Of a stretch of 64,000 nt of DNA, positions 1-64,000 are shown in pieces. Under the pieces are notes generated by a model. It saw nothing but the letters and a program-made list of their open reading frames with translations. It did no database searches and had not been told where the DNA came from. The translations under genes were made by a program, and so were the position numbers. The stretch is taken from contig JBBTSI010000011.1 in assembly GCA_038064735.1 (NCBI GenBank), positions 1,768 through 65,767 on the forward strand, in the 5' to 3' direction. This DNA comes from Patescibacteria group bacterium. Lineage in GTDB: Bacteria > Patescibacteriota > Minisyncoccia > Phycocordibacterales > WO2-35-19. Positions within the stretch are counted from its first letter, which is position 1, and each line of letters begins with the position of its first letter.

Positions 1-1107
1 GACATCAGAGATATCTAGTCCTCTAGCGGCCACATCGGTAGCCACCAAAATCTGAACTTTATTTTCTTTGAAAAGTCCTAAAGCGCGCTGGCGTCCATTT
101 TGATTTTTATTACCGTGAATTGATTCTGCTTTGAAGCCTCTCTTCACCAAAGTAGTAGAGAGCTTTTCCACACCGTGTTTGGTACGGCCGAAAATTAAAA
201 CTTTGTTGAATTCTGCTTTATTAAGTAAGTCATGAAGTATGTCGAGTTTATCCGTACCTTTTTGTACTCGCACAACATCTTGATCAATATTTTTGGCTGT
301 ATCTCTAACTTTAACCGAAACAGTGACGGGTTCGTGTAAAAATTCTTTAACTAAACCCTCAATCTCTTTGGACAAAGTCGCTGAAAAGAAAAGTGTATGG
401 CGACCTACCGGCATTTTGGCCATCATGAATCTCATATCGTTTATGAAGCCCATATCAAGCATCCGATCAGCTTCGTCAAGAACCACTGTATTGAATTCAG
501 ACAAGTTTAAACATTTATTCTCAATCATATTTTTTATTCTCCCCGGAGTACCAATGATAAATTCGTTTCGGTATTTCAAATCTCGCATTTGTTTACCCAT
601 CGGTAGTCCGCCGACAAGCAACGCCGAATAGAGCTTCATACCGAGGGTGAAGTCTTTAAGTTCTTGTTCAATTTGAATCGCAAGTTCACGAGTAGGCACG
701 ACAATCAAAACATTTTCATTTTTGTTTGCCAAAACTTTATTGATAAGCGGTATAATGAACGCCGCCGTTTTGCCGGTACCGGTATTAGCGATACCAACGA
801 CATCACTACCATTTAAGACAAACGGAATAACCTTGTCCTGAATAGGAGTAGGGAGCTGATAACCTTTTTTTATAATGTTGGCTTTGAGCCGTTCGTCGAC
901 AGCAAAATCCGCAAAACAATGTACAGGAATAAATTTTTCAACTTTTTCCTCAACTATTGTTTTGTTAATGAATCTAGCATGATCAATCCTGTCTACTTTG
1001 CCACTACGAGAACTCCTCTGAAAATTTCTTCCAGAATTTTGAGAATTCCTTTGCGGAGGTTTTTGGCCAAATCGGCCACGACTAAAATTAGTCCTTCTTT
1101 TTTCCAT
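1..1107 (-). CDS. DEAD-box ATP-dependent RNA helicase, truncated at the window edge (N-terminus at 1107). Carries an N-terminal RG-rich tail.
   Basis: Reverse-strand translation shows the Q-motif region, GTGKTAAF (Walker A), VLDEADRMLDMGF (DEAD box), SAT, and the helicase-C motif VATDVAARGLDI. Start ATG is at 1105-1107. Confidence 0.85.
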   Translation of the reverse strand, partial: MEKRRTNFSRGRFGQKPPQRNSQNSGRNFQRSSRSGKVDRIDHARFINKTIVEEKVEKFIPVHCFADFAVDERLKANIIKKGYQLPTPIQDKVIPFVLNGSDVVGIANTGTGKTAAFIIPLINKVLANKNENVLIVVPTRELAIQIEQELKDFTLGMKLYSALLVGGLPMGKQMRDLKYRNEFIIGTPGRIKNMIENKCLNLSEFNTVVLDEADRMLDMGFINDMRFMMAKMPVGRHTLFFSATLSKEIEGLVKEFLHEPVTVSVKVRDTAKNIDQDVVRVQKGTDKLDILHDLLNKAEFNKVLIFGRTKHGVEKLSTTLVKRGFKAESIHGNKNQNGRQRALGLFKENKVQILVATDVAARGLDISDV

Positions 1108-1251
1108 AAATTTTAAATTGAGGCATATTACGTCTCCGAAGTTTCCAATAAAGACGTTTGCCTCTACAATCCTGAAATAATGCTCTGGACCGAAACTAGT
1201 GAGTTTGACTCAATTGATATCAGTATATACTAAACCGTCTTTTTTGTCAAA

Positions 1252-1280
1252 TTAAAACGTCCCCACCAAGAGGGAACGTT
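1252..1280 (-). terminator. Intrinsic terminator hairpin for the minus-strand gene 1312..2235.
   Basis: aaacgtcccc-accaa-gagggaacgttt forms an imperfect stem and is followed on the minus strand by a T-run. Confidence 0.4.
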
Positions 1281-1311
1281 TTAATTTGAGCATAGGTCTA
1301 ATAACTAGATG

Positions 1312-2235
1312 TTATATATTTGGGGAAGTAAAAGAACCCGAATAATAGCTTGTATTACCAGCAGCATCGCTACTTCCTACTGTGTAATAATACAAAGTAC
1401 TGGTAGCCAAACTGGGCAAACTTAATTGATGGAAAAACGAGAGAGTATCAACGCTAGCTATTGGAGCAGTGGTGGTAGAAACCGGAGAAACATTACCGAA
1501 CCAAATCTTACTGTTAGAAGCTTCGTTTGTAACCCAAATCACACTGACCGTGCTAGTACTTGAACCAATATTTGTAGCAAAAAGAATGTTTGGAAGAGTC
1601 ACATCCGCTGTTGGTTGCTTTTTTGTTACAAAAGAAAGTTCACTAGAGGTTGCGGCATTACCAGATGAATCAGTTGAAACTACTTTAAAATAATAAGTTT
1701 TATCTGGAATCAAATCAGTTAAGTTTATCTTGTGATTGAGCAATAAGGTGCCAGAACTTACGAATAATGTATCAGCTGCACCGATAGTCACAGGGCTGGT
1801 AGTACCATAATACACTTTGCTATCAGCCAATTTATTTGTGTTCCATCTTATAGCGGACGAAGAAGTTCCAATATCTATTGCGGCAACATTGGAGACAATA
1901 ATGCGAGCAGTGCTGGAAGACTGGTTGTTATTATTGTCATCTCTAGTGTTATTATAATTTTTGTTCCACCAAAACCAATTTAAAAACTTGTTTCCATCTC
2001 TATTGCTTCTCATGGCACTCATAAAAGCTCCCCAAGTACTGACTTTTTTCACCTCTTTTTTTATTTCTTTTTGTTCTTGCTTCACTTCTTTCTTGATTTC
2101 TTTTATTTCTTGGTTACTTTTGTTTTTATTGCCATTATCATTATCGGCAAAAGCCAAAGCCGGACTCAAAGAGAAAAATCCAGAAAAGGACATTATAACT
2201 GCCAAAAAGGCACTGCTTAATCTTTTGATATTCAT
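1312..2235 (-). CDS. Secreted protein with signal peptide, a Lys/Glu-rich repeat (KEIKKEVKQEQKEIKKEVKK) and a fibronectin-III-like beta-sandwich domain.
   Basis: N-terminal MNIKRLSSAFLAVIMSFSGFFSLSPALAFA is a signal peptide. The C-terminal segment IRWNTNKLADSKVYYGTTSP...YYFKVVSTDSSGN resembles an FN3/PKD fold. The gene is divergent from the ECF sigma gene. Confidence 0.55.
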   Translation of the reverse strand: MNIKRLSSAFLAVIMSFSGFFSLSPALAFADNDNGNKNKSNQEIKEIKKEVKQEQKEIKKEVKKVSTWGAFMSAMRSNRDGNKFLNWFWWNKNYNNTRDDNNNNQSSSTARIIVSNVAAIDIGTSSSAIRWNTNKLADSKVYYGTTSPVTIGAADTLFVSSGTLLLNHKINLTDLIPDKTYYFKVVSTDSSGNAATSSELSFVTKKQPTADVTLPNILFATNIGSSTSTVSVIWVTNEASNSKIWFGNVSPVSTTTAPIASVDTLSFFHQLSLPSLATSTLYYYTVGSSDAAGNTSYYSGSFTSPNI

Positions 2236-2343
2236 GTTTTTTTATTAGCTGTTAATTTAAATTTAAATTGCTTATAATTACGGCCTAACACTAATAATGA
2301 CGCTTGTGGCAGACGGATATTACACCGTAATAAAACCCTTAGT

Positions 2344-2883
2344 TTGCCGTCTATATATATGGAAATGCCTAAAGAAATATTCCTCAGGTCTTACAACCTT
2401 TACTCAGACGAAATATTCAGATTCGTCGTTTTCAAGCTGAGTGACAGAGAAAAAGCCAAAGATATCCTTCAGGATGTTTTCATGAGGACATGGATGTACA
2501 TTTCCAAAAATGGCAAAATTGACAACATCAGGGCCTTCTTATACAAAGCGGCTGGCAATGCAGTCATAGATGAATACAGAAGAAAAGACCGCAGGGACAA
2601 CAAACTTGATTCTCTTGAAACTATGGCCGAAGATGGATATGACCCTGGTTTTGACGATACTGACTCCCTGATTGAAAAGTTGGACGGAGAAGCTGCGATG
2701 AAGTTAATTCGAGAATTACCGGAAATTTATGCTGAAGTTTTGTTTCTCAGATATTCAGAAAACAAAGACATTTCCGAAATAGCTGAACTAACTGATAGAT
2801 CGAACAACACGGTTTCGGTCCAGATTAATAGAGGAATCAAACAGCTAAAAACAATCATCAATAAACATAAAAATAATTTATAA
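2344..2883 (+). CDS. RNA polymerase sigma-70 factor, ECF subfamily.
   Basis: Region 2 reads RTWMYISKNGKIDNIRAFLYKAAGNAVIDEYRRKDRR. Region 4 HTH reads EVLFLRYSENKDISEIAELTDRSNNTVSVQINRGIKQLK. Confidence 0.8.
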   Translation: MPSIYMEMPKEIFLRSYNLYSDEIFRFVVFKLSDREKAKDILQDVFMRTWMYISKNGKIDNIRAFLYKAAGNAVIDEYRRKDRRDNKLDSLETMAEDGYDPGFDDTDSLIEKLDGEAAMKLIRELPEIYAEVLFLRYSENKDISEIAELTDRSNNTVSVQINRGIKQLKTIINKHKNNL

Positions 2884-2887
2884 AAAT

Positions 2888-3562
2888 ATGGAAAAATTAT
2901 TCGCAAAAATAAAAAAAGAAAGACTTGGCGCTGATGAAAAAGCGGAAATTTTTTCCAATCTCAAAAATTTCGTAAACGAAAATCCTATCCAAAAAATCAA
3001 ATCACCATACTCCAACCCGTGGCAAATTTTTCTTGAACATAAAACTTTTGCTACAACAGTTGCTTCCGCCATCCTTATCGTATCTTTGACTGGAAGTACC
3101 GTTTTGGCTGCTAAAAATTCATTACCCGGTGACAAACTATATCCCATAAAAATGTTAGATGAAAAAGTACAATCATTCACCACTATAGGAGCCGAAGCTC
3201 AAGCAGAAATTCATGCCTCGCAAGCTATTTCCCGCCTGCAAGAAGTGGAACAGATGGTAACAAAAAAGATACCTCTCGATATAGAAACAAAAAAAGAAAT
3301 CCAAAATAATTTCGGTAATCAGACCAGAGAAATGGAAAATCATATTAATAAATTAAAAGATAGCGGAGACAATAAAAAAGCAGAAAAAATACAATCAGAT
3401 TTCGAATCATCAATTTCCGAACACAAAAAAGCCATTATTGAGCTATCAAATATCGAAGATAAAAAATCTGAAAATCACCAAGGAGAAGTGAAAGGGGCAC
3501 AAAATGCCAAAGAAAATAACTCGAAGAAAAATACTGAAAAAAATCAGAAAAATAACGACTAA
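2888..3562 (+). CDS. Putative anti-sigma factor: single-pass membrane protein with a charged coiled C-terminal region.
   Basis: Lies immediately downstream of the ECF sigma gene with a 4-nt gap. One TM helix (FATTVASAILIVSLTGSTVLAA) is followed by a K/E-rich ectodomain. Confidence 0.5.
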   Translation: MEKLFAKIKKERLGADEKAEIFSNLKNFVNENPIQKIKSPYSNPWQIFLEHKTFATTVASAILIVSLTGSTVLAAKNSLPGDKLYPIKMLDEKVQSFTTIGAEAQAEIHASQAISRLQEVEQMVTKKIPLDIETKKEIQNNFGNQTREMENHINKLKDSGDNKKAEKIQSDFESSISEHKKAIIELSNIEDKKSENHQGEVKGAQNAKENNSKKNTEKNQKNND

Positions 3563-3564
3563 AA

Positions 3565-4455
3565 TTATTTTGTCAAAGTTTTAGAAATCAGATGCGTTAG
3601 AAATTCTCTGATGTTTCCACCTGTGGCCTCCAAAGACTTCATGAAAGGAAAACTATGTGAAAGTTTTGGCAGAGTGTTAGTTTCCAATATAAAAAGGCCT
3701 CGTTTGGGATGCAAAATAAAATCAGATCCGGAATAATGTCTTAAACCCAAAATTTGGTGTGCTAAAATTGCCGTTTCTTGAATTTGTATCTTTTCTTCAT
3801 TACTAAAATTCCCAATCGGTAGAGGAGTATAATATTTTTGACCTCTAAAATCTTCGATAACTCCGCAAGCTACTTCCTTACCTTCGATATATTCTTCCAC
3901 CAAAAGCTCAGCTGAATGTTCAAAAGATTTTTCTAGAGCTTCTTTTATATCTAAAATTTTGCCAACAAAAGAAAAACCCAAAGAAGAACCTGAATTCAGC
4001 GGTTTGATAATAATAGGAAAAGGCAAACTCTCGTTAATTTTGCCAACTAAATTTTTTTCATCTCTATTTATGACAATATGATGCGGAGTTTTAAGACCTT
4101 GACGATTGAAAATTTCTTTCGTCATTTTTTTGTTCATACTGAGAGCCGAAGCTATGGAATTAGAGCCAGTATAAGGAACATGAAAATGCTCAAGGATTTT
4201 TTGAACTGTGCCATCTTCACCATAAGCGCCGTGCATAGCGTTTATCGCTACGTCAATAGTCTTCAAAATATCGTAAGGATTTTTTTGCAAACCTCTAGCG
4301 TGCCACTCACCATCTTTGGAAATAAAAATATCTAACGGCTCATATTCTTCTGGCAAATTGGCTAACACCGCCCCGCCGGTTTTTAAAGACACATCATATT
4401 CGGGTGATGGCCCGCCACGCAAAACTCCTACTCTGATTTTATGAGAAAACGACAT
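3565..4455 (-). CDS. ddl: D-alanine--D-alanine ligase.
   Basis: Matches are RVGVLRGGPSPEYDVSLKTG, HGAYGEDGTVQ, and an ATP-grasp region EYIEGKEVACGVIED ... LETNTLP. Confidence 0.85.
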   Translation of the reverse strand: MSFSHKIRVGVLRGGPSPEYDVSLKTGGAVLANLPEEYEPLDIFISKDGEWHARGLQKNPYDILKTIDVAINAMHGAYGEDGTVQKILEHFHVPYTGSNSIASALSMNKKMTKEIFNRQGLKTPHHIVINRDEKNLVGKINESLPFPIIIKPLNSGSSLGFSFVGKILDIKEALEKSFEHSAELLVEEYIEGKEVACGVIEDFRGQKYYTPLPIGNFSNEEKIQIQETAILAHQILGLRHYSGSDFILHPKRGLFILETNTLPKLSHSFPFMKSLEATGGNIREFLTHLISKTLTK

Positions 4456-4492
4456 GATTTTATTTTATCATATTTTGATATAGAATAACTAT

Positions 4493-5518
4493 ATGGAAAT
4501 CGCTTTATATAGGAAATATAGGCCTGATAATTTTAAAGAGGTTAAAGGCCAAGACCATATCGTTTCGGTTTTGGAACATGAAGCCAAAATGAGCAAAGTC
4601 TCACATGCTTATCTTTTTTCCGGTAGCCGTGGCACAGGCAAAACCTCCATCGCCCGCATTTTTGCCAAATCGCTTGGTGTAAACCCTGAAGACATTTATG
4701 AGATAGATGCCGCTTCCAACCGCGGTATCGATGAAATCAGGGCCATCCGCGATGCGGTGCACACTTACCCTTATTCTTCAAAATACAAAGTTTACATAGT
4801 TGACGAAGTTCATATGCTCACCCGCGAGGCTTGGAATGCTTTCCTCAAAACTTTGGAGGAACCGCCTGAGCACGTCATCTTCATCATGGCCACTACTGAA
4901 CAGCACAAATTGCCGGACACGGTAGTTTCGCGTTGTGAATGTTTCGCTTTCAAAAAACCTTCTCACCAAATTTTGGTTGAAGAAATTTTGAGAGTCGCCA
5001 AGGAAGAAAAATATGAAATTGAAAAAAAGTCAGCTTCGCTTATCGCGACGCTTGCCGACGGCTCTTTCCGCGATGCTCTTTCTATTTTGCAAAAAGCGAT
5101 GCATTCATCTAATGATACCAAACTAACACACACCGAAATAGAAAATGTTTTAGGTGCCCCAAAAGAATCTTTTATTTTGGAAGTATTGGAAGGTATCGCC
5201 GAACAAAATACAGAGAGAGGAATCGGGGCAGTGAGAAAAGCCAGTGAAGAAAATGCCGACATGGAAGTCTTCCTCAAAATGATTTTGCGCTCACTGCGAT
5301 TCGTTTTGCTTTTGCGTTTCGCTCCAGATATGAAAAATTTGGTCATAGACGAAACAGGGGAAGAAGAATTTGAAAAATTGGCCGAGCTTGCCAAAACTGC
5401 CAAAAACATCAACTCCAAAACTTTACTTGCCTTTTTAGAAGGCTATTCACGCCAAGCATATGCCTCAATCCCCGAACTGCCTATCGAACTTGCTATTATA
5501 GAATCTTGTGGAAATTAA
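4493..5518 (+). CDS. dnaX: DNA polymerase III subunit gamma/tau, short form (341 aa).
   Basis: Motifs YRKYRPDNFKEVKGQDHIV, Walker A GSRGTGKTS, IVDEVHML, and sensor TVVSRC are present. Confidence 0.85.
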   Translation: MEIALYRKYRPDNFKEVKGQDHIVSVLEHEAKMSKVSHAYLFSGSRGTGKTSIARIFAKSLGVNPEDIYEIDAASNRGIDEIRAIRDAVHTYPYSSKYKVYIVDEVHMLTREAWNAFLKTLEEPPEHVIFIMATTEQHKLPDTVVSRCECFAFKKPSHQILVEEILRVAKEEKYEIEKKSASLIATLADGSFRDALSILQKAMHSSNDTKLTHTEIENVLGAPKESFILEVLEGIAEQNTERGIGAVRKASEENADMEVFLKMILRSLRFVLLLRFAPDMKNLVIDETGEEEFEKLAELAKTAKNINSKTLLAFLEGYSRQAYASIPELPIELAIIESCGN

Positions 5519-5542
5519 AAATAAATTACATAATTAAATAAT

Positions 5543-6133
5543 ATGGAAGCTTGGATTATTTCAACATACGCTTCACATCACTATTTAATATACGCGCTTA
5601 TTTTAGTTGTTGGGTTCTTGGAAGGGCCTTATGTATCGATGGTTTGTGGAGCCATCCTCTCTTTAGGATTCTTAAATTTTTGGCCACTTTATATCGCTCT
5701 TATGATTGGCGACCTTATTGGTGACGTCATGTGGTATTTTATCGGTTACCGTTTCGGGGAAAGATTTGCACTAAAATATGGTAAATATTTCAAACTTAAT
5801 CAAGAACACATCACGAGAATCAAAACCATTTTTCACAAACATAAAAATCCTCTGCTTTTCCTTTCCAAAATAAGCAACGGCATGGGCTTTGCTTTGGCCG
5901 TGCTTTTCACTGCCGGTATGTCTAGGATTAATTTTTGGAAATTTATCGCTGTAAATGCCTTAGGACAACTCATGTGGTCTGGAATACTCATTGCTGTAGG
6001 TTTCTTTTTTGGTAATTTATATATGAGTATAAACAACGTGATGGGTAAGATTTCAATATTAGTAGTGTTTGCGATTTTCATTTTCGCAGTTATCAGATTT
6101 ATTAAATATCTTAGAGAAAAAGCTAACTTATAA
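5543..6133 (+). CDS. DedA/SNARE-associated family membrane protein.
   Basis: Multi-TM protein with DedA-type core LEGPYVSMVCGAILSLGF ... GYRFGERFALKYGKYF. Confidence 0.7.
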   Translation: MEAWIISTYASHHYLIYALILVVGFLEGPYVSMVCGAILSLGFLNFWPLYIALMIGDLIGDVMWYFIGYRFGERFALKYGKYFKLNQEHITRIKTIFHKHKNPLLFLSKISNGMGFALAVLFTAGMSRINFWKFIAVNALGQLMWSGILIAVGFFFGNLYMSINNVMGKISILVVFAIFIFAVIRFIKYLREKANL

Positions 6134-6138
6134 TTATT

Positions 6139-6861
6139 ATGAAATTAAGTATCATTGTTCCAACTCGCAACGAAGAAAAATATATTGAGAAGACTCTAGA
6201 TTGTTACTTGAGTATAAATCTAGACAAAGAAATAATCGTAACTGACGATGGTAGTACAGATAAAACTCTCGAAATACTGAAAAAATATGGAGATAAAATA
6301 AAAGTCTTGGATCACGAAAAAACCAAATCCATCGCAGCCAATCGTAATATTGGAGCAAGAGAAGCAAAGGGTGAATTTTTTGCATTTTTGGATGCCAGCA
6401 CTTTTGTAAAAGATCCGAATGATTTTTTTAACAAAGCTATTTCAATGTTTGAACAAGATAAAGATTTAATTGCACTCACAGGTAAACTCAGTGTAGTACC
6501 TGAACTTGAAACTTTTGGAGATAAATTAGTCCACTTCTTTTTTAATCTAGTTATAATGATTAGAGACAATTATCTTGGATCAGGAGAAGCTTCAGGAAAA
6601 TTCCAGATGATGAAGAGGGGGGCTTTTGAAAAAATGGTTGGATTTAATGAAGATCTAATCGCGGGAGAAGATTCAAATATGTTTTATAGATTATCTAAAA
6701 TTGGTAAGGTCCGTTATTTCAGTTTTCTTGAAGTCTTCCACACCAGCCGCAGATCTCACACTATTGGTTGGCCGAGACTTCTTCTTATGTGGATGATAAA
6801 TATTTTTTGGATAAATATTTTTGGTAAATCAAAATTAAAAGAGTGGTCAATCATAAGATAA
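6139..6861 (+). CDS. Family 2 glycosyltransferase.
   Basis: MKLSIIVPTRNEEKYIEKTLDCYL ... VTDDGSTDKT, plus DAS/DxD-region motifs. Confidence 0.75.
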   Translation: MKLSIIVPTRNEEKYIEKTLDCYLSINLDKEIIVTDDGSTDKTLEILKKYGDKIKVLDHEKTKSIAANRNIGAREAKGEFFAFLDASTFVKDPNDFFNKAISMFEQDKDLIALTGKLSVVPELETFGDKLVHFFFNLVIMIRDNYLGSGEASGKFQMMKRGAFEKMVGFNEDLIAGEDSNMFYRLSKIGKVRYFSFLEVFHTSRRSHTIGWPRLLLMWMINIFWINIFGKSKLKEWSIIR

Positions 6862-6866
6862 AAAAT

Positions 6867-7577
6867 ATGAAAATCAGTTTAGTTATGCCTGCTTATAATG
6901 AAGAAAAATACATAAAAGAAAGCCTTGAAAGTGTTTCAAAATACGGCCAAGATATTTTTGAAATTATTGTTATCAATAATGGAAGTACTGACCAAACATT
7001 TGAAGTTGCCCAAAAATTCCCAAATGTACGTGTTGTAAATGAACCCCAAAAAGGACTACCTCTTGCAAGAAATAGGGGATTACAAGAAGCCAGTGGTGAT
7101 GTCGTAGCTTTTGTAGATGCTGACACAAGAATTTCAAAAAAATGGGTCTCAGAAATAAAAAAAGAATTCCAAGGAAATCCAAATTTGGTTTCTTTAAGTG
7201 GCCCTTACAGATATTATGATGCCACCCTTATACAAAAAATATTGACTTGGGTTTATTGGAATTTTTTGGCTTATCCATCATATTTGTTGACCGGTTATCT
7301 TGGAATACTTGGCAATCTGGCGGCCAAAAAAGAAGCTCTGCAAAAAATAGGTGGATTTGATAAAAATATAAAATTTTATGGAGACGACACCGACATAACC
7401 AAAAGGCTTCATAAAATTGGCAAAGTAAAATTTTCATCAAACTTCTTTGTTTACTCATCAGCCAGAAGATTTAAAGGAGAAGGACTTTTGAAAACTGGCT
7501 ACAGATATGGTATAAATTTCTTGTCGATTGTCTTTCTAAATAAGCCATGGACTTCCACTAGTTCAGAAATAAGATAA
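6867..7577 (+). CDS. Family 2 glycosyltransferase, a paralog of the upstream gene.
   Basis: MKISLVMPAYNEEKYIKESLESV ... IVINNGSTDQT ... VDADT. The start was chosen at the internal ATG that follows an AAAAATATG context. Confidence 0.75.
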   Translation: MKISLVMPAYNEEKYIKESLESVSKYGQDIFEIIVINNGSTDQTFEVAQKFPNVRVVNEPQKGLPLARNRGLQEASGDVVAFVDADTRISKKWVSEIKKEFQGNPNLVSLSGPYRYYDATLIQKILTWVYWNFLAYPSYLLTGYLGILGNLAAKKEALQKIGGFDKNIKFYGDDTDITKRLHKIGKVKFSSNFFVYSSARRFKGEGLLKTGYRYGINFLSIVFLNKPWTSTSSEIR

Positions 7578-8206
7578 TGGAACAAATAAAAGCTCAATAC
7601 AAAAGTCATTTTACAAATAAAGAATTTTTGATGTCTTTGTTGTTTTCCTTTTTTATATTCGGATTAGCACTTGTTGCCAATTTTTATGCTGGCACTTATG
7701 CTACCAAGATTGCCAGCAATTCCGTTACCGACATTATACTTTCTAACATCAGAGCTTACGATTTGGATGGAGTTTTTGTTTACGGTTCTTTTGTATTTTT
7801 TATTTTTGGATTATTTCTTTGTATCATAAAACCACGGCAAACACCTTTCATTATTAAAAGCGTTGCTTTGTTTATTGTTATCAGGGCAATATTTATTACT
7901 TTGACTCATATCGGACCTTTCCCATCACAGATAACCATCAATTCCGATATTTTAAGCAAATTAACATTTGGAGCAGATTTATTTTTTTCTGGACACACCG
8001 GTTTACCATTCCTTCTGGCTCTTATTTTTTGGGAAGAAAAAATTATCCGATATATTTCTTTGTTTTTCTCTCTTAGTTTTGCTGTTGTAGTTTTGCTTTC
8101 TCATATGCATTACACCATCGATGTTCTTTCCGCTTTTTTTATTACTTACGGTATTTACCACATAGCTTCATTTATTTTTCACAAAGATAAAGCATGGGAT
8201 TTATAA
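7577..8206 (+). CDS. PAP2-family (phosphatidic acid phosphatase type 2-like) membrane protein.
   Basis: Multi-TM protein with PAP2 signature elements SGHTGLP and SHMHYTIDVL. Confidence 0.6.
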   Translation: MEQIKAQYKSHFTNKEFLMSLLFSFFIFGLALVANFYAGTYATKIASNSVTDIILSNIRAYDLDGVFVYGSFVFFIFGLFLCIIKPRQTPFIIKSVALFIVIRAIFITLTHIGPFPSQITINSDILSKLTFGADLFFSGHTGLPFLLALIFWEEKIIRYISLFFSLSFAVVVLLSHMHYTIDVLSAFFITYGIYHIASFIFHKDKAWDL

Positions 8207-8690
8207 TAACTATATTCCTAAAATTCAACACAAAATTGGCGTGATAATAATTAAGTAACAATAATCTTTCGATATCGGTCTGTACTGCTATAAGGTCGAA
8301 AATTATAAATAAACCGTTGTAAAAGAAGCTAAATATTTTAATCCAACGGGGAACGAAGTTTAATCAATTTTTAACGGCCCACCAAAGATGTTAGGCACCT
8401 CCAAGTTTGTCCTAGGATTACCCTAAGGCTCGCTTGATAGTTAGCCAAATCTTCGAGGCGATTATGTGTTCGTTAATCCCCGTAATTAATAGCGTAAAAA
8501 CAAATACTATGTGATTAAATCCATAAATTTGCAAAAGAAGCTTCTCCCGAGGCTTCTTTTCGCTGTATCACCCACGCCACCCCGCGAGCAATCAAGGGGA
8601 TTTTCTTTAGTCCCGAGAAGCTTTAGCGAAGTGGGATTTTTTACTAATTCACTGAAATATGTTAATCTAACTTCGTCCAATTAAGAATAT

Positions 8691-8761
8691 TGGGAGGTCG
8701 TCTAACGGCAGGACAGGTGCCTTTGAAGCACTCAATGAAGGTTCGATTCCTTCCCTCCCAG
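8691..8761 (+). tRNA. tRNA-Gln, anticodon UUG.
   Basis: Hand-folded cloverleaf. The acceptor stem is TGGGAGG/CCTCCCA with U1:A72, as is usual for tRNA-Gln. The D arm is gtct/ggac. The anticodon stem is ggtgc/gcact with loop cTTTGaa (U33, anticodon TTG, A37). The T arm is gaagg-TTCGATT-ccttc, and the discriminator is G. Confidence 0.8.
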
Positions 8762-8793
8762 CCCGAATAAAACTTGTTTGGTATAATATAGAT

Positions 8794-9240
8794 ATGAAAA
8801 AAGTTATTATATTTTTAGGGATTGTGGTTGTTTTTATCAGCATATTTTATGTTTTTAGTAACAACAAAAAAACTATAATTGGTGGAGATAAAGATATACA
8901 TGGATGTCTTGGTCCAGCCGGATATTCTTGGTGCGAAGCTAAGCAACTCTGTATAAGACCATGGGAAGAATATTGCACCGCAACTGTCGGCAAAACTGTC
9001 AGTTTCACTTGCGATGCCGCCAAATCTATTATTGCTACTTTTTATATAGGAGATGATAAATTAGTTGATTTAAAACTAAGCGATGGCAAGAATATTTCTG
9101 TTCCACGCGCTATTTCTGCTTCTGGGGCGCGGTATGCCAATCAAGATGAAAGTTTCGTGTTTTGGAACAAAGGTGACACAGCTTTTATAACCGAAGGTGC
9201 CAGTAGTACCATGACTTTTAGCAACTGTGTTTTAAAATAA
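8794..9240 (+). CDS. MliC/PliC-family lysozyme-inhibitor-like lipoprotein or secreted protein, with an extra N-terminal Cys-rich segment.
   Basis: There is a signal/TM segment. The C-terminal portion LSDGKNISVPRAISASGARYANQDESFVFWNKGDTAFI matches the MliC hallmark (SASGARY ... W.KG). Confidence 0.55.
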   Translation: MKKVIIFLGIVVVFISIFYVFSNNKKTIIGGDKDIHGCLGPAGYSWCEAKQLCIRPWEEYCTATVGKTVSFTCDAAKSIIATFYIGDDKLVDLKLSDGKNISVPRAISASGARYANQDESFVFWNKGDTAFITEGASSTMTFSNCVLK

Positions 9241-9268
9241 CCACAACTTCGTACCAGACGGCCAACTG

Positions 9269-9298
9269 TTGACTTTTAATATCGGTTGGGAATATAAT
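9269..9298 (+). promoter_or_regulatory. Sigma-70-like promoter: TTGACT, 18-nt spacer, TATAAT.
   Basis: TTGACT lies at 9269-9274 and TATAAT at 9293-9298. Confidence 0.45.
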
Positions 9299-9304
9299 GT
9301 TGGC

Positions 9305-9423
9305 TTCTATTGGGAGTAGGCCAAAAACCGAACAACGAGGCGTGAGAGCACGCCTACAATGAGTTTTCAACTCAAGAGACCCAATAGCGGCAGTCGGAAT
9401 TAACCCCGACTGTTTTCTTTTTA
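9305..9423 (+). ncRNA. Candidate small RNA of about 115 nt, lying between a consensus promoter and an intrinsic terminator, with no ORF.
   Basis: Internal hairpins are ttggc...gccaa and ggcgtg-agag-cacgcc. The terminator is cagtcgg-aattaacc-ccgactg followed by TTTTCTTTTT at 9391-9423. Confidence 0.3.
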
Positions 9424-9506
9424 TAAATTTTGTTTTAAACTGATTTTATGGAAAAAAGTGAATTTAAAGAAATAACTAAAAAATGGTTTGCCTATTTAAA
9501 ATAAAA

Positions 9507-9968
9507 ATGCACAGATTAGATAATGAAAAACAAATACTTTTTTATGAAAACGAATTTTATGTATTTTCTAATTACTCATCTTTCGCTTTAGAATGGAAAG
9601 ACAAACTTTATCCGACTTCGGAACACGCTTATCATTCTGAAAAATTTGAAGATGAAAATCTGAAAGAACAAATCAGAAATGCTCGTTCTGCTCATGATTC
9701 CCAAAAATTTTCAGAAGCGAATAAAGATAAATACAGGGAAGACTGGGGTGATGTCAGGGTGCAAATAATGAAAGAAATATTGCGGGCAAAAGTAGAACAG
9801 CACCCTTATGTCAAAAAGAAACTTTTGGAATCTGATGGCAAAGAACTTATTGAAGATTCTTGGCGGGATAATTTTTGGGGCTGGGGGCCAAATAAAGATG
9901 GGCAGAACCAACTTGGTAAACTTTGGATGGAAATCAGAGAGGAATTTATTAATGCTGATTTAAAATAA
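9507..9968 (+). CDS. NADAR-domain protein (YbiA/DUF1768 family, ADP-ribose or riboflavin-intermediate N-glycosidase-like).
   Basis: FYVFSNYSSFALEWKDKLYPTSEHAYHSEKF ... RDNFWGWGPNKDGQNQLGKLWMEIRE matches the NADAR consensus (F.NF, TSEH.YQ.KF, WG.G..G.N.LG..LM..R). Confidence 0.7.
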   Translation: MHRLDNEKQILFYENEFYVFSNYSSFALEWKDKLYPTSEHAYHSEKFEDENLKEQIRNARSAHDSQKFSEANKDKYREDWGDVRVQIMKEILRAKVEQHPYVKKKLLESDGKELIEDSWRDNFWGWGPNKDGQNQLGKLWMEIREEFINADLK

Positions 9969-10097
9969 TTTCAGTTTGGCGAATAAATAACACGCTATTG
10001 CAATTTTGGGGCGGATGATATTAAATAGATTGAAGAAGAATTTCGTCTATCTGATGTTCAACTTCAAAAACGCGGGAGGTTGGCTTGAGCAAAGGTA

Positions 10098-10274
10098 ATG
10101 GGAAATCGAATAGGAAATCGGCTTGGAAAAATCGGCAAAAGCGAAACAAGAGGATGGTCAGAGACCAAATCCGTGCGGGCAATTCAGGGCAAATGCATAC
10201 AAATTATGTGTGCGGGCCAGGGACCGGCAACACACCTGGGAGAAAAGTTGATTGTTAAGTCCTTCATGAGATAG
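10098..10274 (+). CDS. Possible 58-aa micro-ORF (MGNRIGNRLGKIGKSETRGWSETKSVRAIQGKCIQIMCAGQGPATHLGEKLIVKSFMR). It may instead be the body of an ncRNA.
   Basis: AAAGG lies 4 nt upstream of the ATG and a terminator follows at once. Local GC is higher than the flanks and codon use is atypical (cgg, ggc). Confidence 0.2.
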   Translation: MGNRIGNRLGKIGKSETRGWSETKSVRAIQGKCIQIMCAGQGPATHLGEKLIVKSFMR

Positions 10275-10280
10275 ACGAGT

Positions 10281-10319
10281 CCGTTCGGCACCCCCTGGTG
10301 CCGAACGGCTTTCTTTTTA
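10281..10319 (+). terminator. Intrinsic terminator.
   Basis: ccgttcggcacc-ccct-ggtgccgaacgg forms a 12-bp stem and is followed by CTTTCTTTTT. Confidence 0.55.
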
Positions 10320-10389
10320 CCTAAATTCATTTTAAACTGATTCTAATATTAACTCGAACAATCAACCTAAAATTTAATATAATAAAAAT

Positions 10390-10692
10390 ATGACTAAAAA
10401 TCCATATATTAACGCACTGGTCGCTGGTGTTTACATTATTTTTGTCGTACTTCTTATCACCTACGGCCCAACATACGTTAGAGATAAGCCAGACACCATC
10501 CTAGCTCCAATGGCAGTGCTTAGCTTGCTGGTTCTCTCGGTCGCCTTCATGGGCTACACTTTCGTTTTTCGACCGGCACTTATGTATATAGATGGGCAAA
10601 AACGCGAAGCTATAACACTCTTCACAAAGACCATTCTTACATTTGCTATTATAACCGGCATTATTGTCCTCATTACCTTTTTCCCCAAATAA
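10390..10692 (+). CDS. Small 3-TM membrane protein, hypothetical.
   Basis: 100-aa ORF with three hydrophobic helices. Confidence 0.45.
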   Translation: MTKNPYINALVAGVYIIFVVLLITYGPTYVRDKPDTILAPMAVLSLLVLSVAFMGYTFVFRPALMYIDGQKREAITLFTKTILTFAIITGIIVLITFFPK

Positions 10693-10697
10693 AAAAT

Positions 10698-10931
10698 TTA
10701 TGCAGGATTGGTGTTTCTAGGAAGCCAATCCATAACTTTTTTCCTGTGATTATCGAGCGACCAAGTATCGCCTTTTTTAAACAAGGCTTCATGTTCTTTT
10801 TTAAACATTAAAAGTTGCGCCTCGGATACTTGAGGAAAATTGGCAGGCATATTTTGATTGAATGATTTAAGAAAATCAAGAAGGGAAAGCTGTATTTCAT
10901 TCAGTTTGAGTTCTTGTGAGTTACTCTTCAT
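10698..10931 (-). CDS. Hypothetical 77-aa protein.
   Basis: Intact ORF, convergent with the upstream gene. No recognisable motif. Confidence 0.35.
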   Translation of the reverse strand: MKSNSQELKLNEIQLSLLDFLKSFNQNMPANFPQVSEAQLLMFKKEHEALFKKGDTWSLDNHRKKVMDWLPRNTNPA

Positions 10932-11020
10932 AACTTAAACAATATCATTATTTTATAAAATAATCAAGGTATTTATCAGACATCCAACCACTTCAAACTT
11001 TTTGATATACTAATACCAAC

Positions 11021-11917
11021 ATGTTGCAAATTCCCAATCTTCAACAAAATATAAAAATCGCCCCTTATACGACATATGAAATCGGCGGTCCAGCCGATTA
11101 TTTCGTGGTAGTAAAAAATAAAGATGAACTTATAAATGCCGTAACTCAAGCGAGAGAAAATAAAATCCCATATTTTATTTTAGGCATTGGAGCCAATATT
11201 CTTTTTGGAGACAAAGGATTTCGGGGTTTAGTTGTCAAAAATGAAGCCAACAAAATTTCTATTTTCGATAATTTAATAACAGCCGAAAGTGGCGCAACGA
11301 TTTCCGACCTTATTGAAATAACTACCGAACAAAATCTCTCTGGTTTTGAACATTTCGCCGGTATCCCCAGCACAGTCGGCGGCGCTCTTTGGCAGAATTT
11401 GCATTTTCTCTCGCCAGACCGAACAGAAACAGTGTATATTGATTCAATATTAGCATCAGCGGAAATTTTAGATGAATCAAACAATTTGCAAAAAGTGGCA
11501 AAAGATTTTTTTGAATTCGGATACGACACCAGTATTTTGCATAAAAAAGATTTGATAGTGACTGAAGCGACTTTTAAATTGGAATTCAAAGAAAAAACCA
11601 CTATTCAAAAACAAATAGCAGAAAATCTGAAGTGGCGAGCTGATAGACAGCCCGCTTTGGAAAAATTTCCATCATGTGGTTCGGTTTTTAAAAAAATAAA
11701 AAGTGTAGGGGCCGGAAGATTGATTGATCAAGCTGGACTTAAAGGGTACCGAGTAGGTGATGCCCAAGTGTCAGAAAAGCATGCCAACTTCATCATAAAC
11801 ACTGGTAATGCGACTGCGAAAGATGTGAGGGATTTAATTAAACTTATCCAAGAAAAAGTACTAAAAGAGACTGGCCATAAACTAGAGACAGAGATAAGTT
11901 TTGTGGGAGAATTTTAA
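11021..11917 (+). CDS. murB: UDP-N-acetylenolpyruvoylglucosamine reductase.
   Basis: FAD-binding N-terminus APYTTYEIGGPADYFVVVKN, plus C-terminal GSVFKKIKSVGAGRLIDQAGLKGYRVGDAQVSEKHANFIIN. Confidence 0.85.
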   Translation: MLQIPNLQQNIKIAPYTTYEIGGPADYFVVVKNKDELINAVTQARENKIPYFILGIGANILFGDKGFRGLVVKNEANKISIFDNLITAESGATISDLIEITTEQNLSGFEHFAGIPSTVGGALWQNLHFLSPDRTETVYIDSILASAEILDESNNLQKVAKDFFEFGYDTSILHKKDLIVTEATFKLEFKEKTTIQKQIAENLKWRADRQPALEKFPSCGSVFKKIKSVGAGRLIDQAGLKGYRVGDAQVSEKHANFIINTGNATAKDVRDLIKLIQEKVLKETGHKLETEISFVGEF

Positions 11918-11922
11918 TTTTT

Positions 11923-12183
11923 ATGCCATATTTCGTTTACATCTTGAAATGCTCTGACCAAACTCTTTATACCGGTTACACCAACAATTTAGAAAAAAGA
12001 TTGGAACATCACAACAATTCCAAACAAGGTGCCCATTATACGAAAATCCGCAGGCCGGTGAAGTTGTTGTATTCAGAAACTTTCCCCACTCTCAAAGAAG
12101 CCCTCCGCAGAGAATACGCCATCAAAAAATTGACAAGAGAAGAAAAGTTGAATTTGATTAAAAATAATTATAGACTGACTTAG
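11923..12183 (+). CDS. GIY-YIG nuclease-domain protein (UPF0213/YhbQ-like).
   Basis: YFVYILKCSDQTLYTGYTNNLEKRLEHHN ... REYAIKKLTREEK. Confidence 0.75.
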   Translation: MPYFVYILKCSDQTLYTGYTNNLEKRLEHHNNSKQGAHYTKIRRPVKLLYSETFPTLKEALRREYAIKKLTREEKLNLIKNNYRLT

Positions 12184-12193
12184 GAGGAAAATT

Positions 12194-12793
12194 ATGGAAA
12201 TCATTCTATCAACAAGAAACAGAAGTAAAATAGACCAGATTAAAGCGTTATTGAACGGACTTGATATTCAAGTATTGTCTCTTGATGAAGCAGGAATCGA
12301 AGGGGAAGCCGTAGAAGATGGTGCAACCTTGGAAGAAAATGCTTTCAAAAAAGCTTCATTCGCGAGCAAACAAACTGGCAAATGGGCTATAGCTGATGAT
12401 ACTGGTTTGTTTATTGATGCTCTTGATGGAAAACCTGGAATTCACGCGGCGAGGTGGGCAGGAGACGATCTCACTACAGGGCAAATAAGAGATTTCACTC
12501 TTGCACAACTCAAAGATGTGAAGGAAGAAAATCGCACAGCGACCTTTACAACAGTTGCTGTGATTGTTGCACCAACAGGAGAAAAAACTGTTTTTAGCGG
12601 ATCAGTAAAAGGAAAAATCCTTTCTGCTCCTAGAGCAGAATGCCAACCCAACATGCCCTACAGCGCTTTGTTTATTCCAGATGGACAAAGTAAAGTTTGG
12701 GCTGAAATGGATGTTAATGAGGAAAATCGAATCAGCCATCGTGGACAAGCATTCAGACAAGTTCGTGATTTTTTCCAATCAGTACTTTCGTAA
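12194..12793 (+). CDS. rdgB: Non-canonical purine NTP pyrophosphatase (RdgB/HAM1, dITP/XTP).
   Basis: ILSTRNRSK ... DDTGLFIDALDGKPGIHAARWAG ... ISHRGQAF. Confidence 0.8.
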   Translation: MEIILSTRNRSKIDQIKALLNGLDIQVLSLDEAGIEGEAVEDGATLEENAFKKASFASKQTGKWAIADDTGLFIDALDGKPGIHAARWAGDDLTTGQIRDFTLAQLKDVKEENRTATFTTVAVIVAPTGEKTVFSGSVKGKILSAPRAECQPNMPYSALFIPDGQSKVWAEMDVNEENRISHRGQAFRQVRDFFQSVLS

Positions 12794-12796
12794 AAA

Positions 12797-12830
12797 ATCA
12801 GGATGTGTTATACAACGCATCCTGATTTTA
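12797..12830 (+). terminator. Intrinsic terminator.
   Basis: atcaggatg-(loop)-catcctgat stem followed by TTTTAAT. Confidence 0.5.
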
Positions 12831-12859
12831 ATATAAATTAAAAAGAAAATAACAAAATT

Positions 12860-13273
12860 ATGAAAGTTGTCATAGCTGGAAGTGCAAGACTTCAAAACGA
12901 AATACAAAAATGGATTGAATATTGGAATAGTAAAGATGGTTATTCAGTCTCGAACTATCCTAGAGCGATACCACAAGACAATTTTGAAAAACTCTATTCT
13001 GATATTCATAAAGACTTTCTTAAAAATATAGTTGAAGCAGATGTGTTATTTATCGCCAATGAAAAGAAAAATGGAATCAATGGATATATTGGTGCTGAAA
13101 CTTTTGCTGAACTAGGATTTGGTTTAGCTCAAAATTTAATTAACGGAAAGAATATAAAACTTATACTTGCCAATATGCCGTCAGAGGAGGTAGCTTGTTA
13201 TGATGAAATAGTTTTGTGGCAAAAGTTGGGCTGGATATTTGTCTGGTTTTTAAATCCAAATATGGTAAAATAA
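12860..13273 (+). CDS. Nucleoside 2-deoxyribosyltransferase-like protein (Rossmann-like).
   Basis: MKVVIAGSAR ... LFIANEKKNGINGYIGAETFAELGFGLA resembles the NDT/YtoQ family core. The call is weak. Confidence 0.35.
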   Translation: MKVVIAGSARLQNEIQKWIEYWNSKDGYSVSNYPRAIPQDNFEKLYSDIHKDFLKNIVEADVLFIANEKKNGINGYIGAETFAELGFGLAQNLINGKNIKLILANMPSEEVACYDEIVLWQKLGWIFVWFLNPNMVK

Positions 13274-13279
13274 AGTATA

Positions 13280-13762
13280 ATGTCAATGGAATCATTTTCA
13301 GTTGCAAACACAAACGAAAGACCCGAGAATGAACTCGAGGCCGGGAAAAGCATTTCTCCAGAAGAAAAAAGTGTTGCCTGGTCGCAACAAGTTGATGAGA
13401 TTGTAAAAGCTGAAATAGAAAAGAAAAGACCAGAGATGATCCAACTCACAACCAAAGGATTAGGAGATCTATTTGAACTTTTACCAAAAGATCGGGAAAT
13501 AGCAAAAGAAGATATCGTAAGTTTGTTGGAACATACTGAGCTCAGAATTATGCTTCCCGGTATGCGTGATGAATTTGCTAAAGAAGCCATAAAAAGACAG
13601 ATTCATAATATCGCTGATAAAGCGCAATTTATTACTGAATCACTCGAGACCGACGCGATGAAGATGTTTATTCAAGCGGAAGCCCAAAAAGATTCAATTG
13701 ATGATTCTCTAAAAAGTATTAGAGAAGCAAGGGAAGGTACACGAGAGGAACAAACACAATAA
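13280..13762 (+). CDS. Acidic hypothetical protein, 160 aa.
   Basis: Intact ORF with a terminator hairpin just downstream (tgtcaaag...ctttgaca, 13775..13798). Confidence 0.4.
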   Translation: MSMESFSVANTNERPENELEAGKSISPEEKSVAWSQQVDEIVKAEIEKKRPEMIQLTTKGLGDLFELLPKDREIAKEDIVSLLEHTELRIMLPGMRDEFAKEAIKRQIHNIADKAQFITESLETDAMKMFIQAEAQKDSIDDSLKSIREAREGTREEQTQ

Positions 13763-13867
13763 AATAACACCGGGTGTCAAAGGGCATCTTTGACATTTTC
13801 TTCCAGTTATATATTCTAATTTCAGAATATAACGAAAAGATCATTCAAAACTTCAAAAGGAGAGGCT

Positions 13868-14437
13868 ATGATTCCAAATAAACTAGTAGAAGTCTCAAAT
13901 AGATTAACAAATCTAAATGAACGACCATTGGCTTTCACCGACTTGGAAACCAGCGGGGATATTTTTTGTGAACATGAAATCCTAGAAATAGGTCTCGTGG
14001 TTGCCGATCAGGGAACCCTCGAGATCATTGACACACTAAGTATAAAAATAAAGCCGGAACACATAGAGAACGCTTTCCCAGCAGCCCTAGAAAGAAATGG
14101 CTTCAAAGCCGAAAATTGGCTTCATGCCGTATCCCTAAATAAAGGCCTACAAAAATACGCTGAGAAAACGAAGGGAGCGATTTTCGTCGCTTATAATGTT
14201 GCTTTTGATTGGGGTTTTATGAGTGAAGGATTCAGGAAAACTGGAGTCAAAAACATTTTGGATTATCACCGGCTTGACGTGCTGACTCTCGCTTGGCAAA
14301 GAGGTCTGAAAGATAATCCAAGCTGGAAAATGGAAGCTGCCTGCAAAATGTTTGGGGTATCTCCGGAATCAGGAGCCCACGGTGCTTTGAGTGGTGCAAT
14401 GACTTGTTTCAAATTGTACAAAAAGTTAGTTAGCTGA
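13868..14437 (+). CDS. DEDD-family 3'-5' exonuclease (DnaQ/epsilon-like).
   Basis: Exo I LAFTDLETSG, Exo II VAYNVAFDWGF, Exo III HGALSGAM. Confidence 0.7.
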   Translation: MIPNKLVEVSNRLTNLNERPLAFTDLETSGDIFCEHEILEIGLVVADQGTLEIIDTLSIKIKPEHIENAFPAALERNGFKAENWLHAVSLNKGLQKYAEKTKGAIFVAYNVAFDWGFMSEGFRKTGVKNILDYHRLDVLTLAWQRGLKDNPSWKMEAACKMFGVSPESGAHGALSGAMTCFKLYKKLVS

Positions 14438-14438
14438 A

Positions 14439-14474
14439 AAACGGCTCAACGAGTAATCCCGTTGAGCCGTTTTA
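14439..14474 (+). terminator. Intrinsic terminator. Its stem is identical to the hairpin at 46102..46134.
   Basis: aacggctcaacg-agtaatc-cgttgagccgtt followed by TTTATT. Confidence 0.55.
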
Positions 14475-14492
14475 TTATATATAACTTTTAAA

Positions 14493-14517
14493 AAAGCCGC
14501 GGTATGAGCGCGGCTTT
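14493..14517 (-). terminator. Terminator for the minus-strand gene 14547..15116.
   Basis: agccgcg-gtatga-cgcggct with a T-run on the minus strand. Confidence 0.45.
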
Positions 14518-14546
14518 AATGAGTTGTAGCATTTAGGAATTGCTAT

Positions 14547-15116
14547 CTACTCGAGAATCCTAAACTCGCAATTTGAAAAAGATGTGAAATCAAATATGTG
14601 TTCATGACTCAAACCTTTGTGAACAGTCTCTAGAGCCCTGCTTATTGCTCCGTGAGATATAACAAGAACATCTTTTTGAATCTCGAGTTCCAGAATCTTG
14701 TTTTTTATCTCCCACAAAACCACATCAGCTCTCAAACATAGATCTTGATAATTTTCTCCTCCTTCCACTTCCAAAACGTAGGTAAAACCCCACATCTCTT
14801 TGTAAGATTTGGCCAATAGAGGAATATCAGAGTATGGATGACCTTCCAAAATACCATGACTTCTCTCTATCAAGCATTCCAATACGGTATGAGGAATTTT
14901 CAACACTTGAGAACAAATCTCTGCAGTTCTAGCAGCTCGCTGGTATGGAGAAGAGAATATGTGTCCAATATCCAGCTTCACTATTTTAAGTTCATCAGCT
15001 AATTCATAAGCTTGAGCCACTCCTATAGCTGTGAGTGGGGAATTTCGTCTCCCATTCAATATACCATTGGCATTATCTTCATCTTGTCCATGCCGAGCCA
15101 GAATGATTTTACCCAT
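14547..15116 (-). CDS. Histidine phosphatase family protein (phosphoglycerate-mutase-like).
   Basis: ILARHGQDEDN (RHG motif) ... SSPYQRAARTAEI ... VISHGAISRAL. Confidence 0.75.
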   Translation of the reverse strand: MGKIILARHGQDEDNANGILNGRRNSPLTAIGVAQAYELADELKIVKLDIGHIFSSPYQRAARTAEICSQVLKIPHTVLECLIERSHGILEGHPYSDIPLLAKSYKEMWGFTYVLEVEGGENYQDLCLRADVVLWEIKNKILELEIQKDVLVISHGAISRALETVHKGLSHEHIFDFTSFSNCEFRILE

Positions 15117-15241
15117 TTTAAGAGCTCCTTTCTGGGCTGATACTACACAATACTATATGCATATGCAACACGCACCGACGCTCCTTTCTTTTTATAAAAA
15201 TAATAGCTAGACTTAATCTGATTTAATTAAATAATAAAAAT

Positions 15242-16240
15242 ATGAATTACAAAGATAGAGTATATGGAAATGTAGAAATCACAGAACCAGTTATTCTGGA
15301 TATTATAAATTCCACACCTCTCCAGAGATTGAAAGAAATAGACCAAGCCGGGTTTCGTCCTCTTTGGGTAAAACCAGATGTAGAAACTGGAGAATGCGAC
15401 CATAGTCGTTTTGCTCATTCTATCGGGGTATATCTGTTGCTTCGCAAATATAGCACTTCACTTGAAGAACAAATTGCCGGATTAATTCACGATGTTTCTC
15501 ATTCAGCGTTTTCTCACTGCATAGACTATGTTTTGGAAGCTGGCTCAGAAAAAGAACACAATCATCAAGACAATATGTTTGATGAATTTGTCAGAAAATC
15601 AGAAATACCAAAAATTCTTAACAAATATAATTTAGATTTAGAATTTATTCTTAATGACGGAAATTTCCCGCTCAAGGAAAAAAATTTGCCAGATTTGTGT
15701 GCGGATAGGATTGATTATTCATTTAGAACTGCAGTTATTTTTGAGGAAATAACAACGGAAGAGGCTCAAAATCTTCTTGGCAATCTTACAGCAGAAAACG
15801 GTGAGTGGATTTTTAAAGATTTTAAAAGTGCTAAAAAATATGCAGAATTATTTTTGAAACTTAACACAGATTATTATGCAGGATTAACCTCTGCTGTTAT
15901 GTTTTGTGCCGTTGGAGATTGTCTGCGTTATGCTCTTTCAAAAGGTTATATATCCGAAGATGATTTATACACCACGGATAAAATAGTTATCGAAAAGATA
16001 AAACCCTATATAGTTGAAGATTCAAAATTAGGATTGCTTTGGGAAAAAATGAACAACAAAGTTGGCTCAAAAAATAACCCGGATGATTATGATAGGAAAG
16101 TATTTTGCAAATCACGGGTAGTTGACCCCCTTTGTTTTGATAATGGAAAAGTGAAAAGGGTTTCGGAAATAGAACAAGGTTGGGCTGATGTAATAAAAAA
16201 AGAATCAAAACCAAAAGAGTATTTTGTAAAATTTAAATAA
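15242..16240 (+). CDS. HD-domain phosphohydrolase.
   Basis: HSRFAHSIGVYLL ... GLIHDVSHSAFSH gives the H...HD motif. Confidence 0.65.
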   Translation: MNYKDRVYGNVEITEPVILDIINSTPLQRLKEIDQAGFRPLWVKPDVETGECDHSRFAHSIGVYLLLRKYSTSLEEQIAGLIHDVSHSAFSHCIDYVLEAGSEKEHNHQDNMFDEFVRKSEIPKILNKYNLDLEFILNDGNFPLKEKNLPDLCADRIDYSFRTAVIFEEITTEEAQNLLGNLTAENGEWIFKDFKSAKKYAELFLKLNTDYYAGLTSAVMFCAVGDCLRYALSKGYISEDDLYTTDKIVIEKIKPYIVEDSKLGLLWEKMNNKVGSKNNPDDYDRKVFCKSRVVDPLCFDNGKVKRVSEIEQGWADVIKKESKPKEYFVKFK

Positions 16241-16419
16241 ATACGGAAGGCTCAGAAAATTCACAACCCGTTCAGCAAGTTCCCGACTCTGCTCAGAACG
16301 GGCCAACCGAAATTCAAAATGATAAAATAAGAAAACAAATTAATATCAACCTCTTGAATTTTATATAATAAATGTTATTATTTTAATAGTAATGTTCCTT
16401 TTCCTATGGAGGTAGACTG

Positions 16420-16800
16420 ATGTCCGGAACCAAACTTGGACCCAAAAGATGCGTGTTTTGCAAAATACGAGATAAAAAACTTCCAGCAAATATTGTTTTC
16501 GAGAATGATGAATTTTTAGCATTCACGCCGATTGAACAGGTTTCAAAAGGACATACTCTTTTGATACCAAAAAAACATCGGGAGGGTTTGCTCGATGTAG
16601 ATGATAATTCTTTTGAAAGACTTTTTGGGGTTGCTCAAAAACTTTCCAGAGAACTCATCGATAAATATGAAGCCACAGGTATAAATCTGCTTTGTGCGAG
16701 CGGAAAAGACGCTCAACAATCAGTCATGCATTTCCATTTGCATATCGTCCCGAGATATCCAAATGATGGGTTGGGTCTTTGGTTCAAAAACAAACTTTGA
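16420..16800 (+). CDS. HIT-family (histidine triad) protein.
   Basis: CVFCKI ... SKGHTLLIPKKH ... HFHLHIVPR contains the HxHxHxx motif. Confidence 0.8.
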   Translation: MSGTKLGPKRCVFCKIRDKKLPANIVFENDEFLAFTPIEQVSKGHTLLIPKKHREGLLDVDDNSFERLFGVAQKLSRELIDKYEATGINLLCASGKDAQQSVMHFHLHIVPRYPNDGLGLWFKNKL

Positions 16801-16893
16801 TTGACTCAGGAGCGCCGCGTTGCAATACGCACCGGCGCTCTTTTTTTTAGCTATTATGCTATAATTGGCGATTATTATATAACTCCTAATTAT

Positions 16894-17790
16894 ATGAAAA
16901 AAACTATAGTCGCGGTCATTGTGGTAATAGCAATTGTCGGTGCCTATTTTTTGGTTAATAATTTATTAAGTAAAAATACTGTAACAACAAGTTTAACTCC
17001 ATCAACCAACGACCAAAATACAACAGCAACCACTACCGAAACTCAAAATCCAGCCCAGTCAGTCATCGGCAAATCCGTTGAAAACCGAGATATAATCGCT
17101 TACAACTATGGTACCGGTGAAAAGAAAATTTTGTTCGTTGGTGGCATCCATGGCGGTTATGAATGGAACACATCAAAAGTTGCTTATGAACTAATAAATT
17201 ATTTGGAAGCAAATCCATCTTTTGTTCCCAATAATATCAAGGTAACAGTTATCCCCGTTTTAAATCCTGACGGTCTTTATAAAATTGTCGGCACCACTAC
17301 TGGAAATTTCACTTCAGCAAACGTCTCATCCAATACAGTACCCGGCCGCTTTAACGCAAACAATGTCGACCTTAACCGCAACTTTGATTGCGATTGGCAA
17401 ACTAATGCTACTTGGCAAAATAAAACTGTCAGTGGAGGAGACTCGGTCTTTTCCGAACCGGAAAGTTTAGCTATAAAAAATTATATAGAAACAAACAAAC
17501 CAAGTGCAGTCGTCGTCTGGTATAGTTCAGCTGGTGGGGTTTACTCTTCAAGTTGTCACAACGGTGTCTCTCCGGAAACCAACACTCTTACCAAAACTTA
17601 TGCGAGTGCTTCTGGTTATCCTGCCTATCAAAGTTTTGATTTCTACGCCACAACAGGCGACATGGTAAACTGGCTAGCCAAAATCAATATCCCAGCGGTG
17701 AGTGTACTTTTGACTAATCATACCGATACTGAATGGACTAAAAACCAAAAAGGCGTCGAGGCCCTGATTAACTATTATTTCAACAAATAA
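16894..17790 (+). CDS. M14-family zinc carboxypeptidase (gamma-D-Glu-DAP peptidase-like), membrane-anchored.
   Basis: N-terminal TM segment, then VGGIHGGYEWNT ... RFNANNVDLNRNFDCDW ... FSEPES. Start was chosen at the internal MKKTIVAVIVV. Confidence 0.7.
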   Translation: MKKTIVAVIVVIAIVGAYFLVNNLLSKNTVTTSLTPSTNDQNTTATTTETQNPAQSVIGKSVENRDIIAYNYGTGEKKILFVGGIHGGYEWNTSKVAYELINYLEANPSFVPNNIKVTVIPVLNPDGLYKIVGTTTGNFTSANVSSNTVPGRFNANNVDLNRNFDCDWQTNATWQNKTVSGGDSVFSEPESLAIKNYIETNKPSAVVVWYSSAGGVYSSSCHNGVSPETNTLTKTYASASGYPAYQSFDFYATTGDMVNWLAKINIPAVSVLLTNHTDTEWTKNQKGVEALINYYFNK

Positions 17791-18665
17791 TGCAGCCTAA
17801 TTTCAAGAAGCCGGCGATAATAATTGCTGTGGTTATTGTTGTGTTTTTAGCATCTTTGTTTTGGGCTATAAGCCACAGACAACCAGAAACACCACCAGTA
17901 ATCGAAGCTCCGAAAGAAGTGGTTTATAAAGTCATCGGTAACTCTGTGGAAGGACGTAAAATTGAAAGTTACACTTATGGGGAAGGGCAGAAGCATCTGG
18001 TATTAGTCGGCGGTGTCCACGGAGGTTACGAATGGAACAGCATAATGCTCTCTTACCGAATGATGGATTACTTGAATAAAAATCAAGATACAATCCCGAA
18101 CAATCTGACAGTCACCATAATACCTAACGTCAATCCTGACGGCCTTTTCAAAGTAGTAGGTAAAGAAGGCCAGTTTGTCGTCGCCGATGTTTCTACTAGT
18201 ACCAAAATACTTTCAGCCGGCCGTTTCAATGCAAACGAGGTTGACCTCAACCGCAACTTTGATTGCAAATGGAAACCGAAAAGTACCTGGCAATCAAAAA
18301 CAGTGAGTGCCGGCTCAGAAGCTTTTTCCGAACCGGAAGCTCTGGCTTTTAAAAATTTTATTTCAGAAAACAATCCGACCGCTGTCATATTTTTCCACAG
18401 CCAGTCGGGCAGTGTTTACGCTTCACAATGCAAAGACGGCATCCTTCCGGAAACTCTGAGTATCATGGATGTTTATGCAAAAGCGGCAGGTTATAAACCA
18501 GTCAAAACATTTGATGCTTATGCCACTTCTGGTGCTGCTGATGACTGGTTAGCCTCCATCAAAATCCCCGCTATCACAGTAGAACTCAAAACTCACGAAA
18601 CCGTAGAGTGGGAACAAAACCTTACCGGTATCAAAGCTCTTTTTGCTTATTTCAACCAAAAATAA
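17790..18665 (+). CDS. M14-family zinc carboxypeptidase, a tandem paralog.
   Basis: VGGVHGGYEWNS ... RFNANEVDLNRNFDCKW ... FSEPEA. Overlaps the upstream gene by 1 nt (TAATG). Confidence 0.7.
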   Translation: MQPNFKKPAIIIAVVIVVFLASLFWAISHRQPETPPVIEAPKEVVYKVIGNSVEGRKIESYTYGEGQKHLVLVGGVHGGYEWNSIMLSYRMMDYLNKNQDTIPNNLTVTIIPNVNPDGLFKVVGKEGQFVVADVSTSTKILSAGRFNANEVDLNRNFDCKWKPKSTWQSKTVSAGSEAFSEPEALAFKNFISENNPTAVIFFHSQSGSVYASQCKDGILPETLSIMDVYAKAAGYKPVKTFDAYATSGAADDWLASIKIPAITVELKTHETVEWEQNLTGIKALFAYFNQK

Positions 18666-18677
18666 TATATTTACTAT

Positions 18678-19013
18678 ATGCAAAAAGCACTGAAAATTTT
18701 TTTGAACACAATTCCGGTCTTAATAATGATTGGACTTATTCCATTCGTACAAAATGATTATATTCTGACAGTATTTCATATAGCGATTATTTATATTTCT
18801 TTGCAATTCATAAAGTATGAAAGAAGTGATTCTACCGTTCTTGTTTTTGGTTTTTTTATTATGACTTTTTTCGAATACGTTTTCGTCACCACCGGTGTAG
18901 AATCTTTCACTAGAAATTCTCTTTTCGGTGTTATGCCTGTATGGCTACCATTCCTCTGGTCATATGGATTTTTGGCAATCAAAAAATCAGCGCAAATTTT
19001 GGATAGAAATTAA
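18678..19013 (+). CDS. Small membrane protein, hypothetical.
   Basis: 111-aa ORF with three hydrophobic segments. Confidence 0.4.
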   Translation: MQKALKIFLNTIPVLIMIGLIPFVQNDYILTVFHIAIIYISLQFIKYERSDSTVLVFGFFIMTFFEYVFVTTGVESFTRNSLFGVMPVWLPFLWSYGFLAIKKSAQILDRN

Positions 19014-19022
19014 TTACCGTAT

Positions 19023-19532
19023 ATGGACGGAACTGAAAAAAATGCGATAAAAAATTTGGGTAAATTGTTTGTTGCTATTTGTGCAACTGTTTATTTTTTA
19101 TATTATGCCAAAACCGCAACAGATTGGCACTTTATTGATAATTTCAATTTGATAATCCACGAGGCTGGGCATTCTATTTTATTTTTTCTTGGTGAATTTA
19201 TACAAGTTGCCGCAGGTTCATTATTTCAAATACTACTGCCTCTTATATTTGTTTTATATTTTTATTTACATAAAAACTATTTTTCCAGTTCTCTTCTCTT
19301 ATTTTGGGTAGGGCAAAACGTCATTAATGTTTCAGTTTATCTTTCGGACGCAATCATCACACAATTACCCTTACTTGGTGGCGATTCTTCTATTCACGAT
19401 TGGAATTATCTTTTGAATTCACTCGGAATACTCAAACATACTTCTACTATCGGTTCTTTAACTTTTGATGCCGGTGTTTTAATTATAATTTTAGCCGCTT
19501 ATTTTTCTACTGTAACATCCCAGAAAAAATAG
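19023..19532 (+). CDS. Membrane protein carrying a HEAGH motif, hypothetical.
   Basis: Multi-TM 169-aa ORF. The HExxH at IIHEAGHSILFF may be coincidental. Confidence 0.4.
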   Translation: MDGTEKNAIKNLGKLFVAICATVYFLYYAKTATDWHFIDNFNLIIHEAGHSILFFLGEFIQVAAGSLFQILLPLIFVLYFYLHKNYFSSSLLLFWVGQNVINVSVYLSDAIITQLPLLGGDSSIHDWNYLLNSLGILKHTSTIGSLTFDAGVLIIILAAYFSTVTSQKK

Positions 19533-19589
19533 AGACGTATCCACACTGATGTTTCTTTTTTATTTAAATTAGTATATAATTAGCATATT

Positions 19590-19700
19590 ATGGCAAAAAG
19601 AGAAGCAACAAATACAAAAAACAAAACCTCTCGTTCTAGAAAAACTAAGAAACGCTTGGAAATCAAAAGACAGAGACTTGCATCAAAGCGCAATAAATAA
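19590..19700 (+). CDS. 36-aa highly basic micro-ORF (MAKREATNTKNKTSRSRKTKKRLEIKRQRLASKRNK).
   Basis: Not in the supplied ORF track. Lies in a 330-bp gap and is followed at once by a second MAK-initiated micro-ORF. Confidence 0.2.
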   Translation: MAKREATNTKNKTSRSRKTKKRLEIKRQRLASKRNK

Positions 19701-19704
19701 TTAT

Positions 19705-19764
19705 ATGGCAAAAGGAGACGGACATAGAAAAGAGAAAAAGAAAGCTAAAAAAGTAAAAGCTTAA
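19705..19764 (+). CDS. 19-aa basic micro-ORF (MAKGDGHRKEKKKAKKVKA), loosely reminiscent of the ribosomal protein bTHX N-terminus.
   Basis: It starts MAKGD, like the bTHX family, but the similarity is too short to be firm. Confidence 0.15.
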   Translation: MAKGDGHRKEKKKAKKVKA

Positions 19765-19862
19765 CAAAGTTTGCTTTTGGGTTTATAAATCACAGGTATG
19801 TCCTTATATAAAAAGGGCATATGGTTTATAATATAAGTTATACAAAATTTTAATAAAAAACT

Positions 19863-21338
19863 ATGCCAACATTTATAAACAGAGAATCCGGTTCCTTCAA
19901 ATTCAAATGGTTGATTTGGACAGTTATTGTTATTGCGGTTTTAATAGGTGCATATTTCCTGTTTTTTAACAAAAAAACCCAATATCAGTTTATAACCGTT
20001 CAAAAAGGTTCAATTATTGAATCAGTTTCCGTGACTGGTAACACCATACCGACAAAAAGTGTATCCTTGGCTTTTGGTAGTAGTGGCATAATTTCAAATA
20101 CTTATTCGGATCTTGGTAAACAAGTCTCTGTGGGACAAGTCTTGGCAGAACTTAATATGAATGACCTCAATGCTTCGCTTCATCAAGCAGAAGCTAGTGT
20201 AAATCAACAGCAAGCAAGACTAAGAGCGTTGGAAAGTAGCTCCCAACCAGCAGATGCTTCGTTGGCTTTCATCACAGCTATGCGTGACTCATATCTTCAA
20301 TTGGAAACTGCTGTTTTGCGTTATTCCGATACTCTTTTTACTAATGCCATATCAGTCAATCCTTCCATACAAATAAGAACTCAGAGCCAAGAAGAAGAAA
20401 ATGCTATAGAAGCGGAACGTCTGATTGTTGGAGAAAAAATGGAAAAATGGAGAAACACTTTGGTAAATCTCAATACAACATCAGATAATCAAACAATAAA
20501 AAATGCCGAATCGATAGCAAGAGATACTATTGTTTACACTGGAAGCTTCATGAATCATCTGGGAAATATAACAAAAAATTTGACCCCAGAAAATTCTGGC
20601 TTACTACAAAGTGTAATAGACTCTAATCGTATAAATATAAACACTGCCGCTCAAGCTGTAAGTACAACAGATACAAACGAAAAAAACGCTTACGATACTT
20701 GGATTTCAGCACCTCAAAATATAGACGCTCAAAAAGCTTTGGTTAAAGCAGCAGAGGCAAGTGTTGAAAGTGCACAAGCTAAAATCCAAAATGCTCAAAT
20801 TATCGCTCCTATATCCGGCACAGTAACTCAGTTTGATGCCAAAATCGGCCAACTGGCTTCTCCAGGTACACCTTTAGTTTCCATAATGTCAGATACCGGT
20901 TATGAAGTAGACGCTGGTGTTTCCGAAATTGATGTCGGGAAAATTTCACTCGGAAACGAAGTTACTATGACTCTTGATGCTTTCCAGAACGAAACTTTTA
21001 TTGGAAAGGTATTTTATATAGCACCAGCCGAAACTAATAACCAAGGGGTTATTAGTTATCAAATTAAAATATCTTTTGATAAACCAGATATACGTTTAAA
21101 AAGCGGTCTGACTGCAAATATAGATATCCAAACTAGACAAAAAGAAAATGTACTCATTCTTCCCCAATACGCTATTTTACAAAATGACCAAGGTACTTTC
21201 GTAGAAACACTCGAAAATAAAGTGGTCAAACAAAACCCGGTAACTCTCGGACTTCAAGACCAAAAAGGTAATGTTGAAGTGATATCAGGAGTTGAGGAAG
21301 GCAAGCAAGTTCTCAATATCGGACTCAAAACCAAATAA
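19863..21338 (+). CDS. Efflux transporter periplasmic adaptor subunit (HlyD/MacA-like).
   Basis: N-terminal TM anchor and coiled-coil, then the beta-barrel region IIAPISGTVTQFDAKIGQLASPGTPLVSI. Confidence 0.75.
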   Translation: MPTFINRESGSFKFKWLIWTVIVIAVLIGAYFLFFNKKTQYQFITVQKGSIIESVSVTGNTIPTKSVSLAFGSSGIISNTYSDLGKQVSVGQVLAELNMNDLNASLHQAEASVNQQQARLRALESSSQPADASLAFITAMRDSYLQLETAVLRYSDTLFTNAISVNPSIQIRTQSQEEENAIEAERLIVGEKMEKWRNTLVNLNTTSDNQTIKNAESIARDTIVYTGSFMNHLGNITKNLTPENSGLLQSVIDSNRININTAAQAVSTTDTNEKNAYDTWISAPQNIDAQKALVKAAEASVESAQAKIQNAQIIAPISGTVTQFDAKIGQLASPGTPLVSIMSDTGYEVDAGVSEIDVGKISLGNEVTMTLDAFQNETFIGKVFYIAPAETNNQGVISYQIKISFDKPDIRLKSGLTANIDIQTRQKENVLILPQYAILQNDQGTFVETLENKVVKQNPVTLGLQDQKGNVEVISGVEEGKQVLNIGLKTK

Positions 21339-22048
21339 TGATAGAGGTCAATGATCTGAAAAAAGAATATATTGAAGAAGACACCACAACCAGAGCTCTA
21401 CGCGGAGTAACTTTTAAAATCGATAGAGGTGAGTTTGTCTCCATTATGGGCCCATCAGGCTCCGGTAAATCCACTTTGCTTCACATTTTAAGTTTCCTTG
21501 ATAGACCAACTGGTGGCTCTTACAAATTTTTAGGAAAAAGTATCGATGATATGAACGATAGGGAATTGGCTCATGTACGAAACAAAGATATGGGTTTCGT
21601 TTTCCAATCATTCAACCTTCTTTCTCGACTGACAGTTTATGACAATGTAGAAATTCCGCTTTTGTATTCCGATATTATCCCAAGAGAAAGAAAAAAACTC
21701 ATTGAAGATGCCGTCATTGCTGTCGGTCTTGAAGAAAAACTACATATTGAAACCGGTAAACTTTCCGGCGGACAAAAACAAAGAGTAGCCATAGCTCGCG
21801 CACTCGTAACTGACCCTAACATTATTTTTGCCGATGAACCAACTGGCAATCTTGATTCAGAATCAGGATTACAAGTCATGGAGATACTTGAATCTCTCCA
21901 CGACAAAGGCCGTACTGTAGTATTGGTCACCCACGAAACTCAAACTGCTGAATTTGCCAATCGTATTATTAAGATAAAAGATGGACTCATAGAAAGCGAC
22001 AAAACTATTACCACCAATCGTGATCATTGTAGTGGTCAATTAAAATAA
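21338..22048 (+). CDS. ABC transporter ATP-binding protein (MacB/LolD-type).
   Basis: [11 protein letters not shown] (Walker A), [15 protein letters not shown] (signature), [12 protein letters not shown] (Walker B). Confidence 0.85.
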
Positions 22049-22062
22049 TATGGCAAAAAAAT

Positions 22063-23298
22063 ATGACAAGTAAAGACGCATTCAAAACAGCCATCCGCAG
22101 TCTCTCACACAGTAAGATGCGCTCGATTCTAACCATGCTCGGCATCGTTACTGGCATAGCATCGGTAATCGTCATTATGTCACTCGGTGATTCAGCGAAG
22201 CAATATATCGTTGGCCAAATCCAATCAATGGCTCCCAACATGATCAACGTGCAACCTGGTGCTCCAGTCATGGGTGGAGCACCTTCGGCTGTGATGGGTC
22301 TCGTAATCAAAACTCTCAGGGCACGTGACGTAGAAGCGTTGGAAAGGGAGCCGTCTATAACGAATGTGTCACCAAATGTCACCGGAAGTTCTCGCATCGT
22401 TTATGGGAACAAAAGCAAGTCTACTCTCTGGGTTGCAACGACAGCGAATCTATTCAAGATGACGAACCTTAATTTTTCAAGCGGGTATGGCTTCACTGAG
22501 GCGGATGAGATTGGATACAAACACGTTGTCGTTCTTGGTTCTAAGTTGGCAGAAGATTTATTCGGAAGTGATACCGAACCTGTCGGGAAGACTGTTCGTT
22601 TTGAAGACATTACTTTCCGTGTTATTGGGGTTCTAGAACCGAAAGGTTCAGGAATGTTTAGCATGGATGGGTATGCACTGATTCCGCTTTCTGTCGGACA
22701 AAAACAAATTCGCGGTATTGATTATTATCAAGAACTGAATATCCAGATTGACCCCACATATGACACCTCATTCGTCAAAACCAGGATTGTCTCCATTCTC
22801 AGGACATCCCATCAAATTACGGATCCTACGAAAGACGACTTCATGGTTACTTCTATGGATGAGACGTTGAGTATGCTAGGTAATATAATGTCAATTCTCA
22901 CCATATTCCTAGCGGCAATCGCCTCAATTTCACTTGTGGTTGGTGGCATCGGCATTATGAATATTATGTTGGTATCTGTAACCGAGCGCACCAGAGAAAT
23001 AGGTTTGCGCAAAGCCGTCGGTGCAACTGATAAAGATATAATGATACAATTCCTTATAGAGTCTGTACTACTGACTCTCACTGGTGGCATAATCGGTATT
23101 TTGGTGGGCGCCGGTATTGTTGGCCTAATTTACTTCGTCCTAACAACTTTCTTTTCTATAGGTTGGATTTTCGCTTTTCCTCCTTTAGCGGTGGCGCTCG
23201 GGCTTTTGGTCTCTGGTATATCTGGCATTGCCTTTGGTATTTATCCAGCTCGCCAAGCTGCCCGCAAAAACCCTATTGATGCCTTGCGTTACGAATAG
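22063..23298 (+). CDS. ABC transporter permease, FtsX/MacB family.
   Basis: N-terminal TM, a large periplasmic domain, and a C-terminal FtsX-like 3-TM region. Confidence 0.8.
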   Translation: MTSKDAFKTAIRSLSHSKMRSILTMLGIVTGIASVIVIMSLGDSAKQYIVGQIQSMAPNMINVQPGAPVMGGAPSAVMGLVIKTLRARDVEALEREPSITNVSPNVTGSSRIVYGNKSKSTLWVATTANLFKMTNLNFSSGYGFTEADEIGYKHVVVLGSKLAEDLFGSDTEPVGKTVRFEDITFRVIGVLEPKGSGMFSMDGYALIPLSVGQKQIRGIDYYQELNIQIDPTYDTSFVKTRIVSILRTSHQITDPTKDDFMVTSMDETLSMLGNIMSILTIFLAAIASISLVVGGIGIMNIMLVSVTERTREIGLRKAVGATDKDIMIQFLIESVLLTLTGGIIGILVGAGIVGLIYFVLTTFFSIGWIFAFPPLAVALGLLVSGISGIAFGIYPARQAARKNPIDALRYE

Positions 23299-23397
23299 GT
23301 TGTTTTTTTAGTGTTTACAGCGTATAATTAGGGGGTATTAGAAGAAGACAAAAAAGAGTCGAGTTTCTATCTATACTATAATAAATAATAAAAAAAC

Positions 23398-23604
23398 ATG
23401 ACAGGAACAATCAAGAAGTTAAATGAAAGAGGATTTGGGTTTATCGAACAAGAAGGTCAAACCGGAGATCTTTTCTTTCACAAAAGTGCGCTTTCTGGCG
23501 TCACTTTTGAGGATTTGAAAGAAGGCGATAGCGTCTCTTTCGATGTTGAGCCAGCCAAAGAAGGAGGCAAAGGCCCTTCCGCTGCAAATGTAACTCGATC
23601 TTAA
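23398..23604 (+). CDS. Cold-shock protein, CspA family.
   Basis: GTIKKLNERGFGFIEQEGQTGDLFFHKSAL carries the RNP1/RNP2-like motifs. Confidence 0.85.
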   Translation: MTGTIKKLNERGFGFIEQEGQTGDLFFHKSALSGVTFEDLKEGDSVSFDVEPAKEGGKGPSAANVTRS

Positions 23605-23664
23605 TTTATTAATGGTCGCACTCCAAAATGGTATTGTGCGACATAATTTCACTAAATTAAAAAT

Positions 23665-23919
23665 ATGGCGAAAACAAATTCAGCATTTATGAAGCCGATG
23701 ACCATTAGCCCAGAATTGGCAGAGGTTGTAGGCAAAGGCCCTTTCCCAAGATCAGAAGTAGTTAAGAAACTTTGGGTTTATATCAAAGGTAAAGATCTTC
23801 AAGATCCTAAGAACAAAAGAAACATAAATGCCGACGAAAATTTGAAAAAAGTTTTTGGTGGCAAAGCTGTCGTCAACATGTTTGAAATGACCAAACTCGT
23901 TTCCAAACACCTATCTTAA
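23665..23919 (+). CDS. SWIB/MDM2-domain protein.
   Basis: MKPMTISPELAEVVGKGPFPRSEVVKKLWVYIKGKDLQDPKNKRNINADENLKKVFG matches the SWIB consensus. Confidence 0.7.
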   Translation: MAKTNSAFMKPMTISPELAEVVGKGPFPRSEVVKKLWVYIKGKDLQDPKNKRNINADENLKKVFGGKAVVNMFEMTKLVSKHLS

Positions 23920-24006
23920 GTTGGCAGTAAGGATTTAATTTGTTATAAATAAGCAAGGGGCAAACGTCCCTTGTTTATTTTATTAATGTTAAAAAAGAAA
24001 ATAAAA

Positions 24007-26685
24007 ATGGCAAAGAACAAAAAGTATGTCTATGCGTTTGAAGAAGGTGATAAGAGCATGAAAGAAATTTTGGGTGGTAAGGGCGCCAATCTGGCTGAAA
24101 TGAAAAACTTAGGAATAAACGTGCCTCCGGGATTTACTGTAAGCACCGAAGTTTGTGATATTTATTACAAAAATAAAAAAACTCTGCCAAACGAAATCAA
24201 AAAACAAATAGACACAAAACTTTTTGATTTACAAAAAAAGATGGACAAAAAATTGGGAGACGCTAGCGACCCACTCCTAGTCTCAGTCCGTTCCGGCGCC
24301 GCTTCCTCAATGCCAGGCATGATGGATACTATTTTAAACTTAGGCCTCAACGACAAATCTGTCGTAGGGCTCAGTCAAAAAACCGGTAACTCCCGATTTG
24401 CTTGGGATTCATACCGCCGTTTAATCCAAATGTTTGGTTCGGTAGTCATGGAAATGGAACACTCCGATTTTGAGCATATTCTTGAAAATGTGAAAGACAC
24501 TGTCGGGGCAAAATATGACACTGATCTGACCACTGAAAACTTGCAAGAAATCGTCACCAAATACAAAGAAAAAATAAAAAAAGTGAAAGGCATTGATTTC
24601 CCCCAAGACCCAATCAAACAACTATATGCAGCGATGAATGCAGTCTTTAATTCTTGGAATAATTACCGAGCCATAAGATACCGTGAAATAAATAATATCA
24701 AAGGCCTCATCGGCACGGCAGTCAACATCCAAGCGATGGTCTTCGGCAATTTGGGAGAGACTTCCGGCACGGGAGTTTGCTTCACTAGGAACCCTTCAAC
24801 CGGCGAAGCTAAATTTTACGGCGAATACCTCATGAATGCTCAAGGTGAAGATGTAGTCGCTGGTATTAGGACACCTCTACCAGTATCATCGCTTCAAAAA
24901 TCGAATCCAAAAATTTACAAAGAGTTAGTGACGATCTGCAACAAAGTCGAAAAGCATTATCGCGATATGCAAGATATGGAATTTACCATTCAAGACGGCA
25001 AGCTTTACATCTTACAAGCAAGATCCGGCAAAAGGACAGCGACAGCAGCCGTCAGAATCGCGGTGGAAATGGTAGCCGAAAAACTCATCACCAAAGAAGA
25101 AGCTATTTTGCGCATTGATCCAAATCAACTCAATCAACTTTTGCACAAACAATTTGACCTCATCGCTCTAAACCGAGCCGAAGTGGTCGCTTTGGGTTTA
25201 CCAGCTTCACCAGGAGCCGCTGTCGGAGAAATAGTTTTTACTGCCAGTGATGCCTTTGAAAAAACCAAAGCAGGTTTGGACGTCATTTTAGTCCGTACAG
25301 AGACTTCTCCGGAAGATATTGATGGTATGCACAGCGCTAAAGGAATACTCACCGCTAGAGGTGGTATGACGAGTCACGCCGCAGTGGTAGCAAGGGGTAT
25401 GGGTACATGTTGTGTAGCTGGATGTTCAGATTTGATTATTGATGAAAAAACAAAAAAATTAACTATCAAAGAAAAAGGTATTACTTTGAAAGAAGGGGAT
25501 TTTATTTCTCTTGATGGTTCTCTTGGAAAAGTTTATGTTGGAAAGATTGCGACCGTAGATCCGAAACTTTCAGGCAACTTCGGCAAACTAATGTCTTGGG
25601 CAGACAGTGTGAGAAAAATAGGGGTGAGGACCAACGCCGACACTCCGACTGATGCCAGTGTAGCCAGATCATTTGGCGCTGAGGGTATCGGACTTTGCCG
25701 AACTGAACATATGTTCTTTGAAGGCAATCGTATCAAAGCAGTGAGGGAAATGATTTTGGCAGGGGATTTGGAAAGCAGGAAAAAAGCGCTAAACAAACTT
25801 TTGCCTTATCAAAAAGAAGATTTCGTAGAACTATTCCGCACTATGGACGGATTCCCGGTGACAGTGCGTTTGCTCGATCCACCACTTCATGAATTTTTAC
25901 CAAAAGAGAAAAAAGATATTGAAGAACTCGCTCGTGAAATGAAAGTAGAAGTTAAAACTCTTACAGATAAAATTTCAGATTTGCACGAATTCAATCCGAT
26001 GCTCGGACACCGCGGTTGCAGACTCGCTATCACTTTCCCCGAGATTTACGATATGCAAGTGACTGCTATAGTTGAAGCTATTATAGAAGTCTATAAAGGT
26101 AAAAGTAAATCCTCCTCCGCTAAAGCTACGGCGGGACAAAGAAAAATTGCACCAGAAATAATGATTCCTCTCGTCGCTACCACCAAAGAATTTGAAATCA
26201 TTAAAAACCGAATTGTAGAAATCGTAGAGAGCAAATTGAAATCAGCCAAAATCAAAGTCGCTTACAAAGTCGGTACGATGATTGAAGTGCCAAGAGCAGC
26301 ACTCGTCGCTGACAAAATCGTAGAAGCTGGAGCAGAATTTTTCTCTTTCGGTACCAATGACCTTACTCAAATGGGTGTCGGACTCTCACGCGACGACTCT
26401 GGTAAATTCCTCAAAGAATATGTGAAGCAAAATATTTTCGACCAAGATCCTTTTGAAGTTTTGGACCAAGAAGGTGTAGGTGAACTCATCCGTATTGCTA
26501 TCAAAAAAGGTAGGGGAGTTAAAAAAGATTTGAAAGTAGGTATTTGTGGGGAACATGGAGGCGAACCCAAGACTGTGGAATTTTGCCACAACGAAGGGTT
26601 TAACTACGTTTCTTGCTCACCATTCCGAGTACCTATCGCCCGTCTAGCCGCCGCTCAAGCCGCCATCAAGAACAAGAAGAAATAA
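24007..26685 (+). CDS. ppdK: Pyruvate, phosphate dikinase.
   Basis: Full-length match including GGKGANLAEM, the phospho-His domain GGMTSHAAVVARGMG, and the PEP-utilising C-terminus GICGEHGGEP. Start set at MAKNKKYVY. Confidence 0.9.
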   Translation: MAKNKKYVYAFEEGDKSMKEILGGKGANLAEMKNLGINVPPGFTVSTEVCDIYYKNKKTLPNEIKKQIDTKLFDLQKKMDKKLGDASDPLLVSVRSGAASSMPGMMDTILNLGLNDKSVVGLSQKTGNSRFAWDSYRRLIQMFGSVVMEMEHSDFEHILENVKDTVGAKYDTDLTTENLQEIVTKYKEKIKKVKGIDFPQDPIKQLYAAMNAVFNSWNNYRAIRYREINNIKGLIGTAVNIQAMVFGNLGETSGTGVCFTRNPSTGEAKFYGEYLMNAQGEDVVAGIRTPLPVSSLQKSNPKIYKELVTICNKVEKHYRDMQDMEFTIQDGKLYILQARSGKRTATAAVRIAVEMVAEKLITKEEAILRIDPNQLNQLLHKQFDLIALNRAEVVALGLPASPGAAVGEIVFTASDAFEKTKAGLDVILVRTETSPEDIDGMHSAKGILTARGGMTSHAAVVARGMGTCCVAGCSDLIIDEKTKKLTIKEKGITLKEGDFISLDGSLGKVYVGKIATVDPKLSGNFGKLMSWADSVRKIGVRTNADTPTDASVARSFGAEGIGLCRTEHMFFEGNRIKAVREMILAGDLESRKKALNKLLPYQKEDFVELFRTMDGFPVTVRLLDPPLHEFLPKEKKDIEELAREMKVEVKTLTDKISDLHEFNPMLGHRGCRLAITFPEIYDMQVTAIVEAIIEVYKGKSKSSSAKATAGQRKIAPEIMIPLVATTKEFEIIKNRIVEIVESKLKSAKIKVAYKVGTMIEVPRAALVADKIVEAGAEFFSFGTNDLTQMGVGLSRDDSGKFLKEYVKQNIFDQDPFEVLDQEGVGELIRIAIKKGRGVKKDLKVGICGEHGGEPKTVEFCHNEGFNYVSCSPFRVPIARLAAAQAAIKNKKK

Positions 26686-26695
26686 ATTAATAAGC

Positions 26696-26729
26696 AAAAC
26701 AAACTCCCTTTCGAAAGGGAGTTTGTTTT
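26696..26729 (+). terminator. Intrinsic terminator.
   Basis: aaacaaactcccttt-cg-aaagggagtttgttt perfect hairpin followed by TA. Confidence 0.5.
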
Positions 26730-26797
26730 ATTACACTAAATAATGTATAGTGTAACCAATCCCTTGGGGGGATTTTTAATTATCAAATTTTACAGAA

Positions 26798-28594
26798 ATG
26801 GAAATACGAAACATAGCAATCATAGCTCACGTGGACCACGGTAAGACAGCGCTCACTGACGCTATTTTGAAGCAAACCGGTTTTGAAGAAGAGGGAGTTT
26901 CTATGGATTCAAACGCACTCGAAAAAGAACGCGGTATTACCATTTACTCCAAAAACGCTTCTATTGTATACAAAGACACCAAGATCAATTTAGTGGACAC
27001 TCCAGGACACGCCGACTTCGGTTCCGAAGTAGAGCGCATTCTCCGTTCTATAGATTCAGTTTTGTTAGTAGTCGATGCTCAAGAAGGACCAATGCCTCAA
27101 ACCCGTTTCGTCCTCAAAAAATCTCTGGAAATCGGTCACAAACCTATCGTGGTTTTAAACAAAATTGATAAAAAAGCCGCCGACCCCAAAAAAGCTCATG
27201 ATGAAATATTTGAATTATTTTTTGACCTTGGGGCTACTGAAGAGCAGTTAAATTTCACTACCATATACGCGATTGCTAAAAGTGGTATTGCAGTGAAAAA
27301 TTTGGCTGACATAAAAGACTTATCAAAACCGACAGGAGATATCAAACCTTTGCTCGATACTATTTTGGAAAAAGTGCCGCCAGCCAAAAATGATGTAAGT
27401 TTGCCTCTAAAAGCTCAACCATTCAATTTGGCTTACGACAACTTTTTAGGCCGTATGGCTATCGCTAGGATTTATGACGGTACTTTGAAATATGGTCAAA
27501 AAGTTTTCGTTAAAAAAACTGATGGAACTGTCGAAGAAGGCAAAATAACCAAAATATTTACTTTTGAAGGCATTAGTAGAAAAGATACAGAAGAAGCGGG
27601 AGCGGGAGATATCGTCATGATTGCCGGTTTGCCAAACATTTATATAGGCGACACCATCACTGACGACAAAGAAACTGCCAGTTTGCCAGCCATTAAAGTG
27701 GACGAGCCGACTATCGCTTTGAATTTTCTTGTTAACAATTCTCCATTCGGAGGCAGAGAAGGTAAATTCGTAACAGGCCGACAAATCAGAGAACGTTTGG
27801 AAAAAGAATTGGAAGTAAACGTCGGACTCAAAGTTGATTTGGAAGGAGACGAAATGAAAGTTTACGGCCGTGGCGAACTCCACATCGCAATCCTCCTTGA
27901 AAATATGCGCCGTGAAGGTTTTGAGATGCAAGTATCCCAACCACAAGTTATTATCAAAGATATAGAAGGAGTTAAAAGCGAACCTTTTGAAGAAATCACT
28001 ATTGACGTCCCCTCAGAAATGCAGGGTGTCGTTATAGAAAAATTAGGCCAACGAGGTGCTGTCATGGTCAATACAAAATCCCACAACAACCACTTAAGGC
28101 TTATTTTTGAAGGACCGACACGTGGACTTTTGGGTTATAGAAACCAATTTGTGATTGATACCAAAGGCGAAGGTATTTTTGGTAGCCGAGTTATCGGCTT
28201 CCGCCCTTACGCCGGTGAAATACAAAAAAAGCCTACCGGCTCTATGGTCTCGATGGTGAGTGGCAAAGTTTTGGCATTCTCACTCGACAACTTGCAAACT
28301 CGTGGCACTCTCTACATTGGTCCAACTACTGAAGTTTATGAAGGTATGGTCATCGGCAACACCTCCAAAGGCGACGAACTCTCAGTCAACCCGACCAAGG
28401 GCAAGCAGCTCACCAACATGCGAGCCTCCGGTTCTGACGACAAAATTTATTTGGCGCCTCCTGTGCCTATCAGTATTGAAAGTGGTCTCGAAATAATGGC
28501 CGAAGATGAATATCTAGAAATCACTCCAAAATCCGTCCGCCTCCGCAAAAAATTCCTCACTGAACTCGAGCGCGTCAAAGCAGGGAAGAAATAA
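26798..28594 (+). CDS. typA: Translational GTPase TypA/BipA.
   Basis: IRNIAIIAHVDHGKTAL, DTPGHADF, NKIDK, and the BipA-specific C-terminal domain. Confidence 0.9.
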   Translation: MEIRNIAIIAHVDHGKTALTDAILKQTGFEEEGVSMDSNALEKERGITIYSKNASIVYKDTKINLVDTPGHADFGSEVERILRSIDSVLLVVDAQEGPMPQTRFVLKKSLEIGHKPIVVLNKIDKKAADPKKAHDEIFELFFDLGATEEQLNFTTIYAIAKSGIAVKNLADIKDLSKPTGDIKPLLDTILEKVPPAKNDVSLPLKAQPFNLAYDNFLGRMAIARIYDGTLKYGQKVFVKKTDGTVEEGKITKIFTFEGISRKDTEEAGAGDIVMIAGLPNIYIGDTITDDKETASLPAIKVDEPTIALNFLVNNSPFGGREGKFVTGRQIRERLEKELEVNVGLKVDLEGDEMKVYGRGELHIAILLENMRREGFEMQVSQPQVIIKDIEGVKSEPFEEITIDVPSEMQGVVIEKLGQRGAVMVNTKSHNNHLRLIFEGPTRGLLGYRNQFVIDTKGEGIFGSRVIGFRPYAGEIQKKPTGSMVSMVSGKVLAFSLDNLQTRGTLYIGPTTEVYEGMVIGNTSKGDELSVNPTKGKQLTNMRASGSDDKIYLAPPVPISIESGLEIMAEDEYLEITPKSVRLRKKFLTELERVKAGKK

Positions 28595-28674
28595 GCCGCT
28601 ACGCGTCTTGTTCCAACTGCACTCAGACAAAATGAAAATGAATTTTCACTTTGATCTTCGTTTGTTGGAATAAA

Positions 28675-29427
28675 CTATTTCATCAAAGCTTGGACACCGT
28701 CCCAGAAGCCGTTGCTGTCGGTATCACGAAGGTTTGGATTGGTTTTGACACAAGTAGAAGATTCATAAGGAGCGAGGCATTGTTCTTCGTAGTTAGCGAT
28801 ACCATCTTTATCTGTATCTTCAGTATAGGTGGTCAGTTTGCTTATGAGTTCCTCTCTAGTTGTTGAAGCTTTTTCGAGGACAGACCCTTTGAAAGGACTG
28901 AAACTCAAAAGCACCGAATTGCCGGCGTTATTTTTCACGAAAAATAAAATAGCCCGATTCCTACCGATAGCGGTATCATCTTCTTGAATTTTAAAATCAG
29001 TTGCCAAAATAGTTTGCTTGCTATCGCTCCAGATATTTGTGAAATCTTCTTTTTTCAAAACACTGCCATAAGCATAGGCCATATCCATTCTGTTTTTGCA
29101 TTCATCAGTAGCTACAGCACTTTCGCAGACAACATTAACTTTATAAACGGTTTGTTTAACACCGTCCAAATTTTTGTCCAAGTTGTAACCCAAATATTTT
29201 TGAAAGACTGTCCAAGCAGTATCTTTTGAATCGTCGGAAAATGGCAAAGTTTGTTTAGGCAAAATAGAAGTATTTTCTATTTCTTTTTCAACAGTTGTAG
29301 TCGCTACGTTTTCTAGCGGAATTTCTAATTTTGGCGCAGAAGCAACATTTTTTAAAACAAAAAACAAAACTGCAAAAATTGCCAATACTACTGCGATTAT
29401 TAAAATTATTTTTCTGTTATTTTCCAT
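28675..29427 (-). CDS. Membrane-anchored secreted protein with thrombospondin-type-3-like Ca-binding repeats.
   Basis: N-terminal TM segment. C-terminal DTDKDGIANYEE and DTDSNGFWDG are DxDxDG motifs. Confidence 0.5.
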   Translation of the reverse strand: MENNRKIILIIAVVLAIFAVLFFVLKNVASAPKLEIPLENVATTTVEKEIENTSILPKQTLPFSDDSKDTAWTVFQKYLGYNLDKNLDGVKQTVYKVNVVCESAVATDECKNRMDMAYAYGSVLKKEDFTNIWSDSKQTILATDFKIQEDDTAIGRNRAILFFVKNNAGNSVLLSFSPFKGSVLEKASTTREELISKLTTYTEDTDKDGIANYEEQCLAPYESSTCVKTNPNLRDTDSNGFWDGVQALMK

Positions 29428-30469
29428 ATTTTTTATTATATTCTTTTGCTAATTCTTTTATAAATCCCGGGCCGTTGTAAATCATACCGGTTATAAGTTG
29501 TATCAAATCCGAACCAGCTTCAAATTTTGCTTTCATATCTTCTGCTGACATCACCCCACCACAGCCAATAATAGTAAATCTTTTGCCATAAGCTTCTCTA
29601 GTTTTTTTAATAAGTTCATTTGATATTTCAATACAAGGTTTGCCCGAAAGGCCCCCGCAATAATCTTCTGGGGCTTCATCCCTGTAATCCAAATCGGCAT
29701 AATTTTTATTTAAATTTCCGATAACGACACCTTTTATCATCTCAAATTTTTCAATAATCTTGAGAAGTTCGTCAAACTCTGGCCACTCCAGATTGATAGG
29801 CATCTTTATATAAACCGGCCTACTGCATTTTATTTCTGAAATTTTGGATAGCAATTTTTGAAGCAATTCCGTATTAGCAAAAGTTTCTCCACCAAAAGCG
29901 TTGGGACAAGAAATATTGAAAGTGTAATAATCACCGACATTTTCTTCATTCAATTTTTTGAAACTATAAAAATAATCTTCAATGCCCTCAAAATTATCCG
30001 AAGCCTTTTCATCATTGGTGCGAGCAATGGAAACACCCACTACAAAGCCGTCCTGTTTTTTATATTTTTTTAATCTATCAATCACTTTGTTCACCCCATC
30101 ATTACGCAAACCTTTGTTGACGATGAGACTCTGTGATTTCGACAACCTTCTCAAACGTGGTTTTTCATTACCTTCAGAAGGTCTCGCTGTAACAGAACCG
30201 ACTTCCACCCCGCCAAAAGAAATTTCGGGCAAAATATTCAAAAGCCGACCATTATAATCAAATCCAGCTGCGAGCAAAAAAGGGGATTTGAAAGTCAAAC
30301 CATCAACCGTCTTAGAAATATCCGAGCCTTTATAACCATAGGCGATAAATACGAGTTTTTTTAAAATATAACTCTTTCCGATAAATTCACCCAAGGAAAC
30401 GAACAAATTATGGACTTTTTCTGGGTCAAATTTGAAAAGTATGGGTTTTAAGATGTTTTTGTAGAACAT
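29417..30469 (-). CDS. pyrD: Dihydroorotate dehydrogenase (quinone), class 2.
   Basis: LAAGFDYNGRL, GGVEVGSVTARPSEGNEKPRLRRL, SCPNAFG, and GGLSGKPC ... IIGCGGVMSAEDMKAKFEAGSDLIQLITGMIYNGPGFIKEL. Confidence 0.85.
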   Translation of the reverse strand: MFYKNILKPILFKFDPEKVHNLFVSLGEFIGKSYILKKLVFIAYGYKGSDISKTVDGLTFKSPFLLAAGFDYNGRLLNILPEISFGGVEVGSVTARPSEGNEKPRLRRLSKSQSLIVNKGLRNDGVNKVIDRLKKYKKQDGFVVGVSIARTNDEKASDNFEGIEDYFYSFKKLNEENVGDYYTFNISCPNAFGGETFANTELLQKLLSKISEIKCSRPVYIKMPINLEWPEFDELLKIIEKFEMIKGVVIGNLNKNYADLDYRDEAPEDYCGGLSGKPCIEISNELIKKTREAYGKRFTIIGCGGVMSAEDMKAKFEAGSDLIQLITGMIYNGPGFIKELAKEYNKKYGK

Positions 30470-30488
30470 AACACCATAATATCATAAA

Positions 30489-30555
30489 ATAACTCACCCC
30501 CAATCTAGACAGAAAGATAACTCACCCCAACCCCTCTCTTACAACAAGAGAGGGG
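30489..30555. repeat. Leader hairpin repeat, copy A: two ATAACTCACCCC boxes plus a perfect 10-bp stem-loop cccctctctt-acaac-aagagagggg.
   Basis: Boxes at 30489-30501 and 30517-30529, hairpin at 30531-30555. Relative to minus-strand pyrD the unit reads hairpin, then GGGGTGAGTTAT, then 19 nt, then ATG. Confidence 0.7.
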
Positions 30556-30593
30556 CTTCCGCCATATACGAGTTTAAAGTTATAATAGAGCTA

Positions 30594-31007
30594 ATGCCAT
30601 TACATTTCTATAATAATCAAAACCAAAAAGAAAGAAGAAGAGAACTTCGAAAAAATCAAACTGAAGCAGAAAAACTCTTATGGCAAAAAATTCGTGGAAG
30701 AAAAATAAATAATTTAAAATTTCATCGTCAATTCAGCATTGGTCCATATATTGTAGATTTTTTCTGCCCACAAATTAGACTGGCCGTAGAATTAGATGGC
30801 GAGCAACATAAGGATTCTGTGGTTTACGACAAAGAAAGAGGAAGTTTTCTGAAAGATAAAGATATTGTGACTATAAGATTTTGGAATTATGAAGTGCTAA
30901 ATGATTTGGAAAAGGTTTTGGAAAGAATCAAAAAAGAAATCGAAAATAACCCCCTTAATCCCCCTTACAACAAAGGGGAAATCGGAGGAAACCCTCTCTT
31001 GTTGTAA
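30594..31007 (+). CDS. DUF559 (Vsr-like, very-short-patch-repair endonuclease fold) protein.
   Basis: ELRKNQTEAEKLLWQKIRGRK ... YIVDFFCPQIRLAVELDGEQH. The C-terminal 15 codons run into repeat copy B. Confidence 0.7.
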   Translation: MPLHFYNNQNQKERRRELRKNQTEAEKLLWQKIRGRKINNLKFHRQFSIGPYIVDFFCPQIRLAVELDGEQHKDSVVYDKERGSFLKDKDIVTIRFWNYEVLNDLEKVLERIKKEIENNPLNPPYNKGEIGGNPLLL

Positions 31008-31027
31008 GAGATGGTAGGGTGAGTTAT
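30958..31027. repeat. Leader hairpin repeat, copy B (inverted relative to A), plus a degenerate mini-hairpin ccccttacaacaaagggg.
   Basis: ccctctctt-gttgt-aagagatgg at 30992-31014, then TAGGGTGAGTTAT at 31015-31027, which is 9 nt before the S51 ATG. Confidence 0.7.
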
Positions 31028-31036
31028 TATAAGAAT

Positions 31037-31690
31037 ATGAAATTATTTCTAACATCAAGTGGTCTAACAAATAAATCAATAATAAAAGCACTTTTTGATT
31101 TAATTGGTAAGAAACCGGAAGATACTTCTTTGGTTTTTATTCCCACTGCTTCAAATGTAGAAACAGGAGATAAAGACTGGTTTATAAATGACTTGATAAA
31201 TATTAAAAAGCAAAACTTTAAAACTATAAGCATTGCGGATATTTCCGCTGTTTCGGAAGATATCTGGAAACCACAACTAGAAGAAGCTGATGTTTTGTTT
31301 TTTGAAGGAGGAAATACATATCACCTCATGAGATGGATAAACGAGTCTGGTCTCGCCAAACTTTTGCCGGAACTACTAAAGACAAAAGTGTACGTCGGAG
31401 TAAGTGCGGGGAGTATGGTAACTGGCCCGGATTTGGCTTTAAGATTGTCCCAAGTAATATATGGTGAGGATATGGAAGAGAAAAATATGGATGGATTAGG
31501 TTTTGTTAATTTTTATTTTTTACCACACTTAAACTCACCTTATTTCCCTGCCAGAATGGAAAAAAATGCAAAAAAAGTCGCAGATGAAATATCGAAAAAG
31601 ATTTATTTTCTTGACGACCAAAGTGCATTGAAAATTGAGAATAATAAAATTGAAGTTATAAGCGAAGGGAAGTATTTAGAATATAATTAA
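31037..31690 (+). CDS. Peptidase S51 family (dipeptidase E / cyanophycinase-like class I glutamine-amidotransferase fold).
   Basis: MKLFLTSSG ... VLFFEGGNTYHLM ... VYVGVSAGSM places the Ser nucleophile in the GxSxG context. Confidence 0.6.
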   Translation: MKLFLTSSGLTNKSIIKALFDLIGKKPEDTSLVFIPTASNVETGDKDWFINDLINIKKQNFKTISIADISAVSEDIWKPQLEEADVLFFEGGNTYHLMRWINESGLAKLLPELLKTKVYVGVSAGSMVTGPDLALRLSQVIYGEDMEEKNMDGLGFVNFYFLPHLNSPYFPARMEKNAKKVADEISKKIYFLDDQSALKIENNKIEVISEGKYLEYN

Positions 31691-31711
31691 AAAATCTAAA
31701 AGCTCAGCGCT

Positions 31712-31751
31712 CCCTTCTCTTGTTGTAAGAGAAGGGAAGGGGATGAGTTAT
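31712..31751. repeat. Leader hairpin repeat, copy C.
   Basis: cccttctctt-gttgt-aagagaaggg at 31712-31736, then GGGGATGAGTTAT at 31739-31751, which is 3 nt before the ATG at 31755. Confidence 0.7.
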
Positions 31752-31754
31752 TCC

Positions 31755-32354
31755 ATGAATAAAATAATTTCAAAACTAAATACCCCTCACAAAGTTCAGG
31801 ATTTTTTGGACACAATGCCTTTCAATTTTGAAAAAGAAGGTGAGACTTGCTGGCCACCTTTAAAGGTATTGAAAGAAAAAAGTGCCCACTGTTTCGAAGG
31901 GGCAGTTTTAGCTTGTTTTTGTTTAGAACAAAATGGTATTGAAAATTATCTGATGGATTTGAAAGTCAAAAGCATAAAGAAAGACAGCGACCACACACTT
32001 TGCCTTTTCAAAGTAAATAAACATTGGGGTGCTATTTCAAAAACCAATCATTCCGTTTTACGCTGGCGCGACCCAATTTATAAAACTCCCCGCGAACTAG
32101 CCATGTCTTTCTATCATGAATATTTTTTAGATAGTAACGGCGAAAAAACTTTAAAATCATTTTCCAAACCATTTGATATTTGGAAAAAATTTGGCAAAGC
32201 TTGGACCGACAAAGAGGATAATATATACAAAATGACAGTAGCTCTTGATAATTCACCACATATTGAATTTGTACCAAAAAATAATGCCAAATTTGTGAGA
32301 AATGCTGGTAAAACAGAAATCAGGGGAGCATCGATCACAGAGTGGAAAAAATAG
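31755..32354 (+). CDS. Hypothetical protein with a possible Cys-His papain- or transglutaminase-like core.
   Basis: SAHCFEGAVLAC ... DHTLCLFKVNKHWGAI. The fold assignment is tentative. Confidence 0.4.
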   Translation: MNKIISKLNTPHKVQDFLDTMPFNFEKEGETCWPPLKVLKEKSAHCFEGAVLACFCLEQNGIENYLMDLKVKSIKKDSDHTLCLFKVNKHWGAISKTNHSVLRWRDPIYKTPRELAMSFYHEYFLDSNGEKTLKSFSKPFDIWKKFGKAWTDKEDNIYKMTVALDNSPHIEFVPKNNAKFVRNAGKTEIRGASITEWKK

Positions 32355-32360
32355 AAATTT

Positions 32361-32888
32361 TTGCTATCATTAAATAGTATGAATATAAACAAAACTGTAA
32401 CTTGGGTAATCATAGTTGTACTTTTAGCTTTGGGTACCGGTATTTACATATATAGTAGCAGACCAATAACACCCATAGCCGGTGCTGATGGCACCATAAA
32501 AGGAAATTACTCTATAGAGAGTATTCGATTACTAGGTAATCCTTATGAATGTGCTTTCATAAAATCTGAAGGAGATTCCAAAATAGCAGGAACAGTGCGA
32601 ATAACTGCCGACCAATTGCGTGGCGATTTTGATATAAGTTTAATTAATAGCAATTTTGCCAGCCACCTTATAATAACCGGCGACACTGCTTACACTTGGA
32701 CATCACTTCAACCTATCGGAAACAAAGGTCCTATTGCAAAAAGCACCTCCCAAAATGCTTCGCCAATTGCCCAAGCTCAAATCATAGGTGAGAAAGACAA
32801 AATTGATTACACTTGTTCAATATGGAATGCTGACACTAAAGTATTTGAAATACCTACGGGCATTACTTTCGCAGAATTAAATAACTAA
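32361..32888 (+). CDS. Secreted or membrane-anchored hypothetical protein.
   Basis: Signal anchor VTWVIIVVLLALGTGIYIYS followed by a beta-rich ectodomain. Confidence 0.4.
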   Translation: MLSLNSMNINKTVTWVIIVVLLALGTGIYIYSSRPITPIAGADGTIKGNYSIESIRLLGNPYECAFIKSEGDSKIAGTVRITADQLRGDFDISLINSNFASHLIITGDTAYTWTSLQPIGNKGPIAKSTSQNASPIAQAQIIGEKDKIDYTCSIWNADTKVFEIPTGITFAELNN

Positions 32889-32889
32889 A

Positions 32890-33870
32890 ATGGAAAAATA
32901 TAAAAGTTCCAAATACATTTTCGTAGTCGGTATCGGTGGTTCGGATTTGGCAGCAAAAGCAGTCTGGAATGCTATGACTTTGCATAATACCGAATTCAAG
33001 AAAAAAGTTTTCTTCTTAGAATCGCCTGACTCACGCGAATACGAAGAGATACGAAACATTGTCCGTGATAGGATAGAGAGTACTGAAGAAATAACTCTTA
33101 TTGCTGTAAGCAAATCTGGAAAAACCACTGAAACCCTAGAAGTTTTCAACAAAACACTCAATATATTATCTTCAAAATTTGGAAATTCTATTGATGAAAG
33201 GATATTGGTTATATCCACCCCGGACTCTTTCCTTTGGAAGTTAGCGGAAGAAAAAAATATTGAATGTTTGGAATGGGAAGGTGATATAGGAGGACGTTTC
33301 AGCGCTTTCACCATTGCCCACACAACTGTACTTTCTATTGCTGGTTTAGACAGTAGAGCTTTCCTTTCTGGAAGCAAAGAAGCAAAAAGGGAGGATTTGG
33401 AACATTTGGCGAAAAATATTTTTGAAAAATACAAAAGCGGTTTTGATATTTTAGATTTCTTTATTTTCAATGACGAACTTGAGGATTTGGGCAAATGGTG
33501 CAGACAGCTCGTCGCTGAAAGTTTGTCAACCTTCACTCCCACGGTTTCTATTGGTCCGGTTGATTTACACTCAATGTTAGAACTTTATTTAGGTGGCCCT
33601 AAAAACAGATTTACTATCTTTATAAAATCCCTAAAAGAAATCGAAGGAAGTGTGAACAATAGCGCTTATGAAAATGTTTCCACAGCTTATAATGAAGCTG
33701 GATTGCCTTTCATGAAATATGAAATGGAAAAAATAAGCGAAAAAGAGTTGGGCAGCTTTATGGCTTTCATGATGGATATGGTTATAGAGCTGGCAAAACT
33801 TTTGGAAGTAAACCCGTACGATCAACCAGCAGTTGAAGAGTACAAAAAGCATTTAGCTGAAAATAATTAA
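32890..33870 (+). CDS. pgi: Glucose-6-phosphate isomerase, short SIS-type (326 aa).
   Basis: PGI signatures VVGIGGSDLAAK, SKSGKTTET, and GGRFSAFTIAH. Confidence 0.7.
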   Translation: MEKYKSSKYIFVVGIGGSDLAAKAVWNAMTLHNTEFKKKVFFLESPDSREYEEIRNIVRDRIESTEEITLIAVSKSGKTTETLEVFNKTLNILSSKFGNSIDERILVISTPDSFLWKLAEEKNIECLEWEGDIGGRFSAFTIAHTTVLSIAGLDSRAFLSGSKEAKREDLEHLAKNIFEKYKSGFDILDFFIFNDELEDLGKWCRQLVAESLSTFTPTVSIGPVDLHSMLELYLGGPKNRFTIFIKSLKEIEGSVNNSAYENVSTAYNEAGLPFMKYEMEKISEKELGSFMAFMMDMVIELAKLLEVNPYDQPAVEEYKKHLAENN

Positions 33871-33878
33871 ACTCAAAA

Positions 33879-34655
33879 ATGAACTCTATTTTATTTGATA
33901 TCGGTGCTACCAAAATAAGAATAGCGTATTCTCTGGACGGAGAAATATTTGAAGAACCCAAAGTTTTCAAAACTCCAGAAAACTACGAGGAAGGTTTAAA
34001 AAAATTTTCTGAAACAGCTAAAGAATTGGCAAAAGAAAGAGAAATAAAAATTATTGCTGGGGGTATGTCGAGAAGTGTTTGGGATGGACCAGAAAAATTA
34101 AAAATTGATTTGGAAAAAATTTTCGGAGCTAATGTTCTTATAGAAAATGATGCAGCCATCGTAGGACTTGGCGAAGCCTGTTGGGGAGCTGGCCGAGGAT
34201 TTAGTATAGTCGCTTATATAACTGTTTCTACCGGTGTTGGCGGGGTCAAAATTGAAAACGGTAAAATAGACCAACATGCTATTGGGTTTGAACCAGGCAA
34301 ACAAATCATTGAAGCAGAATCAAGGAAAACTTTGGAAGACATGATTTCGGGCAAAGCTTTGCAAGCAAAAACCGGCAAAAATCCAAAAGATATAACTGAC
34401 CAAGGCGTATGGGACAATCACGCTTGGCTCCTCGCTGTAGGACTCAACAACATAATAGTAGAATGGTCGCCTGATGTAGTGGTCCTCGGCGGTTCGATGA
34501 TCACTGGTAACCCTTCAATACCCATAGAAAAAACTGAAAATTTTCTTAAAGATATTTTGAAAATATTTCCAAAGTTACCGATTATCAAAAAATCCGAACT
34601 TGGCGACTTCGGCGGCCTTTATGGTGCTTTGGCTTTTATTAAAATAAAGAATTAA
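33879..34655 (+). CDS. ROK-family sugar kinase (glucokinase-like).
   Basis: ILFDIGATKIRIA, ENDAAIVGLGEA, and ITVSTGVGGV. Confidence 0.65.
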   Translation: MNSILFDIGATKIRIAYSLDGEIFEEPKVFKTPENYEEGLKKFSETAKELAKEREIKIIAGGMSRSVWDGPEKLKIDLEKIFGANVLIENDAAIVGLGEACWGAGRGFSIVAYITVSTGVGGVKIENGKIDQHAIGFEPGKQIIEAESRKTLEDMISGKALQAKTGKNPKDITDQGVWDNHAWLLAVGLNNIIVEWSPDVVVLGGSMITGNPSIPIEKTENFLKDILKIFPKLPIIKKSELGDFGGLYGALAFIKIKN

Positions 34656-34665
34656 TAATTTTAAA

Positions 34666-35295
34666 ATGTACTCAGAATTTTGCAAAGGTAATAATATGAG
34701 GAAAATACAAATTATTCTTCTGTCGCTCATAGTCATAGGACTGGGATTGCTTACTACCCAAAAATATTGGACAGAACCTTTTGCTAATTTTGTTTTACAA
34801 AACAACGGTGAAGGAGTTTATATTCCCACCAACGATCCGTTAAATATCACTTTCACAATAAGTGGAAAGAATTACACTTTAGTTGATGGTAAATATGAAA
34901 AAGAAATCGCAAGTTCAACATCAAAAGAAATAATAATGGTATTTGGCCAACCGATTTATGGCGACTTTAACAACGATGGGCTTTTTGATGTCGCAATGCT
35001 TATAACCCAAAACTCTGGTGGTAGTGGCACATTTTTCTACGTGGTGGAAGCAATAGATAATAACGGCACATTCAAAGGCACAAACGCCATGCTCCTAGGT
35101 GATAGGATTGCTCCCCAAAATATAAATGTTATAGATGGCCGAGCAGTGGTAAATTTCGCTGAAAGGAAACCGGCTGAACCTTTCACTACACCACCTTCAA
35201 TAGGTAAAAGTGTGTATGTCCAGTACGACAAAAATACCGGTGAAATAGGGGAATGGGTCAAAGATTTTGAAGGGGAAAGTGATTTGCCAAAATAA
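34666..35295 (+). CDS. Secreted hypothetical protein.
   Basis: Signal anchor KIQIILLSLIVIGLGLL followed by a beta-rich ectodomain. Confidence 0.4.
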   Translation: MYSEFCKGNNMRKIQIILLSLIVIGLGLLTTQKYWTEPFANFVLQNNGEGVYIPTNDPLNITFTISGKNYTLVDGKYEKEIASSTSKEIIMVFGQPIYGDFNNDGLFDVAMLITQNSGGSGTFFYVVEAIDNNGTFKGTNAMLLGDRIAPQNINVIDGRAVVNFAERKPAEPFTTPPSIGKSVYVQYDKNTGEIGEWVKDFEGESDLPK

Positions 35296-35384
35296 AAACG
35301 GGCGGAACTAATGAAAAAGCAACGTACTAGACGCTGAGCTTTTAGTATATATTTTTAACAATTTTATGTTATAATTTCGCAGTT

Positions 35385-37526
35385 ATGTTTAGCGATAGAA
35401 AATTTAAAATTAAAAGAGATTTTGAGCCAGCAGGCGACCAACCGCAAGCGATTGAAAAGCTTGTAAATGGTATCAAAACAGGTCTGAAACATCAGACTCT
35501 TTTAGGTGTAACTGGTTCTGGTAAAACCTTCACTGTCGCCAATGTCATAAATGAAATTCAAAAGCCGACTTTGGTCATTGCTCACAACAAAACTTTGGCT
35601 GCCCAGCTCGCCCAAGAGTACAGAGAGTTTTTTCCTCAAAATGCGGTTCATTATTTCGTCTCTTACTACGACTACTATCAACCAGAAGCTTATATGCCAA
35701 TTTCGGATACTTATATAGAGAAAGAAGCGATGATAAATGAAGAGATTGAAAGACTGCGTCATGCTTCCACTCAAGCACTACTTACCCGTAAAGATGTCAT
35801 TATTGTGGCTTCAGTTTCTTGTATTTATGGTCTAGGTTCTCCGATTGAATATGAAAAAGTAAATATGAAAATTGCAAAAGGTGAAAAAATCTCTCGAGCA
35901 GAATTCGTCCGCAAACTTATTGACATTCATTTTGAACGTACCATAGCCGACCTCTCTCCGGGGCAATTCAGAGCCATCGGCAATAAAGTTGAAATTATGC
36001 CCGTTTCGGAAAAAGCTATTTATGAAATCAGTATCGCAGACGGCAAAATTGAAAAAATATTGAAAATAGACGCGATTACCAGAAGTATTTTGGAAGAAGT
36101 GGAAGTATTTTTCCTTTTCCCCGCCAAACATTTCATTTCTACTAAAAAACAAAACGAAAAAGCTTTCAAAACTATCAAAGCCGAGCTCGCACTGCAACTG
36201 AAGAAATTTCAAAAAGAAGGCAAACTTTTGGAAGAAGAACGGCTCAAACGCCGTACCAGTTATGACTTGGCTCTCATCCGCGAGATAGGATATTGCAACG
36301 GTATTGAAAACTATTCCAGACATTTTTCGGGCAAAAAACCTGGTGAAGCACCTGATACTTTACTCTCATATTTTCCCAAAGATTTCTTGACTATCATAGA
36401 TGAGTCCCACGTTTCTGTACCACAAATCGGAGCGATGTATTCCGGAGACGCTTCGCGTAAACAAGCACTGGTAGATTATGGTTTTCGTTTACCAAGTGCC
36501 AAAGATAACCGGCCACTTAAATTTGAAGAATTTGAAGAAAGGGTTGGTCAAGTTATTTATACCAGCGCCACTCCAAGCCATTATGAAGCAGAACACAGTG
36601 AGCAAGTCGTGGAGCAAGTCATCAGACCAACTGGTTTAGTTGATCCAATTGTTGAAGTAAGACCTATTACGGAAAGGAAGATTAGTTCTTCTTCGGCACA
36701 TGTTTCTGAATGCACGGATATTTTCTTGCTAGAAAATTCCTCGTGCTCGGCTCAGTCAGCCTCGCAAGGCATTCATAAACATATACCCTCGAAGAACTTT
36801 TCTGGGCATTACCCTGGTCAAATCGCGGACTTCATAAACGAAGCGGAAAAAAATATAAAAGCTGGTGGCAGAGTCATCGCCACTACGCTGACTAAAAAAA
36901 TGGCCGAAGATTTGAGCGAATACTTGAAAGAAAAAGGTGTCAAAGCTGAATACTTGCACAGTGATATTAAAACCATTGAACGAATTGAAATTTTGACCAA
37001 CTTACGCAAAGGCGAGTTTGATTGTTTAGTTGGAGTCAACCTTTTGCGAGAAGGTCTAGACTTACCTGAAGTAACACTCATCGGGATTTTGGACGCTGAC
37101 AAAGAAGGCTTCCTACGAAGCGACACTTCGCTTATTCAAATCATCGGCCGTGCCGCGCGAAATGTAGATGGCAAAGTTATTTTGTACGCAGACCGGATGA
37201 CCGGTTCAATGGAAAGAGCAATAAGCGAAACTAGCCGCAGACGCGTCAAACAAATCGCTTACAATAAAAAGCACGGTATTACTCCCAAAACTATTATCAA
37301 AAAAATTCAAGACATCACTGACCAACTCAGAAGTGATCATGATAAAGCAGTAGGGGAACTTATCAAAATAGATAAGAATATTTTGATAAAAGAACCTAAA
37401 AAATTAAAGAAACTTATTTCTCAGAAAGAAAAACAAATGGAAGGTGCTGTCAAAATCCTCGACTTTGAAACCGCCGCTCTTTTGCGTGATGAAATTTTGG
37501 AATTACAGAAAATTGGGAAAGTGTGA
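35385..37526 (+). CDS. uvrB: Excinuclease ABC subunit B, carrying a 48-codon in-frame insertion.
   Basis: GDQPQAIEKL, GVTGSGKTFT, helicase motifs, beta-hairpin YYDYYQPEAY, and the C-terminal UVR domain. Confidence 0.9.
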   Translation: MFSDRKFKIKRDFEPAGDQPQAIEKLVNGIKTGLKHQTLLGVTGSGKTFTVANVINEIQKPTLVIAHNKTLAAQLAQEYREFFPQNAVHYFVSYYDYYQPEAYMPISDTYIEKEAMINEEIERLRHASTQALLTRKDVIIVASVSCIYGLGSPIEYEKVNMKIAKGEKISRAEFVRKLIDIHFERTIADLSPGQFRAIGNKVEIMPVSEKAIYEISIADGKIEKILKIDAITRSILEEVEVFFLFPAKHFISTKKQNEKAFKTIKAELALQLKKFQKEGKLLEEERLKRRTSYDLALIREIGYCNGIENYSRHFSGKKPGEAPDTLLSYFPKDFLTIIDESHVSVPQIGAMYSGDASRKQALVDYGFRLPSAKDNRPLKFEEFEERVGQVIYTSATPSHYEAEHSEQVVEQVIRPTGLVDPIVEVRPITERKISSSSAHVSECTDIFLLENSSCSAQSASQGIHKHIPSKNFSGHYPGQIADFINEAEKNIKAGGRVIATTLTKKMAEDLSEYLKEKGVKAEYLHSDIKTIERIEILTNLRKGEFDCLVGVNLLREGLDLPEVTLIGILDADKEGFLRSDTSLIQIIGRAARNVDGKVILYADRMTGSMERAISETSRRRVKQIAYNKKHGITPKTIIKKIQDITDQLRSDHDKAVGELIKIDKNILIKEPKKLKKLISQKEKQMEGAVKILDFETAALLRDEILELQKIGKV
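36672..36815. repeat. In-frame palindromic insertion element (144 nt) within uvrB.
   Basis: Positions 36712-36770 are identical to 40672-40730 in uvrC. The 3' end GAAGAACTTTTCTGGGCA matches the right inverted end of the mnmA element. Excising it restores the canonical UvrB spacing between VEVRPIT and GQIADF. Confidence 0.8.
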
Positions 37527-37603
37527 TATAATAGACAGGCAATAATTTAATACACACCCTATGGGCAAACCCTGGGTGCGTTTAGGTGTTTACGGCTTAA
37601 AAT

Positions 37604-40270
37604 ATGGTTAAAAAAGAAACAACAAAAGAAGATGGAAAATTAATCGTCCGAGGGGCGAGGACACACAACCTTAAGAATATTACAGTTGAGATGCCTCGCA
37701 ATAAGATGATTGCTTTCACGGGACTTTCCGGCTCAGGCAAGTCTTCTTTGGCATTTGATACTATTTTTGCCGAAGGGCAAAGGCGCTATGTGGAGTCGCT
37801 TTCATCTTATGCTCGCCAATTTTTGCGCCAAATGCAAAAACCCGATGTAGATGAAATCGTGGGGCTCAGTCCGGCCATTTCTATTGATCAAAAATCTCGC
37901 TCAAATAATCCACGTTCAACAGTAGCTACTATCACTGAAATATACGATTACCTACGTATACTTTATGCCAGAGTAGGCCACCCGCATTGTTTGGTTTGCG
38001 GTGATGAAATCAAAAAACTTTCAAACGAAGAGATCAAAAATTTTATTTCGGAAAGAATTTCCGAAATTAAAATAAAAAGCGGAAAAAATTCTAATAAAAT
38101 TCAATTGCCGGTTTATGTAGAAATTTTCGCGCCTATCGTGCGTGGCAGGAAAGGCGAATACTATCAATTACTTTATGATCTGCTCGGTAAGGGCTACACT
38201 CATGTTCTTATAGATGGGAAAAAGAAAGCTTTGCGCGAGCAAATTATTTTAACGAAAACCAAAAGACACAATATCGACGTCTTGGTAGACAGTATCAGTA
38301 TGCTCGACTTCATCGGGGATCAAAAAAGCGCCGAAGAAAGGTTGTCGGAAGATTTGGAAAAAGCGCTTGAAGAATCTGAAGGCATGGTCAAAATAATGTT
38401 TAGAGATATGGCGCTCGAAAAAAATAAAGATTATGTGCCAGAAGAAATTTTTATGTCCAATAAACTTTCCTGCCCGAAAGACGGCTATTCATATCCGGAA
38501 GTTGAACCGCGCCTTTTTTCTTTCAACTCACCATATGGCGCTTGCCCTGAATGTAACGGCCTTGGCACTCGCCATTTCTTCGGCGAGGAATCTTGTCCGG
38601 TCTGTAACGGCGCTAGACTCCGACCAGAAGCTTTGCATGTGACTCTTGGCAAGTCGCCTTCGTCAAAGACTTCGGCGGACCAAGGACAAAACATCGTAGA
38701 CCTCACATCAATGTCTATCAAAGACGTTTATGATTTCTTTATTGAACTCAAACTTACCGAAAGGGAAAAAAATATTTCCAAAGTGGTGATGAAAGAAATT
38801 GAATCAAGACTGGAGTTCATGATAAACGTCGGCATTGACTACCTCTCACTTGACCGCAGAGCCCACACTCTCTCGGGTGGTGAAGCTCAGCGCATCCGCC
38901 TAGCCAGCCAACTCGGCTCAGGACTAGTCGGCGCTCTTTATGTGCTTGATGAGCCAACCATCGGCCTCCATTCCCGTGACAATGACCGCTTGGTCAAAAC
39001 TTTGCTCACGCTCCGTGACCTCGGCAATACTATAATAGTGGTGGAACACGACGAAGATACTATCTTTGCTTCGGACTATATCGTTGATATTGGACCAAAG
39101 GCAGGCGTCCATGGCGGTGAAATCGTAGTCTCCGGATATTTGGATGAGCTTCTCACTGCTAAGCAAAACAAATCCGGTTCCGTAACTTTAGATTATTTGC
39201 GTGGAGACAATGTGATAGAAATTCCGGATAAAAGGAGAGGACAAGACAAAGGTTCGCTGCAAATCCGCGGAGGCAAAGTTTTCAATATTAAAAATATGAA
39301 TGTAGATGTACCGCTTGGCAAACTGGTAGCTGTAACCGGTGTTTCCGGTTCGGGCAAATCTTCTTTCGTTTACGAAATTTTGCACAAAAATTTGCAGGCG
39401 CGTTTTGAACGCAAATACCGCAGTGCACAAACTTTCAATTGTGCGTCTTTCACAGGTACAGAATATCTGGGCCGAGCCATTTTGATTGATCAGTCACCGA
39501 TAGGGCGTACGCCGAGGTCCAACCCCGCTACTTATACAGGAAGTTGGACTTTCATCCGCGAACTTTTCGCTGAGACAGCGGAAGCAAGAGCGCGTGGTTG
39601 GAAGGCCAGTCGATTTTCCTTCAACGTAGCAGGCGGGCGCTGTGAAGTTTGCGGTGGTAACGGCGAAATAGAAGTAGAAATGCATTTTTTACCGACCGTT
39701 TATGTGCCTTGCGATGTTTGCCGTGGCAAAAGATTTATGAAAGAAACTTTGGAAGTGAAATACAAAAAGAAAAATATTTACGAAATTTTGGAAATGACAG
39801 TTGAGGAAGCGCTAACCTTTTTTGAAGATATCCCTGCAGTTTATGACAGACTCAAGACGCTCAATGAAGTGGGTCTGGGTTATTTGAAACTCGGACAATC
39901 AGCCACCACCCTTTCCGGTGGGGAAGCACAAAGAGTGAAAATTTCATCGGAGCTTTATCGTCCGCACCTGCAAAAAACTATTTATCTACTTGATGAGCCG
40001 ACCATCGGTCTGCATTATGAAGATGTCAAAAAACTGATAGAAATTTTGCAAAAATTAGTAAACAAGGGAAACACAGTAGTGGTCATTGAACACAATATGG
40101 ATATCATCAAATCCTGCGATTATGTTTTGGATATTGGTCCCGAAGGCGGCGACCTTGGCGGTAACCTCGTCGCCAAAGGCACTCCCGAAGAAATCGCCAA
40201 CAACTCCAAATCTCACACCGGCAAGTATTTAAAGAAAGCATTGAAACAATATGCAGCACATAAAAAATAA
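37604..40270 (+). CDS. uvrA: Excinuclease ABC subunit A (888 aa); the insertion domain appears to be missing.
   Basis: Two ABC modules ([17 protein letters not shown] x2) and Zn modules. CPECNGLG and CPVCNG are only 9 residues apart, against about 125 in E. coli. Confidence 0.9.
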
Positions 40271-41585
40271 AATATCAAAATTGCCGGATGCGCCGGGGGT
40301 GTATTTTTTTCTTCGGGCGCCGAAGCCTAGCGAAGGAGGCAAACCTAAGATTCTTTATATTGGCAAAGCGACTTCGCTAAGAAGTAGGGTGAAGAGTTAT
40401 TTCAATGGAAGAATTGAAGAAACTCGAGGACCGCTGATTTCCAAAATGCTCAGCGAATTTACTGATATTAAATTCCAAAAAACCGATTCGGTTTTGGAAG
40501 CGCTCATTTTGGAAGCTAACCTCATCAAAAAGCACCAGCCCGAAGCCAACACTGACGAAAAAGACGACAAAAGTTTTAATTATGTAGTTATCACTAAAGA
40601 AGATTGGCCGAGAGTTTTAGTTATGCGAGAGAAAGAACTTCGAACTTTTTTTTCACCACATTCTTCGAAAAGCACGGATATTTTCTTGCTAGAAAATTCC
40701 TCGTGCTCGGCTCAGTCAGCCTCGCAAGGCTTTTCTCAGAACGATGGTTCAAAAAAGTTTTCAATCTCTAAAACTTTCGGACCATTTACAAACGGCGCAC
40801 AGCTCAAAGAAGCGATGAAAATCGTCCGCAAGATTTTCCCATTTAGGGATAAATGTGAAATAGGGCAAAAAAGAGCATGTTTCAATCGCCAAATCGGACT
40901 TTGTTCTGGAGTTTGTACTGGTGAAATATCCAAAAAAGATTACGGAAAGCAAATCAAAAATATTGTTTTGTTTTTTGAGGGTAAGAAAAAAGCTTTGATA
41001 AAAAATTTGGAAAAGCAGATGAAAGCATTCTCTAATTCGCGCGAATATGAGAATGCGGGAAAAATAAAAAGGCAGATTTTTGCCCTTTATCATATCCAAG
41101 ATGTCTCACTGATAAAAAGTGAAAATATAATAAATCTAAATTCAAACCAAACATTCAGAATTGAAAGCTACGATATAGCACACCTCTCGGGCACTAATGT
41201 AGTAGGAGCAATGACTGTGGTAGAAAATGGAGAAATTAAAAAAACAGATTACCGCAAATTCAAAATCAGAAGTGCGACAATCGACGACACCAAAGCCCTC
41301 TCTGAAGTTTTAGCTCGTAGATTAAATCATTCCGAATGGCCGATGCCTGATTTAATAGTAGTCGATGGGGGAGAAGCTCAAAAACGAGCCGTAGAAAAAG
41401 TTTTAAAAATCAATTCAAAAAACATTCCGGTCGTCTCTGTCGTTAAAGACGAAAGACATAAACCAAAAGATATTTTAGGAGATAAAAAATGGCTAAAGCA
41501 GGAAACCGAAATACTTCTAGCTAATGCCGAAGCCCACCGCTTTGCCATAAGCTTCCACAGGAATCTCCGTCGAAAGTTGTCTTAA
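40251..41585 (+). CDS. uvrC: Excinuclease ABC subunit C (444 aa), lacking the (HhH)2 tail and carrying an in-frame repeat insertion.
   Basis: GIY-YIG GVYFF ... ILYIGKA, the UVR domain, and an RNase-H-like endonuclease domain. Overlaps the uvrA end by 20 nt. Confidence 0.85.
   Translation: MQHIKNKISKLPDAPGVYFFLRAPKPSEGGKPKILYIGKATSLRSRVKSYFNGRIEETRGPLISKMLSEFTDIKFQKTDSVLEALILEANLIKKHQPEANTDEKDDKSFNYVVITKEDWPRVLVMREKELRTFFSPHSSKSTDIFLLENSSCSAQSASQGFSQNDGSKKFSISKTFGPFTNGAQLKEAMKIVRKIFPFRDKCEIGQKRACFNRQIGLCSGVCTGEISKKDYGKQIKNIVLFFEGKKKALIKNLEKQMKAFSNSREYENAGKIKRQIFALYHIQDVSLIKSENIINLNSNQTFRIESYDIAHLSGTNVVGAMTVVENGEIKKTDYRKFKIRSATIDDTKALSEVLARRLNHSEWPMPDLIVVDGGEAQKRAVEKVLKINSKNIPVVSVVKDERHKPKDILGDKKWLKQETEILLANAEAHRFAISFHRNLRRKLS
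40656..40740. repeat. In-frame palindromic insertion element within uvrC.
   Basis: A 59-nt core identical to the uvrB copy, with ends CGAAAAGC and GCTTTTCT. It encodes PHSSKSTDIFLLENSSCSAQSASQG in the variable linker after the GIY-YIG domain. Confidence 0.75.
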
Positions 41586-41606
41586 TTTGTGCTATAATGA
41601 AGTTGT

Positions 41607-42026
41607 ATGGAAAAATATAAATGGGTAGAAAAATATAGCGTCGGAGTGGAAGAATTGGATGCTCAACACCAACATTATTTTGAAATTGTCAGCGAAGTTA
41701 TCAAAATGACCGGTCAGGAAAAAATTGTTCTCAATGATCTTTTGGTTAAAATTGATGATTTAAATAATTATTCGATCTACCATTTCACCACCGAAGAAAA
41801 TTTATTCAAACACTACGCTTATCCAGACGCCGAAGAACATATTGCTGCCCATAATACTTACGAAGAAAAAATGGATACCTTCATTGCAGATGCAAACAGA
41901 GAAGGGGCCGATACAAAAAAAATTGTTCTAGAAATTGCTGAGTTTGCCGGTAGCTGGCTTGTGAATCACATCATGGTTATAGACCAAAAATATATCAAGT
42001 TTATGCATGAAAAAGGCATAAAATAA
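41607..42026 (+). CDS. Hemerythrin-like (bacteriohemerythrin) metal-binding protein.
   Basis: HHE cation-binding pattern: HQHYFEIV ... HFTTEENLFKHY ... HIAAHNTYEE ... WLVNHI. Confidence 0.7.
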   Translation: MEKYKWVEKYSVGVEELDAQHQHYFEIVSEVIKMTGQEKIVLNDLLVKIDDLNNYSIYHFTTEENLFKHYAYPDAEEHIAAHNTYEEKMDTFIADANREGADTKKIVLEIAEFAGSWLVNHIMVIDQKYIKFMHEKGIK

Positions 42027-43285
42027 TGAAAGAAAATCCAAACACTTTTGATGTTATTGTCGTCGGTGGCGGCCCTTCAGGAATGATGGCTGCCGGTTTT
42101 GCCGCTAAACGAGGTCTCAAAGTACTACTTCTAGAAAAGAACGCCCGTCTAGGCGACAAACTCATGGCAACCGGCGGTGGCCGTTGCAATATTACCAATG
42201 CCGAAGAAGACCGCGAAACCCTGCTCCGCAATTATGGCGAAGCCAAAGATTTCCTTTATTCGGCTTTTGCTCAATTTGGAGTCAAAGAGACAATTCATTT
42301 TTTTGAAGACCATGATTTACCTTTAAAAATTGAAGACAAAAAAAGAGTTTTTCCAAAAAGCGGACGGGCTACCGATGTCTTTCAAGTCTTGGAAAAATTT
42401 ATGAATAAAGGTGGTGTAGTCGTGAAGTCAGACCAAAGAGTTTTAAAAATTTTAACCAATGAAAATAAAATAATTGGCGTACTGGTAGGTAAAGAAAAGT
42501 TTTATGCAGATTCTTTAATTTTAGCAACAGGTGGTCTCTCTCGTCCAGAATTAGGAGCAAGTGGTGAAGGTTTTAGATGGTTGGAATCACTCGGGCACAA
42601 GGTTAAAAAACCTTCACCAGATATCGTACCACTGGCTGTAAGTGAAAATTGGGCCAAAGAGCTTTCGGGTATTTCTCTGCCACTTATGAAAATTACTTTT
42701 TTTGTTAATGGTCTGAAAAAGTTCAGCAAAAAAGGCTCGCTCCTCTTCACTCATTTCGGCATATCAGGACCACTTATTTTAAATAGTGCCAAGCTCGTTA
42801 AGCCTTTACTCAAAGAAGGCGCTGTCACCGCCCAAATTGACACTTATCCAGACAAAAATATTGGTGAACTGGAAAAAGAAATTATCAAAACTTTTGATGA
42901 AAATAAAAACAAGACTCTCAAAAATATTCTGACCGAAATAGTACCAAACGGCTTGGCCAAAATTTTGAAAACATTATTCTCCAATTTTGATATTGAAAAG
43001 AAAGTGCACAGCGTCACCAAAATTGAGCGCCGAGAAATTGTAGAATTACTCAAAGCTCTGCCTGTCACAGTGACCGGGCTTATGGGTTTTGATCGCGCCG
43101 TAGTCTCCGATGGGGGGCTCGAGCTTACCGAAATTGATATGAAAACTATGCGATCCAAGCTCCACCCCAATCTTTATGTCACCGGCGACCTACTCAACAT
43201 CACCCGCCCATCTGGCGGTTTCTCCCTCCAGCTCTGCTGGACCACCGGCGCTATCGCTGGTAAAAATGTCGGAAATTCCAACTAA
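42026..43285 (+). CDS. HI0933/BaiN-family NAD(P)/FAD-dependent flavoprotein.
   Basis: FDVIVVGGGPSGMMAA ... ATGGGRCNITN ... C-terminal VTGDLLNITRPSGGFSLQ. Confidence 0.75.
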   Translation: MKENPNTFDVIVVGGGPSGMMAAGFAAKRGLKVLLLEKNARLGDKLMATGGGRCNITNAEEDRETLLRNYGEAKDFLYSAFAQFGVKETIHFFEDHDLPLKIEDKKRVFPKSGRATDVFQVLEKFMNKGGVVVKSDQRVLKILTNENKIIGVLVGKEKFYADSLILATGGLSRPELGASGEGFRWLESLGHKVKKPSPDIVPLAVSENWAKELSGISLPLMKITFFVNGLKKFSKKGSLLFTHFGISGPLILNSAKLVKPLLKEGAVTAQIDTYPDKNIGELEKEIIKTFDENKNKTLKNILTEIVPNGLAKILKTLFSNFDIEKKVHSVTKIERREIVELLKALPVTVTGLMGFDRAVVSDGGLELTEIDMKTMRSKLHPNLYVTGDLLNITRPSGGFSLQLCWTTGAIAGKNVGNSN

Positions 43286-43965
43286 CCCTTAAGATATTCT
43301 TTCAGTTTTTCTTCTCCAAGGGGCTTGTCTCCTTTGGCTACTTTGAAACTTTCTTTGAATTCTTTCCAGTGATTTTTGTCAAAAATCCAGTTGATTATAA
43401 AAATAACAAGCATAGCCAAAATCGCTCCTATCATAGCCATACCCATATCTTTTTGGGCGTCCCAAATATCACCTTGGCTTCCGAGAAAAGCGAGGCCAGC
43501 GGCAGGGTCAACATTTCTGGCAACCAACCATTCTACAATTTCATAAAATGCCGAAAAAGCGGCGGTGAGGTCAAGCGGGAAATAATACCCCCAAAATCCT
43601 TTGACTTTGGACAACCTTATAAAAACTTCTCTTATCGGATATGCCAAAAGAAATCCGAAGCTGAAATGTACAAGACGGTCATACATATTTCGGTCTGAAT
43701 TAAACCAATCTTGAAGAACATTACCAAAAGGCACTTCGGCATAAGTATAGTGTGAACCGATGACATGCAGGATCATAAAAATAGTAATCAAAGTGTAGGA
43801 AACATTTGAGAGTTTGAGCCATCGTCCTGTGATAATAATTAGGGGAACAAATATAAAAACCAGATAATTTTCTAATAACCAATCGTGAGGAAAAAGGGGA
43901 TTGATCGCTGCCCAAACCCAAACCGCCACGAAAGCCAAAACAAGAAACAATTTGTATTTACTCAT
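43282..43965 (-). CDS. DUF2238/YjdF-like inner-membrane protein.
   Basis: Multi-TM protein with the conserved NMYDRLVHFSFGFLLAYP region. Confidence 0.5.
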   Translation of the reverse strand: MSKYKLFLVLAFVAVWVWAAINPLFPHDWLLENYLVFIFVPLIIITGRWLKLSNVSYTLITIFMILHVIGSHYTYAEVPFGNVLQDWFNSDRNMYDRLVHFSFGFLLAYPIREVFIRLSKVKGFWGYYFPLDLTAAFSAFYEIVEWLVARNVDPAAGLAFLGSQGDIWDAQKDMGMAMIGAILAMLVIFIINWIFDKNHWKEFKESFKVAKGDKPLGEEKLKEYLKG

Positions 43966-44040
43966 ATTTCATAATTATAAAACAAATGTTTTCATTTGAT
44001 AACAGTAGAAAAAGTGGATAAAATCTGTTAGTTTTAAACC

Positions 44041-45045
44041 ATGTCATTAAGTATAGGAATCGTCGGTTTGCCAAACGTGGGGAAATCCACACTCTTTAAC
44101 GCACTTACGAAAAAAAGCGTACCAGCGGAAAATTACCCATTTTGCACCATTGACCCATCAGTAGGTATTATCCCCGTGCCAGACGAAAGACTAGAACGGC
44201 TAAACGCGTTTAGCCGTTCGGCCAAAAAAATCCCCGCCGTAGTGGAATTCGTAGATATCGCCGGACTAGTGCGTGGCGCCTCAAAAGGGGAGGGTAAGGG
44301 CAACCAATTCCTCACAGCTATCAAAGAATGCGATGCTATCGCCGAGGTGGTGCGCGTTTTTGACGACCCGGAAGTTTTACATGTCGAAGGAAAAATTGAT
44401 CCGCTCTCGGATATTGAAACCATAAATCTTGAACTCATTTTGAAAGATATGGAGACGGTGACCAAGCGTCTCGGCAGTTTGGAAAAAGAAGTGAGGGCCG
44501 GAAAGAAAGAAGCTCTGCTTGAAAAAAGCGGTTTGGAGCAAATCTTCAAAGCTTTGGAAGCGGAAAAAATGGCCTCCTCTGTTTTCAACGAGCTGGACGA
44601 ATTCGAAAAACCTTTCGTGAAAAATTTGCAACTCCTGACTATGAAGCCGGTACTTTATGTTTTGAACACTTCCGAAGCTGGTGAAAACAAAGTTGATATA
44701 AAAGAAAGGATTCCTGGACCATACGTTGAAGTAGATCCCATTTTTGAAAAAGGCCTCACTGACCTCATCACCAAAGCTTACGAAACGCTCGACCTCATTA
44801 CTTACTTCACGACCGGCGAGGACGAAACTCGAGGTTGGACTATTCTGAGAGACTCCACTGCACCCGTCGCCGGCATGGCCATCCACACAGACTTCCGCGA
44901 CAAATTCATCCGCGCTGAAGTCATAGAATGGGACAAACTCCTATTAGCTGGCTCTTACGCCACCGCTCGTGAACGTGGCCTCCTCCGCACCGAAGGCAAA
45001 ACTTACATCGTCAAAGACGGGGATGTCATAGAATTCAAAATCTAA
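44041..45045 (+). CDS. ychF: Redox-regulated ATPase YchF (Obg-like).
   Basis: IGIVGLPNVGKSTLFNALT, and the C-terminal TGS domain TEGKTYIVKDGDVIEFKI. Confidence 0.85.
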   Translation: MSLSIGIVGLPNVGKSTLFNALTKKSVPAENYPFCTIDPSVGIIPVPDERLERLNAFSRSAKKIPAVVEFVDIAGLVRGASKGEGKGNQFLTAIKECDAIAEVVRVFDDPEVLHVEGKIDPLSDIETINLELILKDMETVTKRLGSLEKEVRAGKKEALLEKSGLEQIFKALEAEKMASSVFNELDEFEKPFVKNLQLLTMKPVLYVLNTSEAGENKVDIKERIPGPYVEVDPIFEKGLTDLITKAYETLDLITYFTTGEDETRGWTILRDSTAPVAGMAIHTDFRDKFIRAEVIEWDKLLLAGSYATARERGLLRTEGKTYIVKDGDVIEFKI

Positions 45046-45135
45046 CGGCTTCATATATATGAAGATAAAGTGGTATAATTAAGTTATTAACATTAACCTT
45101 CCGCCTTCGTTAAAACTTCGGCGGACAAGAATACT

Positions 45136-46071
45136 ATGGAAAATAAAGCATCAGCGAAAGACTTCTTCCTCCACCTTGGAGCTATCGTGGGACTTTACAC
45201 TGTCACGATAAGTTTTATAAATCTGCTTTTCAAAGTTATCAACAAAGCTTTCCCGGAAGTAACTTCAAATATTTATTCTTGGGGCGGAGGTTCGGAAATC
45301 AGTTTACCAATAGCCACCCTTATTATCTTTTTCCCTATTTTCGTTTTTCTTTCACAAATGGTCCACAAAATTTATATTGAAAATCCGGCGAAAAAAGATT
45401 TGGCTATCAGGAAGTGGCTGACTTATATCACGCTCTTCGTAGCCGGTATTGCTTTAGCGGCAGACTTGGTAACAGTTCTTTACAAATTTTTGGACGGCCA
45501 AGATTTGACCGCCGCATTTTTACTCAAAGCTCTCACGGTACTTTTGGTAGCTGGAATAATTTTTTGGTTTTACATTCAAGACATCCGCGATAAAGTTTCC
45601 GCCGGCAGTAGGAAAATTTGGAGTATGGGTGTCGGTCTAATAATTTTAGTTGCTATCATTTTAGGATTTTCCGTACTTGGTTCTCCTCAAAGCCAAAGAC
45701 TGGTCAGATATGATGCTCAAAAAATTACCGATCTCCAAAATATCCAATATCAAGTGATAAGCTACTGGCAAACAAACGGCAAATTGCCGACAAGTTTGAG
45801 TGATGTGGCCTCATCTGATCAATACAATATCATTCCCAAAGATCCCCAAACTCAAACCACTTACGAATATCAAAAAACTGATGTGATGACTTTCAACCTC
45901 TGTGCCGAATTCAATAAAGAAAATCTAAATGTTCAAAATTTTGGTGACTTTGGACCTGTTTATGGCAAAGGTGAAATAATTCAAAACACCAACTGGAACC
46001 ACAGTGCCGGTCGCCAATGCTTCACTCGTGTCATCGACCCAGTAGCTTATCCAACTCAGGTGAGGGGATAG
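45136..46071 (+). CDS. Membrane protein, hypothetical (4-5 TM plus a C-terminal soluble domain).
   Basis: 311-aa intact ORF with no identifiable catalytic motif. Confidence 0.45.
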   Translation: MENKASAKDFFLHLGAIVGLYTVTISFINLLFKVINKAFPEVTSNIYSWGGGSEISLPIATLIIFFPIFVFLSQMVHKIYIENPAKKDLAIRKWLTYITLFVAGIALAADLVTVLYKFLDGQDLTAAFLLKALTVLLVAGIIFWFYIQDIRDKVSAGSRKIWSMGVGLIILVAIILGFSVLGSPQSQRLVRYDAQKITDLQNIQYQVISYWQTNGKLPTSLSDVASSDQYNIIPKDPQTQTTYEYQKTDVMTFNLCAEFNKENLNVQNFGDFGPVYGKGEIIQNTNWNHSAGRQCFTRVIDPVAYPTQVRG

Positions 46072-46101
46072 TTTTAAATTTCTAATTGACCTAATTGCTC
46101 T

Positions 46102-46134
46102 AAACGGCTCAACGACAACTATCGTTGAGCCGTT
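46102..46134 (+). terminator. Terminator hairpin sharing an identical 12-bp stem with 14439..14474.
   Basis: aacggctcaacg-acaactat-cgttgagccgtt, then CGGGTTTTTGTTG. Confidence 0.5.
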
Positions 46135-46159
46135 CGGGTTTTTGTTGTATATTATATTT

Positions 46160-48496
46160 ATGCAACCATACGACCCAGCCAAAATTGAAAAAAAGTGGCA
46201 AGCAGTTTGGGAGAAGAAAAAAGTCTTTCAGGCGCAAGATAGTGGCAAAAAACCTAAATACTACATATTAGATATGTTTCCATATCCTTCAGGAGAAGGT
46301 CTCCATGTAGGCCACCCCAAAGGTTATATCGCGACAGATGTAATGTCTCGTGCCAAAAGAATGCAAGGATTCAACGTCCTACATCCGATGGGTTTTGACG
46401 CATTCGGTCTGCCTGCTGAAAATTATGCTATCGCAACTAAAACTAACCCGGATGTTGCTGTAAAAAAGAATGTTGCCAGATTTAAAAAACAACTCGAGAT
46501 TATCGGTCTTGATTATGATTGGTCGCGAGAAATAAATACTACTGACCCCAAATATTATAAATGGACTCAATGGATTTTCCTCAAACTTTTAGAAAAAGGT
46601 TTGGCATATGAATCAAACGAGCCTGTCAACTGGTGTCCTAAAGATAAAACTGTTTTATCTAACGAAGATGTAGAAAACGGCAAATGCGAAAGATGTGGCA
46701 CTGTCGTAGAAAAAAAACCAATGCGACAATGGGTTTTGAAAATTACAGCTTACGCCGACCAAATGTTAAAAGATCTTGATTTGCTCGATTGGCCAGAAGC
46801 TATCAAAGAAAGTCAGAGAAATTGGATAGGGAAGTCAGAAGGGGCGGAAGTAGATTTCAAAATGAAAAACAGAACTGAAGTAATAAAAGTATTCACAACC
46901 AGAATAGATACTTTAATGGGTGCTACTTATGTCGTACTGGCACCAGAACATGAATTGATTTCAAAATTAAAACCTCAGATTGAAAATTGGGAAGAGATAG
47001 AAAAATACAGACAAGAAGTAAAGAAAAAAACTGAAATAGAAAGAACTAACGAAGAAAAAGAAAAAACCGGAGCGAAAATCAAAGGAGTGAAAGCGGTCAA
47101 TCCTGCAAACGGAGAAGAAATCCCAATCTGGATAGCAGATTATGTCCTAAATAATTATGGAACGGGAGCTATAATGGCTGTACCATCACACGATGAGAGA
47201 GATTTGGCTTTTGCTAAAAAATACAATTTACCAATAAAAGAAATCACTCTTGATTGGAGCCTTTTAGAAAAATTTGGGAAAAAAGTAGTGAAATTTAAAT
47301 TGCGGGATTGGGTTTTTAGCAGACAGAGATACTGGGGCGAGCCAATACCAGTTTTACATGACGGCGAAAATATTGTGCCTTTATCAGAAAAAGATTTACC
47401 ACTTGAATTACCAAAAGTAAAATCATATGAACCATCTGGGACGGGAGAATCACCTCTCGCAAACATTTCAAAATGGGTCAATATTAAAATCGGCAAAGGT
47501 AAAAATGCAAAAATGATGAGGAGGGAAACAAACACCATGCCACAGTGGGCAGGATCTTCTTGGTATTACCTTCGTTATATGGACCCAAAAAACAATAAAG
47601 CATTGGTTGATTCAAAAAAAGAAAAATACTGGAACTCTGTTGATATGTATGTTGGTGGCGCAGAACATGCAACCAGACATCTTATATATGCAAGATTTTG
47701 GCATAAATTTCTTTTTGATATTGGAGTAGTTTCCACCAAAGAGCCTTTCAAAAAATTACAAAGTGTAGGGCTCATAATGGGAGCGGACGGAAGAAAGATG
47801 TCAAAAAGATTTGGTAACGTCATAAATCCTGACAACATCATTAAAACTTTTGGCGCCGACACTCTGCGTGTTTACGAAATGTTCATGGGACCGTTTGACC
47901 AGGCGATACCTTGGGGTGAAGACAATATTATTGGTGTCAGAAGATTCCTTGAGAGAGTTTGGAAATTGCAATTCAAGATTTCTAAAACTGCCAAAGCCAG
48001 TGAAAAGTTTGAAACTTTACTACATAAAACTATCAAAAAAGTTGGGGAAGATATTGAGTCTATGAGCTTCAACACGGCTATTTCTAGTATGATGATTTTG
48101 ACCAACGAAATGGATAAACAAAAAGAAATTTCCAAAGAAGATTTTGGAGCATTTTTGAAGATTCTCTCGCCATTTGCCCCTCATATCGCCGAAGAAATTT
48201 GGGCAAATTTAGGCAACCCCACTTCGCAAAAGCTTCGCGGGACAGGTAAAGCCCTCATTGCAACCGAAAGTTGGCCGGAGTTTGATAAAAACAAGATTAT
48301 TGAAGACAAAACAAATATCGTAGTTCAAATAAATGGAAAGGTCCGCGCCCAGTTTGAAGCTGAGATTGGTATTTCTGAATCGGAGGCTAAAAATAAAGCT
48401 ATTTCTATGCCAGAGGTTCAAAAATGGTTAGAAGGAAAGGAAGTAAAAAAGGTGATTTTCGTACCCAACAAAATCATTAATTTCGTGGTATTGTAA
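46160..48496 (+). CDS. leuS: Leucine--tRNA ligase.
   Basis: PYPSGEGLHVGHPKGY (HIGH), the CP1 editing domain, and KMSKRFGN (KMSKS). Confidence 0.9.
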   Translation: MQPYDPAKIEKKWQAVWEKKKVFQAQDSGKKPKYYILDMFPYPSGEGLHVGHPKGYIATDVMSRAKRMQGFNVLHPMGFDAFGLPAENYAIATKTNPDVAVKKNVARFKKQLEIIGLDYDWSREINTTDPKYYKWTQWIFLKLLEKGLAYESNEPVNWCPKDKTVLSNEDVENGKCERCGTVVEKKPMRQWVLKITAYADQMLKDLDLLDWPEAIKESQRNWIGKSEGAEVDFKMKNRTEVIKVFTTRIDTLMGATYVVLAPEHELISKLKPQIENWEEIEKYRQEVKKKTEIERTNEEKEKTGAKIKGVKAVNPANGEEIPIWIADYVLNNYGTGAIMAVPSHDERDLAFAKKYNLPIKEITLDWSLLEKFGKKVVKFKLRDWVFSRQRYWGEPIPVLHDGENIVPLSEKDLPLELPKVKSYEPSGTGESPLANISKWVNIKIGKGKNAKMMRRETNTMPQWAGSSWYYLRYMDPKNNKALVDSKKEKYWNSVDMYVGGAEHATRHLIYARFWHKFLFDIGVVSTKEPFKKLQSVGLIMGADGRKMSKRFGNVINPDNIIKTFGADTLRVYEMFMGPFDQAIPWGEDNIIGVRRFLERVWKLQFKISKTAKASEKFETLLHKTIKKVGEDIESMSFNTAISSMMILTNEMDKQKEISKEDFGAFLKILSPFAPHIAEEIWANLGNPTSQKLRGTGKALIATESWPEFDKNKIIEDKTNIVVQINGKVRAQFEAEIGISESEAKNKAISMPEVQKWLEGKEVKKVIFVPNKIINFVVL

Positions 48497-48578
48497 CAAA
48501 ATTTGACAAAAAATCGGTCTGTGATATTGTGGAATGTATCAAATATATAAAAATAGTCGTCACAATTAATTAATAATT

Positions 48579-49646
48579 TTGAATAATTACATGAAAAAAG
48601 AAGTCGCCAAAAATAAAATATTTACTCTTTCTTTCAACCCTAAACAAGTTGTCAAAAAGCTTTTGAGTTCTTTGCCTGACAGAGCACAAGATGTCATCGT
48701 TGGCAGATTTGGATTAAATGCAACTGGCGACGATATGACTTTGGAAGCTATCGGCAAAAAATATGGTATCACCCGCGAAAGAGTCAGGCAGATAGAGAAT
48801 TATGCTATCAATCATATCCGCAAAGCTGACACTTTTGAAAAAGAATCTGTCGTCTTTGATGAACTTAAAGCTACTGTGAGCAAAATGGGAGGAGTGGTTT
48901 CCGAAAACGATTTGCTAGAACATTTAGGTAAAGATACTGTCACTAAAAAATACATTCACTTCCTTTTGGTAGTTGGTGACGATTTTAATAAAATAAAAGA
49001 AGATGTAGAATTTAAACATCATTGGCATGTAGACAAAGAATTGGCTGAAAAAATCCACGGGGCACTTCGCGACCTTTATACCAAACTCGGTGATGATGAA
49101 ATTATTCCTGAATCAGAAATTGTAAATTCTTTCCTTGGTCATTTGAAAGAAATTTCTGAAGATTACAAACAAGACGAAATACTCACTCGCTGGCTTGCTA
49201 TTTCCAAAAACATCGCCAAAAATCCGCTCGGCGAATGGGGCAAATCCAAATCTTCAAACATCAAAACTAAAGGTGTACGCGATTATGCATACCTTATATT
49301 GCGCAGACATGGAAGCCCGATACATTTCCGTGAAGTTGCCAAACTTATAAGTGAAGTTTTTGATAAAAAAGCTCACGTCGCTACTACCCACAACGAACTC
49401 ATTAAAGATTCTCGTTTCGTACTAGTTGGCCGAGGTCTCTACGCTCTCAAAGAATGGGGTTACTCAACTGGTGTCGTCAGAGATGTCATCAGAGAAATCC
49501 TCAAGAAAAACAGCCCGCTTTCCAAAGAAGAAGTTTTGGAAAAAGTAATGAAAGAGCGCTATGTCAAACCCAACACTGTCATGGTCAACCTTCAAAACCC
49601 AAAATACTTCAAAAAGAATAAGCAAGGATTGTACACGGTAGTATAA
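48579..49646 (+). CDS. Sigma-70 region-4-type HTH protein with a C-terminal HARE-HTH-like winged helix; putative transcription factor.
   Basis: TLEAIGKKYGITRERVRQIENYAINHIRK. C-terminal HFREVAKLISEV ... FVLVGRGLYALKEWGY resembles the RNA polymerase delta / HARE-HTH fold. Confidence 0.5.
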   Translation: MNNYMKKEVAKNKIFTLSFNPKQVVKKLLSSLPDRAQDVIVGRFGLNATGDDMTLEAIGKKYGITRERVRQIENYAINHIRKADTFEKESVVFDELKATVSKMGGVVSENDLLEHLGKDTVTKKYIHFLLVVGDDFNKIKEDVEFKHHWHVDKELAEKIHGALRDLYTKLGDDEIIPESEIVNSFLGHLKEISEDYKQDEILTRWLAISKNIAKNPLGEWGKSKSSNIKTKGVRDYAYLILRRHGSPIHFREVAKLISEVFDKKAHVATTHNELIKDSRFVLVGRGLYALKEWGYSTGVVRDVIREILKKNSPLSKEEVLEKVMKERYVKPNTVMVNLQNPKYFKKNKQGLYTVV

Positions 49647-49681
49647 TTTTCAATTTTCAATTCATATAGTATAATTACTAT

Positions 49682-50926
49682 ATGTCTGGTTTTATACCCC
49701 CTGAAATTTGGAATGGATTTCTCTTGGCATTTAAATATGTTTATATAGGATTACCAATTTGGTTGCCGGCGATTTTTTTGATGATGCTGTTCAATGCTTT
49801 CCTATATTATAAAAGATTGAAATATTGGCAAAAAGAAGGTTCTGTTTTACTCGAAATAAAATTACCAAAAGAAATATCAAAATCACCAGCCGCTATGGAA
49901 GCGGTTTTAGGAGCTTTACATCAAACCGGAAAAGAAGGTACTTGGGTAGACAGGATTTGGAAAGGCCAAACTAGGCCTTGGTTTTCATTGGAAATAATTT
50001 CGGAAGGAGGTAACATCAGATTTTTCATTTGGACCAAACTTGCACACCGTAACCCCGTCGAAGCCCATATATATTCTCAATATCCCGGTGTAGAAATTTA
50101 CGAAGTAGAAGATTATTCCAAACCTTTTTATTACGACCCAGAAAAATTTTCAGCTTGGATTGGAGGTTTCGCCCTCACTACCAAAGATGCTTATCCTATA
50201 AAAACTTATATTGACTATGGACTAGAAAAAGATCCAAAAGAAGAATTCAAAGTTGACCCAATGACTCCCCTTATTGAATTTTTAGGATCAATCACTGCTG
50301 GACAAAATATTTGGATTCAAATATTAATACGTGGTCATAAAAAAAGAAGATTTTACGAAGTTTTTGGTGAAAAAGAAGACACATGGAAAGATGAGGCTAA
50401 AAATGAAATCAAGGAAATCATAGAGAAACTAAAAACCGAAGGTAGCAACTTCCCCAGAATCATGACCGAGGGAGAAAGGAACAAAGTAGCCGCCCTAGAG
50501 AGAAGTGTCGCCAAATTTCCTTTTGATTGTGGAATCAGAGCTATTTATCTAACCGAAAAAGACAAATTTAATCCAGCAAATATCGGCGGTATTATTGGTG
50601 TTTGGAAACAATTTAGCTCTCCTGAACTCAACGGCTTCAAGCCCAATGGTTGGCACGCTCTTTTTGATTACCCTTGGGAGGAGTGGTTTAATGCCAAAGA
50701 AAAACTTATTCCAAAATTCTTGGACGAATACAAATTGCGCAGATTTTTTCACTCTCCTTTGAAACATAAAAAAGTTTGGGGCAAAGATGTTTATAATAAA
50801 CAAATAATCTTAAACACCGAAGAACTAGCGACTATTTTCCACTTCCCAGGAGCCATTGCTAGTACCCCTACTCTTGAAAAAATCCCTTCACTCAAATCAA
50901 AAGCACCATCAAATCTGCCTATCTAA
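49682..50926 (+). CDS. Membrane-anchored hypothetical protein, 414 aa.
   Basis: N-terminal 2-TM region plus a large soluble domain. Function unknown. Confidence 0.45.
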   Translation: MSGFIPPEIWNGFLLAFKYVYIGLPIWLPAIFLMMLFNAFLYYKRLKYWQKEGSVLLEIKLPKEISKSPAAMEAVLGALHQTGKEGTWVDRIWKGQTRPWFSLEIISEGGNIRFFIWTKLAHRNPVEAHIYSQYPGVEIYEVEDYSKPFYYDPEKFSAWIGGFALTTKDAYPIKTYIDYGLEKDPKEEFKVDPMTPLIEFLGSITAGQNIWIQILIRGHKKRRFYEVFGEKEDTWKDEAKNEIKEIIEKLKTEGSNFPRIMTEGERNKVAALERSVAKFPFDCGIRAIYLTEKDKFNPANIGGIIGVWKQFSSPELNGFKPNGWHALFDYPWEEWFNAKEKLIPKFLDEYKLRRFFHSPLKHKKVWGKDVYNKQIILNTEELATIFHFPGAIASTPTLEKIPSLKSKAPSNLPI

Positions 50927-50933
50927 AATCGTT

Positions 50934-52007
50934 ATGAATTTTTGGTTAAAGTTAAAAGAAAAAGTGGCTGTTTTGCTTGAGCGTGAATCAAGCCATGTCC
51001 AGCTCATCGCTTGGCGAAATCGTGTCACCAAAATAGTAGTATTTTTTGATAAAAATATTCTAAAAATATTGGCTGGTGCTCTTTTGTTATTATTTTTTAT
51101 TTCCATATTTTATTTTTTGGCTTGGCGCGCACCAAGAGGTTTCCCTGATCAAGCTCTCGTCACAGTTGAAAAAGGTGAATCTCTTTCTCAGGTGGCCACT
51201 TCTTTTGAAGAAAAGAAAATTATCCGTTCCGATTTTTGGCTCAAAGCAATCATTTTCATTATGGGCGGTCAAAAAAGAGTAGTGGCTGGGGATTATTATT
51301 TCCCTTCATCAGTAAATGTTTTCAGAGTAGCAACCATGATCCACAACGGAAAATTTGGTCTAATTTCTATCAAAGTTACCATTCCCGAAGGATCTTCTTC
51401 TTATGAGATTGCTGAAATTTTAAAAAAAGAAATACCAAGTTTTGATTCCAAAGGATTCACCAGTGAAGTTACAGACAATAATTACGAAGGTTTCCTTTTT
51501 CCTGATACTTATTTCTTTACTCCCAATGTCAAAGCTCTCGACGTGATATTGATGATGCGGGAAAATTTCGCCAGACAAATAGATCCTTACAAAGAAGATA
51601 TTTTAAAATCTAAGAAATCGCTCAATGATATAGTTATCATGGCTTCGATTGTAGAAGATGAATCCAATAGTTCACAAGAAAACAAAAGAATTGTGGCAGG
51701 AATTTTGTGGGAAAGATTGCGTTTGAAGATGCCTCTCCAAGTTGATTCTGCTTTTCAATATTACAACGGTAAAAATTCTTACACTTTAACCAAAACAGAC
51801 TTAGCGGAAGATCACCCTTACAACACTTACGTCAACAAAGGCTTACCACCAACAGCAATCACTAACCCAGGAATTGAATCTATCAAGGCAGCTATTGCTC
51901 CAACTCAAACTAAATATTTATATTTCTTATCAGACAAAAAAGGCAATATGTACTATGCCAAAGATTTTGAAGAACATAAATTAAATAGAGAGCTTTATTT
52001 GAATTGA
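50934..52007 (+). CDS. mltG: Endolytic murein transglycosylase MltG (YceG-like).
   Basis: TM anchor, YceG core GILWERLRLKMPLQVDSAFQY ... DHPYNTYVNKGLPPTAI. Confidence 0.8.
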   Translation: MNFWLKLKEKVAVLLERESSHVQLIAWRNRVTKIVVFFDKNILKILAGALLLLFFISIFYFLAWRAPRGFPDQALVTVEKGESLSQVATSFEEKKIIRSDFWLKAIIFIMGGQKRVVAGDYYFPSSVNVFRVATMIHNGKFGLISIKVTIPEGSSSYEIAEILKKEIPSFDSKGFTSEVTDNNYEGFLFPDTYFFTPNVKALDVILMMRENFARQIDPYKEDILKSKKSLNDIVIMASIVEDESNSSQENKRIVAGILWERLRLKMPLQVDSAFQYYNGKNSYTLTKTDLAEDHPYNTYVNKGLPPTAITNPGIESIKAAIAPTQTKYLYFLSDKKGNMYYAKDFEEHKLNRELYLN

Positions 52008-52030
52008 TTTTTCTGATACATTGTGTGCCT

Positions 52031-53239
52031 ATGAAAAAAGTGAATATAATTCATCCTGAGAAAAGTCGAATGGTATTTGTGGGATTATCTGGAGGTGTAG
52101 ACAGCGCTGTAAGTGCCGCTTTACTCAAAAAAGACGGTTTCAATGTGACCGGAGTTTTTATCAAAGCTTGGACTCCCGAGGGTTATCCTTGCACTTGGAA
52201 AGAAGACAGGCGAAGCGCGATGAAAGTAGCGGCTATTTTGGATATTCCTTTTATCACACTTGATTTGGAAAAAGAATACAAAAAAGAAGTAGTGGACTAT
52301 ATGATCGCTGAATACAAAACCGGACGAACACCAAACCCCGATGTGATGTGTAACAAAGAAATCAAGTTTGGTCATTTCTTAAAATTCGCCCTAAAAAATG
52401 GTGCCAATTTCGTAGCCACGGGACACTACGCACAAATATCACACTCAAAGTTGCCCAGAAAAGTTCTCGAGAAAAGTCTGGCCTGTGCAACAAGGAGACC
52501 CGAGGACTTTTCAGAGAGAAGCTTTTCTGGGCAACTTTTAGAAGGAAAAGACAAAAATAAAGACCAGAGTTATTTTTTATGGACTCTTACTCAAGAACAA
52601 CTTAAACATATTTTATTTCCAATTGGTGGTTTACAAAAATCTGAAGTCAGAAAACTGGCAGACAAATTTGGTTTGCCTCAAGCTACTCGCAAAGATAGCC
52701 AAGGACTCTGTTTTCTCGGCAAAGTGGATATGAAAGAATTTTTGTCACGTTATATGCCACCCCAAAAAGGAAACGTAATAAACGAAAATGAGGAAATTAT
52801 CGGCACACATAACGGCGCTTTATTTTTTACTATCGGTGAACGCCATGGCTTCACCATCACCAAAAAATCTGAAAAAGAAGAACCTCTATATGTTACCGCT
52901 AAAAATATTGAAAAAAATACCATCATGGTTGCTTCCATCGCCAGAAAAAAATTGCCCCTGAAAAAGTCCTCGGGTCTCCTCGCTGAAGCTCGGCCAGACT
53001 TTTCCATTGACAATTTTCTTTCTGGCTGCAGTTCTGTGTTTTTAAAAGATATAAATATTACAGAGAAAATACCAAACAAAAACCTGACTTGCCGTATCAG
53101 ATACAGACAAGAAAAAATCGGATGTAAAATGGATAGAGATAAAGTAACTTTTAACAAATCCCAAATGGGAGTGGCTCCAGGCCAATCTCTAGTTTTATAT
53201 CAAGATGAAGTTTGTTTAGGTGGTGGTATAATAAAATAA
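52031..53239 (+). CDS. mnmA: tRNA-specific 2-thiouridylase MnmA, carrying two in-frame repeat insertions.
   Basis: PP-loop GLSGGVDSAV, TGRTPNPDVMCNKEIKF, KDQSYFLW, and C-terminal PGQSLVLYQDEVCLGGGII. Confidence 0.85.
   Translation: MKKVNIIHPEKSRMVFVGLSGGVDSAVSAALLKKDGFNVTGVFIKAWTPEGYPCTWKEDRRSAMKVAAILDIPFITLDLEKEYKKEVVDYMIAEYKTGRTPNPDVMCNKEIKFGHFLKFALKNGANFVATGHYAQISHSKLPRKVLEKSLACATRRPEDFSERSFSGQLLEGKDKNKDQSYFLWTLTQEQLKHILFPIGGLQKSEVRKLADKFGLPQATRKDSQGLCFLGKVDMKEFLSRYMPPQKGNVINENEEIIGTHNGALFFTIGERHGFTITKKSEKEEPLYVTAKNIEKNTIMVASIARKKLPLKKSSGLLAEARPDFSIDNFLSGCSSVFLKDINITEKIPNKNLTCRIRYRQEKIGCKMDRDKVTFNKSQMGVAPGQSLVLYQDEVCLGGGIIK
52451..52534. repeat. 84-nt palindromic element with 13-bp terminal inverted repeats, inserted in frame in mnmA.
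   Basis: TTGCCCAGAAAAG ... CTTTTCTGGGCAA flank a nested inner palindrome GAAAAGTC ... GACTTTTC. It encodes LPRKVLEKSLACATRRPEDFSERSFSGQ. Excision restores E. coli-like spacing between GHY and LLEGKDKNKDQSYF. Confidence 0.8.
52951..53004. repeat. 54-nt truncated copy of the same element in inverted orientation, also in frame in mnmA.
   Basis: Its reverse complement aligns with the inner part of 52451..52534, sharing GAAAAGTCTGGCC ... GGAGACCCGAGGACTTTT. Confidence 0.7.
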
Positions 53240-53242
53240 TGA

Positions 53243-53306
53243 ATCCCGTTAGAAATTTATGGGATTATAAAGTAAAAAGAAATATTAATAGTTATTTCTA
53301 ACGGGA
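53243..53306. promoter_or_regulatory. 14-bp inverted repeat whose right arm overlaps the RBS and start codon of the next gene.
   Basis: aatcccgttagaaat at 53243-53257 pairs with atttctaacgggat at 53290-53303. The ATG is at 53306. Confidence 0.35.
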
Positions 53307-54136
53307 TGAATAATAAATACATTATAAAAGCGACTGGTGAAAGAGAGGAATTTAATCCTCAAAAATTACAAGATTCTTTGATGCGAGCCGGAGCCAGCGA
53401 AGAAGAAGTTAATAGTATTGTTGAAAAAATAGAAAAAGAACTCCAAGACGGTGCCAGCACTAAAGATATTTATATACATGCCTTTAAACTTTTGAAAAAA
53501 GAAGGGAGTCAGGCAACACCAAGATATTCACTTCGCCGAGCAGTAATGGAACTTGGGCCAACTGGTTTTCCTTTTGAACAATTTGTTGCTGAAATATTCC
53601 GCACTAAAGGTTTTGAAACTCAAACTGACTTCATTGCTCAAGGTCAGTGTGCCGAACACGAAGTTGATATAGTCGCATGGAATAATGACAAACTTATAAT
53701 GGTAGAAGCTAAATTCCATAACGAACTCGGTATTAAATCCGATTTAAAAGTAGCGCTTTACGTCAATTCTCGTTGGGAAGATTTGGCAGAATCAACCTTC
53801 AATTTCGGTAAAGAAAGAAAATTAGATGAAGGTTGGCTTATCACCAATACCAAATTTTCCGAATCAGCTGTAAATTACGCCAAATGCAGAAATATGAAGT
53901 TAGTCGGCTGGAACTATCCAGAAAAGGGCAACCTGCAAGATTTAATAGAAGAAGCTAATTTGCACCCTATCACTTGCCTCAACTCAAGTACCCCTAGTGA
54001 TGAAAAGCTTTTGATGGAAGCCGGTATCGTACTTTGCAAACAAGCCCGCGACAATCCTGATATTTTAAAACAAGCTGGTCTCTCTCCAGAAAAAATTGCA
54101 AAAATGATGACAGAAATTGATTTGATACAAAAATAA
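53306..54136 (+). CDS. ATP-cone domain fused to a Mrr-like PD-(D/E)xK restriction-endonuclease-fold domain.
   Basis: The ATP-cone reads YIIKATGEREEFNPQKLQDSLMRAGA. The nuclease core reads FEQFVAEIFRTKGFE ... HEVDIVAW ... IMVEAKFH. Confidence 0.5.
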   Translation: MNNKYIIKATGEREEFNPQKLQDSLMRAGASEEEVNSIVEKIEKELQDGASTKDIYIHAFKLLKKEGSQATPRYSLRRAVMELGPTGFPFEQFVAEIFRTKGFETQTDFIAQGQCAEHEVDIVAWNNDKLIMVEAKFHNELGIKSDLKVALYVNSRWEDLAESTFNFGKERKLDEGWLITNTKFSESAVNYAKCRNMKLVGWNYPEKGNLQDLIEEANLHPITCLNSSTPSDEKLLMEAGIVLCKQARDNPDILKQAGLSPEKIAKMMTEIDLIQK

Positions 54137-54754
54137 ATGGAAGAAAAAAAAGAATTGATGCGACAAATCAAAGATGAAGTAGTGGATTTGAAAAAGTCGC
54201 CACTTTATAAATATCGCACTGAAAATAATTATTTACCAGTAATAGGCGAGGGGAGTCACAATGCCAAAATAATGTTTATCGGCGAAGCTCCGGGTCGCAA
54301 TGAAGCCAAAACTGGCCGGCCTTTCTGCGGTGCCGCTGGTAGAGTCTTGGACCAGCTTTTAGAAAACGCAGGAATCAAAAGAGAAGAAGTTTATATCACC
54401 AACATCGTCAAAGACCGCCCGCCCGAAAATCGCGACCCAAGTCCTGAAGAAATCAAAATTTACGGACCGTTTTTGGATAGGCAAATAGAAATCATCCAGC
54501 CCAAAATCATCGCCACCCTCGGCCGTTACGCGATGGGTTATGTCATGACCAAATTAAGCTTGGAAGATAAGCTTGAACCCATAGGTAAAATGCATGGCCG
54601 AGTTTTTGCTGTGCCAGAAGAAGCCTTAGCGAAGTTGGGATACAAAGGTTGTGAAGTCAAAGTCGTGCCTCTCTATCACCCTTGTGTCGCCGTCTACAAT
54701 CCACACAATCTCGATTCTCTCAAAAAAGAATTTGAAGTTTTGAAAGATTTGTAA
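54137..54754 (+). CDS. Uracil-DNA glycosylase, family 4.
   Basis: MFIGEAPGRNEAKTGRPFCGAAGRVLDQLL ... the C-terminus carries an HPC motif. Confidence 0.8.
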   Translation: MEEKKELMRQIKDEVVDLKKSPLYKYRTENNYLPVIGEGSHNAKIMFIGEAPGRNEAKTGRPFCGAAGRVLDQLLENAGIKREEVYITNIVKDRPPENRDPSPEEIKIYGPFLDRQIEIIQPKIIATLGRYAMGYVMTKLSLEDKLEPIGKMHGRVFAVPEEALAKLGYKGCEVKVVPLYHPCVAVYNPHNLDSLKKEFEVLKDL

Positions 54755-54756
54755 AT

Positions 54757-56073
54757 TTAGACTTTCAAAATATTTTTGAAGCGGGATTCGTCTTTGTATT
54801 TGCCGACAATAGCAAGATTGAGTTTTTTGTTTTGAATTATTTCTTTGGCGACTTTGGCGATATCGTTAGCTGTAATTTTCTCAATTTCTTTTTCAACATC
54901 TTTTGGGTTTTTAATTTTCTGTTTAAATATTTCTTGAGCACCATAAAAGTTGGCCAGAGAATCTGAAGATTCTAAACCTAAATACAAATTGCCCAACAAA
55001 TAATCTTTAGTTTTGCGAAGTTCTGCTTCCGAAACTTTTTCATCTCTGATTCTTACAAACTCTTCCAAAATACCTTTGATACCTTCTTCTACTCTACTAG
55101 AATCAACTCCAGCCGAAACAATAAATGAACCGTGGTCAGTCAAGTCATTCACCCCAGCTTTGACATAATAACAAATACCAAGCTGGTCTCTCATTTTTTG
55201 GAATAGGCGGGAGCTCATACCTTTACCGAGCATAGCAGACAAAACATTAAGTATTGGCATCCTTTTATCATAAAGATCAAAAGCCCTGAAACCGAGCACC
55301 AAATGGGTTTGATCGGTCTCTTTAAACTTCAATCCAACCGATGGTCCAGTTTGCTTTTCAACAACTTTCTTTTTGGTAGTTTTTTTGCCGATTGGTATCT
55401 CTCTAAAAGCTTTAGCGACTTTTTTGAAAATATCATTTGCATCCACATCACCAGCTACCACGATAGTCGTAGCTTTTGCTACATAATGTTGTTTACGATA
55501 ATTGACGAAATCTTTCCTAGTAAAGCCTCTTACATTTTCTCTAGTACCCGCCACACTCCATCCAGCCGGTTGGTCGCCATAAAGTAATCCATCAAAAACT
55601 TCGTGTACCATTATCTGAGGCAAATCTTCATACATATTTATTTCTTCCACAATCACCCCTTTTTCAATTTCCAAATCTTTTTCCGGAAAAGTCGGATTGA
55701 GATACATATCAGCAATGAGGTCTAGCATTTTTTCAGTGTGTTTCGGATGTGCTTTGCCCCAATAACCCGTCACTTCCTGAGAAGTGAAAGCGTTGTTTTG
55801 AGCACCCAGAGCATCAAACTCTTTGGCGATATCTCCAGCACTTGGTCTCTTGTTAGTACCTTTGAAACACATATGTTCCAGAAAGTGTGAGATGCCGTTG
55901 TTCTGTTTGTTTTCGTATTTGGAACCAGCTTCAATCAAAGACATGACAGTCACCGAAGGTGCACCCTTGATTGGCACCACCATTATCCGCAAACCATTAT
56001 TCAAAACTTTTTTCTTGTAATCCATGTCTTTAATATTAGATTGATAGTGGCGTAAATATAACCTTAAACTCAC
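54757..56073 (-). CDS. M16-family zinc peptidase (pitrilysin/insulinase-like).
   Basis: Inverted zinc motif HFLEHMCFKGT, and a downstream Glu in the EEI context. Confidence 0.8.
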   Translation of the reverse strand: MSLRLYLRHYQSNIKDMDYKKKVLNNGLRIMVVPIKGAPSVTVMSLIEAGSKYENKQNNGISHFLEHMCFKGTNKRPSAGDIAKEFDALGAQNNAFTSQEVTGYWGKAHPKHTEKMLDLIADMYLNPTFPEKDLEIEKGVIVEEINMYEDLPQIMVHEVFDGLLYGDQPAGWSVAGTRENVRGFTRKDFVNYRKQHYVAKATTIVVAGDVDANDIFKKVAKAFREIPIGKKTTKKKVVEKQTGPSVGLKFKETDQTHLVLGFRAFDLYDKRMPILNVLSAMLGKGMSSRLFQKMRDQLGICYYVKAGVNDLTDHGSFIVSAGVDSSRVEEGIKGILEEFVRIRDEKVSEAELRKTKDYLLGNLYLGLESSDSLANFYGAQEIFKQKIKNPKDVEKEIEKITANDIAKVAKEIIQNKKLNLAIVGKYKDESRFKNILKV

Positions 56074-56120
56074 CCAAAATCAAATTTGGTAATGTTATCT
56101 TTTTATTGTAAAATAGGGGT

Positions 56121-57746
56121 ATGACCTCAAACGAAATCAGAAAAAAATATTTGGAATTTTTTGAGAGCAAAGGACACAAAATAATCCCGAGCGCTTCCTT
56201 AATTCCTGAAAATGACCCAACGGTGCTTTTCACTACAGCCGGTATGCACCCGCTCGTGCCTTTTCTTTTGGGAGAAAAACATCCAGCAGGACAGAGACTG
56301 ACCAATATTCAAAAATGCATCCGCACTGGCGACATTGATGAAGTAGGGGATGACACTCACCTCACTTTTTTTGAAATGCTCGGTAATTGGTCACTAGGAG
56401 ATTATTGGAAAAAAGAATCGATAACTTGGAGTTTTGAATTTTTGACTCAAGAATTAAAGATAGATTTAGAAAGAATTTCTGTAACTTGTTTTGCAGGAGA
56501 TGAAACTGTACCGAGAGATAATGAATCTGCAGAAATTTGGAAATCACTTGGTATCTCAGAAGAAAAAATAAAATTTTTAGGCAGAGAAGACAACTGGTGG
56601 GGACCAGCAGGAGAAACAGGACCATGCGGACCGGACACCGAAATCTTCGTTGATGGTGTGGAAATTTGGAACAACGTCTTCATGGAATATAACAAAACCA
56701 AAGACGGTGCTTACGAACCACTCGTACAAAAAAATGTGGATACAGGCATGGGACTTGAAAGAACGCTGATGATTTTAAACGGTCAAAAAAATGTTTTCGA
56801 AACAGATTTGTTTGAAGGGTTACTTAAAGACAATAGTAGAGAATCAAAAATTGTTGCCGACCATATCAAAGCTGCTGTCTTCATTTTGTCTGAAGGAATT
56901 GAGCCATCCAACACAGGAGCTGGTTATGTTTTGCGCCGTCTGATTCGTCGCGCGGTCCGTTATAGTAAAGATTTGGATTTAACCAAACTTGCCGAAAAAA
57001 TTATTGAAATTTATAAAGATATTTATCCTGAACTTTTGAAAAATAAAGAAAAGATTTTGGATGAATTAAAAAAAGAAAAAGAAAAATTCGAAAAAACTTT
57101 GGAAAGCGGAATGAAAGAATTTGAAAAGGGGACTGATCCATTTGTTCTTTTCACTTCTTATGGTTTTCCTTTTGAACTTACAAAAGAGCTGGCAAAGGAA
57201 AAAGGAATAGAGATAGATGAAAATAAATTTAATGAAGAATTGAAGAAACACCAAGAACTCTCCCGCACTGCAAGCAGCGGGATGTTCAAAGGCGGGCTTT
57301 CGGATAGTGGGGAAGAGACCAAGAAACTGCACACAGCCACACACCTGCTCCGCAGAGCTCTCGAAGTTATACTTGGCGAATCGATAATGCAGAAGGGTAG
57401 TAATATCACAGCCGAAAGACTTAGGTTTGATTTCAATTGGTCAGAAAAAATCTCAGAAGAACAATTAAAAAAAGTTGAGGATTTGGTTAATGAAAAAATA
57501 AAAGAAGAAATTCCAGTAGAAATGCTTGAATTACCAAAAGAAGAAGCTCTGAAAGTTGTCGGCACACTCTCTTTTGATTTATCAAAATACGGAGATGTTG
57601 TAAAAGTTTATAAAATTGGGGATTTCAGTGCCGAATTTTGCGGAGGTCCGCACGTCACCAACACTTCCGAGCTCGGCAAATTCAAAATCATCAAAGAAGA
57701 AGCCGTCTCCGCCGGCGTCCGCCGAATAAAAGCAATATTGGAATAG
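56121..57746 (+). CDS. alaS: Alanine--tRNA ligase, compact form (541 aa: catalytic plus editing domains, no C-Ala domain).
   Basis: Class II core FTTAGMHPLVPF ... WWGPAGETGPCGPDTEIF, and editing-domain HTATHLL ... CGGPHV. Confidence 0.85.
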   Translation: MTSNEIRKKYLEFFESKGHKIIPSASLIPENDPTVLFTTAGMHPLVPFLLGEKHPAGQRLTNIQKCIRTGDIDEVGDDTHLTFFEMLGNWSLGDYWKKESITWSFEFLTQELKIDLERISVTCFAGDETVPRDNESAEIWKSLGISEEKIKFLGREDNWWGPAGETGPCGPDTEIFVDGVEIWNNVFMEYNKTKDGAYEPLVQKNVDTGMGLERTLMILNGQKNVFETDLFEGLLKDNSRESKIVADHIKAAVFILSEGIEPSNTGAGYVLRRLIRRAVRYSKDLDLTKLAEKIIEIYKDIYPELLKNKEKILDELKKEKEKFEKTLESGMKEFEKGTDPFVLFTSYGFPFELTKELAKEKGIEIDENKFNEELKKHQELSRTASSGMFKGGLSDSGEETKKLHTATHLLRRALEVILGESIMQKGSNITAERLRFDFNWSEKISEEQLKKVEDLVNEKIKEEIPVEMLELPKEEALKVVGTLSFDLSKYGDVVKVYKIGDFSAEFCGGPHVTNTSELGKFKIIKEEAVSAGVRRIKAILE

Positions 57747-57799
57747 GATTTTTCCACAATATTTATTGTGTATAAACAAAATAGGTTTATAATATAGAC

Positions 57800-59263
57800 A
57801 TGCCAAGAATTCAATTTAGTGATGTTACTCCACCAGAGCGAAGAAGTATTCGCGACATTCCTATACCAAGAGGCGGCAAAAGAAAAGTGCCGACCACAAT
57901 AATCAGACAAGAAGAACCCGCTCCAACAAGAAAAGAGGTTCCTTCTGAAAATTTTCCTATTTCCAATCCAGTCTCAAACTTTAATAAAAATCCTGTTTCA
58001 AACGTCAATATAAACAAGAAAATTTCGGATGTTACTGAAAAGAAAACCAACAGCGCTTACGAATATTATTATCCCAAAGAAAAAATCATTACCGAACAAT
58101 CTGTCCATGAATTTACCAAAAACAAAAAGAAAGCTTGGATATTTGGATCAATAACAGTCATAGTCATCGCTATTTTCATAGTAAGTATGATGACTGTATT
58201 TGCTTCAGCCACTATAGATATCACACCGAAAAACCAAGATATAAACGTAGATATGAAAATAGCCGGTTCTGTAGAAGCTGGATCTAATATAGTCAGATAT
58301 GAAATCATCAAACTTTCCAAATCCGATACAGCTTCAGTACCAGCTACAGGAGAACAAGCAGTGGAACTTAAAGCTTCAGGTAAAATCGTCATTTACAACA
58401 ACTTTTCTACAGAACCTCAAAGACTCATCGTCCGTACCAGGTTTGAAAATTCCGAAGGTCTTATATATAGAATACCAGAATCAGTCGTAGTCCCAGGTAA
58501 AACTGTCAAAGACGGAGTTGAAACACCCGGCAGTATAGAGACGACCGTTTTTGCTGACGAAGCCGGAGACAAATACAATATAAAAAAATCTGACTTCACT
58601 ATTCCCGGATTTAAAAACGACGCTAATCGTTACAAAAACTTTTATGCCAGATCATCCTCAAGTATGAGTGGCGGTTTTGTAGGAATGCAAAAAACTGTGC
58701 TCCCTGCCGACAAACAAACCGCTTTGCAAACTATCGAAACAGAAACAGATGCCAATCTTAAAAAAGAGTTAGAAACAAAAGTGCCGGAAGGTTTGGTTAT
58801 GTTGCCCGATTCAATAAAATTTAAATCTACTGAACTACCCATTAAAGATTCGGGGTCATCTGTGATTATAGGCAAAGAAATTACCGCTTATGCGGTCATG
58901 CTCAATGCGGAAGATTTATCAAAAGTGATAATTGAAGAATACATTTCAAAATTACCAGAATGGAATAATATCAAACCGACAATCAAAGACTTTTCTCTTT
59001 TAAATATGACAGGTTTACCGGAAAATTTGGAGACTAATGGCAAAATAAACTTACAAATAAAGGGTCTTGCCAAAATCTGGGCCGATATAGATGTGAATTC
59101 TATAAGCCAAAAGCTTCTAGGTGCTCCTAAACAAGATGCATCAAAACTACTAGATGAATTTGCTGGCATTTCAACAATAACCTCAACCATTAGACCTATC
59201 TGGAAGCAAACTTTCCCCAAAGATTCAGCGAAAATCCACGTAAAGACCACCTTAAACCAATAA
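57800..59263 (+). CDS. Membrane-anchored extracellular hypothetical protein, 487 aa.
   Basis: Basic, Pro-rich N-terminal tail, one TM segment (WIFGSITVIVIAIFIVSMMTVFA), and a large ectodomain. Confidence 0.45.
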   Translation: MPRIQFSDVTPPERRSIRDIPIPRGGKRKVPTTIIRQEEPAPTRKEVPSENFPISNPVSNFNKNPVSNVNINKKISDVTEKKTNSAYEYYYPKEKIITEQSVHEFTKNKKKAWIFGSITVIVIAIFIVSMMTVFASATIDITPKNQDINVDMKIAGSVEAGSNIVRYEIIKLSKSDTASVPATGEQAVELKASGKIVIYNNFSTEPQRLIVRTRFENSEGLIYRIPESVVVPGKTVKDGVETPGSIETTVFADEAGDKYNIKKSDFTIPGFKNDANRYKNFYARSSSSMSGGFVGMQKTVLPADKQTALQTIETETDANLKKELETKVPEGLVMLPDSIKFKSTELPIKDSGSSVIIGKEITAYAVMLNAEDLSKVIIEEYISKLPEWNNIKPTIKDFSLLNMTGLPENLETNGKINLQIKGLAKIWADIDVNSISQKLLGAPKQDASKLLDEFAGISTITSTIRPIWKQTFPKDSAKIHVKTTLNQ

Positions 59264-59319
59264 GCTTGACATGATAGAGGCTTATATGATAACCTTTTTT
59301 CGTTGTTGTTTCATTTCAA

Positions 59320-59550
59320 ATGGCAGATAAAGAAAGGCAGGAAACAGTAGTTGGCATAATAACGGAAGCGCTTCCGAACGCGCTTTTCCGCGTCAATTTA
59401 CAAGAGAAAGAAATCCTTGCGTACTTGTCTGGTAAAATGAGACTCAACAGAATAAAAGTTTTAATTGGAGATTCTGTGGAGATCGTCTTAGACCCTTACG
59501 GAGGGCGAGGGAGGATTGTGCGCAGACTCGACAATAGACGAGCCAGTTAG
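59320..59550 (+). CDS. infA: Translation initiation factor IF-1.
   Basis: S1-like VVGIITEALPNALFRVNLQEKEILAYLSGKMRLNRIKVLIGDSVEIVLDPY. Confidence 0.85.
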   Translation: MADKERQETVVGIITEALPNALFRVNLQEKEILAYLSGKMRLNRIKVLIGDSVEIVLDPYGGRGRIVRRLDNRRAS

Positions 59551-59565
59551 GCATTAAGGTAAAGT

Positions 59566-59685
59566 ATGAAAGTAAAATCTACAGTAAAAAAGATGTGCTC
59601 AAAATGTGAGTTAGTCCGCCGAGGTGGCGTTTTGTTTGTCGTTTGCAAAAGCAATCCAAAACACAAACAAAGACAAGGGGCATAA
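59566..59685 (+). CDS. rpmJ: 50S ribosomal protein L36 (bL36); not in the supplied ORF track.
   Basis: [39 protein letters not shown] matches the bL36 consensus with its Zn-ribbon C...C...C...H. Confidence 0.85.
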
Positions 59686-59717
59686 TAATTTTAAATATCA
59701 AATTTCAAATATAAAAA

Positions 59718-60098
59718 ATGAGAATTTTAGGCATTACAATACCAGAAACAAAGAGGCTTGAAATTGGGTTAACCACCCTTTTTGGAGTCGGCCGCTCAGA
59801 AGCCCAAAGAATTTTGGATAAAGCAAAAGTAGATTGGGGCACCACCGCCAAAGATTTAAGCCCAGAAAAAGAAAACGAAATCAGAAAAATCATTGAGAGT
59901 TTGAAAATAGAAGGAGATCTCAAAAGAGAAGTTTCCGGAAATATCAAAAGACTTAAAGATATCAAATGTTACCGTGGAGTCAGACATATGAGAGTTTTGC
60001 CAGTCAGAGGCCAGAGGACCAAGACCAATTCCCGTACTAGAAGAGGTAACACCAGGAAGACTATGGGTACCGGACGCAGAGCAGTTGAGAAGAAATAA
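59718..60098 (+). CDS. rpsM: 30S ribosomal protein S13.
   Basis: MRILGITIPETKRLEIGLTTLFGVGRSEA. Confidence 0.9.
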   Translation: MRILGITIPETKRLEIGLTTLFGVGRSEAQRILDKAKVDWGTTAKDLSPEKENEIRKIIESLKIEGDLKREVSGNIKRLKDIKCYRGVRHMRVLPVRGQRTKTNSRTRRGNTRKTMGTGRRAVEKK

Positions 60099-60110
60099 AA
60101 TACAAATAAC

Positions 60111-60542
60111 ATGGGTAAAAAAAGAATTGTAAAAACAGATACAGAATCAACAGAAAACAGCACCAAAACAGTGGCTGAAGTTTCTGGTAAAAAAAGAGTA
60201 GATGCCGGCATTCTTCATGTCAGATCAACTTACAACAACACCGAGTTAGTTTTGACAGATAAGAAAGGTAACGTCCTCGCTTTTGAATCAAGTGGCAAAC
60301 TTGGATTTAAAGGAGCTAAAAAAGGTACCCCGTTTGCAGCCGCCAAAGTCGGCGAAACCTTAGCTATAAAAGCCGCTACTTTGGGAGTAAAAGAAATATC
60401 AGTTGTGGTCAAAGGTGTTGGTTCAGGTAGAGAATCAGGTATTAGAGGATTTATTTCCAAAGGTATCGCTATCACTTCCATCAAAGATGCGACCCCAGTG
60501 CCTCACAACGGACCTAAACCTAAAAAACCAAGAAGAGTTTAA
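60111..60542 (+). CDS. rpsK: 30S ribosomal protein S11.
   Basis: HVRSTYNNTELVLTDKKGNVLAFESSGKLGFKGAKKGTPFAA. Confidence 0.9.
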   Translation: MGKKRIVKTDTESTENSTKTVAEVSGKKRVDAGILHVRSTYNNTELVLTDKKGNVLAFESSGKLGFKGAKKGTPFAAAKVGETLAIKAATLGVKEISVVVKGVGSGRESGIRGFISKGIAITSIKDATPVPHNGPKPKKPRRV

Positions 60543-60551
60543 TCAAAAAAT

Positions 60552-61169
60552 ATGAAAATCGGACCAAAATACAAAATAGCCCGCAGACTTAGATCTCCAA
60601 TTTTTGAGAAAACTCAAACTCAAAAATTCGTAATGAGAGAAGAGCGCAAAAGTGCTAAAAATAAAAAAAGATCTTTCAATAAACCAAAGACTGATTTCGG
60701 TGCTCAGATGAACGAAAAACAAAAAGCCCGTATGTTTTATTGCGTGACCGAAAAACAATTTGCCAAATACGTAAAACAGAGTTTGGAGAAAAAGACCAGC
60801 TCACCAGTAGTCAATCTTTTGAAGTCTCTCGAACACCGACTTGATAACATTGTTTGGAGAGCTGGCATTTTACCAACACATCTCTCTGCCAGACAAGCTG
60901 TCGCTCACGGACACTTCTTGGTAAACGGTAAAAAAGTTTATGTACCATCATTTTCCGTAAAAGAAGGTGATATCATCACTATCCGCGAGGGAAGCAAAGA
61001 TAGCAAACTTTTCAGTGAATTGGGTAACAAAGAAAAAGAAATCCAATCACCTGATTGGATGGTCTGGAACAAAGACAAAAAAGAACTTTCCATCAAGAGT
61101 GGTTCTTTCACTGAAAAATCTGATTTGATGTTTGATCTCGGCCAAGTCATTGAATATTATCAGAGATAA
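60552..61169 (+). CDS. rpsD: 30S ribosomal protein S4.
   Basis: GPKYKIARRL ... LEHRLDNIVWRAG ... SRQAVAHGHFLVNGKKV (S4 domain). Confidence 0.9.
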   Translation: MKIGPKYKIARRLRSPIFEKTQTQKFVMREERKSAKNKKRSFNKPKTDFGAQMNEKQKARMFYCVTEKQFAKYVKQSLEKKTSSPVVNLLKSLEHRLDNIVWRAGILPTHLSARQAVAHGHFLVNGKKVYVPSFSVKEGDIITIREGSKDSKLFSELGNKEKEIQSPDWMVWNKDKKELSIKSGSFTEKSDLMFDLGQVIEYYQR

Positions 61170-61215
61170 CAGTGTATAATAAATATTTGTTTAATTTTAA
61201 TTAATTTTTAATATT

Positions 61216-62208
61216 ATGATAATGGATAATTTTGATAAAGCTATAGTGTTGCCTTCAAAACCAAAAATTGTTTTGGAAGAAGGGAATAAGGGAGTTTATG
61301 AAATAGACGGATTTTACCCCGGCTATGGATTTACTGTTGGCAATAGTTTGCGTCGTATTATTCTTTCTTCTTTGCCAGGAGCCGCCATCACTTCCGTAAA
61401 AATAAATGGCATTGAGCACGAATTTTCTTCCATTAAAGGAATCAAAGAAGATGTGGTTATGATAATGCTAGGCATCAAGAGACTCCGTATCAAAATGCTT
61501 ACCGATGAACCTCAAATCTTAACTCTCAAAGCTAAAGGCGTCAAAACCGTCACTGCTGCCGATATCGAAACTCCCGGACAAGTGGAAATCATAAACCCAG
61601 AACTCGTCATCGCCACTCTCACCGACAAAGATTCAGTGTTGGATATAGAAATGACAGTTGAGAAAGGCCTTGGTTTCGTTGGTCGCGACAGCCTTGGTAA
61701 AAACAAAGTTGATATCGGCACTATCGTCCTCGATGCCAACTTTACTCCAATCAGAAGAGTCAGTTATGAAGTAGAAAATATGCGCGTTGGTGACCGTACT
61801 GATTTCAACCGTTTGCGCATCTCAATAGAAACTGACGGAAGTACTACCCCAAAAGAATCTCTTGAAAGATCTATCAATCTTATGATAGAACAACTCAAAG
61901 CTATCACCGGCTTTGAAGAAAAAGAGATTGAGTTAGATGAAGAATCTTCAGATGGCAGTTCCAAAAACACAGGCAAAGAAAATGAGGATGCCGAACAAAA
62001 ATTGGATCCTGAATTCCTCAAAACCCGCATCGAAAACCTAAACCTTTCAGCTAGGACACTCAATGCACTTTCCAGCGCCAACATCAGGACTATCGGAGGA
62101 CTCGCCAGAAAGAAAGAAAAAGATATTTTGGAAGTCGAGGGTCTTGGAGCCAAAGGAGTTGCCGAAATTAAAAGAGTTTTAGGTGAGCACGGCATAACAT
62201 TGAAATAA
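61216..62208 (+). CDS. rpoA: DNA-directed RNA polymerase subunit alpha.
   Basis: [30 protein letters not shown], plus a C-terminal alpha-CTD HhH region [22 protein letters not shown]. Confidence 0.9.
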   Translation: [330 protein letters not shown]

Positions 62209-62241
62209 TTTTCAGTTTTCAATTTACAATTTTCAAACAAC

Positions 62242-62589
62242 ATGAGACACCACAACGCAAACAGAAAATTCAGCAGAGTTCGCAAAGTTAGAGTAGCTTT
62301 GATTAATTCACTTGCTCGCTCTTTGATATTGCATCAAAAAATGGAAACCACCGAACCCAAAGCTAAGGAAATCAGACCTTTCGTTGAAAAACTCATAACC
62401 AAAGGCAAACTCCAGACTGTCGCCGCTAGGAGAGATATCAATATTAAAGTCGGACCAAAGGCTACCAAGATAGTGGTAGACGAACTTTCCAAAAAATATG
62501 AAGACCGCAAAGGTGGTTTCCTTAGAATTATAAAAACCAAGAGACGACCTTCAGATGGAAGCAAGATGGCAATAATCGAATTTGTATAA
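62242..62589 (+). CDS. rplQ: 50S ribosomal protein L17.
   Basis: MRHHNANRKFSRVRKVRVALINSLARSL ... TTEPKAKEIRPFVEKLIT. Confidence 0.9.
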   Translation: MRHHNANRKFSRVRKVRVALINSLARSLILHQKMETTEPKAKEIRPFVEKLITKGKLQTVAARRDINIKVGPKATKIVVDELSKKYEDRKGGFLRIIKTKRRPSDGSKMAIIEFV

Positions 62590-62593
62590 AAAC

Positions 62594-62938
62594 ATGGAAC
62601 ACACAATAGACGCACAAAATAAAAAGTTAGGCAGACTCGCAAGCGAAGTGGCTGTTATCTTGATGGGCAAAAATCGTGCCGATTTCGCTCGCAACACCAT
62701 CCCTGAAGTCAAAGTCAAAGTTTCAAACGCCGGCAAAATATTTGTCACTAACAAAAAACAAGAGAGCGAAACCTATATGAACTATTCCGGTTACCCAGGA
62801 GGTCTCAGAGAAAGAAGTATGAAAAAAGTCATCTCCGACAAAGGTATGAAAGAAGTCCTCCGGATTGCAGTCAGAGGTATGTTGCCAAAAAACAAACTCA
62901 GAGATAGGATGATGAAGAATTTAATAATTAGCGAATAA
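62594..62938 (+). CDS. rplM: 50S ribosomal protein L13.
   Basis: DAQNKKLGRLASEVAVILMGKNRADF ... MLPKNKL. Confidence 0.85.
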   Translation: MEHTIDAQNKKLGRLASEVAVILMGKNRADFARNTIPEVKVKVSNAGKIFVTNKKQESETYMNYSGYPGGLRERSMKKVISDKGMKEVLRIAVRGMLPKNKLRDRMMKNLIISE

Positions 62939-62939
62939 A

Positions 62940-63356
62940 ATGGCTACAGAAAAAACAGAAAAAAATAATGAGCGTTATGTTGAAGCTATCGGCAGAAGAA
63001 AGACCGCCGTTGCCAGAGTGCGTATCACTCCTGCTTCCAAAACCACTTTCAAAATAAATGACCGCGATTTGGCTTCATATTTTCCAACAGCAGAAATGTG
63101 CAAGATTGTAGAAGAAGCTTTGAAAACCGCTAAGGTTGGGACTTTCGCTGTTTCCGCTCACGCTAAAGGCGGTGGTATCCACTCTCAAGCTGAAGCAGTC
63201 AGACATGGACTTTCCAGAGCTATCATCAAAAACGACCTGACACTCCGTACCACCATGAAAGTCGCTGGTCTCTTAAAACGCGACCCTCGCGCCAAAGAAC
63301 GCCGCAAATTCGGCCTCAAAAAAGCCCGCAAAGCTCCACAATGGAGCAAGAGATAG
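62940..63356 (+). CDS. rpsI: 30S ribosomal protein S9.
   Basis: AIGRRKTAVARVRITPA, ending in the C-terminal KKARKAPQWSKR. Confidence 0.9.
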   Translation: MATEKTEKNNERYVEAIGRRKTAVARVRITPASKTTFKINDRDLASYFPTAEMCKIVEEALKTAKVGTFAVSAHAKGGGIHSQAEAVRHGLSRAIIKNDLTLRTTMKVAGLLKRDPRAKERRKFGLKKARKAPQWSKR

Positions 63357-63373
63357 GCTCTCAATCAACTTTA

Positions 63374-63402
63374 AAAAACCTCGGCTCAACCCGAGGTTTT
63401 TT
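63374..63402 (+). terminator. Intrinsic terminator after the ribosomal operon.
   Basis: cctcgg-ctcaac-ccgagg followed by TTTTTT. Confidence 0.55.
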
Positions 63403-63467
63403 AATATCAAAAAATGCAATTTTATGGTATAATAGACTTATAACTTTTATAAACTAACCCTAAAACC

Positions 63468-63872
63468 ATGCTCAAAGAATTTAAACAATTTTTGTTAAGA
63501 GGAAATGTGGTTGATTTGGCAGTCGGTGTCGTCATAGGTGCCGCGTTCGGTTCGGTGGTCACCGCTTTGGTTTCAGACCTTTTGACGCCATTTATTTCGG
63601 CCATTGCCAAAGTGCCAGATTTTGGTGGGCTTATTTTCACTTTAAACGACAGTGAATTTAAGTACGGTCATTTCATAAACGCTCTTATTTCATTTATTTT
63701 AGTAGCTATCGCTGTATTTTTCTTTGTAGTCAAACCTATGAACCTGCTCATCGCTCGTTCTCGCAAAGAACCACCAGCCGACCCAACTACCAAAAAGTGC
63801 CCGGAGTGCCTCTCCGAAATTCCTATCTCCGCCAAACGTTGCTCCCACTGTACTCAAGTTCAGATTATATAA
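63468..63872 (+). CDS. mscL: Large-conductance mechanosensitive channel MscL with a C-terminal CxxC...CxxC zinc-ribbon tail.
   Basis: FKQFLLRGNVVDLAVGVVIGAAFGSVVTALVSDLLTP, then a C-terminal KKCPECLSEIPISAKRCSHCTQ. Confidence 0.8.
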   Translation: MLKEFKQFLLRGNVVDLAVGVVIGAAFGSVVTALVSDLLTPFISAIAKVPDFGGLIFTLNDSEFKYGHFINALISFILVAIAVFFFVVKPMNLLIARSRKEPPADPTTKKCPECLSEIPISAKRCSHCTQVQII

Positions 63873-64000
63873 ATAATTTATGTCGAAGACCCTAGCCCCT
63901 CACCTTAGACAAGGTGAGGGGGGTTTCGCTTTAGCGAAACGGGGTGGGGTCTGAAATAAGGCTGGGTCTGACTTGATTTTCCCCCAAAAAAGAGTAAAAT

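Follow-up and report, generated by a model that had tools for sequence, protein, structure and literature searches.

Palindromic repeats with an intrastrand-triplex layout bracket a DUF559 nuclease gene in a patescibacterial genome

Introduction

In a patescibacterial contig (JBBTSI010000011.1), of which a 64-kb stretch was analysed (hereafter the window), three short hairpins with a G-rich box stand a few nucleotides in front of the start codons of three genes, and two of them enclose a gene for a small nuclease of the DUF559 family. The first-pass annotation of the window interpreted the three copies as a shared 5′ leader element and the DUF559 gene as a possible selfish insertion. The locus raises the question of what these repeats are, what brought them to their present places and whether the nuclease has anything to do with them. 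Coordinates of the features discussed below are collected in table 1.

Table 1. Features of the DUF559 locus in the window.
Feature	Position	Strand	Remarks
pyrD (dihydroorotate dehydrogenase)	29417..30469	−	divergent neighbour of the cassette; PF01180, E=3.6e-54
Orphan box	30489..30501	−	GGGGGTGAGTTAT; 19 nt before the pyrD ATG
Unit A	30517..30555	−	terminal inverted repeat at the left end of the DUF559 cassette; hairpin 30531-30555, linker and box 30517-30530
Cassette leader	30556..30593	+	TATAAT at 30581-30586, 7 nt before the DUF559 ATG; 74% identical to the leader at locus L158
DUF559 ORF	30594..31007	+	Vsr-like PD-(D/E)XK nuclease; PF04480, E=2.7e-34, residues 10-116 of 137
Unit hp1′	30948..30980	−	fourth, divergent unit; triplet rule at 8 of 8 positions
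Unit B	30992..31027	+	terminal inverted repeat at the right end of the cassette; belongs to the 33-nt spacing class; hairpin 30992-31014, box 31017-31027
Putative sigma-70-type promoter of a leaderless S51 peptidase mRNA	31002..31036	+	−35 TTGTAA 31002-31007, 17-bp spacer, −10 TATTAT 31025-31030, 6 nt, ATG 31037
S51 peptidase (PepE-like) gene	31037..31690	+	PF03575, E=2.7e-33
Unit C	31711..31751	+	solo, 36-nt class; hairpin 31711-31737, box 31739-31751
Hypothetical gene (199 aa)	31755..32354	+	no Pfam or NCBIfam family

Results and discussion

The repeat units of the window

Three hairpin-plus-box copies, here called units A, B and C, are indeed present where they had been noticed, with their boxes 19, 9 and 3 nt, respectively, in front of an ATG. 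They share, letter for letter, a 17-mer core, and each has a GGG(G/A)TGAGTTAT box, always placed after the hairpin; the stems are 9–11 bp long and the loop measures 5 nt. The core CTCTTGTTGTAAGAG occurs three times in the window, solely at A, B and C, against 0.2 occurrences expected, and none of 100 shuffled sequences reached three. The box alone is a weak signal by itself, with four matches in the window against 1.35 expected and the same number reached in 4 of 100 shuffles.

Unit A, read on the minus strand, has a perfect 10-bp stem and comprises a pyrimidine arm CCCCTCTCTT, a loop GTTGT, a purine arm AAGAGAGGGG, a linker TT and a reverse-Hoogsteen-type box GGGGTGAGTT(AT). The stem of unit B contains one C·T mismatch, and unit C is laid out as TCCCTTCTCTT-gttgt-AAGAGAAGGGA-a-GGGGATGAGTTAT. 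The degenerate mini-hairpin reported before at 30961–30978 exists as well, and belongs to a fourth unit, hp1′ (TTCCCCTT-tgttgt-AAGGGGGA-tta-AGGGGGTT on the minus strand), which makes an inverted pair with unit B; the AATAACCCCC-hairpin half, alone or together with a B-type unit, is also found at loci L026, L076 and L021. These four copies are the only ones in the window, all clustered at this place. The orphan box next to pyrD is the remnant of a decayed second unit, a half-decayed unit being seen at the same place in locus L157.

A triplex-type architecture known from Escherichia coli

All units follow one plan, in which a pyrimidine arm, a 5-nt loop and a purine arm are followed by a linker of 2–3 nt and a G-rich box mirroring the purine arm, with G standing for G, and A or T for A. 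Judged by sequence, this is the architecture of class II purine-motif intrastrand triplexes in an AT-adapted form. Such elements are known from E. coli as BoxC, PIT (potential intrastrand triplex) or TM_ECO (Holder et al. 2015, PMC4666352, who cite the 2000 PIT-element study of the Maher group and BoxC reports from the 1990s). The corresponding triplet rule (G·G:C, A·A:T, T·A:T) is obeyed at 10 of 10 arm positions in unit A and 8 of 9 in unit B, both read by hand, and at 10 of 11 in unit C in the register used by the script, or 10 of 10 if its linker is taken as AAG and a 10-nt arm AAGAGAAGGG is set against GGGATGAGTT; unit C carries the T:A·A variant of the triple.

The rule extends well beyond the window. 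Among 147 hairpins flanking distant DUF559 genes, with a linker mostly of 3 nt, 48% follow the G·G/A·A/T·A rule at no less than 90% of arm positions, compared with 6% when the boxes are permuted among loci. The box was also considered as a Watson–Crick partner of the stem or as a direct repeat of an arm, and these fitted 1% and 5% of units, respectively, at the same threshold. In 78 copies the stem is paired at 99.5% of positions, compensatory changes occur in four of the five pairs that the search pattern left free, and the three strands covary (C:G·G 65 times, T:A·A nine times, four exceptions); in 52 of 73 copies, arm and box have G-runs of equal length.

The units of the window further resemble BoxC/PIT/TM_ECO in the order of their segments, including the short second loop (often TTA) before the G-rich third segment, in being dispersed in multiple copies and inverted pairs, and in the sequence theme CCCTCT..AGAGGG-TTA-GGG(T)GAGG. 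The literal TM_ECO pattern CCCTCNCCC-N3-6-GGGNGAGGG-N3-GGGNGAGGG does not match them (CCCCTCTCTT-N5-AAGAGAGGGG-N2-GGGGTGAGTT), because their arms end AT-rich (..CTCTT/AAGAG.., box ..GAGTTAT), whereas the GC-rich core is the same. Unlike the E. coli elements, they reside in a CPR bacterium; the same architecture, AT-adapted, is now recorded from ultra-small CPR genomes. Single strands of the E. coli motif fold into a triplex in vitro, as documented by CD and NMR (PMC4666352). The AT-rich ends may weaken the purine-motif triplex here, and the stem of B is mismatched in addition.

A dispersed family of selfish repeats

The exact unit was found at 75 loci in 21 Patescibacteria assemblies, with no more than eight strict copies per genome. 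In related genomes the copies occupy diverse positions: between genes, at gene ends, between convergent genes (the TAA of the reverse box serving as the stop codon of a convergent ORF in nine cases) and in frame inside ORFs. At least nine units are inserted in frame in genes at related loci, namely those for LigA, MetRS, TsaD, DprA, an RluA-like protein, TruB, MiaA and others. Pfam matches span the insert in LigA (71–341), MetRS (150–386), TsaD (31–374) and the RluA-like protein (12–202), and in DprA it is located immediately beyond the Pfam match and ahead of the C-terminal region. The LigA insert is present at locus L076 and missing at L158. The host genes of the window have none, and the only translated repeat there is the tail of the DUF559 protein. 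The units thus constitute a dispersed, mobile and selfish family of palindromic repeats of Patescibacteria, which enters even essential genes in frame; the E. coli K-12 copies, by contrast, are reported to be always intergenic.

Palindromic elements of Rickettsia (RPEs) are likewise inserted in frame in protein-coding genes, including essential ones, and translated. They are about 100–150 bp long and restricted to Rickettsia, whereas the present unit has about 39 bp (13 codons); RPEs are not known to have a nuclease partner.

The same distribution has already largely refuted the idea of a 5′ leader that acts in cis, either as an RNA hairpin or as an operator for a protein, to co-regulate pyrD, the S51 peptidase gene and the hypothetical gene. 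Each of the three copies of the window does point at a start codon 3–19 nt away, a palindrome could bind a dimeric regulator (the one in B overlapping the −35 hexamer), and units of the 33-nt class are strongly coupled to start codons. Yet the same unit follows stop codons at 3′ ends, separates convergent genes and interrupts essential ORFs in related genomes, the distances from box to ATG are unequal, and the genes behind 33-nt units have unrelated functions. Box and stem covary in the manner expected of a DNA triplex, and since the purine-motif triplex forms in DNA and not in RNA (PMC4666352), reading the box as part of an RNA leader is disfavoured. An Rfam search at permissive thresholds returned chance-level matches only, all far below the gathering scores. 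The comparison of pyrD loci that had been proposed as a check also speaks against a leader: where DUF559 is missing from more distant pyrD loci, no unit precedes pyrD, which makes copy A a companion of DUF559 and not of pyrD. We therefore regard a shared leader as highly improbable.

Other conventional roles of hairpin and box fare no better. As a Shine–Dalgarno sequence the box is at distances (3, 9 and 19 nt) incompatible with such a function, and these genomes rarely use one. As an in-frame GTG or ATG start (MSY..) it would be in frame in B and C, not in A, and the orthologues start at the downstream ATG. Intrinsic terminators can be dismissed too: no T-run follows the hairpins, and the sole match of a terminator scan in 30300–31900 is a 5-bp stem at 30984–30997, which is not a unit hairpin.

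The DUF559 cassette

Units A and B are, as noted before, inverted with respect to each other on both sides of the DUF559 gene, and sequence comparison indicates that they are the ends of a discrete cassette of about 510 bp (30517–31027). A cassette with the same ends is present at locus L158 between different genes. Identity between the two drops outside the cassette, being 25% in the flank beyond unit A and 46% in the other flank, compared with 88% in the left end (unit A), 74% in the leader, 79% in the ORF and 97% in the right end. Whole cassettes are also found in frame within genes for MetRS, LeuRS and an MmeI-like enzyme at other loci.

The earlier observation that the 3′ end of the DUF559 gene is built from repeat sequence holds as well. 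The ORF runs through hp1′ and ends with a TAA (31005–31007) in the loop/3′ arm of unit B, so that about 20 codons at its end (residues 117–137), beyond the Pfam match, are translated repeat, and homologues share this tail. In the protein the conserved D..ExD..H..RFWN columns are intact, a profile built from it and 35 homologues matches PDB 3HRL (E=9e-33), and dN/dS values of 0.05–0.13 point to purifying selection. DUF559 falls into the same PD-(D/E)XK group as Vsr and Vsr-like homing endonucleases (PMC3424549). In contrast to Vsr and EDxHD enzymes, the gene has no intron or intein context here, and no cytosine methyltransferase gene neighbours it in the window.

The proposal that the gene is a selfish insertion is borne out insofar as the cassette is discrete and occurs between other genes too; it is, on the other hand, an old and syntenic resident at this locus and under purifying selection. 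DUF559, pyrD and the hypothetical gene are each 67–78% identical to their syntenic copies, so the cassette has been in place for long and nothing has moved recently. The hypothetical gene accompanies DUF559 in four genomes, and its homologues adjoin DUF559 at L157, L068 and L002. At L068 a unit also precedes its ortholog, as unit C does in the window. The orthologous loci L068, L157 and L162 have no S51 peptidase gene.

Some loci carry composites of two inverted units without a gene, about 85–95 nt long. They start with ATAACTCAyCCC and finish with GGGTGAGTTAT, as does the cassette, the terminal inverted repeats being common to both, and their linker, CTTTCCGAAA, is similar to the beginning of the leader of the cassette, CTTCCGCC. 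From their sequence, these composites look like deletion derivatives of the cassette. At a pilin-like/LigA site, L158 has the cassette and L076 a two-unit composite at the orthologous position; the divergence of the flanks is too great for an empty site to be recognized. Comparisons of cassettes and insertions revealed no consistent target-site duplication, and a possible TA in ATAAC/GTTAT is inseparable from the inverted repeat.

Correia elements, like other MITEs that create promoters, are located between a stop and a start codon and provide an outward promoter. The composites are similar in their terminal inverted repeats, their stop-to-start position and an outward promoter geometry. They differ in that neither a TA nor another target duplication emerged here and single half-elements are dispersed too. 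Unlike the parents of MITEs, the cassette encodes no known transposase, DUF559 not being a known one.

DUF559 as a possible partner of the repeats

Is the nuclease gene associated with the units in general? A metagenome scan for DUF559 relatives yielded distant ones only (39–55% identity, and one with 74% over a partial match), closer ones having been collected individually. In 80 distant metagenomic loci, a unit lies within 150 nt of 77 of the 143 ends of DUF559 genes (54%), compared with 7 of 185 ends of other ORFs (3.8%), a 14-fold enrichment over other gene ends of the same contigs. A unit is present in 43 of 65 DUF559 loci and in 8 of 811 control windows. DUF559 is the gene flanked by inverted units in loci spanning GC contents of 0.34–0.69, and the theme CCCTCT...AGAGGG nn GGGG(T)GAG is kept with it across a wide range of GC contents, probably across phyla; by eye, the high-GC flanks at L127, L147 and L148 display the same pattern of arms, loop and box. 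The units thus show a close and widespread association with a single small nuclease family. E. coli ycjD belongs to this family too, and about 170 nt downstream of it there is a BoxC. The explanation of the locus that we favour, and consider fairly probable, is one of AT-adapted mobile units of the BoxC/PIT type that bracket a DUF559 cassette, with copy B apparently serving also as a promoter. It has to contend with the large share of strict units that have no DUF559 gene in their 8-kb locus, with the failure of a target-site duplication to emerge, with the age of the cassette at this locus, with the outward-facing upstream unit of this lineage and with the earlier findings on the E. coli elements, which revealed neither promoter or terminator activity nor mobility genes (PMC4666352).

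BoxC/PIT/TM elements have been noted since the 1990s and occur in hundreds of genomes at unusually unstable loci, without any function, origin or mobility gene having been found (PMC4666352). An association of DUF559 with repeats of this type was not encountered in the literature open to search, and PMC4666352 does not mention one. We tentatively suggest, rating the chance at somewhat below even, that the units spread by DUF559 cutting and repair copying: the enzyme would cut at or beside folded or paired units, and repair against other unit-bearing sites would then duplicate units or the cassette as a whole, similarly to homing or to the RAYT–REP system. More speculatively, it is possible, at a chance of perhaps one in three, that DUF559 proteins are the missing partner enzymes of BoxC/PIT repeats across bacteria, recognizing folded hairpin-plus-third-strand DNA or unit pairs and driving unit spread. 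Nuclease and repeats would then make up a mobile element of a new type, in which triplex-forming inverted repeats enclose a PD-(D/E)XK gene, and to which solo units, MITE-like derivatives of two units and the units and whole cassettes inserted in frame into essential genes (MetRS, LeuRS, LigA) would also belong. If the link is causal, it would explain the origin of the repeats and assign a role to a very large family with a domain of unknown function.

In E. coli, megablast places for BoxC number 2–6 in ycjD-positive strains (39 rows, mostly 4–6) and one in 13 of the 21 sampled rows of ycjD-negative strains. This correlation is only a lead, because it follows phylogroups and is confounded by phylogeny. 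A simple empty site of ycjD can be ruled out, the strains devoid of it having an island of efflux genes there (eefRABCD, PMC12817139).

Alternatively, the repeats might be an independent family and DUF559 a free-standing homing endonuclease gene that targets the unit pair and for this reason lies between units. Vsr-like nucleases do include the homing family EDxHD and I-Bth0305I (PMC3424549, PMC9403480). The ORF of most bacteria takes up the interval between two boxes that face inward; in 18 of 65 loci its ATG forms part of ..GTTATG, and in loci read by eye its TAA stop lies within the reverse box. Inward-facing pairs devoid of a gene exist (L003, L031, L034, L036, L057 and L070), the composite of L076 sits where L158 has the cassette, and DUF559 is not near most units: about 88% of the strict units in related loci have none within the 8-kb locus. 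This model leaves unexplained, however, how single units enter ORFs and why the unit theme is conserved together with DUF559 over such a range of GC contents. No recent presence/absence polymorphism was seen, and in the lineage of the window the upstream unit faces away from DUF559, whereas the boxes of most other bacteria are directed towards it. We deem this model unlikely.

Quite unlikely, in our opinion, is the possibility that the units are REP-like structural or expression elements of the host under selection, with DUF559 hitch-hiking in repeat-rich, unstable intergenic DNA. Many units directly follow stop codons, a composite takes up precisely the interval between one gene's stop and the −10 of its successor, and rearrangements concentrate at the TM loci of E. 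coli (PMC4666352), ycjD lying at one such hot spot (PMC12817139). Against this stand the missing T-runs, the in-frame insertions into essential genes, which are not host signals, the enrichment of units at DUF559 ends and the precise cassette ends common to two contexts.

Still less probable is that an unseen transposase, for instance a RAYT/IS200-type Y1 enzyme acting on hairpin DNA, moves the units, with DUF559 as passenger cargo. The REP/BIME–RAYT layout (PMC3333891, PMC8266576) does consist of a hairpin with a short conserved flanking motif, occurring singly, in inverted pairs and, as inverted copies, around a gene. Neither the cassette nor its neighbours in the window include a transposase-like gene, however, none was found near the E. 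coli elements in earlier work (PMC4666352), and the flanked gene is DUF559 throughout the GC range. In REP/BIME with RAYT (TnpA_REP), too, short palindromes with a conserved flanking motif occur singly and in inverted pairs, and a nuclease gene under purifying selection and at low copy number is flanked by inverted copies. The differences are that no GTAG is present, the flanking motif being GGGGTGAGTTAT and mirroring the stem, and that the flanked gene encodes a PD-(D/E)XK nuclease of the DUF559 family instead of an HUH Y1 transposase.

A spacing variant with promoter geometry

The bias towards start codons expected by the first-pass annotation turned out, in the unit search of related genomes, to be a property of the 33-nt subclass: 15 of its 24 copies have an ATG at a distance of exactly 9 nt downstream, compared with 2 of 54 copies of the other variants (p=3e-8). 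The geometry of a promoter (−35 TTGTAA, a 17-bp spacer, −10 TATnaT and 6 nt to the ATG) is seen in 15–18 of these 24 copies, and all their −10 hexamers conform to TAnnnT. Across 561 ORF starts, TAnnnT peaks 6 nt before the ATG (89 cases against a background of about 20). Unit B belongs to this class, and its site TTGTAA-17-TATTAT-6-ATG was listed by a promoter scan, although promoter-like matches in this AT-rich stretch are no commoner than in shuffled sequences (7 versus 5.0). With the −35 hexamer, the 17-bp spacer and the TAT of the −10 all supplied by copy B, its geometry suggests, at a chance we put slightly above even, that it acts as the promoter of a leaderless S51 peptidase mRNA. A change of one to three bases in linker length would make the unit a ready-made promoter for leaderless genes, whereas no promoter activity was reported for the E. 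coli elements (PMC4666352).

Downstream of 33-nt units lie genes for LeuRS, LigA, Ddl and other functionally unrelated proteins. Unit C is without the promoter geometry, and pyrD possibly has a leaderless promoter of its own, a putative TATTAT-N6-ATG arrangement at 30476–30481.

The DUF559 gene is bracketed by repeat units

The hairpin-plus-box feature reported for the pyrD region by the first-pass annotation is real and was correctly spotted, the sequence of the region agreeing with three copies of a unit, here called A, B and C (see the table). In the whole 64 kb, the 15-mer CTCTTGTTGTAAGAG is found at just three sites, 30536, 30996 and 31717 (0.2 occurrences expected), and all four occurrences of the box GGGKGAGTTAT in the window lie in the region of A–C. 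What had been described as a degenerate mini-hairpin is indeed present, but it turns out to be a further unit, the fourth, which is divergent and lies on the minus strand. The guesses on the neighbouring genes were borne out as well, with PF04480 matching the DUF559 protein at E=3e-34 and the 199-amino acid protein having no Pfam or NCBIfam family. It is also correct that the 3' end of the DUF559 gene is built from the repeat: the last 20 residues of the protein (ENNPLNPPYNKGEIGGNPLLL), past the Pfam match, are encoded by repeat sequence.

Positions of repeat units, genes and other features in the window (unit sequences run from hairpin to box).
Feature	Position	Strand	Sequence or remark
pyrD	29417-30469	-
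Orphan extra box of A	30489-30501
Cassette (DUF559 gene with units A and B)	30517-31027
Unit A	30517-30555	-	CCCCTCTCTT-GTTGT-AAGAGAGGGG-TT-GGGGTGAGTTAT
DUF559 gene	30594-31007	+
Fourth, divergent unit	30948-30980	-
Unit B	30992-31027	+	CCCTCTCTT-GTTGT-AAGAGATGG-TA-GGGTGAGTTAT; stem with one C.T mismatch
Promoter-like site in B	31002-31036		33-nt class
S51 peptidase gene	31037-31690	+
Unit C	31711-31751	+	CCCTTCTCTT-GTTGT-AAGAGAAGGG-AA-GGGGATGAGTTAT
Hypothetical gene (199 amino acids)	31755-32354	+
Unrelated repeat (~60-88 nt)	36686-36773, 40646-40733		GCACGGATATTTTCTTGCTAGAAAATTCCTCGTGCTCGGCTCAGTCAGCCTCGCAAGGC; 89% identical
ORFs containing the unrelated repeat	UvrB-like 35385-37526 and 40251-41585
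Hairpin family	14439-14471, 46102-46134; weaker copy 44186-44218		AAACGGCTCAACG..CGTTGAGCCGTTT
Inverted-repeat family	8610-8638, 48215-48243, 26107-26145		GTCCCGAGAAGCTTTAGCGAAGTGGGATT
Adjacent paralogous genes	16894-17790, 17790-18665

The box mirrors the purine arm of the stem

Stem pairing holds in 99.5% of cells among 78 copies, and four of the five stem pairs left free by the search pattern exhibit compensatory changes. Rather than complementing the stem or repeating it directly, the box mirrors the purine arm: counted from the stem base, an arm G stands opposite a box G and an arm A opposite a box A or T. The mirror covariation encompasses three positions (the combination of C:G with G was counted 65 times and that of T:A with A nine times, with four exceptions), and the G-runs of box and arm are equally long in 52 of 73 copies. 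Since antiparallel triple helices of the purine motif are built from the triplets G.G:C, A.A:T and T.A:T, the covariation is of the triplex type. In an independent test on 147 very diverse hairpins beside distant DUF559 genes, the triplet rule held at ≥90% of arm positions in 48% of them, compared with 6% when the boxes were permuted among loci, and only 1-5% agreed with Watson-Crick pairing or a direct repeat of the arm; the linker in this set is 3 nt long in 69 of 106 units.

This architecture is already known from the BoxC repeats, i.e. the ‘potential intrastrand triplex’ (PIT) elements, or TM_ECO, of Holder et al. 2015 (PMC4666352). Their pattern is CCCTCNCCC-N3-6-GGGNGAGGG-N3-GGGNGAGGG, with TTA or CCG as the second loop, and the single strand folds into a triplex, as seen by CD and NMR, while RNA forms no triplexes of the purine motif (PMC4666352). 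Inverted pairs of TM_ECO were noted and the loci were tied to rearrangements, with no promoter or terminator activity and no mobility genes nearby being reported (PMC4666352). A GC-rich core is common to these elements and the window units, whereas the ends of the latter are AT-rich and do not match the literal TM_ECO pattern. By sequence, the window units are an AT-adapted version of the BoxC/PIT/TM_ECO kind, present in a CPR genome, and do not represent a new regulatory leader.

A dispersed family with varied insertion sites

Searching species-representative genomes with the pattern TCTCTTGTTGYAAGAGA-N4-12-TGAGTTAT yielded 75 loci from 21 assemblies (which bear the labels Ca. Zambryskibacteria, Paceibacterota, Patescibacteria group, ‘Saccharibacteria’ and, in one case, Spirochaetales), with no more than eight strict copies per genome. 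The units lie upstream of starts, directly after stops, in C-terminal read-through tails (23 cases) or mid-gene in frame, and the TAA of the reverse box ATAACTCA serves as the stop codon of a convergent ORF in nine cases. A single unit of 39 nt corresponds to 13 codons (‘ITHPNPSLTTREG’), and at least nine units interrupt genes for LigA, MetRS, TsaD, DprA, an RluA-like synthase, TruB (three inserts), MiaA, a GH15-like enzyme and a membrane protein. Pfam domains are continuous across the insert in LigA, MetRS, TsaD and the RluA-like synthase (the four genes scanned), the insert in DprA lies just past the Pfam match, and one LigA orthologue is devoid of the insert. The family has been mobile over evolutionary time and is distributed in the manner of selfish palindromic DNA, similar to the Rickettsia palindromic elements. 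Such mixed placement, including in-frame insertions into genes, is not the conduct of a regulatory leader, and the shared 5'-leader element originally proposed for the three window copies is thus largely excluded by the distribution of the copies in related genomes. One of the main rival explanations is that the units are host REP-like elements, with DUF559 hitch-hiking.

One TruB-like ORF (in locus L045) contains three separate in-frame inserts derived from repeats (ITHPNPLLQQERE, PSPEQGEGGGG and PPLNQGEGWVG), which come from at least two unit families.

The DUF559 cassette and its history at the pyrD locus

DUF559 homologues on other contigs carry the same repeat-encoded tail, and one has an A-type unit translated within its N-terminal extension. 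Especially informative is the locus L158, because the gene context is different there, the DUF559 gene sitting between a pilin-like gene and LigA. Homology between the window and L158 begins exactly at ATAACTCA and stops exactly at TGAGTTAT, with sequence identity of 25% in the left flank, 88% in the left end (unit A), 74% in the leader, 79% in the DUF559 ORF, 97% in the right end (unit B) and 46% in the right flank. As the homology is bounded exactly by the units and the flanks are unlike, a discrete module of ~510 bp, the cassette, is delimited by A and B as its terminal inverted repeats. Composites of ~85-95 nt, i.e. two inverted units without the gene, have the same two ends as the cassette and a linker (CTTTCCGAAA) resembling the start of its leader; one of them occupies the orthologous pilin-like/LigA site in the locus L076.

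The earlier suggestion that the DUF559 gene is a selfish insertion agrees with this discrete cassette and its recurrence with the same ends in L158, but sequence comparisons show that the cassette is old at the pyrD locus. Three loci (L162, L157 and L068) are syntenic with the latter; L157 has DUF3977 in place of the peptidase gene, and no peptidase homologue was found in the L162 or L068 loci. Divergence from the syntenic loci is broadly parallel (identities of 67-68% for pyrD, 69-71% for the hypothetical gene and ~78% for the DUF559 core domain), and both DUF559 (dN/dS 0.05-0.13) and pyrD (0.11) are under purifying selection. In synonymous distance, DUF559 is closer to the copy in the different context (0.87) than to those in synteny (1.4-2.5, saturated). 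Units are absent from more distant pyrD loci lacking DUF559, which speaks against a pyrD leader.

The gene for the 199-amino acid protein adjoins or is near DUF559 in four genomes (the window; L157, 934-1527; L068; L002, 5915-6499), and it stays there though the gene on the other side varies.

Units accompany DUF559 genes in other bacteria

We inspected 80 metagenomic DUF559 loci picked by protein similarity alone (39-55% identity, with one partial match of 74%; GC 0.34-0.69) and found the same arrangement in different sequences, e.g. CCCCTCTTA-agg-TAAGAGGGG-tta-GGGGAGTTATG or CCCCTCTCCCG-caag-CGGGAGAGGGG-cc-GGGGGTGAGGGG. A hairpin-plus-box unit stands beside DUF559 in 43 of the 65 loci with both flanks available, as opposed to 8 of 811 control windows, and within 150 nt of the gene end in 77 of 143 cases, as opposed to 7 of 185 other ORF ends on the same contigs. 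The statistical link of the units with DUF559 is thus general. The boxes at distant loci usually face the DUF559 gene, and in the window lineage the left unit is mostly turned outward. Fusion of ..GTTATG with the start codon is seen in 18 of the 65 loci, and reading by eye placed the stop TAA inside the reverse box in several.

Whole cassettes also occur in frame within single ORFs, with the inverted units translated as linkers. A complete DUF559 domain is found in MetRS between the anticodon and tRNA-binding domains (L140, 593-3202), in LeuRS before the editing domain (L009, 182-3544, an ORF also possessing a NUDIX domain) and inside the methyltransferase domain of an MmeI-like restriction-modification enzyme (L147, 2-2686). 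Another main rival explanation sees the repeat as otherwise independent and DUF559 as its homing parasite.

In E. coli K-12 (L163; NC_000913.3, 1351040-1351830), a degenerate hairpin forms the end of the DUF559 gene ycjD, and a duplicated fragment of the gene's own 3' end and, ~170 nt away, a canonical BoxC follow downstream. The gene is present in 3377 of 5426 complete E. coli genomes, and other phylogroups have eefRABCD in its place (PMC12817139). Genomes with ycjD have more BoxC places detectable by megablast than those without, a difference confounded by phylogroup.

While surveying the searchable literature, we found no paper linking DUF559 with BoxC/PIT-type repeats and no description of the broad association, of the cassette and its derivatives, of in-frame units or whole cassettes in essential genes, or of a promoter-forming spacing variant. 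The nearest report, an enrichment of DUF559 genes among predicted inversion targets (PMC9881135), probably reflects the flanking inverted repeats.

A promoter-like spacing variant

The units can be classified by linker length (33-37 nt when counted from TCTCTT up to TTAT), and the proposed bias towards start codons holds for one class. In the 33-nt class, 15 of 24 copies have a long ORF whose ATG is exactly 9 nt past the box, and another three have it at 10-11 nt; the 9-nt distance occurs in only 2 of 54 copies of the other classes (p=3e-8). The 33-nt units have promoter geometry, their loop and 3' arm providing TTGTAA exactly 17 bp before TAT+nnT, with all 17 of 17 hexamers reading TAnnnT (8 of these TATTAT) and ending 6 nt before the ATG. 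That the bias depends on the length of an internal linker favours selection on promoter function over an insertion-site preference. Around 561 ORF starts, TAnnnT has a sharp peak at the 6-nt gap (89 versus ~20), and Shine-Dalgarno-like words are rare at ORF starts of these genomes. Many genes in the window and in L002-L076 lack a Shine-Dalgarno sequence and have a TATAAT-like hexamer that ends 6 nt before the ATG, and leaderless mRNAs therefore seem to be common in these Patescibacteria.

Copy B includes a site of this class, which is present in the promoter scan output; since promoter-like sites are in no excess in the scanned AT-rich stretch around B, the support for a B promoter comes from the regularity across loci. 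We lean slightly towards the view that copy B drives a leaderless transcript of the S51 peptidase gene. Copies A (35-nt class) and C (36-nt class, with the ATG at +3, or +6 in L068) are without the 33-nt promoter geometry, and pyrD may possibly have a -10 of its own.

Possible mechanism of spread

DUF559 might act on folded or paired units, the E. coli relatives of which form a triplex as single-stranded DNA (PMC4666352), and break repair would then spread units and cassettes. We put this scenario forward tentatively, as a possibility falling well short of an even chance; a transposase, unseen so far, moving the units is a further main rival. The link to DUF559, the cassettes, the in-frame insertions and the promoter variant make the old question of the nature and spread of BoxC/PIT elements directly testable.

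Other repeats and duplications in the window

The second, unrelated repeat lies in frame inside two ORFs, is translated as ..TDIFLLENSSCSAQSASQG.. and looks like another in-frame mobile insert. The hairpins AAACGGCTCAACG..CGTTGAGCCGTTT, directly 3' of gene ends and bordered by A and T runs, look like bidirectional terminators, and a similar hairpin occurs in the locus L074. A string similar to the inverted repeat GTCCCGAGAAGCTTTAGCGAAGTGGGATT exists in another genome (L067). Finally, two adjacent paralogous genes represent a tandem duplication, with their repeats D3 and D12 being 73-77% identical at a spacing of 875 nt.

What the first reader, a model, noticed from the sequence alone, without database searches (positions are those of the whole stretch)
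36672..36815. Identical 59-nt sequence embedded in frame in both uvrB and uvrC, a mobile palindromic element that contributes protein sequence
uvrB 36712-36770 and uvrC 40672-40730 are identical over 59 nt (GCACGGATATTTTCTTGCTAGAAAATTCCTCGTGCTCGGCTCAGTCAGCCTCGCAAGGC), and similarity extends about 20 nt further 5' (CACAT...GCACGG). Both copies are in frame and add the same peptide, TDIFLLENSSCSAQSASQG, to two unrelated proteins. In UvrB the 144-nt insert lies exactly between conserved VEVRPIT and GQIADF, and removing it restores canonical spacing. In UvrC it lies in the variable linker after the GIY-YIG domain. The core folds as GCACG-ATTTTC-loop-GAAAAT-CGTGC, and the copies end in CGAAAAGC / GCTTTTCT-type inverted termini. 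This is the behaviour described for Rickettsia palindromic elements, which are selfish repeats tolerated inside ORFs. It has not to my knowledge been described for this lineage, and here it involves two nucleotide-excision-repair genes.
Basis: seen in the sequence. Interest (0 to 1): 0.85.

Follow-up and report, generated by a model that had tools for sequence, protein, structure and literature searches.

The report
Widespread in-frame hairpin repeat in Paceibacteria
The identical 59 bases in uvrB and uvrC are the conserved centre of a roughly 120-nt hairpin-forming repeat that is scattered through many Patescibacteria (CPR) genomes, usually between genes but about one time in ten read in frame inside housekeeping proteins, much like the Rickettsia palindromic elements.

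Summary
Window 36712-36770 and 40672-40730 are identical over 59 nt and both lie in frame. They are two copies of a dispersed repeat family.

- **Distribution.** A 24-nt piece of the core hit at least 115 stretches (row-capped), nearly all in Patescibacteria MAGs. A covariance model found about 35 further, diverged copies in those loci.
- **Architecture.** Each copy has a long basal stem whose sequence is copy-specific but paired. On top sits a conserved three-way junction with two hairpins. Covariation is strong in all three helices.
- **Location.** Most copies are intergenic, often just after a stop codon. About 15 sit in frame inside SecA, Dus, TsaD, TGT, Fmt, RNase R, ComEC, MetRS and UvrB, using the four frames the core leaves open.
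- **Empty sites.** The uvrB element (126 nt, 36678-36803) is absent from all 119 closest UvrB homologues. It lies at a site where about 30 of them carry other, unrelated inserts. The uvrC element (117 nt, 40643-40759) is old: 19 of the 120 listed homologues (the window's own protein included) carry an insert at that site, one confirmed at DNA level in inverted orientation.
- **No partner or prior record.** I found no transposase partner, no target duplication, no Rfam match and no prior description.

It behaves like an RPE. Unlike a decaying relic, its core is at least as conserved as the host genes.

The parts
35385..37526 (+). uvrB ORF (713 aa), host of copy 1
   Evidence: ORF list. Pfam UvrB, Helicase_C, UvrB_inter, ResIII and UVR. 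PDB UvrB E = 8.6e-238.
36678..36803 (+). Element copy 1: whole hairpin, 126 nt = 42 codons (KISSSSAHVSECTDIFLLENSSCSAQSASQGIHKHIPSKNFS). Boundaries are good to a few nt.
   Evidence: Empty site in L117. Inverted-repeat arms 36679-36713 / 36769-36803 (I1). Fold -46.6 kcal/mol, z = -4.7 on the + strand and -58.7, z = -8.4 on the - strand. CM score 93.9 bits.
36712..36770 (+). Conserved core of copy 1: GCAC, hairpin P2 36716-40 (bulged T, TGCT loop), TCG, helix/hairpin P3 36744-66, AGGC.
   Evidence: Exact 59-mer. Structure and covariation.
37604..40270 (+). uvrA ORF between the two hosts (context only; no element).
   Evidence: ORF list. CM search finds nothing here.
40251..41585 (+). uvrC ORF (444 aa, no HhH domain), host of copy 2
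   Evidence: ORF list. Pfam GIY-YIG, UVR and UvrC_RNaseH_dom.
40643..40759 (+). Element copy 2: whole hairpin, 117 nt = 39 codons, in the linker after the GIY-YIG domain.
   Evidence: Arms 40643-40673 / 40729-40759 (I2). Fold -36 kcal/mol, z = -4.4. CM score 88.8 bits. 39-aa excess over empty-site homologues. Orthologous copies in L121 and, inverted, in L120.
40672..40730 (+). Conserved core of copy 2, identical to 36712-36770.
52447..52539 (+). Third in-frame palindromic insert in the window, inside mnmA (52004-53239). It belongs to a different repeat family: different centre, but arm sequence CTCGAGAACTTTTCTGGGC resembling the 3' arm of copy 1.
   Evidence: CM weak hit and blast. Sequence and ORF. 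Excess residues against solved MnmA. Fold -48.2 kcal/mol, z = -6.6. Same centre as the insert at the UvrB site of L118.

Best explanation
The two sequences are copies of a non-autonomous, hairpin-forming repeat family that is widespread in Paceibacteria-type Patescibacteria.

The unit that is copied is the whole hairpin, about 115-150 nt. It has a long imperfect basal stem and an apical three-way junction of about 59 nt with two small hairpins. The apical junction is the sequence-constrained part and is presumably the cis-acting site recognised by whatever copies or maintains the element. The basal stem only has to pair, so it drifts through compensatory changes and differs between copies.

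New copies land without a target duplication. They survive only where they do no harm. That means short intergenic spacers, typically right after a stop codon, or permissive surface loops and linkers of proteins, when the length is a multiple of three and the reading frame is one of the four the core leaves open. There the element is translated as a peptide of about 40 residues, probably disordered.

In this genome the uvrC copy is an old, inherited insertion. The uvrB copy is a lineage-private insertion of a sub-family also seen in comEC of related genomes.

Shown: the repeat family, its structure and covariation, the in-frame hosts, the empty sites, and the age difference between the two copies. 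Inferred: mobility as a unit, translation, and the existence of a trans-acting factor. Whether the structure acts as single-stranded DNA or as RNA is not resolved.
For: **Family and distribution.**
- The 24-mer hit at least 115 stretches, nearly all in Patescibacteria MAGs, with several per genome.
- The CM found 133 hits in 689 kb, up to 5 per 8 kb.

**Structure.**
- A copy's own flanks pair at a mean of -32.8 kcal/mol, against -13.2 for the flanks of different copies.
- 90.3% of cells are paired against 67.9% in shuffles. All 17 basal pairs and 5 of 7 P3 pairs change on both sides. Pair 50-73 is UA:45 / AU:32 with none unpaired.
- Diverged copies covary in P2 as well, and keep the bulged T and the TGCT loop.

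**Copied as a unit.**
- Three copies identical from end to end sit in UvrB, TGT and MetRS of one MAG, with unrelated flanks.
- The window's uvrB copy is 95% identical over 105 nt to a comEC copy in another MAG.

**In-frame hosts.** SecA, Dus x3, UvrB, Zincin_1, TsaD, TGT, Fmt, RNB, ComEC x2 and MetRS. Exactly the four frames not closed by the CTAG in the loop are used.

**Empty sites and age.**
- uvrB: 0 of 119 homologues share this insert. L117 is empty, with DNA homology breaking at 36675/36816.
- uvrC: 19 of the 120 listed homologues (the window's own protein included) carry an insert at this site, including the closest ones. Others are empty. DNA confirms L121 (same orientation), L120 (same site and length, inverted) and L122 (empty).

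**Translated rather than removed.**
- All orthologous copies stay open and in frame despite divergence.
- Genes flanking the 'intergenic' copies are separate, complete genes, not halves of one gene.

**Non-autonomous.** No protein family recurs next to the copies.

**Insert placement.** The insert is the lowest-confidence, unstructured part of a (poor) UvrB model, lying between a strand and the first helix of the next domain.
Against: - No mobilising enzyme, target duplication, conserved terminal repeat or target motif was found, so 'mobile' rests on copy distribution only.
- Fixed, vertically inherited copies are more conserved than a decaying selfish relic should be. The element is 91.5% identical between the window and L121, while the flanking uvrC coding sequence is 64-66% identical. 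Other pairs give 71-77% against 59-71%. This points to selection on the sequence itself, or to ongoing gene conversion.
- Orientation is biased. From my tally of the list, 47 sense against 15 antisense copies abut a gene's 3' end. Simple neutral insertion does not predict this.
- Translation of the insert has not been observed directly.
Confidence: 0.7

Rival explanations
1. The hairpin is a functional structured nucleic acid used by the cell, or by a dedicated protein. Candidates include an mRNA 3'-end stabiliser or processing signal, a protein-binding RNA module, a recombination or replication hairpin in single-stranded DNA, or a DNA-uptake signal maintained by transformation-driven gene conversion. 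On this view the in-ORF copies are tolerated by-products.
For: - The core, including loop, bulge and junction bases, is nearly invariant across many lineages, while all helices covary.
- Orthologous copies are at least as conserved as the host coding sequence, and clearly more so in one pair.
- There is a roughly 3:1 sense bias at gene 3' ends, and the upstream stop codon usually lies 22-56 nt before hairpin P2.
- No transposase and no target duplication were found.
- The copies in the uvrB and uvrC genes have cores identical to those of other species.
Against: - Copy number varies widely: 2 copies in 64 kb here, against 5 per 8 kb elsewhere.
- Positions differ between close relatives.
- Copies occur in both orientations, inside ORFs in four frames, and next to unrelated genes.
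- There is no Rfam family.
- Wobble statistics do not single out the transcribed strand: AC/CA 82 against GT/TG 35, which favours the complement.
Confidence: 0.2
2. The 59-nt identity is a gene-conversion patch between two older, otherwise diverged hairpin inserts. Alternatively, only the core is the recently moving part and it invades the loops of pre-existing hairpins. Either way the two copies are not a recent duplication of one element.
For: - Identity ends sharply at the core, and the stems are only about 60% alike.
- The uvrC stems are inherited: 91.5% identical to L121 across the element.
- The uvrB stems match a comEC sub-family.
- The UvrB site carries other hairpin families in relatives.
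- Many intergenic copies sit where terminator hairpins would be.
Against: - The core is equally identical between different species, so strong constraint alone explains the identity.
- Whole hairpins, stems included, are duplicated within genomes.
- No orthologous 'stem without core' was found. The empty sites L117 and L122 lack the stems too.
Confidence: 0.15
3. The insert is removed before the mature protein is made, as an intron-like RNA or an intein-like peptide.
For: The long stem brings the two junctions together, as in some excised RNAs.
Against: - At 39-42 aa the insert is far too short for an intein.
- There is no intron family hit.
- All intragenic copies are multiples of three and free of stops, and stay so in diverged orthologues. 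Removal would not require this.
- In the five gene pairs tested, no gene was found split by a copy.
Confidence: 0.03
4. The finding is an assembly artefact, or an ancient native protein segment.
For: The window comes from a metagenome-assembled genome, and repeats can mis-join contigs.
Against: - The family is seen in more than 100 independent assemblies.
- Both reading frames are intact.
- The uvrC insert is shared by many independently assembled homologues.
- The uvrB protein is on 3 contigs in two archives.
- Empty sites in close relatives exclude a native segment.
Confidence: 0.02

Closest known systems
Rickettsia palindromic elements (RPE; Ogata et al. 2000, as summarised in PMC10969869)
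   Same: Dispersed hairpin-forming repeats of about 100-150 bp with no coding capacity of their own. They are frequently inserted in frame in unrelated housekeeping genes, adding a peptide at permissive sites. They occur in small, host-dependent bacteria.
   Different: - The lineage is unrelated, and sequence homology was not tested.
- Here only about 10% of copies are intragenic, against nearly half for some RPE families.
- The element has an asymmetric, nearly invariant three-way-junction core, with stems that differ completely between copies but covary.
- Fixed copies are not decaying.
Bacterial MITEs (Correia, ERIC, BOX, RUP and others)
   Same: Small and non-autonomous, multi-copy, able to fold, mostly intergenic, and occasionally fused in frame to ORFs.
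   Different: MITEs are defined by terminal inverted repeats conserved among copies, by target-site duplications and by a parent IS element. None of these was found here. What is conserved here is the centre, not the ends.
REP/BIME elements with RAYT transposases, and the IS200/IS605 end hairpins
   Same: Hairpins recognised by structure, with extrahelical bases. There is no target duplication. They are located after genes and show strand asymmetry.
   Different: REPs are 20-40 bp with a GTAG/CGTC head (PMC3733652). No Y1/HUH gene recurs near the copies. The long stem plus three-way junction has no counterpart.
Integron attC sites
   Same: Imperfect palindromes of 60-140 nt lying directly after ORFs. 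They are conserved in structure rather than sequence, and extrahelical bases set the strand.
   Different: In attC the base of the stem is conserved and the centre is variable, which is the reverse of this element. There are no cassette arrays and no integrase nearby. These copies also occur inside ORFs.
Coding palindromes and hairpin elements in organelle genes (for example Nematomorpha mitochondria, PMC6649704)
   Same: Long inverted repeats embedded in frame in essential protein genes.
   Different: These are organellar, are not one conserved family shared across genomes, and have no conserved apical core.
DNA uptake sequences (DUS/USS) of naturally competent bacteria (from general knowledge)
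   Same: Highly conserved, over-represented motifs shared by related species. They often lie in hairpins after genes and are tolerated in coding frames. They spread without a transposase or a target duplication.
   Different: DUS/USS are about 10-30 bp motifs, not 120-nt structured units. No uptake data exist for CPR. This is an analogy only.

Membership tests
RPE-like in-frame palindromic repeat (behavioural class) | Dispersed multi-copy element of about 100-150 nt | tested here: met
   At least 115 stretches in the genome collection. 133 CM hits. Median hairpin length 145 nt.
RPE-like in-frame palindromic repeat (behavioural class) | Palindromic, stable hairpin | tested here: met
   Folds with z = -4.4 to -8.4. 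Own-flank against cross-flank duplex energies. Covariation.
RPE-like in-frame palindromic repeat (behavioural class) | Inserted in frame in unrelated ORFs without disrupting them, with orthologues lacking the insert | tested here: met
   Pfam-confirmed hosts. Empty sites for UvrB and UvrC.
Rickettsia RPE-1..10 families (homology) | Sequence similarity to the Rickettsia consensus sequences | not tested
The lineage is different, so membership is not claimed.
MITE | Terminal inverted repeats conserved among copies | tested here: not met
   The arms are copy-specific. Only the centre is conserved.
MITE | Target-site duplication | tested here: not met
   No duplication at the three identical REEB237 copies, nor at the uvrB empty/filled pair. 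The A/T-rich palindromic ends at uvrC are ambiguous.
MITE | Parent autonomous element or transposase with matching ends | tested here: inconclusive
   No protein family recurs within the 8-kb loci. Whole genomes were not searchable.
Intein | Splicing domain of at least about 130 aa with terminal Cys/Ser and His-Asn | tested here: not met
   The inserts are 42 and 39 aa. No Pfam domain lies in the insert.
Group I/II intron or other Rfam RNA family | Match to a curated covariance model | tested here: not met
   The only window hit at gathering score is a tRNA elsewhere. Nothing relevant up to E = 10 over 36600-36900.
Integron attC | Conserved R''/R' sites at the base, variable centre, cassette context with an integrase | tested here: not met
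   The conservation pattern is the reverse. Copies are solitary with no recurrent neighbour.
REP/RAYT | Palindrome of 20-40 bp with a GTAG or CGTC head, plus a RAYT gene | tested here: not met
   Size and motif differ. No recurrent neighbour.

The most novel reading that the evidence does not exclude
The conserved three-way junction, with its invariant bulge, loop and junction bases, is the recognition site of a dedicated CPR protein that has not yet been identified. On this reading the element is an active, structure-guided system: either a new hairpin-specific mobilisation or recombination mechanism that leaves no target duplication, or a signal such as a structured DNA-uptake or mRNA-end signal that the cell or the element uses. 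That would explain why fixed copies inside genes stay more conserved than the genes themselves, and why a segment in the middle of the stem differs between copies yet stays perfectly paired.
Probability: 0.25. Interest if true: 0.85.

Novelty: new variant of a known kind. Interest (0 to 1): 0.62.

Why it matters
In-frame selfish palindromes have been a curiosity known mainly from Rickettsia and from organelles. Finding a large, well-conserved family across Paceibacteria has several consequences.

- **Generality.** Extremely reduced, host-dependent bacteria can repeatedly carry such elements inside essential proteins.
- **Annotation.** It gives annotators of CPR genomes an explanation for many odd insertions of about 40 residues and for spurious small ORFs.
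- **Permissive sites.** It identifies permissive loops, such as the UvrB VRP|GQI linker, which has been hit by at least three repeat families.
- **A model for study.** The family combines an invariant core with covarying stems and has many natural variants. That makes it a tractable system for asking what recognises the element and how it spreads without a transposase signature.
- **A new RNA/DNA motif.** The covariance model built here defines a candidate structured motif that is absent from Rfam.

Tried and rejected
- **Rfam.** The window at gathering threshold, and the element at E up to 10, gave nothing relevant.
- **tRNA/tmRNA scan.** Nothing at the element.
- **Peptide search.** A profile of the shared peptide found only two short ORFs in 5.8 billion proteins, so the word index is insensitive to this query. 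DNA scans were far more productive.
- **Viral contigs.** 0 hits, so there is no evidence for a phage vector.
- **Neighbour-gene clustering.** This looked for a transposase or partner. Only scattered housekeeping families recur.
- **Target duplications or target motif.** None were consistent at identical copies or at filled/empty pairs.
- **Split-gene (intron-like) test.** Five pairs of ORFs flanking 'intergenic' copies were scanned. In three, both partners matched different Pfam families. In L012 only the upstream ORF matched, and in L106 neither did. No pair looked like two halves of one gene.
- **Strand of function.** The complement strand folds better in 63 of 85 copies, and AC/CA outnumber GT/TG by 82 to 35. 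However, gene-orientation bias points the other way. This is left unresolved.
- **Hammerhead, riboswitch or TIGR-array readings (by eye).** The junction strands CAC / UCG / AAG do not fit the hammerhead core. Copies sit inside or after ORFs rather than in 5' leaders. Copies are solitary, not tandem.
- **Metagenome scans.** A scan for an empty or filled allele of the window's own uvrB flank found nothing. A scan for the stem-core junction of the uvrB sub-family retrieved only the already known Hainich contig.
- **The look-up of encoding contigs.** The window's own UvrB is not on record.
- **AlphaFold model of UvrB.** Overall confidence is poor (mean pLDDT 56). It was used only to note that residues 431-475 are the least confident and unstructured. 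No fold search was run on it.
Full report

Yes. The 59-mer occurs exactly twice in the window, at 36712-36770 and 40672-40730, both on the + strand. None of 100 shuffles produced a match. Ungapped similarity extends over 88 nt at 89%.

Both copies lie in long ORFs that Pfam and solved structures identify as UvrB (35385-37526) and UvrC (40251-41585), with uvrA between them. Both encode TDIFLLENSSCSAQSASQG.

A sensitive blastn and a covariance model built later find no third copy in the 64 kb.

**2. What the element looks like**

Each copy folds into a long, imperfect basal stem topped by a three-way junction with two small hairpins (z = -4.4 to -8.4). The junction and hairpins are the identical 59 nt. 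The basal stems of the two copies differ in sequence, yet both pair.

A 24-nt piece of the first hairpin was scanned against one genome per prokaryotic species. Nearly all hits were in Patescibacteria MAGs, with labels including Paceibacterota, Zambryski-, Yonath-, Nomura-, Vogel-, Taylor-, Giovannoni-, Moran- and Wildermuthbacteria, Minisyncoccia, and some 'Saccharibacteria' labels I did not verify. Several hits often came from one MAG.

All copies show the same plan. It reads: variable stem, CAC, GGAUAUUUUCU-UGCU-AGAAAAUUCC with a bulged U, UCG, a second helix (U/A)GC-UC-(GC-rich hairpin)-UC-GC(A/U), AAG, then the variable stem again.

- **Flank pairing.** The flanks of one copy pair with each other at a mean of -32.8 kcal/mol. 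Flanks of different copies give -13.2. Below -25 kcal/mol there are 62/85 own-flank pairs against 2/85 cross pairs.
- **Covariation on 77 distinct copies.** 90.3% of cells are standard pairs, against 67.9% after shuffling and 40-54% after sliding the partner. All 17 basal pairs and 5 of 7 pairs of the second helix change on both sides. One pair is UA in 45 copies and AU in 32, and is never unpaired.
- **Diverged copies.** The covariance model found 133 copies in 689 kb of these loci. About 35 lack the exact 24-mer, and there are up to five per 8 kb. In the diverged copies the first hairpin covaries too (for example GCAUAAUUUUC-UGCU-GAAAAUUUGC), while the bulged U and the UGCU loop stay.

Within one MAG (ELA554), seven copies share the inner stem and an outer motif (CGCTCG / CTCGCT). 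They differ completely, but complementarily, in an 8-11-bp middle segment.

**3. Where copies sit**

Of 120 copies with the exact 24-mer, about 99 are intergenic and about 21 lie within long ORFs. After Pfam checks, roughly 15 are true internal insertions. The hosts are SecA, three Dus, UvrB (at another site, antisense), a zincin, TsaD, TGT, Fmt, RNase R, two ComEC and MetRS.

Four reading frames are used, two per strand. These are exactly the frames not closed by the TAG of the palindromic CTAG in the hairpin loop.

Intergenic copies usually fill the spacer. The upstream gene is co-oriented in 58 cases against 35, and its stop codon typically lies 22-56 nt before the first hairpin. By my tally of the list, 47 sense and 15 antisense copies abut a gene's 3' end.

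For five pairs of ORFs flanking such copies I ran Pfam. In three pairs both partners matched different families: RNase H | ComEC, enolase | histidine phosphatase, and a Glucodextran_B-like ORF | RecA. In a fourth only the upstream ORF matched (ribosomal protein S7), and in the fifth neither did. No pair looked like one gene split in two.

No protein family recurs near the copies. No copy was found on viral contigs.

**4. Is it an insertion, and how old?**

*UvrB.* Solved UvrB chains have a single residue where the window has 49. Among the 119 closest homologues in a 5.8-billion-protein collection, none has this insert. However, about 30 carry other inserts of 15-57 residues at the same VRP|GQI position.

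- The closest orthologue with DNA (L117, 84% protein identity) reads ITEK|AKYKGQIADF.
- Nucleotide homology to the window breaks at 36675/36816.
- The element is therefore 126 nt = 42 codons (36678-36803), matching the inverted-repeat arms 36679-36713 / 36769-36803.

Two of the other inserts at this site were examined at DNA level. Both are hairpin repeats of other families. L118 carries the same family as a 93-nt in-frame palindrome that I found inside mnmA of this window, at 52447-52539. L119 carries the CCCCTCTCTT...AAGAGAGGGG hairpin that also occurs three times around 30525-31742 in the window. The site is thus a permissive hot spot.

The uvrB copy, stems included, is 95% identical over 105 nt to a copy inside comEC of another MAG (L096). 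It is 84% identical over 94 nt to L113, which carries an orthologous comEC insertion. Both comEC copies are in frame despite their divergence.

*UvrC.* 19 of the 120 listed homologues (the window's own protein included) have an insert at the same place, including the closest ones (P0124, P0131: TDIFLLENSSCSPQSGSQG). Diverged versions also occur (HGNFLLKISSVRRRRSSRG...). Others are empty.

DNA gives three states:
- L121 has the same element in the same orientation.
- L122 is empty.
- L120 has the same element at the same site with the same length, but inverted with its arms swapped. This fits either an in-place flip between the terminal inverted repeats or insertion in either orientation.

The element is 117 nt = 39 codons (40643-40759). 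The uvrC copy is therefore old and inherited, whereas the uvrB copy is private to this lineage.

**5. What the 59-nt identity means**

It is not by itself a sign of recent duplication. The same core is 100% identical over 65 nt in copies from other species (L111, L086).

Orthologous copies are at least as conserved as the genes that host them. Window against L121 gives 91.5% for the element and 64-66% for the flanking uvrC coding sequence. Other pairs give 71-77% against 59-71%. This is unlike a decaying relic. It calls for direct selection on the nucleotide sequence, or for continuing conversion from other copies.

**6. How it most likely works**

*Shown:*
- A multi-copy family with a conserved three-way-junction core and covarying stems.
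- Duplication of whole hairpins within genomes: three end-to-end identical copies in UvrB, TGT and MetRS of MAG REEB237, with unrelated flanks and no target duplication.
- Survival in spacers and in frame in permissive protein regions.
- Presence/absence differences between relatives.

*Inferred:*
- The hairpin is copied as a unit by a trans-acting function that recognises the apical junction.
- The stems only need to pair.
- Intragenic copies are translated. All are multiples of three and free of stops, and they stay so in diverged orthologues.
- In a low-confidence UvrB model the insert (residues 431-475) is the least confident, unstructured stretch, lying between a strand and the first helix of the next domain.

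*Unresolved:* whether the folded form that matters is single-stranded DNA or RNA.
- G-U-type cells are few.
- The complement strand folds better in 63 of 85 copies.
- AC/CA mismatches outnumber GT/TG by 82 to 35.
- Gene-orientation bias favours the other strand.

**7. Rivals**

- A host- or element-level function of the structure is not excluded (about 0.2). Possibilities are an mRNA-end or processing signal, a protein-binding module, a single-stranded-DNA recombination site, or an uptake signal maintained by conversion. This is the best explanation for the conservation and the orientation bias.
- Core-only conversion, or invasion of pre-existing hairpins, could explain the sharp edges of identity. 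However, no stem-without-core orthologue was seen.
- Intron or intein removal, misassembly and 'native segment' are effectively excluded.

**8. Comparison with what is known**

In behaviour this matches the Rickettsia palindromic elements, as summarised in PMC10969869. Homology to them was not tested and is not claimed.

- It fails the defining MITE features. Terminal repeats are not conserved, there is no target duplication, and no parent IS was found.
- It differs from REP/RAYT in size and head motif.
- It differs from integron attC sites, where the conservation pattern is the reverse.
- It matches no Rfam family.
- Full-text searches found no description for CPR/Patescibacteria.

**9. Verdict**

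This is a new variant of a known kind: an RPE-like in-frame hairpin repeat. It is distinguished by an invariant three-way-junction core, copy-specific covarying stems, a wide distribution across Paceibacteria, and conservation that exceeds that of its host genes. The involvement of two excision-repair genes is incidental.

Noticed in passing
window 52447-52539 (inside mnmA, ORF 52004-53239): A 93-nt near-perfect palindrome lies in frame, adding roughly 23-30 residues between TGHYA and KDQSYFL. It belongs to a different repeat family with centre GTCTGGCC...GGAGACCCGAGGAC. Part of its arm (CTCGAGAACTTTTCTGGGC) resembles the 3' arm of the uvrB element. The same family is inserted at the UvrB VRP|GQI site in L118.
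   Followed up: partly
window 30525-30555, 30992-31022, 31712-31742: Three copies of a CCCCTCTCTT-loop-AAGAGAGGGG hairpin repeat surround a DUF559-like ORF (30594-31007). The same repeat, translated as THPNPSLTLREGRE, is inserted at the UvrB hot spot in relatives (L119; P0010, P0012, P0019, P0032).
   Followed up: partly
UvrB homologues P0003-P0122, site equivalent to window 36675-36816: About 30 of 120 close UvrB homologues carry unrelated inserts of 15-57 residues at the same inter-domain linker. This is a hot spot hit by at least three hairpin-repeat families.
   Followed up: partly
L048:980, L081:5101, L083:3237, L091:1936, L094:703 (variants in L054:250 and L055:6397): This sub-family has the same first hairpin, and some members (L048, L094) also carry the GC-rich second hairpin seen in the main family. 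The junctions differ (GTCAC...GCGACCCC...TCCGG) and there is no long basal stem. In four of the five main loci (L048, L081, L091, L094) the copy lies beside tRNA or 5S genes on the opposite strand, and in two (L091, L094) a terminator-like hairpin follows. In L083 it is flanked by a direct repeat of about 40 nt. There is no Rfam match.
   Followed up: partly
L120:1501-2853 (uvrC of a relative): The same element sits at the same uvrC site with the same length, but in inverted orientation with the arms swapped. This suggests an in-place flip between the terminal inverted repeats.
   Followed up: yes
L001:735-1016: A group-I-intron-like RNA (Rfam 32 bits, below the gathering score) is joined to what I read by eye as a 23S rRNA 3' fragment (not confirmed by any tool). 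It lies just downstream of an element copy and of an RNase PH gene, with no upstream 23S exon in view.
   Followed up: no
window 40603-40620 and 40768-40785: The conserved uvrC coding sequences on either side of the element (DWPRVLV and SKTFGPF) are themselves an 18-nt inverted repeat, 83% complementary, which extends the hairpin. This may be chance, or the palindrome may have spread into its flanks.
   Followed up: no
window 40251-41585: UvrC here, like its Paceibacteria homologues (376-491 aa), is short. Pfam finds no C-terminal helix-hairpin-helix domain.
   Followed up: no
window 53236-53314: A 21-bp-arm hairpin, 86% complementary, begins at the stop codon of mnmA. It may be a terminator or yet another hairpin repeat.
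   Followed up: no

Follow-up and report, generated by a model that had tools for sequence, protein, structure and literature searches.

The extra segment inside the uvrC gene is very probably a copy of a non-autonomous palindromic repeat that lies in frame and is translated. The repeat is present in many copies and is widespread among the Patescibacteria, a group of tiny uncultured bacteria (here Parcubacteria/Paceibacteria lineages). The best reading of the family is a new selfish palindromic repeat that resembles Rickettsia palindromic elements (RPE) and ERIC. The evidence comprises the anatomy of the copy, its insertion relative to empty alleles, the multi-copy distribution of the family, covariation, the survival of genic copies in frame only, the use of both orientations and the presence of decay products. 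Conservation of the core could also reflect a host function, which the term 'selfish' leaves unaccounted for. The whole stretch of 64,000 nt that was analysed is termed the window. The host gene and the parts of the element are as follows.

40251–41585, + strand: uvrC ORF, 444 aa, a short Patescibacteria-type UvrC and host of the element
40653–40748, + strand: in-frame insertion in uvrC, 96 nt (32 codons, S135–G166) relative to insert-free homologues
40642–40672, + strand: left arm, 5′ strand of the closing stem P1, from inverted-repeat search and minimum-free-energy structure; contains CGAAAAGC (40666–40673)
40673–40729, + strand: conserved 57-nt core, CACGGATATTTTCTTGCTAGAAAATTCCTCGTGCTCGGCTCAGTCAGCCTCGCAAGG, with the same letters in the window uvrB copy, L110 and L123
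40676–40700, + strand: core hairpin 1 (P2), GGA-U-AUUUUCU / UGCU loop / AGAAAAU-UCC
40704–40726, + strand: core hairpin 2 (P3), UGC..GGCU / CAGUC loop / AGCC..GCA
40730–40760, + strand: right arm, 3′ strand of P1; G40729 plus 40730–40736 form GCTTTTCT

A homologue identical to the window UvrC (P0001, 100%) is named 'GIY-YIG nuclease family protein [Patescibacteria group bacterium]', and the Pfam domains GIY-YIG, UvrC_M and UvrC_RNaseH_dom are present in the UvrC homologues. The region from PRVL to FGPF comprises 180 nt in the window versus 84 nt in L005. The window linker of 49 aa is 32 codons longer than that of insert-free L005/P0006, and linkers of 13–20 aa were found in most of the homologues (n = 112). 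The initial annotation had recognised a repeat inserted in frame in the linker that joins the GIY-YIG domain to the FGPF/UVR part, and the 32 codons beyond insert-free relatives bear this out. Its extent had been given as 40656–40740; the insertion was measured as 40653–40748, with boundaries uncertain by a few bases because the flanks belong to the palindrome. The host peptide reported there, PHSSKSTDIFLLENSSCSAQSASQGFSQ, is present in the uvrC ORF. Rather than an equally long linker of unrelated sequence, relatives either lack an insert, have this element in one or the other orientation or contain different repeats that can be recognised as such.

The element consists of an interrupted stem of ~119 nt (40642–40760), including an imperfect 31-nt inverted repeat (40643–40673 / 40729–40759), that encloses the 57-nt core, which folds as a three-way junction. 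The folding z-scores were − 4.4 on the + strand and − 6.2 on the − strand, and the covariance model of the family (R1) matched the uvrC copy at 87.9 bits (E ~6e-21). When the whole window was searched against Rfam 15 at E ≤ 1, a tRNA was the sole match, and a search of 40620–40780 at E ≤ 10 returned noise only (≤ 17.7 bits against gathering scores of 38–90).

A sibling copy in uvrB and two further palindromic elements in mnmA are located in the same window.

36675–36809, + strand: uvrB sibling copy, in the uvrB ORF 35385–37526, same orientation and frame as the uvrC copy, insertion of 42–43 codons
52445–52528, + strand: mnmA element 1, core-B palindromic element, 84-nt in-frame insertion; its inverted repeat spans 52444–52541
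52945–53030, + strand: mnmA element 2, core-B element, orientation opposite to element 1

The uvrC and uvrB copies both possess the 57-nt core, P2 plus P3 and a complementary P1 closing, which together define the core-A family. The uvrB copy, with boundaries taken from the UvrB of L001 and L063, has its core at 36713–36769, matches the model at 36691–36791 with 93.1 bits and folds with z-scores of − 4.8/− 7.9. The two copies share an exact repeat of 59 nt (uvrC 40672–40730, uvrB 36712–36770) and are 89% identical over 88 nt. The uvrB copy is the closest relative of the uvrC copy and was absent from the earlier finding.

A degenerate 30-nt pattern search recovered at least 117 stretches in Patescibacteria MAGs, with several copies per genome; among the matches listed, all were labelled Patescibacteria or unclassified, except two short contigs. 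Model R1 had 134 matches in 0.7 Mb of the listed loci. The family unit is a core of 56–57 nt in which the loop of hairpin 1 is UUGC(UA) and that of hairpin 2 is C(A)GUC. Across 90 copies, 86.1% of the cells were paired, compared with 63.0 ± 0.5% after shuffling (0/500) and 40–54% when the alignment was slid, and the covariation score was 0.534 versus 0.139. The hairpin 1 pair at columns 35/42 switches between C-G and U-A (44:41), and covariation was detected in all seven pairs of hairpin 2, where GGCU/AGCC of the window is replaced by GCCU/AGGC in L003 and L006 and by GCGC/GCGC in L001. L045 and L081 have the same arms, and three compensatory pairs distinguish their hairpin 2 sequences. Ascertainment accounts for part of the strong core conservation, as 30 of the 57 core bases were set by the search pattern; at the positions free of the pattern, copies were 74.5% identical. 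Identity between copies was 45% in the proximal arms and 30% in the distal arms, the latter being judged near random for AT-rich DNA, and the arms are complementary within each copy, with 79% of the distal arms paired.

About 20 copies are located in frame inside housekeeping genes in either orientation. The hosts are SecA, Dus (two sites), UvrB (two sites), a UvrD/AddA-like protein, RNase R, Tgt, Fmt, RecG, ComEC, MnmA (two sites) and UvrC. These genic copies use three or four frames over both orientations, and all are stop-free. Relative to cleanly aligned insert-free alleles, the added length is a multiple of three (96, 105, 126–129 and 120 nt). No gene-splitting copy was found among the copies; L079, the single split-gene candidate, contains two separate genes. 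Filled and empty Dus, UvrB and MnmA alleles were compared with regard to a host origin of the outer arms, but these regions vary too much, and boundaries in them are ambiguous by several codons. We infer mobility from the distribution of the copies. Against it, transposases and recombinases were not enriched within 2.5 kb of the copies (498 neighbouring ORFs clustered, with housekeeping genes alone recurring), and the uvrC, uvrB and mnmA sites showed no recognisable target-site duplication. Some intergenic copies are preceded by ..CTCGC and followed by (A)CTCG.., which may represent a duplication or else belong to the element. The peptide is presumably translated, and any mode of spread is putative.

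The intergenic copies raise the possibility, to which we give clearly less than an even chance, that the family is a cis element (RNA or DNA) used by the host. It would form the apex of very long terminator or 3′-UTR hairpins that serve in termination, mRNA stabilisation or factor binding, and the coding copies would be by-products. This explanation concerns the purpose of the family; that the uvrC segment is a copy is undisputed. In its favour, 71 of the 80 intergenic copies (89%) adjoin a gene 3′ end, often 3–20 nt past the stop codon, convergent gaps are enriched (29%) and divergent gaps are rare (11%). The upstream gene reads into the element in 56 cases versus 24, the outer arms begin A-rich and end T-rich in 13 copies and show the reverse polarity in none, and genomes with UvrC proteins of only ~65–70% identity have nearly the same core. 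However, a run of at least four T directly 3′ of the arms was present in just 8 of 87 copies, and the excess of A.C over G.U mismatches (97 versus 39) points towards the complement of the sense transcript as the strand that folds. G:U pairs are nearly absent, unlike in typical structured RNAs, antisense and genic copies exist, and no Rfam family corresponds to the element. The uvrC copy itself cannot be a terminator, being inside a gene.

Under the preferred reading as a selfish repeat, the core would fold as a three-way junction of single-stranded DNA or RNA under a long stem, the arms of which vary from copy to copy. Copies would build up where they are least harmful, mostly just 3′ of stop codons, and the outer arms there seem to resemble the A-run/T-run terminator hairpins of the genomes themselves. 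Genic survivors would be those that add a multiple of three, use one of four stop-free frames and fall in a permissive surface loop; the uvrC copy would have been inserted into the linker that follows the GIY-YIG domain and would now encode a disordered loop. A tentative refinement, which we consider possible and rather less than probable, is that the mobile or functional unit comprises the 57-nt core plus ~10 bp of proximal stem, and that a putative conserved factor recognises this unit in the form of a folded single strand. The outer arms would then arise locally, either by insertion into the apical loop of existing long terminator hairpins or by outward fold-back (template-switch) copying of one flank. 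Hints of such a core-only unit are the distal arms, near-random yet mostly paired, and the A..T polarity of the outer arms, which is like that of the genomes' own terminators. Further hints are the interchangeability of cores A and B within similar arms (uvrB versus mnmA), the L045/L081 pairs and the inversion at the uvrC site. If true, this would be a phylum-wide hairpin-loop-targeting or self-extending element, without a known enzyme, that can remodel essential proteins.

The initial annotation had regarded CGAAAAGC and GCTTTTCT as the inverted termini of the element and had united all copies, including the mnmA elements bounded by CAGAAAAG / CTTTTCTG, into one family. A small MITE with such 8-bp termini, of one family with the mnmA elements, is improbable, and its termini are largely refuted. 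Both octamers are present: GCTTTTCT lies at 40729–40736 as reported, and CGAAAAGC, reported at 40664–40671, was found two bases away at 40666–40673. They constitute the innermost 7–8 bp of a ~31-nt arm, and pairing runs ~24 nt farther out; nor are they conserved ends, because the uvrB copy has GAATGC/GCATTC in their place. GAAAAG/CTTTTC pairs arise by chance in AT-rich DNA. Pairs of GAAAAG..CTTTTC 30–140 nt apart occurred five times in the window versus 0.7 times in shuffles (maximum 4), and two of the five were unstructured chance pairs (z-scores of − 0.5 and + 1.7). The 8-mer pair by itself is weak evidence; the larger palindrome exceeds chance. A search of the window with CAGAAAAG-N-CTTTTCTG and relaxed forms matched mnmA element 1 only. 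Matches to the hexamer version at 70–168 and 57048–57152 were chance pairs that do not fold.

The single-family claim was partly right, because the mnmA core differs and is undetected by the covariance model, yet the arm architecture is common. Under the core-A model, mnmA elements 1 and 2 scored 17 and 12 bits, respectively, the level of ordinary terminator hairpins, which places them outside the core-A family. They are without the 57-nt core and possess their own (GTCCTCGGGTC..CCAGAC), found also in L004, L068, L115 and L123. A 20/21-nt arm motif is common to the mnmA1 terminus and the distal arm of the uvrB copy, and core-A elements are found at the same two mnmA sites in other genomes (L036 and L116); both observations favour the MITE. 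From these sequences, the mnmA elements appear to be related to the uvrC and uvrB elements by arm architecture only. In size (~100–130 nt), multiple copies and the absence of a transposase ORF of its own, the core-A family agrees with MITEs; sequence-conserved terminal inverted repeats were not found, and arm motifs are common to some subfamilies only.

It is very unlikely that the 32 extra residues are a functional linker extension of UvrC kept for its peptide. In favour of such an extension, the insert is retained in at least 16 of the 112 close homologues and is in frame every time. However, it is missing from the majority, and residues 135–168 have AlphaFold pLDDT values below 50 without secondary structure, so the insert is predicted to be a disordered 32-residue loop after the GIY-YIG domain (a tryptic peptide spanning it is, for example, STDIFLLENSSCSAQSASQGFSQNDGSK). 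The same DNA also occurs in many unrelated proteins and in intergenic DNA. In two homologues the reversed element DNA gives an unrelated peptide, EPSSRENPREERRRRTEENFSKNFPWFSRD; to judge from these sequences, a whole-element inversion has occurred at the uvrC site. The element of the window is 94% identical to that of L006, and those of L004 and L002, in reverse orientation, are 91% identical. The flanking uvrC DNA is 72–79% identical, with 46–63% at third codon positions. Compensatory changes in hairpin 2 alter residues, turning SAQSAS into SPQSGS. Conservation applies to the nucleotide sequence and structure, not to the peptide, and the behaviour of the element is therefore that of selfish RPE-like DNA or of a nucleic-acid module recognised by a putative factor. 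Decay products were also observed at this site: only a solo left arm is left in P0062 and L124/P0008, the arm is duplicated in tandem in L003 and L004, and P0030 contains a nested insert. All uvrC copies are located at a single site; therefore, one old insertion followed by losses and inversions may explain them, rather than repeated hits.

That the element is lost ahead of the finished protein, whether by intron or intein splicing or by translational bypass, is still less credible. The highly stable structure that it forms locally in the mRNA (− 36 kcal/mol) would suit such a loss. However, all genic copies are stop-free, no copy splits a gene, an excised element would have no need of added lengths in multiples of three, no match to a ribozyme or intron family was found and inteins are far longer than the element.

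Among known systems, the closest in behaviour are the Rickettsia palindromic elements (Ogata et al. 2000 Science 290:347; 2002 Genome Res 12:808), as summarised in PMC10969869. According to that summary, RPEs are hairpin-forming repeats of ~100–150 bp that occur between genes and in frame in many unrelated housekeeping genes, are translated as extra segments judged to be fold-compatible and coexist as several families in reduced genomes. As far as it describes them, RPEs have neither a transposase nor a known mechanism of spread, and the same is the case for the Patescibacteria element, a palindromic repeat found in frame in many unrelated genes and in ~80 intergenic copies. Several families likewise coexist in the reduced genomes of Patescibacteria. 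The names ERIC, SPRITE and Correia/NEMIS also appear in PMC10969869. RPEs are described there as encoding conserved peptides, whereas the Patescibacteria copies use three or four frames. The present family belongs to Patescibacteria and not to Rickettsia, and is likened to RPEs, which do not form an Rfam family, by behaviour, with no consensus match or membership claimed. It differs in conserving the central 57-nt three-way-junction core only, with arms unrelated between copies and ~15–25% of copies genic.

ERIC (IRU) of Enterobacteriaceae is an imperfect palindrome of ~127 bp with the most conserved sequence at its centre, located in transcribed regions beside genes in either orientation and occasionally intragenic. 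The Patescibacteria element is likewise a palindrome with a conserved centre, beside genes, in either orientation and with some intragenic copies. It has no sequence relation to ERIC, which is from another taxon, has sequence-conserved arms and is without a three-way-junction core. SPRITE of pneumococcus and Correia/NEMIS of Neisseria are small non-autonomous repeats at gene 3′ ends that form co-transcribed hairpins, some of them terminator-like; the present family is likewise small, non-autonomous and mostly at gene 3′ ends, and its hairpins may be co-transcribed and in part terminator-like. The 26-bp terminal inverted repeats conserved in Correia elements, and their TA target duplication, were not seen here, and in-frame coding copies are not a hallmark of SPRITE or Correia. 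REP/BIME are extragenic 3′-end palindromes of 20–40 nt paired with a RAYT transposase gene, whereas no RAYT-like gene was found near the Patescibacteria copies. Insertion sequences of the IS1397 type insert in REP loops, so the loop of an existing hairpin is a known targeting mode; such targeting could hypothetically explain copy-specific outer arms around a constant centre. Long in-frame inverted repeats with both arms translated occur in mitochondrial genes of Nematomorpha (PMC6649704). Those are mitochondrial, have perfect arms of up to 284 bp, share no conserved core and do not constitute a multi-copy family dispersed over genes and intergenic DNA (PMC6649704).

In a literature search on palindromic, MITE, in-frame or RNA-motif topics in Patescibacteria, CPR or Parcubacteria, the element was not found described, and the core-A family does not seem to have been described so far. 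To our knowledge, in-frame coding palindromes have been a curiosity essentially limited to Rickettsia and a few organelles. The host genes here include secA, recG, uvrB, uvrC and mnmA. The elements would inflate and diversify protein lengths in CPR MAGs, account for many recurring odd peptides in CPR proteomes and mislead homology-based annotation. With hundreds of independent copies and a sharply conserved core, the family may allow spread and recognition to be studied through phylogenetic profiling and biochemical work. The same behaviour in Patescibacteria, a reduced, host-dependent and very different lineage, suggests that in-frame insertion as in Rickettsia is a general outcome of selfish hairpin DNA in small gene-dense genomes.

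The uvr genes of the window, which is AT-rich (38% G+C), lie in a row as follows:
35385-37526, uvrB, first in the row
37604-40270, uvrA, middle of the row
40251-41585, uvrC, last in the row

Counted from its first in-frame ATG, uvrC overlaps the end of uvrA by 20 nt (40251-40270), and this overlap is consistent with translational coupling across the row. The encoded UvrC matches a Patescibacteria MAG protein (P0001) at 100% identity, and its relatives, Parcubacteria-type UvrCs, are 403-491 aa long. The distance from the PRVLxxR strand to FGPF is 13-20 residues in most of 112 homologues and 49 in the window. The same region comprises 180 nt in the window versus 84 nt in an insert-free homologue locus (L005), thereby defining a 96-nt, 32-codon insertion (S135-G166, 40653-40748). 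The element was inserted into the short linker and, contrary to the initial annotation, did not replace it. Its placement between the GIY-YIG and UVR regions was fair: judged by homology with the T. maritima enzyme, the last catalytic GIY-YIG residues are near N100, and the UVR-like helices begin near residue 228. The quoted peptide was found in the uvrC translation. In an AlphaFold2 model built with the homologue alignment (mean pLDDT 71.7), residues 135-168 have pLDDT below 50 and no secondary structure, and are flanked by strand 122-126/helix 127-134 and strand 171-179. A second, short and G+C-rich insert (40312-40350, residues ~22-32, RAPKPSEGGKP) lies near the N-terminus between VYFFL and KILYIGKA, where homologues carry the related peptides LGTSKRGEGGK, LRSLGEGGK, PKRSGGG.. 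or no insert; it contains the near-palindrome CTTCGGGCGCCGAAG, yet folds no better than shuffles (z +0.35).

Of the octamers proposed as inverted termini, GCTTTTCT lies at 40729-40736 as annotated, and CGAAAAGC is present at 40666-40673, two bases right of its assigned position. Both belong to the innermost part of an imperfect inverted repeat with 31-nt arms (40643-40673/40729-40759). In the fold of 40636-40766, a long interrupted stem (40642-40760) is topped by a three-way junction with two hairpins:
40676-40700, hairpin 1, loop UUGC
40704-40726, hairpin 2, loop CAGUC

The sense strand of the uvrC copy folds at -36 kcal/mol (z -4.4) and the complementary strand at -46 kcal/mol (z -6.2). The strand complementary to CACGGA.. 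folds 10 kcal/mol better in both 36676-36812 and 40636-40766; in uvrB and uvrC this strand is antisense to the mRNA. An identical copy of the 59 bases 40672-40730 lies in uvrB (36712-36770), its reading frame unchanged (xTDIFLLENSSCSAQSASQG), and the similarity of the two copies extends over 88 nt at 89%. The inner stem is GAATGC/GCATTC in uvrB versus GAAAAGC/GCTTTTC in uvrC; the octamers are therefore not conserved ends, and their reading as 8-bp termini is disfavoured. Taken alone, the octamer pair is weak evidence: GAAAAG..CTTTTC pairs with 30-140 nt spacing occur five times in the window versus 0.7 times in shuffles (maximum 4), and those at 70-168 and 57048-57152 fold no better than shuffled sequence. 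At the site of the core-A copy (the core shared by the uvrB and uvrC elements), the UvrB of a relative (L001, 2607-4787) carries a different 45-residue repeat-like insert, ASPLTEKKEITHPNPSLTLIEGRENLESGSPLKVRGARGVMKKEG.

A search with a degenerate hairpin 1 pattern, using one genome per species, matched at least 117 stretches. Among the listed matches, all but two short contigs were labelled, as deposited, as Patescibacteria lineages (Zambryski-, Nomura-, Taylor-, Lloyd- and Wildermuthbacteria, Paceibacterota, Minisyncoccia and MAGs labelled Saccharibacteria) or unclassified MAGs. Several copies occur per genome, with at least nine in bin-744, and the exact 57-nt uvrC core was also found in L110 and L123, loci from other MAGs. 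The core measures 56-57 nt over the 127 copies, and the arms are 12-46 nt, often perfectly complementary for 25-30 bp. In a 90-copy alignment, 86.1% of cells were paired versus 63.0±0.5% after shuffling (0/500) and 40-54% with a slid partner; double changes occurred in 31 of 40 pairs, and the covariation score was 0.534 versus 0.139. The arms were rich in all four Watson-Crick types and had almost no G:U pairs; the arm mismatches were asymmetric (A.C 97 vs G.U 39). The conservation of the core is partly ascertainment because the search pattern fixes half of it.

Mean pairwise identity between copies
Core, pattern-fixed part: 95%
Rest of core: 74.5%
Proximal arms: 45%
Distal arms: 30% (judged near random for AT-rich DNA)

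A covariance model of core A, whose E-values are rough, detected no copies in the window other than those in uvrB (93.1 bits) and uvrC (87.9 bits) and gave 134 hits over 0.7 Mb of fetched loci, where copy densities are biased because the loci are 8-kb blocks picked for holding a copy. No matching family was found in Rfam. Two copies on one bin-744 contig (L045 986-1085 and L081 5003-5102) have identical arms and ~60 nt of shared flanks and differ by three compensatory pairs in hairpin 2 (CGCGCCAGTCGCGC vs CGGCTCAGTCAGCC), suggesting that copies have exchanged modules or undergone gene conversion instead of mutating step by step. Elsewhere in the window, the adjacent ORFs 16801-17790 and 17790-18665 are a tandem gene duplication, with segments 73-77% identical in DNA and 875 nt apart (17342-17511 and 18217-18386).

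At the uvrC site, 14 homologues have the element oriented as in the window, its sequence falling into three subtypes, and two have it reverse-complemented (P0007/L002 and P0085); when one of the two is reversed, L002 and L004 agree at 91% over 120 nt, asymmetric arm features included. Two homologues retain the left arm only and are in-frame deletion derivatives: in L124/P0008, GAAAAACTTTTTTTCGATACATCCTTC is followed directly by host codons, and P0062 reads EKFFSPTHS|FGPF. Right-arm tandem duplications occur in L004 (27 nt) and L003 (15 nt), and other homologues have unrelated repeat peptides at this site, e.g. NNSPPLAALGPSLKLREGKGRV. P0030 has an extra nested insert (WSRPKASAP) in the loop of hairpin 1; further copies have an extra 10-85 nt, often G+C-rich palindromes, within hairpin 2 (L092 2097-2237, L021 551-732, L027 7648-7760, L057 and L080). 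These extra sequences are nested insertions into hairpin loops. Other hot spots with recurring peptides in the UvrC alignment, after FRDKC.P (PSPSQGEGQG.., PSLGEGVGG), after DYRKF (SAKGGSAFGGKT..) and at the N-terminus (NPTSLKLRG..), suggest that these genomes contain several further families of in-frame repeats. The window and L006 copies of the element are 94% identical, whereas the strongly constrained flanking uvrC DNA is 72-79% identical and its third codon positions only 46-63%. The hairpin 2 differences are compensatory (GGCT/AGCC, GCCT/AGGC, GCGC/GCGC) and alter the encoded residues. Constraint acts on the nucleic acid and not on the peptide, and a protein-level function of the insert is disfavoured.

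About 20 copies lie truly inside genes, namely those for SecA, Dus (two sites, both orientations), UvrB (two sites), UvrC, a UvrD/AddA-like helicase-nuclease, RNase R, Tgt, Fmt, RecG, ComEC and MnmA (two sites). By hand translation, four of the six core frames are stop-free and three or four of these are used: TDIFLL[EK]NSSCS in sense, and ..EEFSSKKISV.. and GASTRNFLAKKYPCS in antisense orientation. An additional frame class, HGYFFAKKFLVLAPS, occurs where ORFs begin and probably belongs to the 5' UTR. No copy was found to break a reading frame, and the length added relative to cleanly alignable empty alleles is a multiple of three (96, 105, 126-129 and 120 nt). Excision or bypass of the uvrC insert is also disfavoured. 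No enrichment of transposase-like genes was found near copies.

Among 80 intergenic copies, 71 adjoin a gene 3' end, often 3-20 nt past the stop codon, and the upstream gene is directed into the element in 56 versus 24.

Gene context of intergenic copies (E, element, as oriented)
->E->: 33 copies
->E<-: 23 copies
<-E<-: 15 copies
<-E->: 9 copies

The outer ends of long arms start A-rich and end T-rich (13:0 versus the opposite polarity), which resembles the long A-run/T-run terminator hairpins of the window genome (e.g. 14438-14473 and 26696-26729). The main alternative, possible if rather doubtful, concerns the role of the family: the core may be a module that crowns terminator-like hairpins and is used by the host or recognised by a factor, a reading compatible with a palindromic repeat resembling those of Rickettsia. 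A hairpin, AAACGGCTCAACG..CGTTGAGCCGTT(TT), occurs three times in the window (14439-14471, 44186-44218 and 46102-46134; 67-100% identity) and resembles a shared terminator or a small repeat.

The initial annotation had also assigned the uvrC and mnmA elements to one family. The mnmA elements (52445-52528 and ~52945-53030) are inverted copies of one another that lack core A, scoring 17 and 12 bits with the core-A model, like ordinary hairpins. They have their own core (core B, a second element family), GTCCTCGGGTC..CCAGAC, more fully GTCCTCGGGTC[G/T]CC..CCAGAC with copy-specific arms. Core B recurs in L004 (263-351), L068 (~3168), L115 (~3318) and L123 (~5800); the L004 copy lies inside uvrA and is 83% identical to the first mnmA element, arms included. 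It was found in frame in mnmA and uvrA and also in intergenic DNA, and by eye resembles core A minus hairpin 1 (TCCTCG.G.TCGC..GCTC). The arms do link the groups: CTCGAAGAACTTTTCTGGGCA, which forms the distal right arm in uvrB, agrees with the terminus of the first mnmA element at 20 of 21 positions, and an outer-stem/asymmetric-loop layout is common, by eye, to the uvrB, uvrC and core-B arms (..TTCTTTCTC.. vs ..TCGA(A/C)GA..). Core-A elements occupy the same mnmA sites in other genomes (L036, site 1; L116, site 2). The motif linking the groups is not the octamer pair, and the copies amount at most to a modular superfamily whose cores are interchangeable; they do not make up one family.

Ordinary MITE biology does not account for distal arms that are unrelated from copy to copy, yet complementary to each other in any one copy, on either side of a centre that stays constant. 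Insertion targeted to the loops of pre-existing hairpins could produce this pattern; alternatively, the palindrome may grow outward via fold-back copying. On the best-supported reading, the element is very probably a non-autonomous palindromic repeat like the Rickettsia palindromic elements (RPE), and its uvrC copy a passenger that is translated and tolerated in a disordered loop. Its anatomy, insertion, dispersal in many copies, covariation, survival only in frame, occurrence in both orientations and decay products are shown by the data; its mobility, translation and mechanism we infer. The likeness to RPE, ERIC and Correia elements is one of description rather than sequence, drawn in part from the review PMC10969869.
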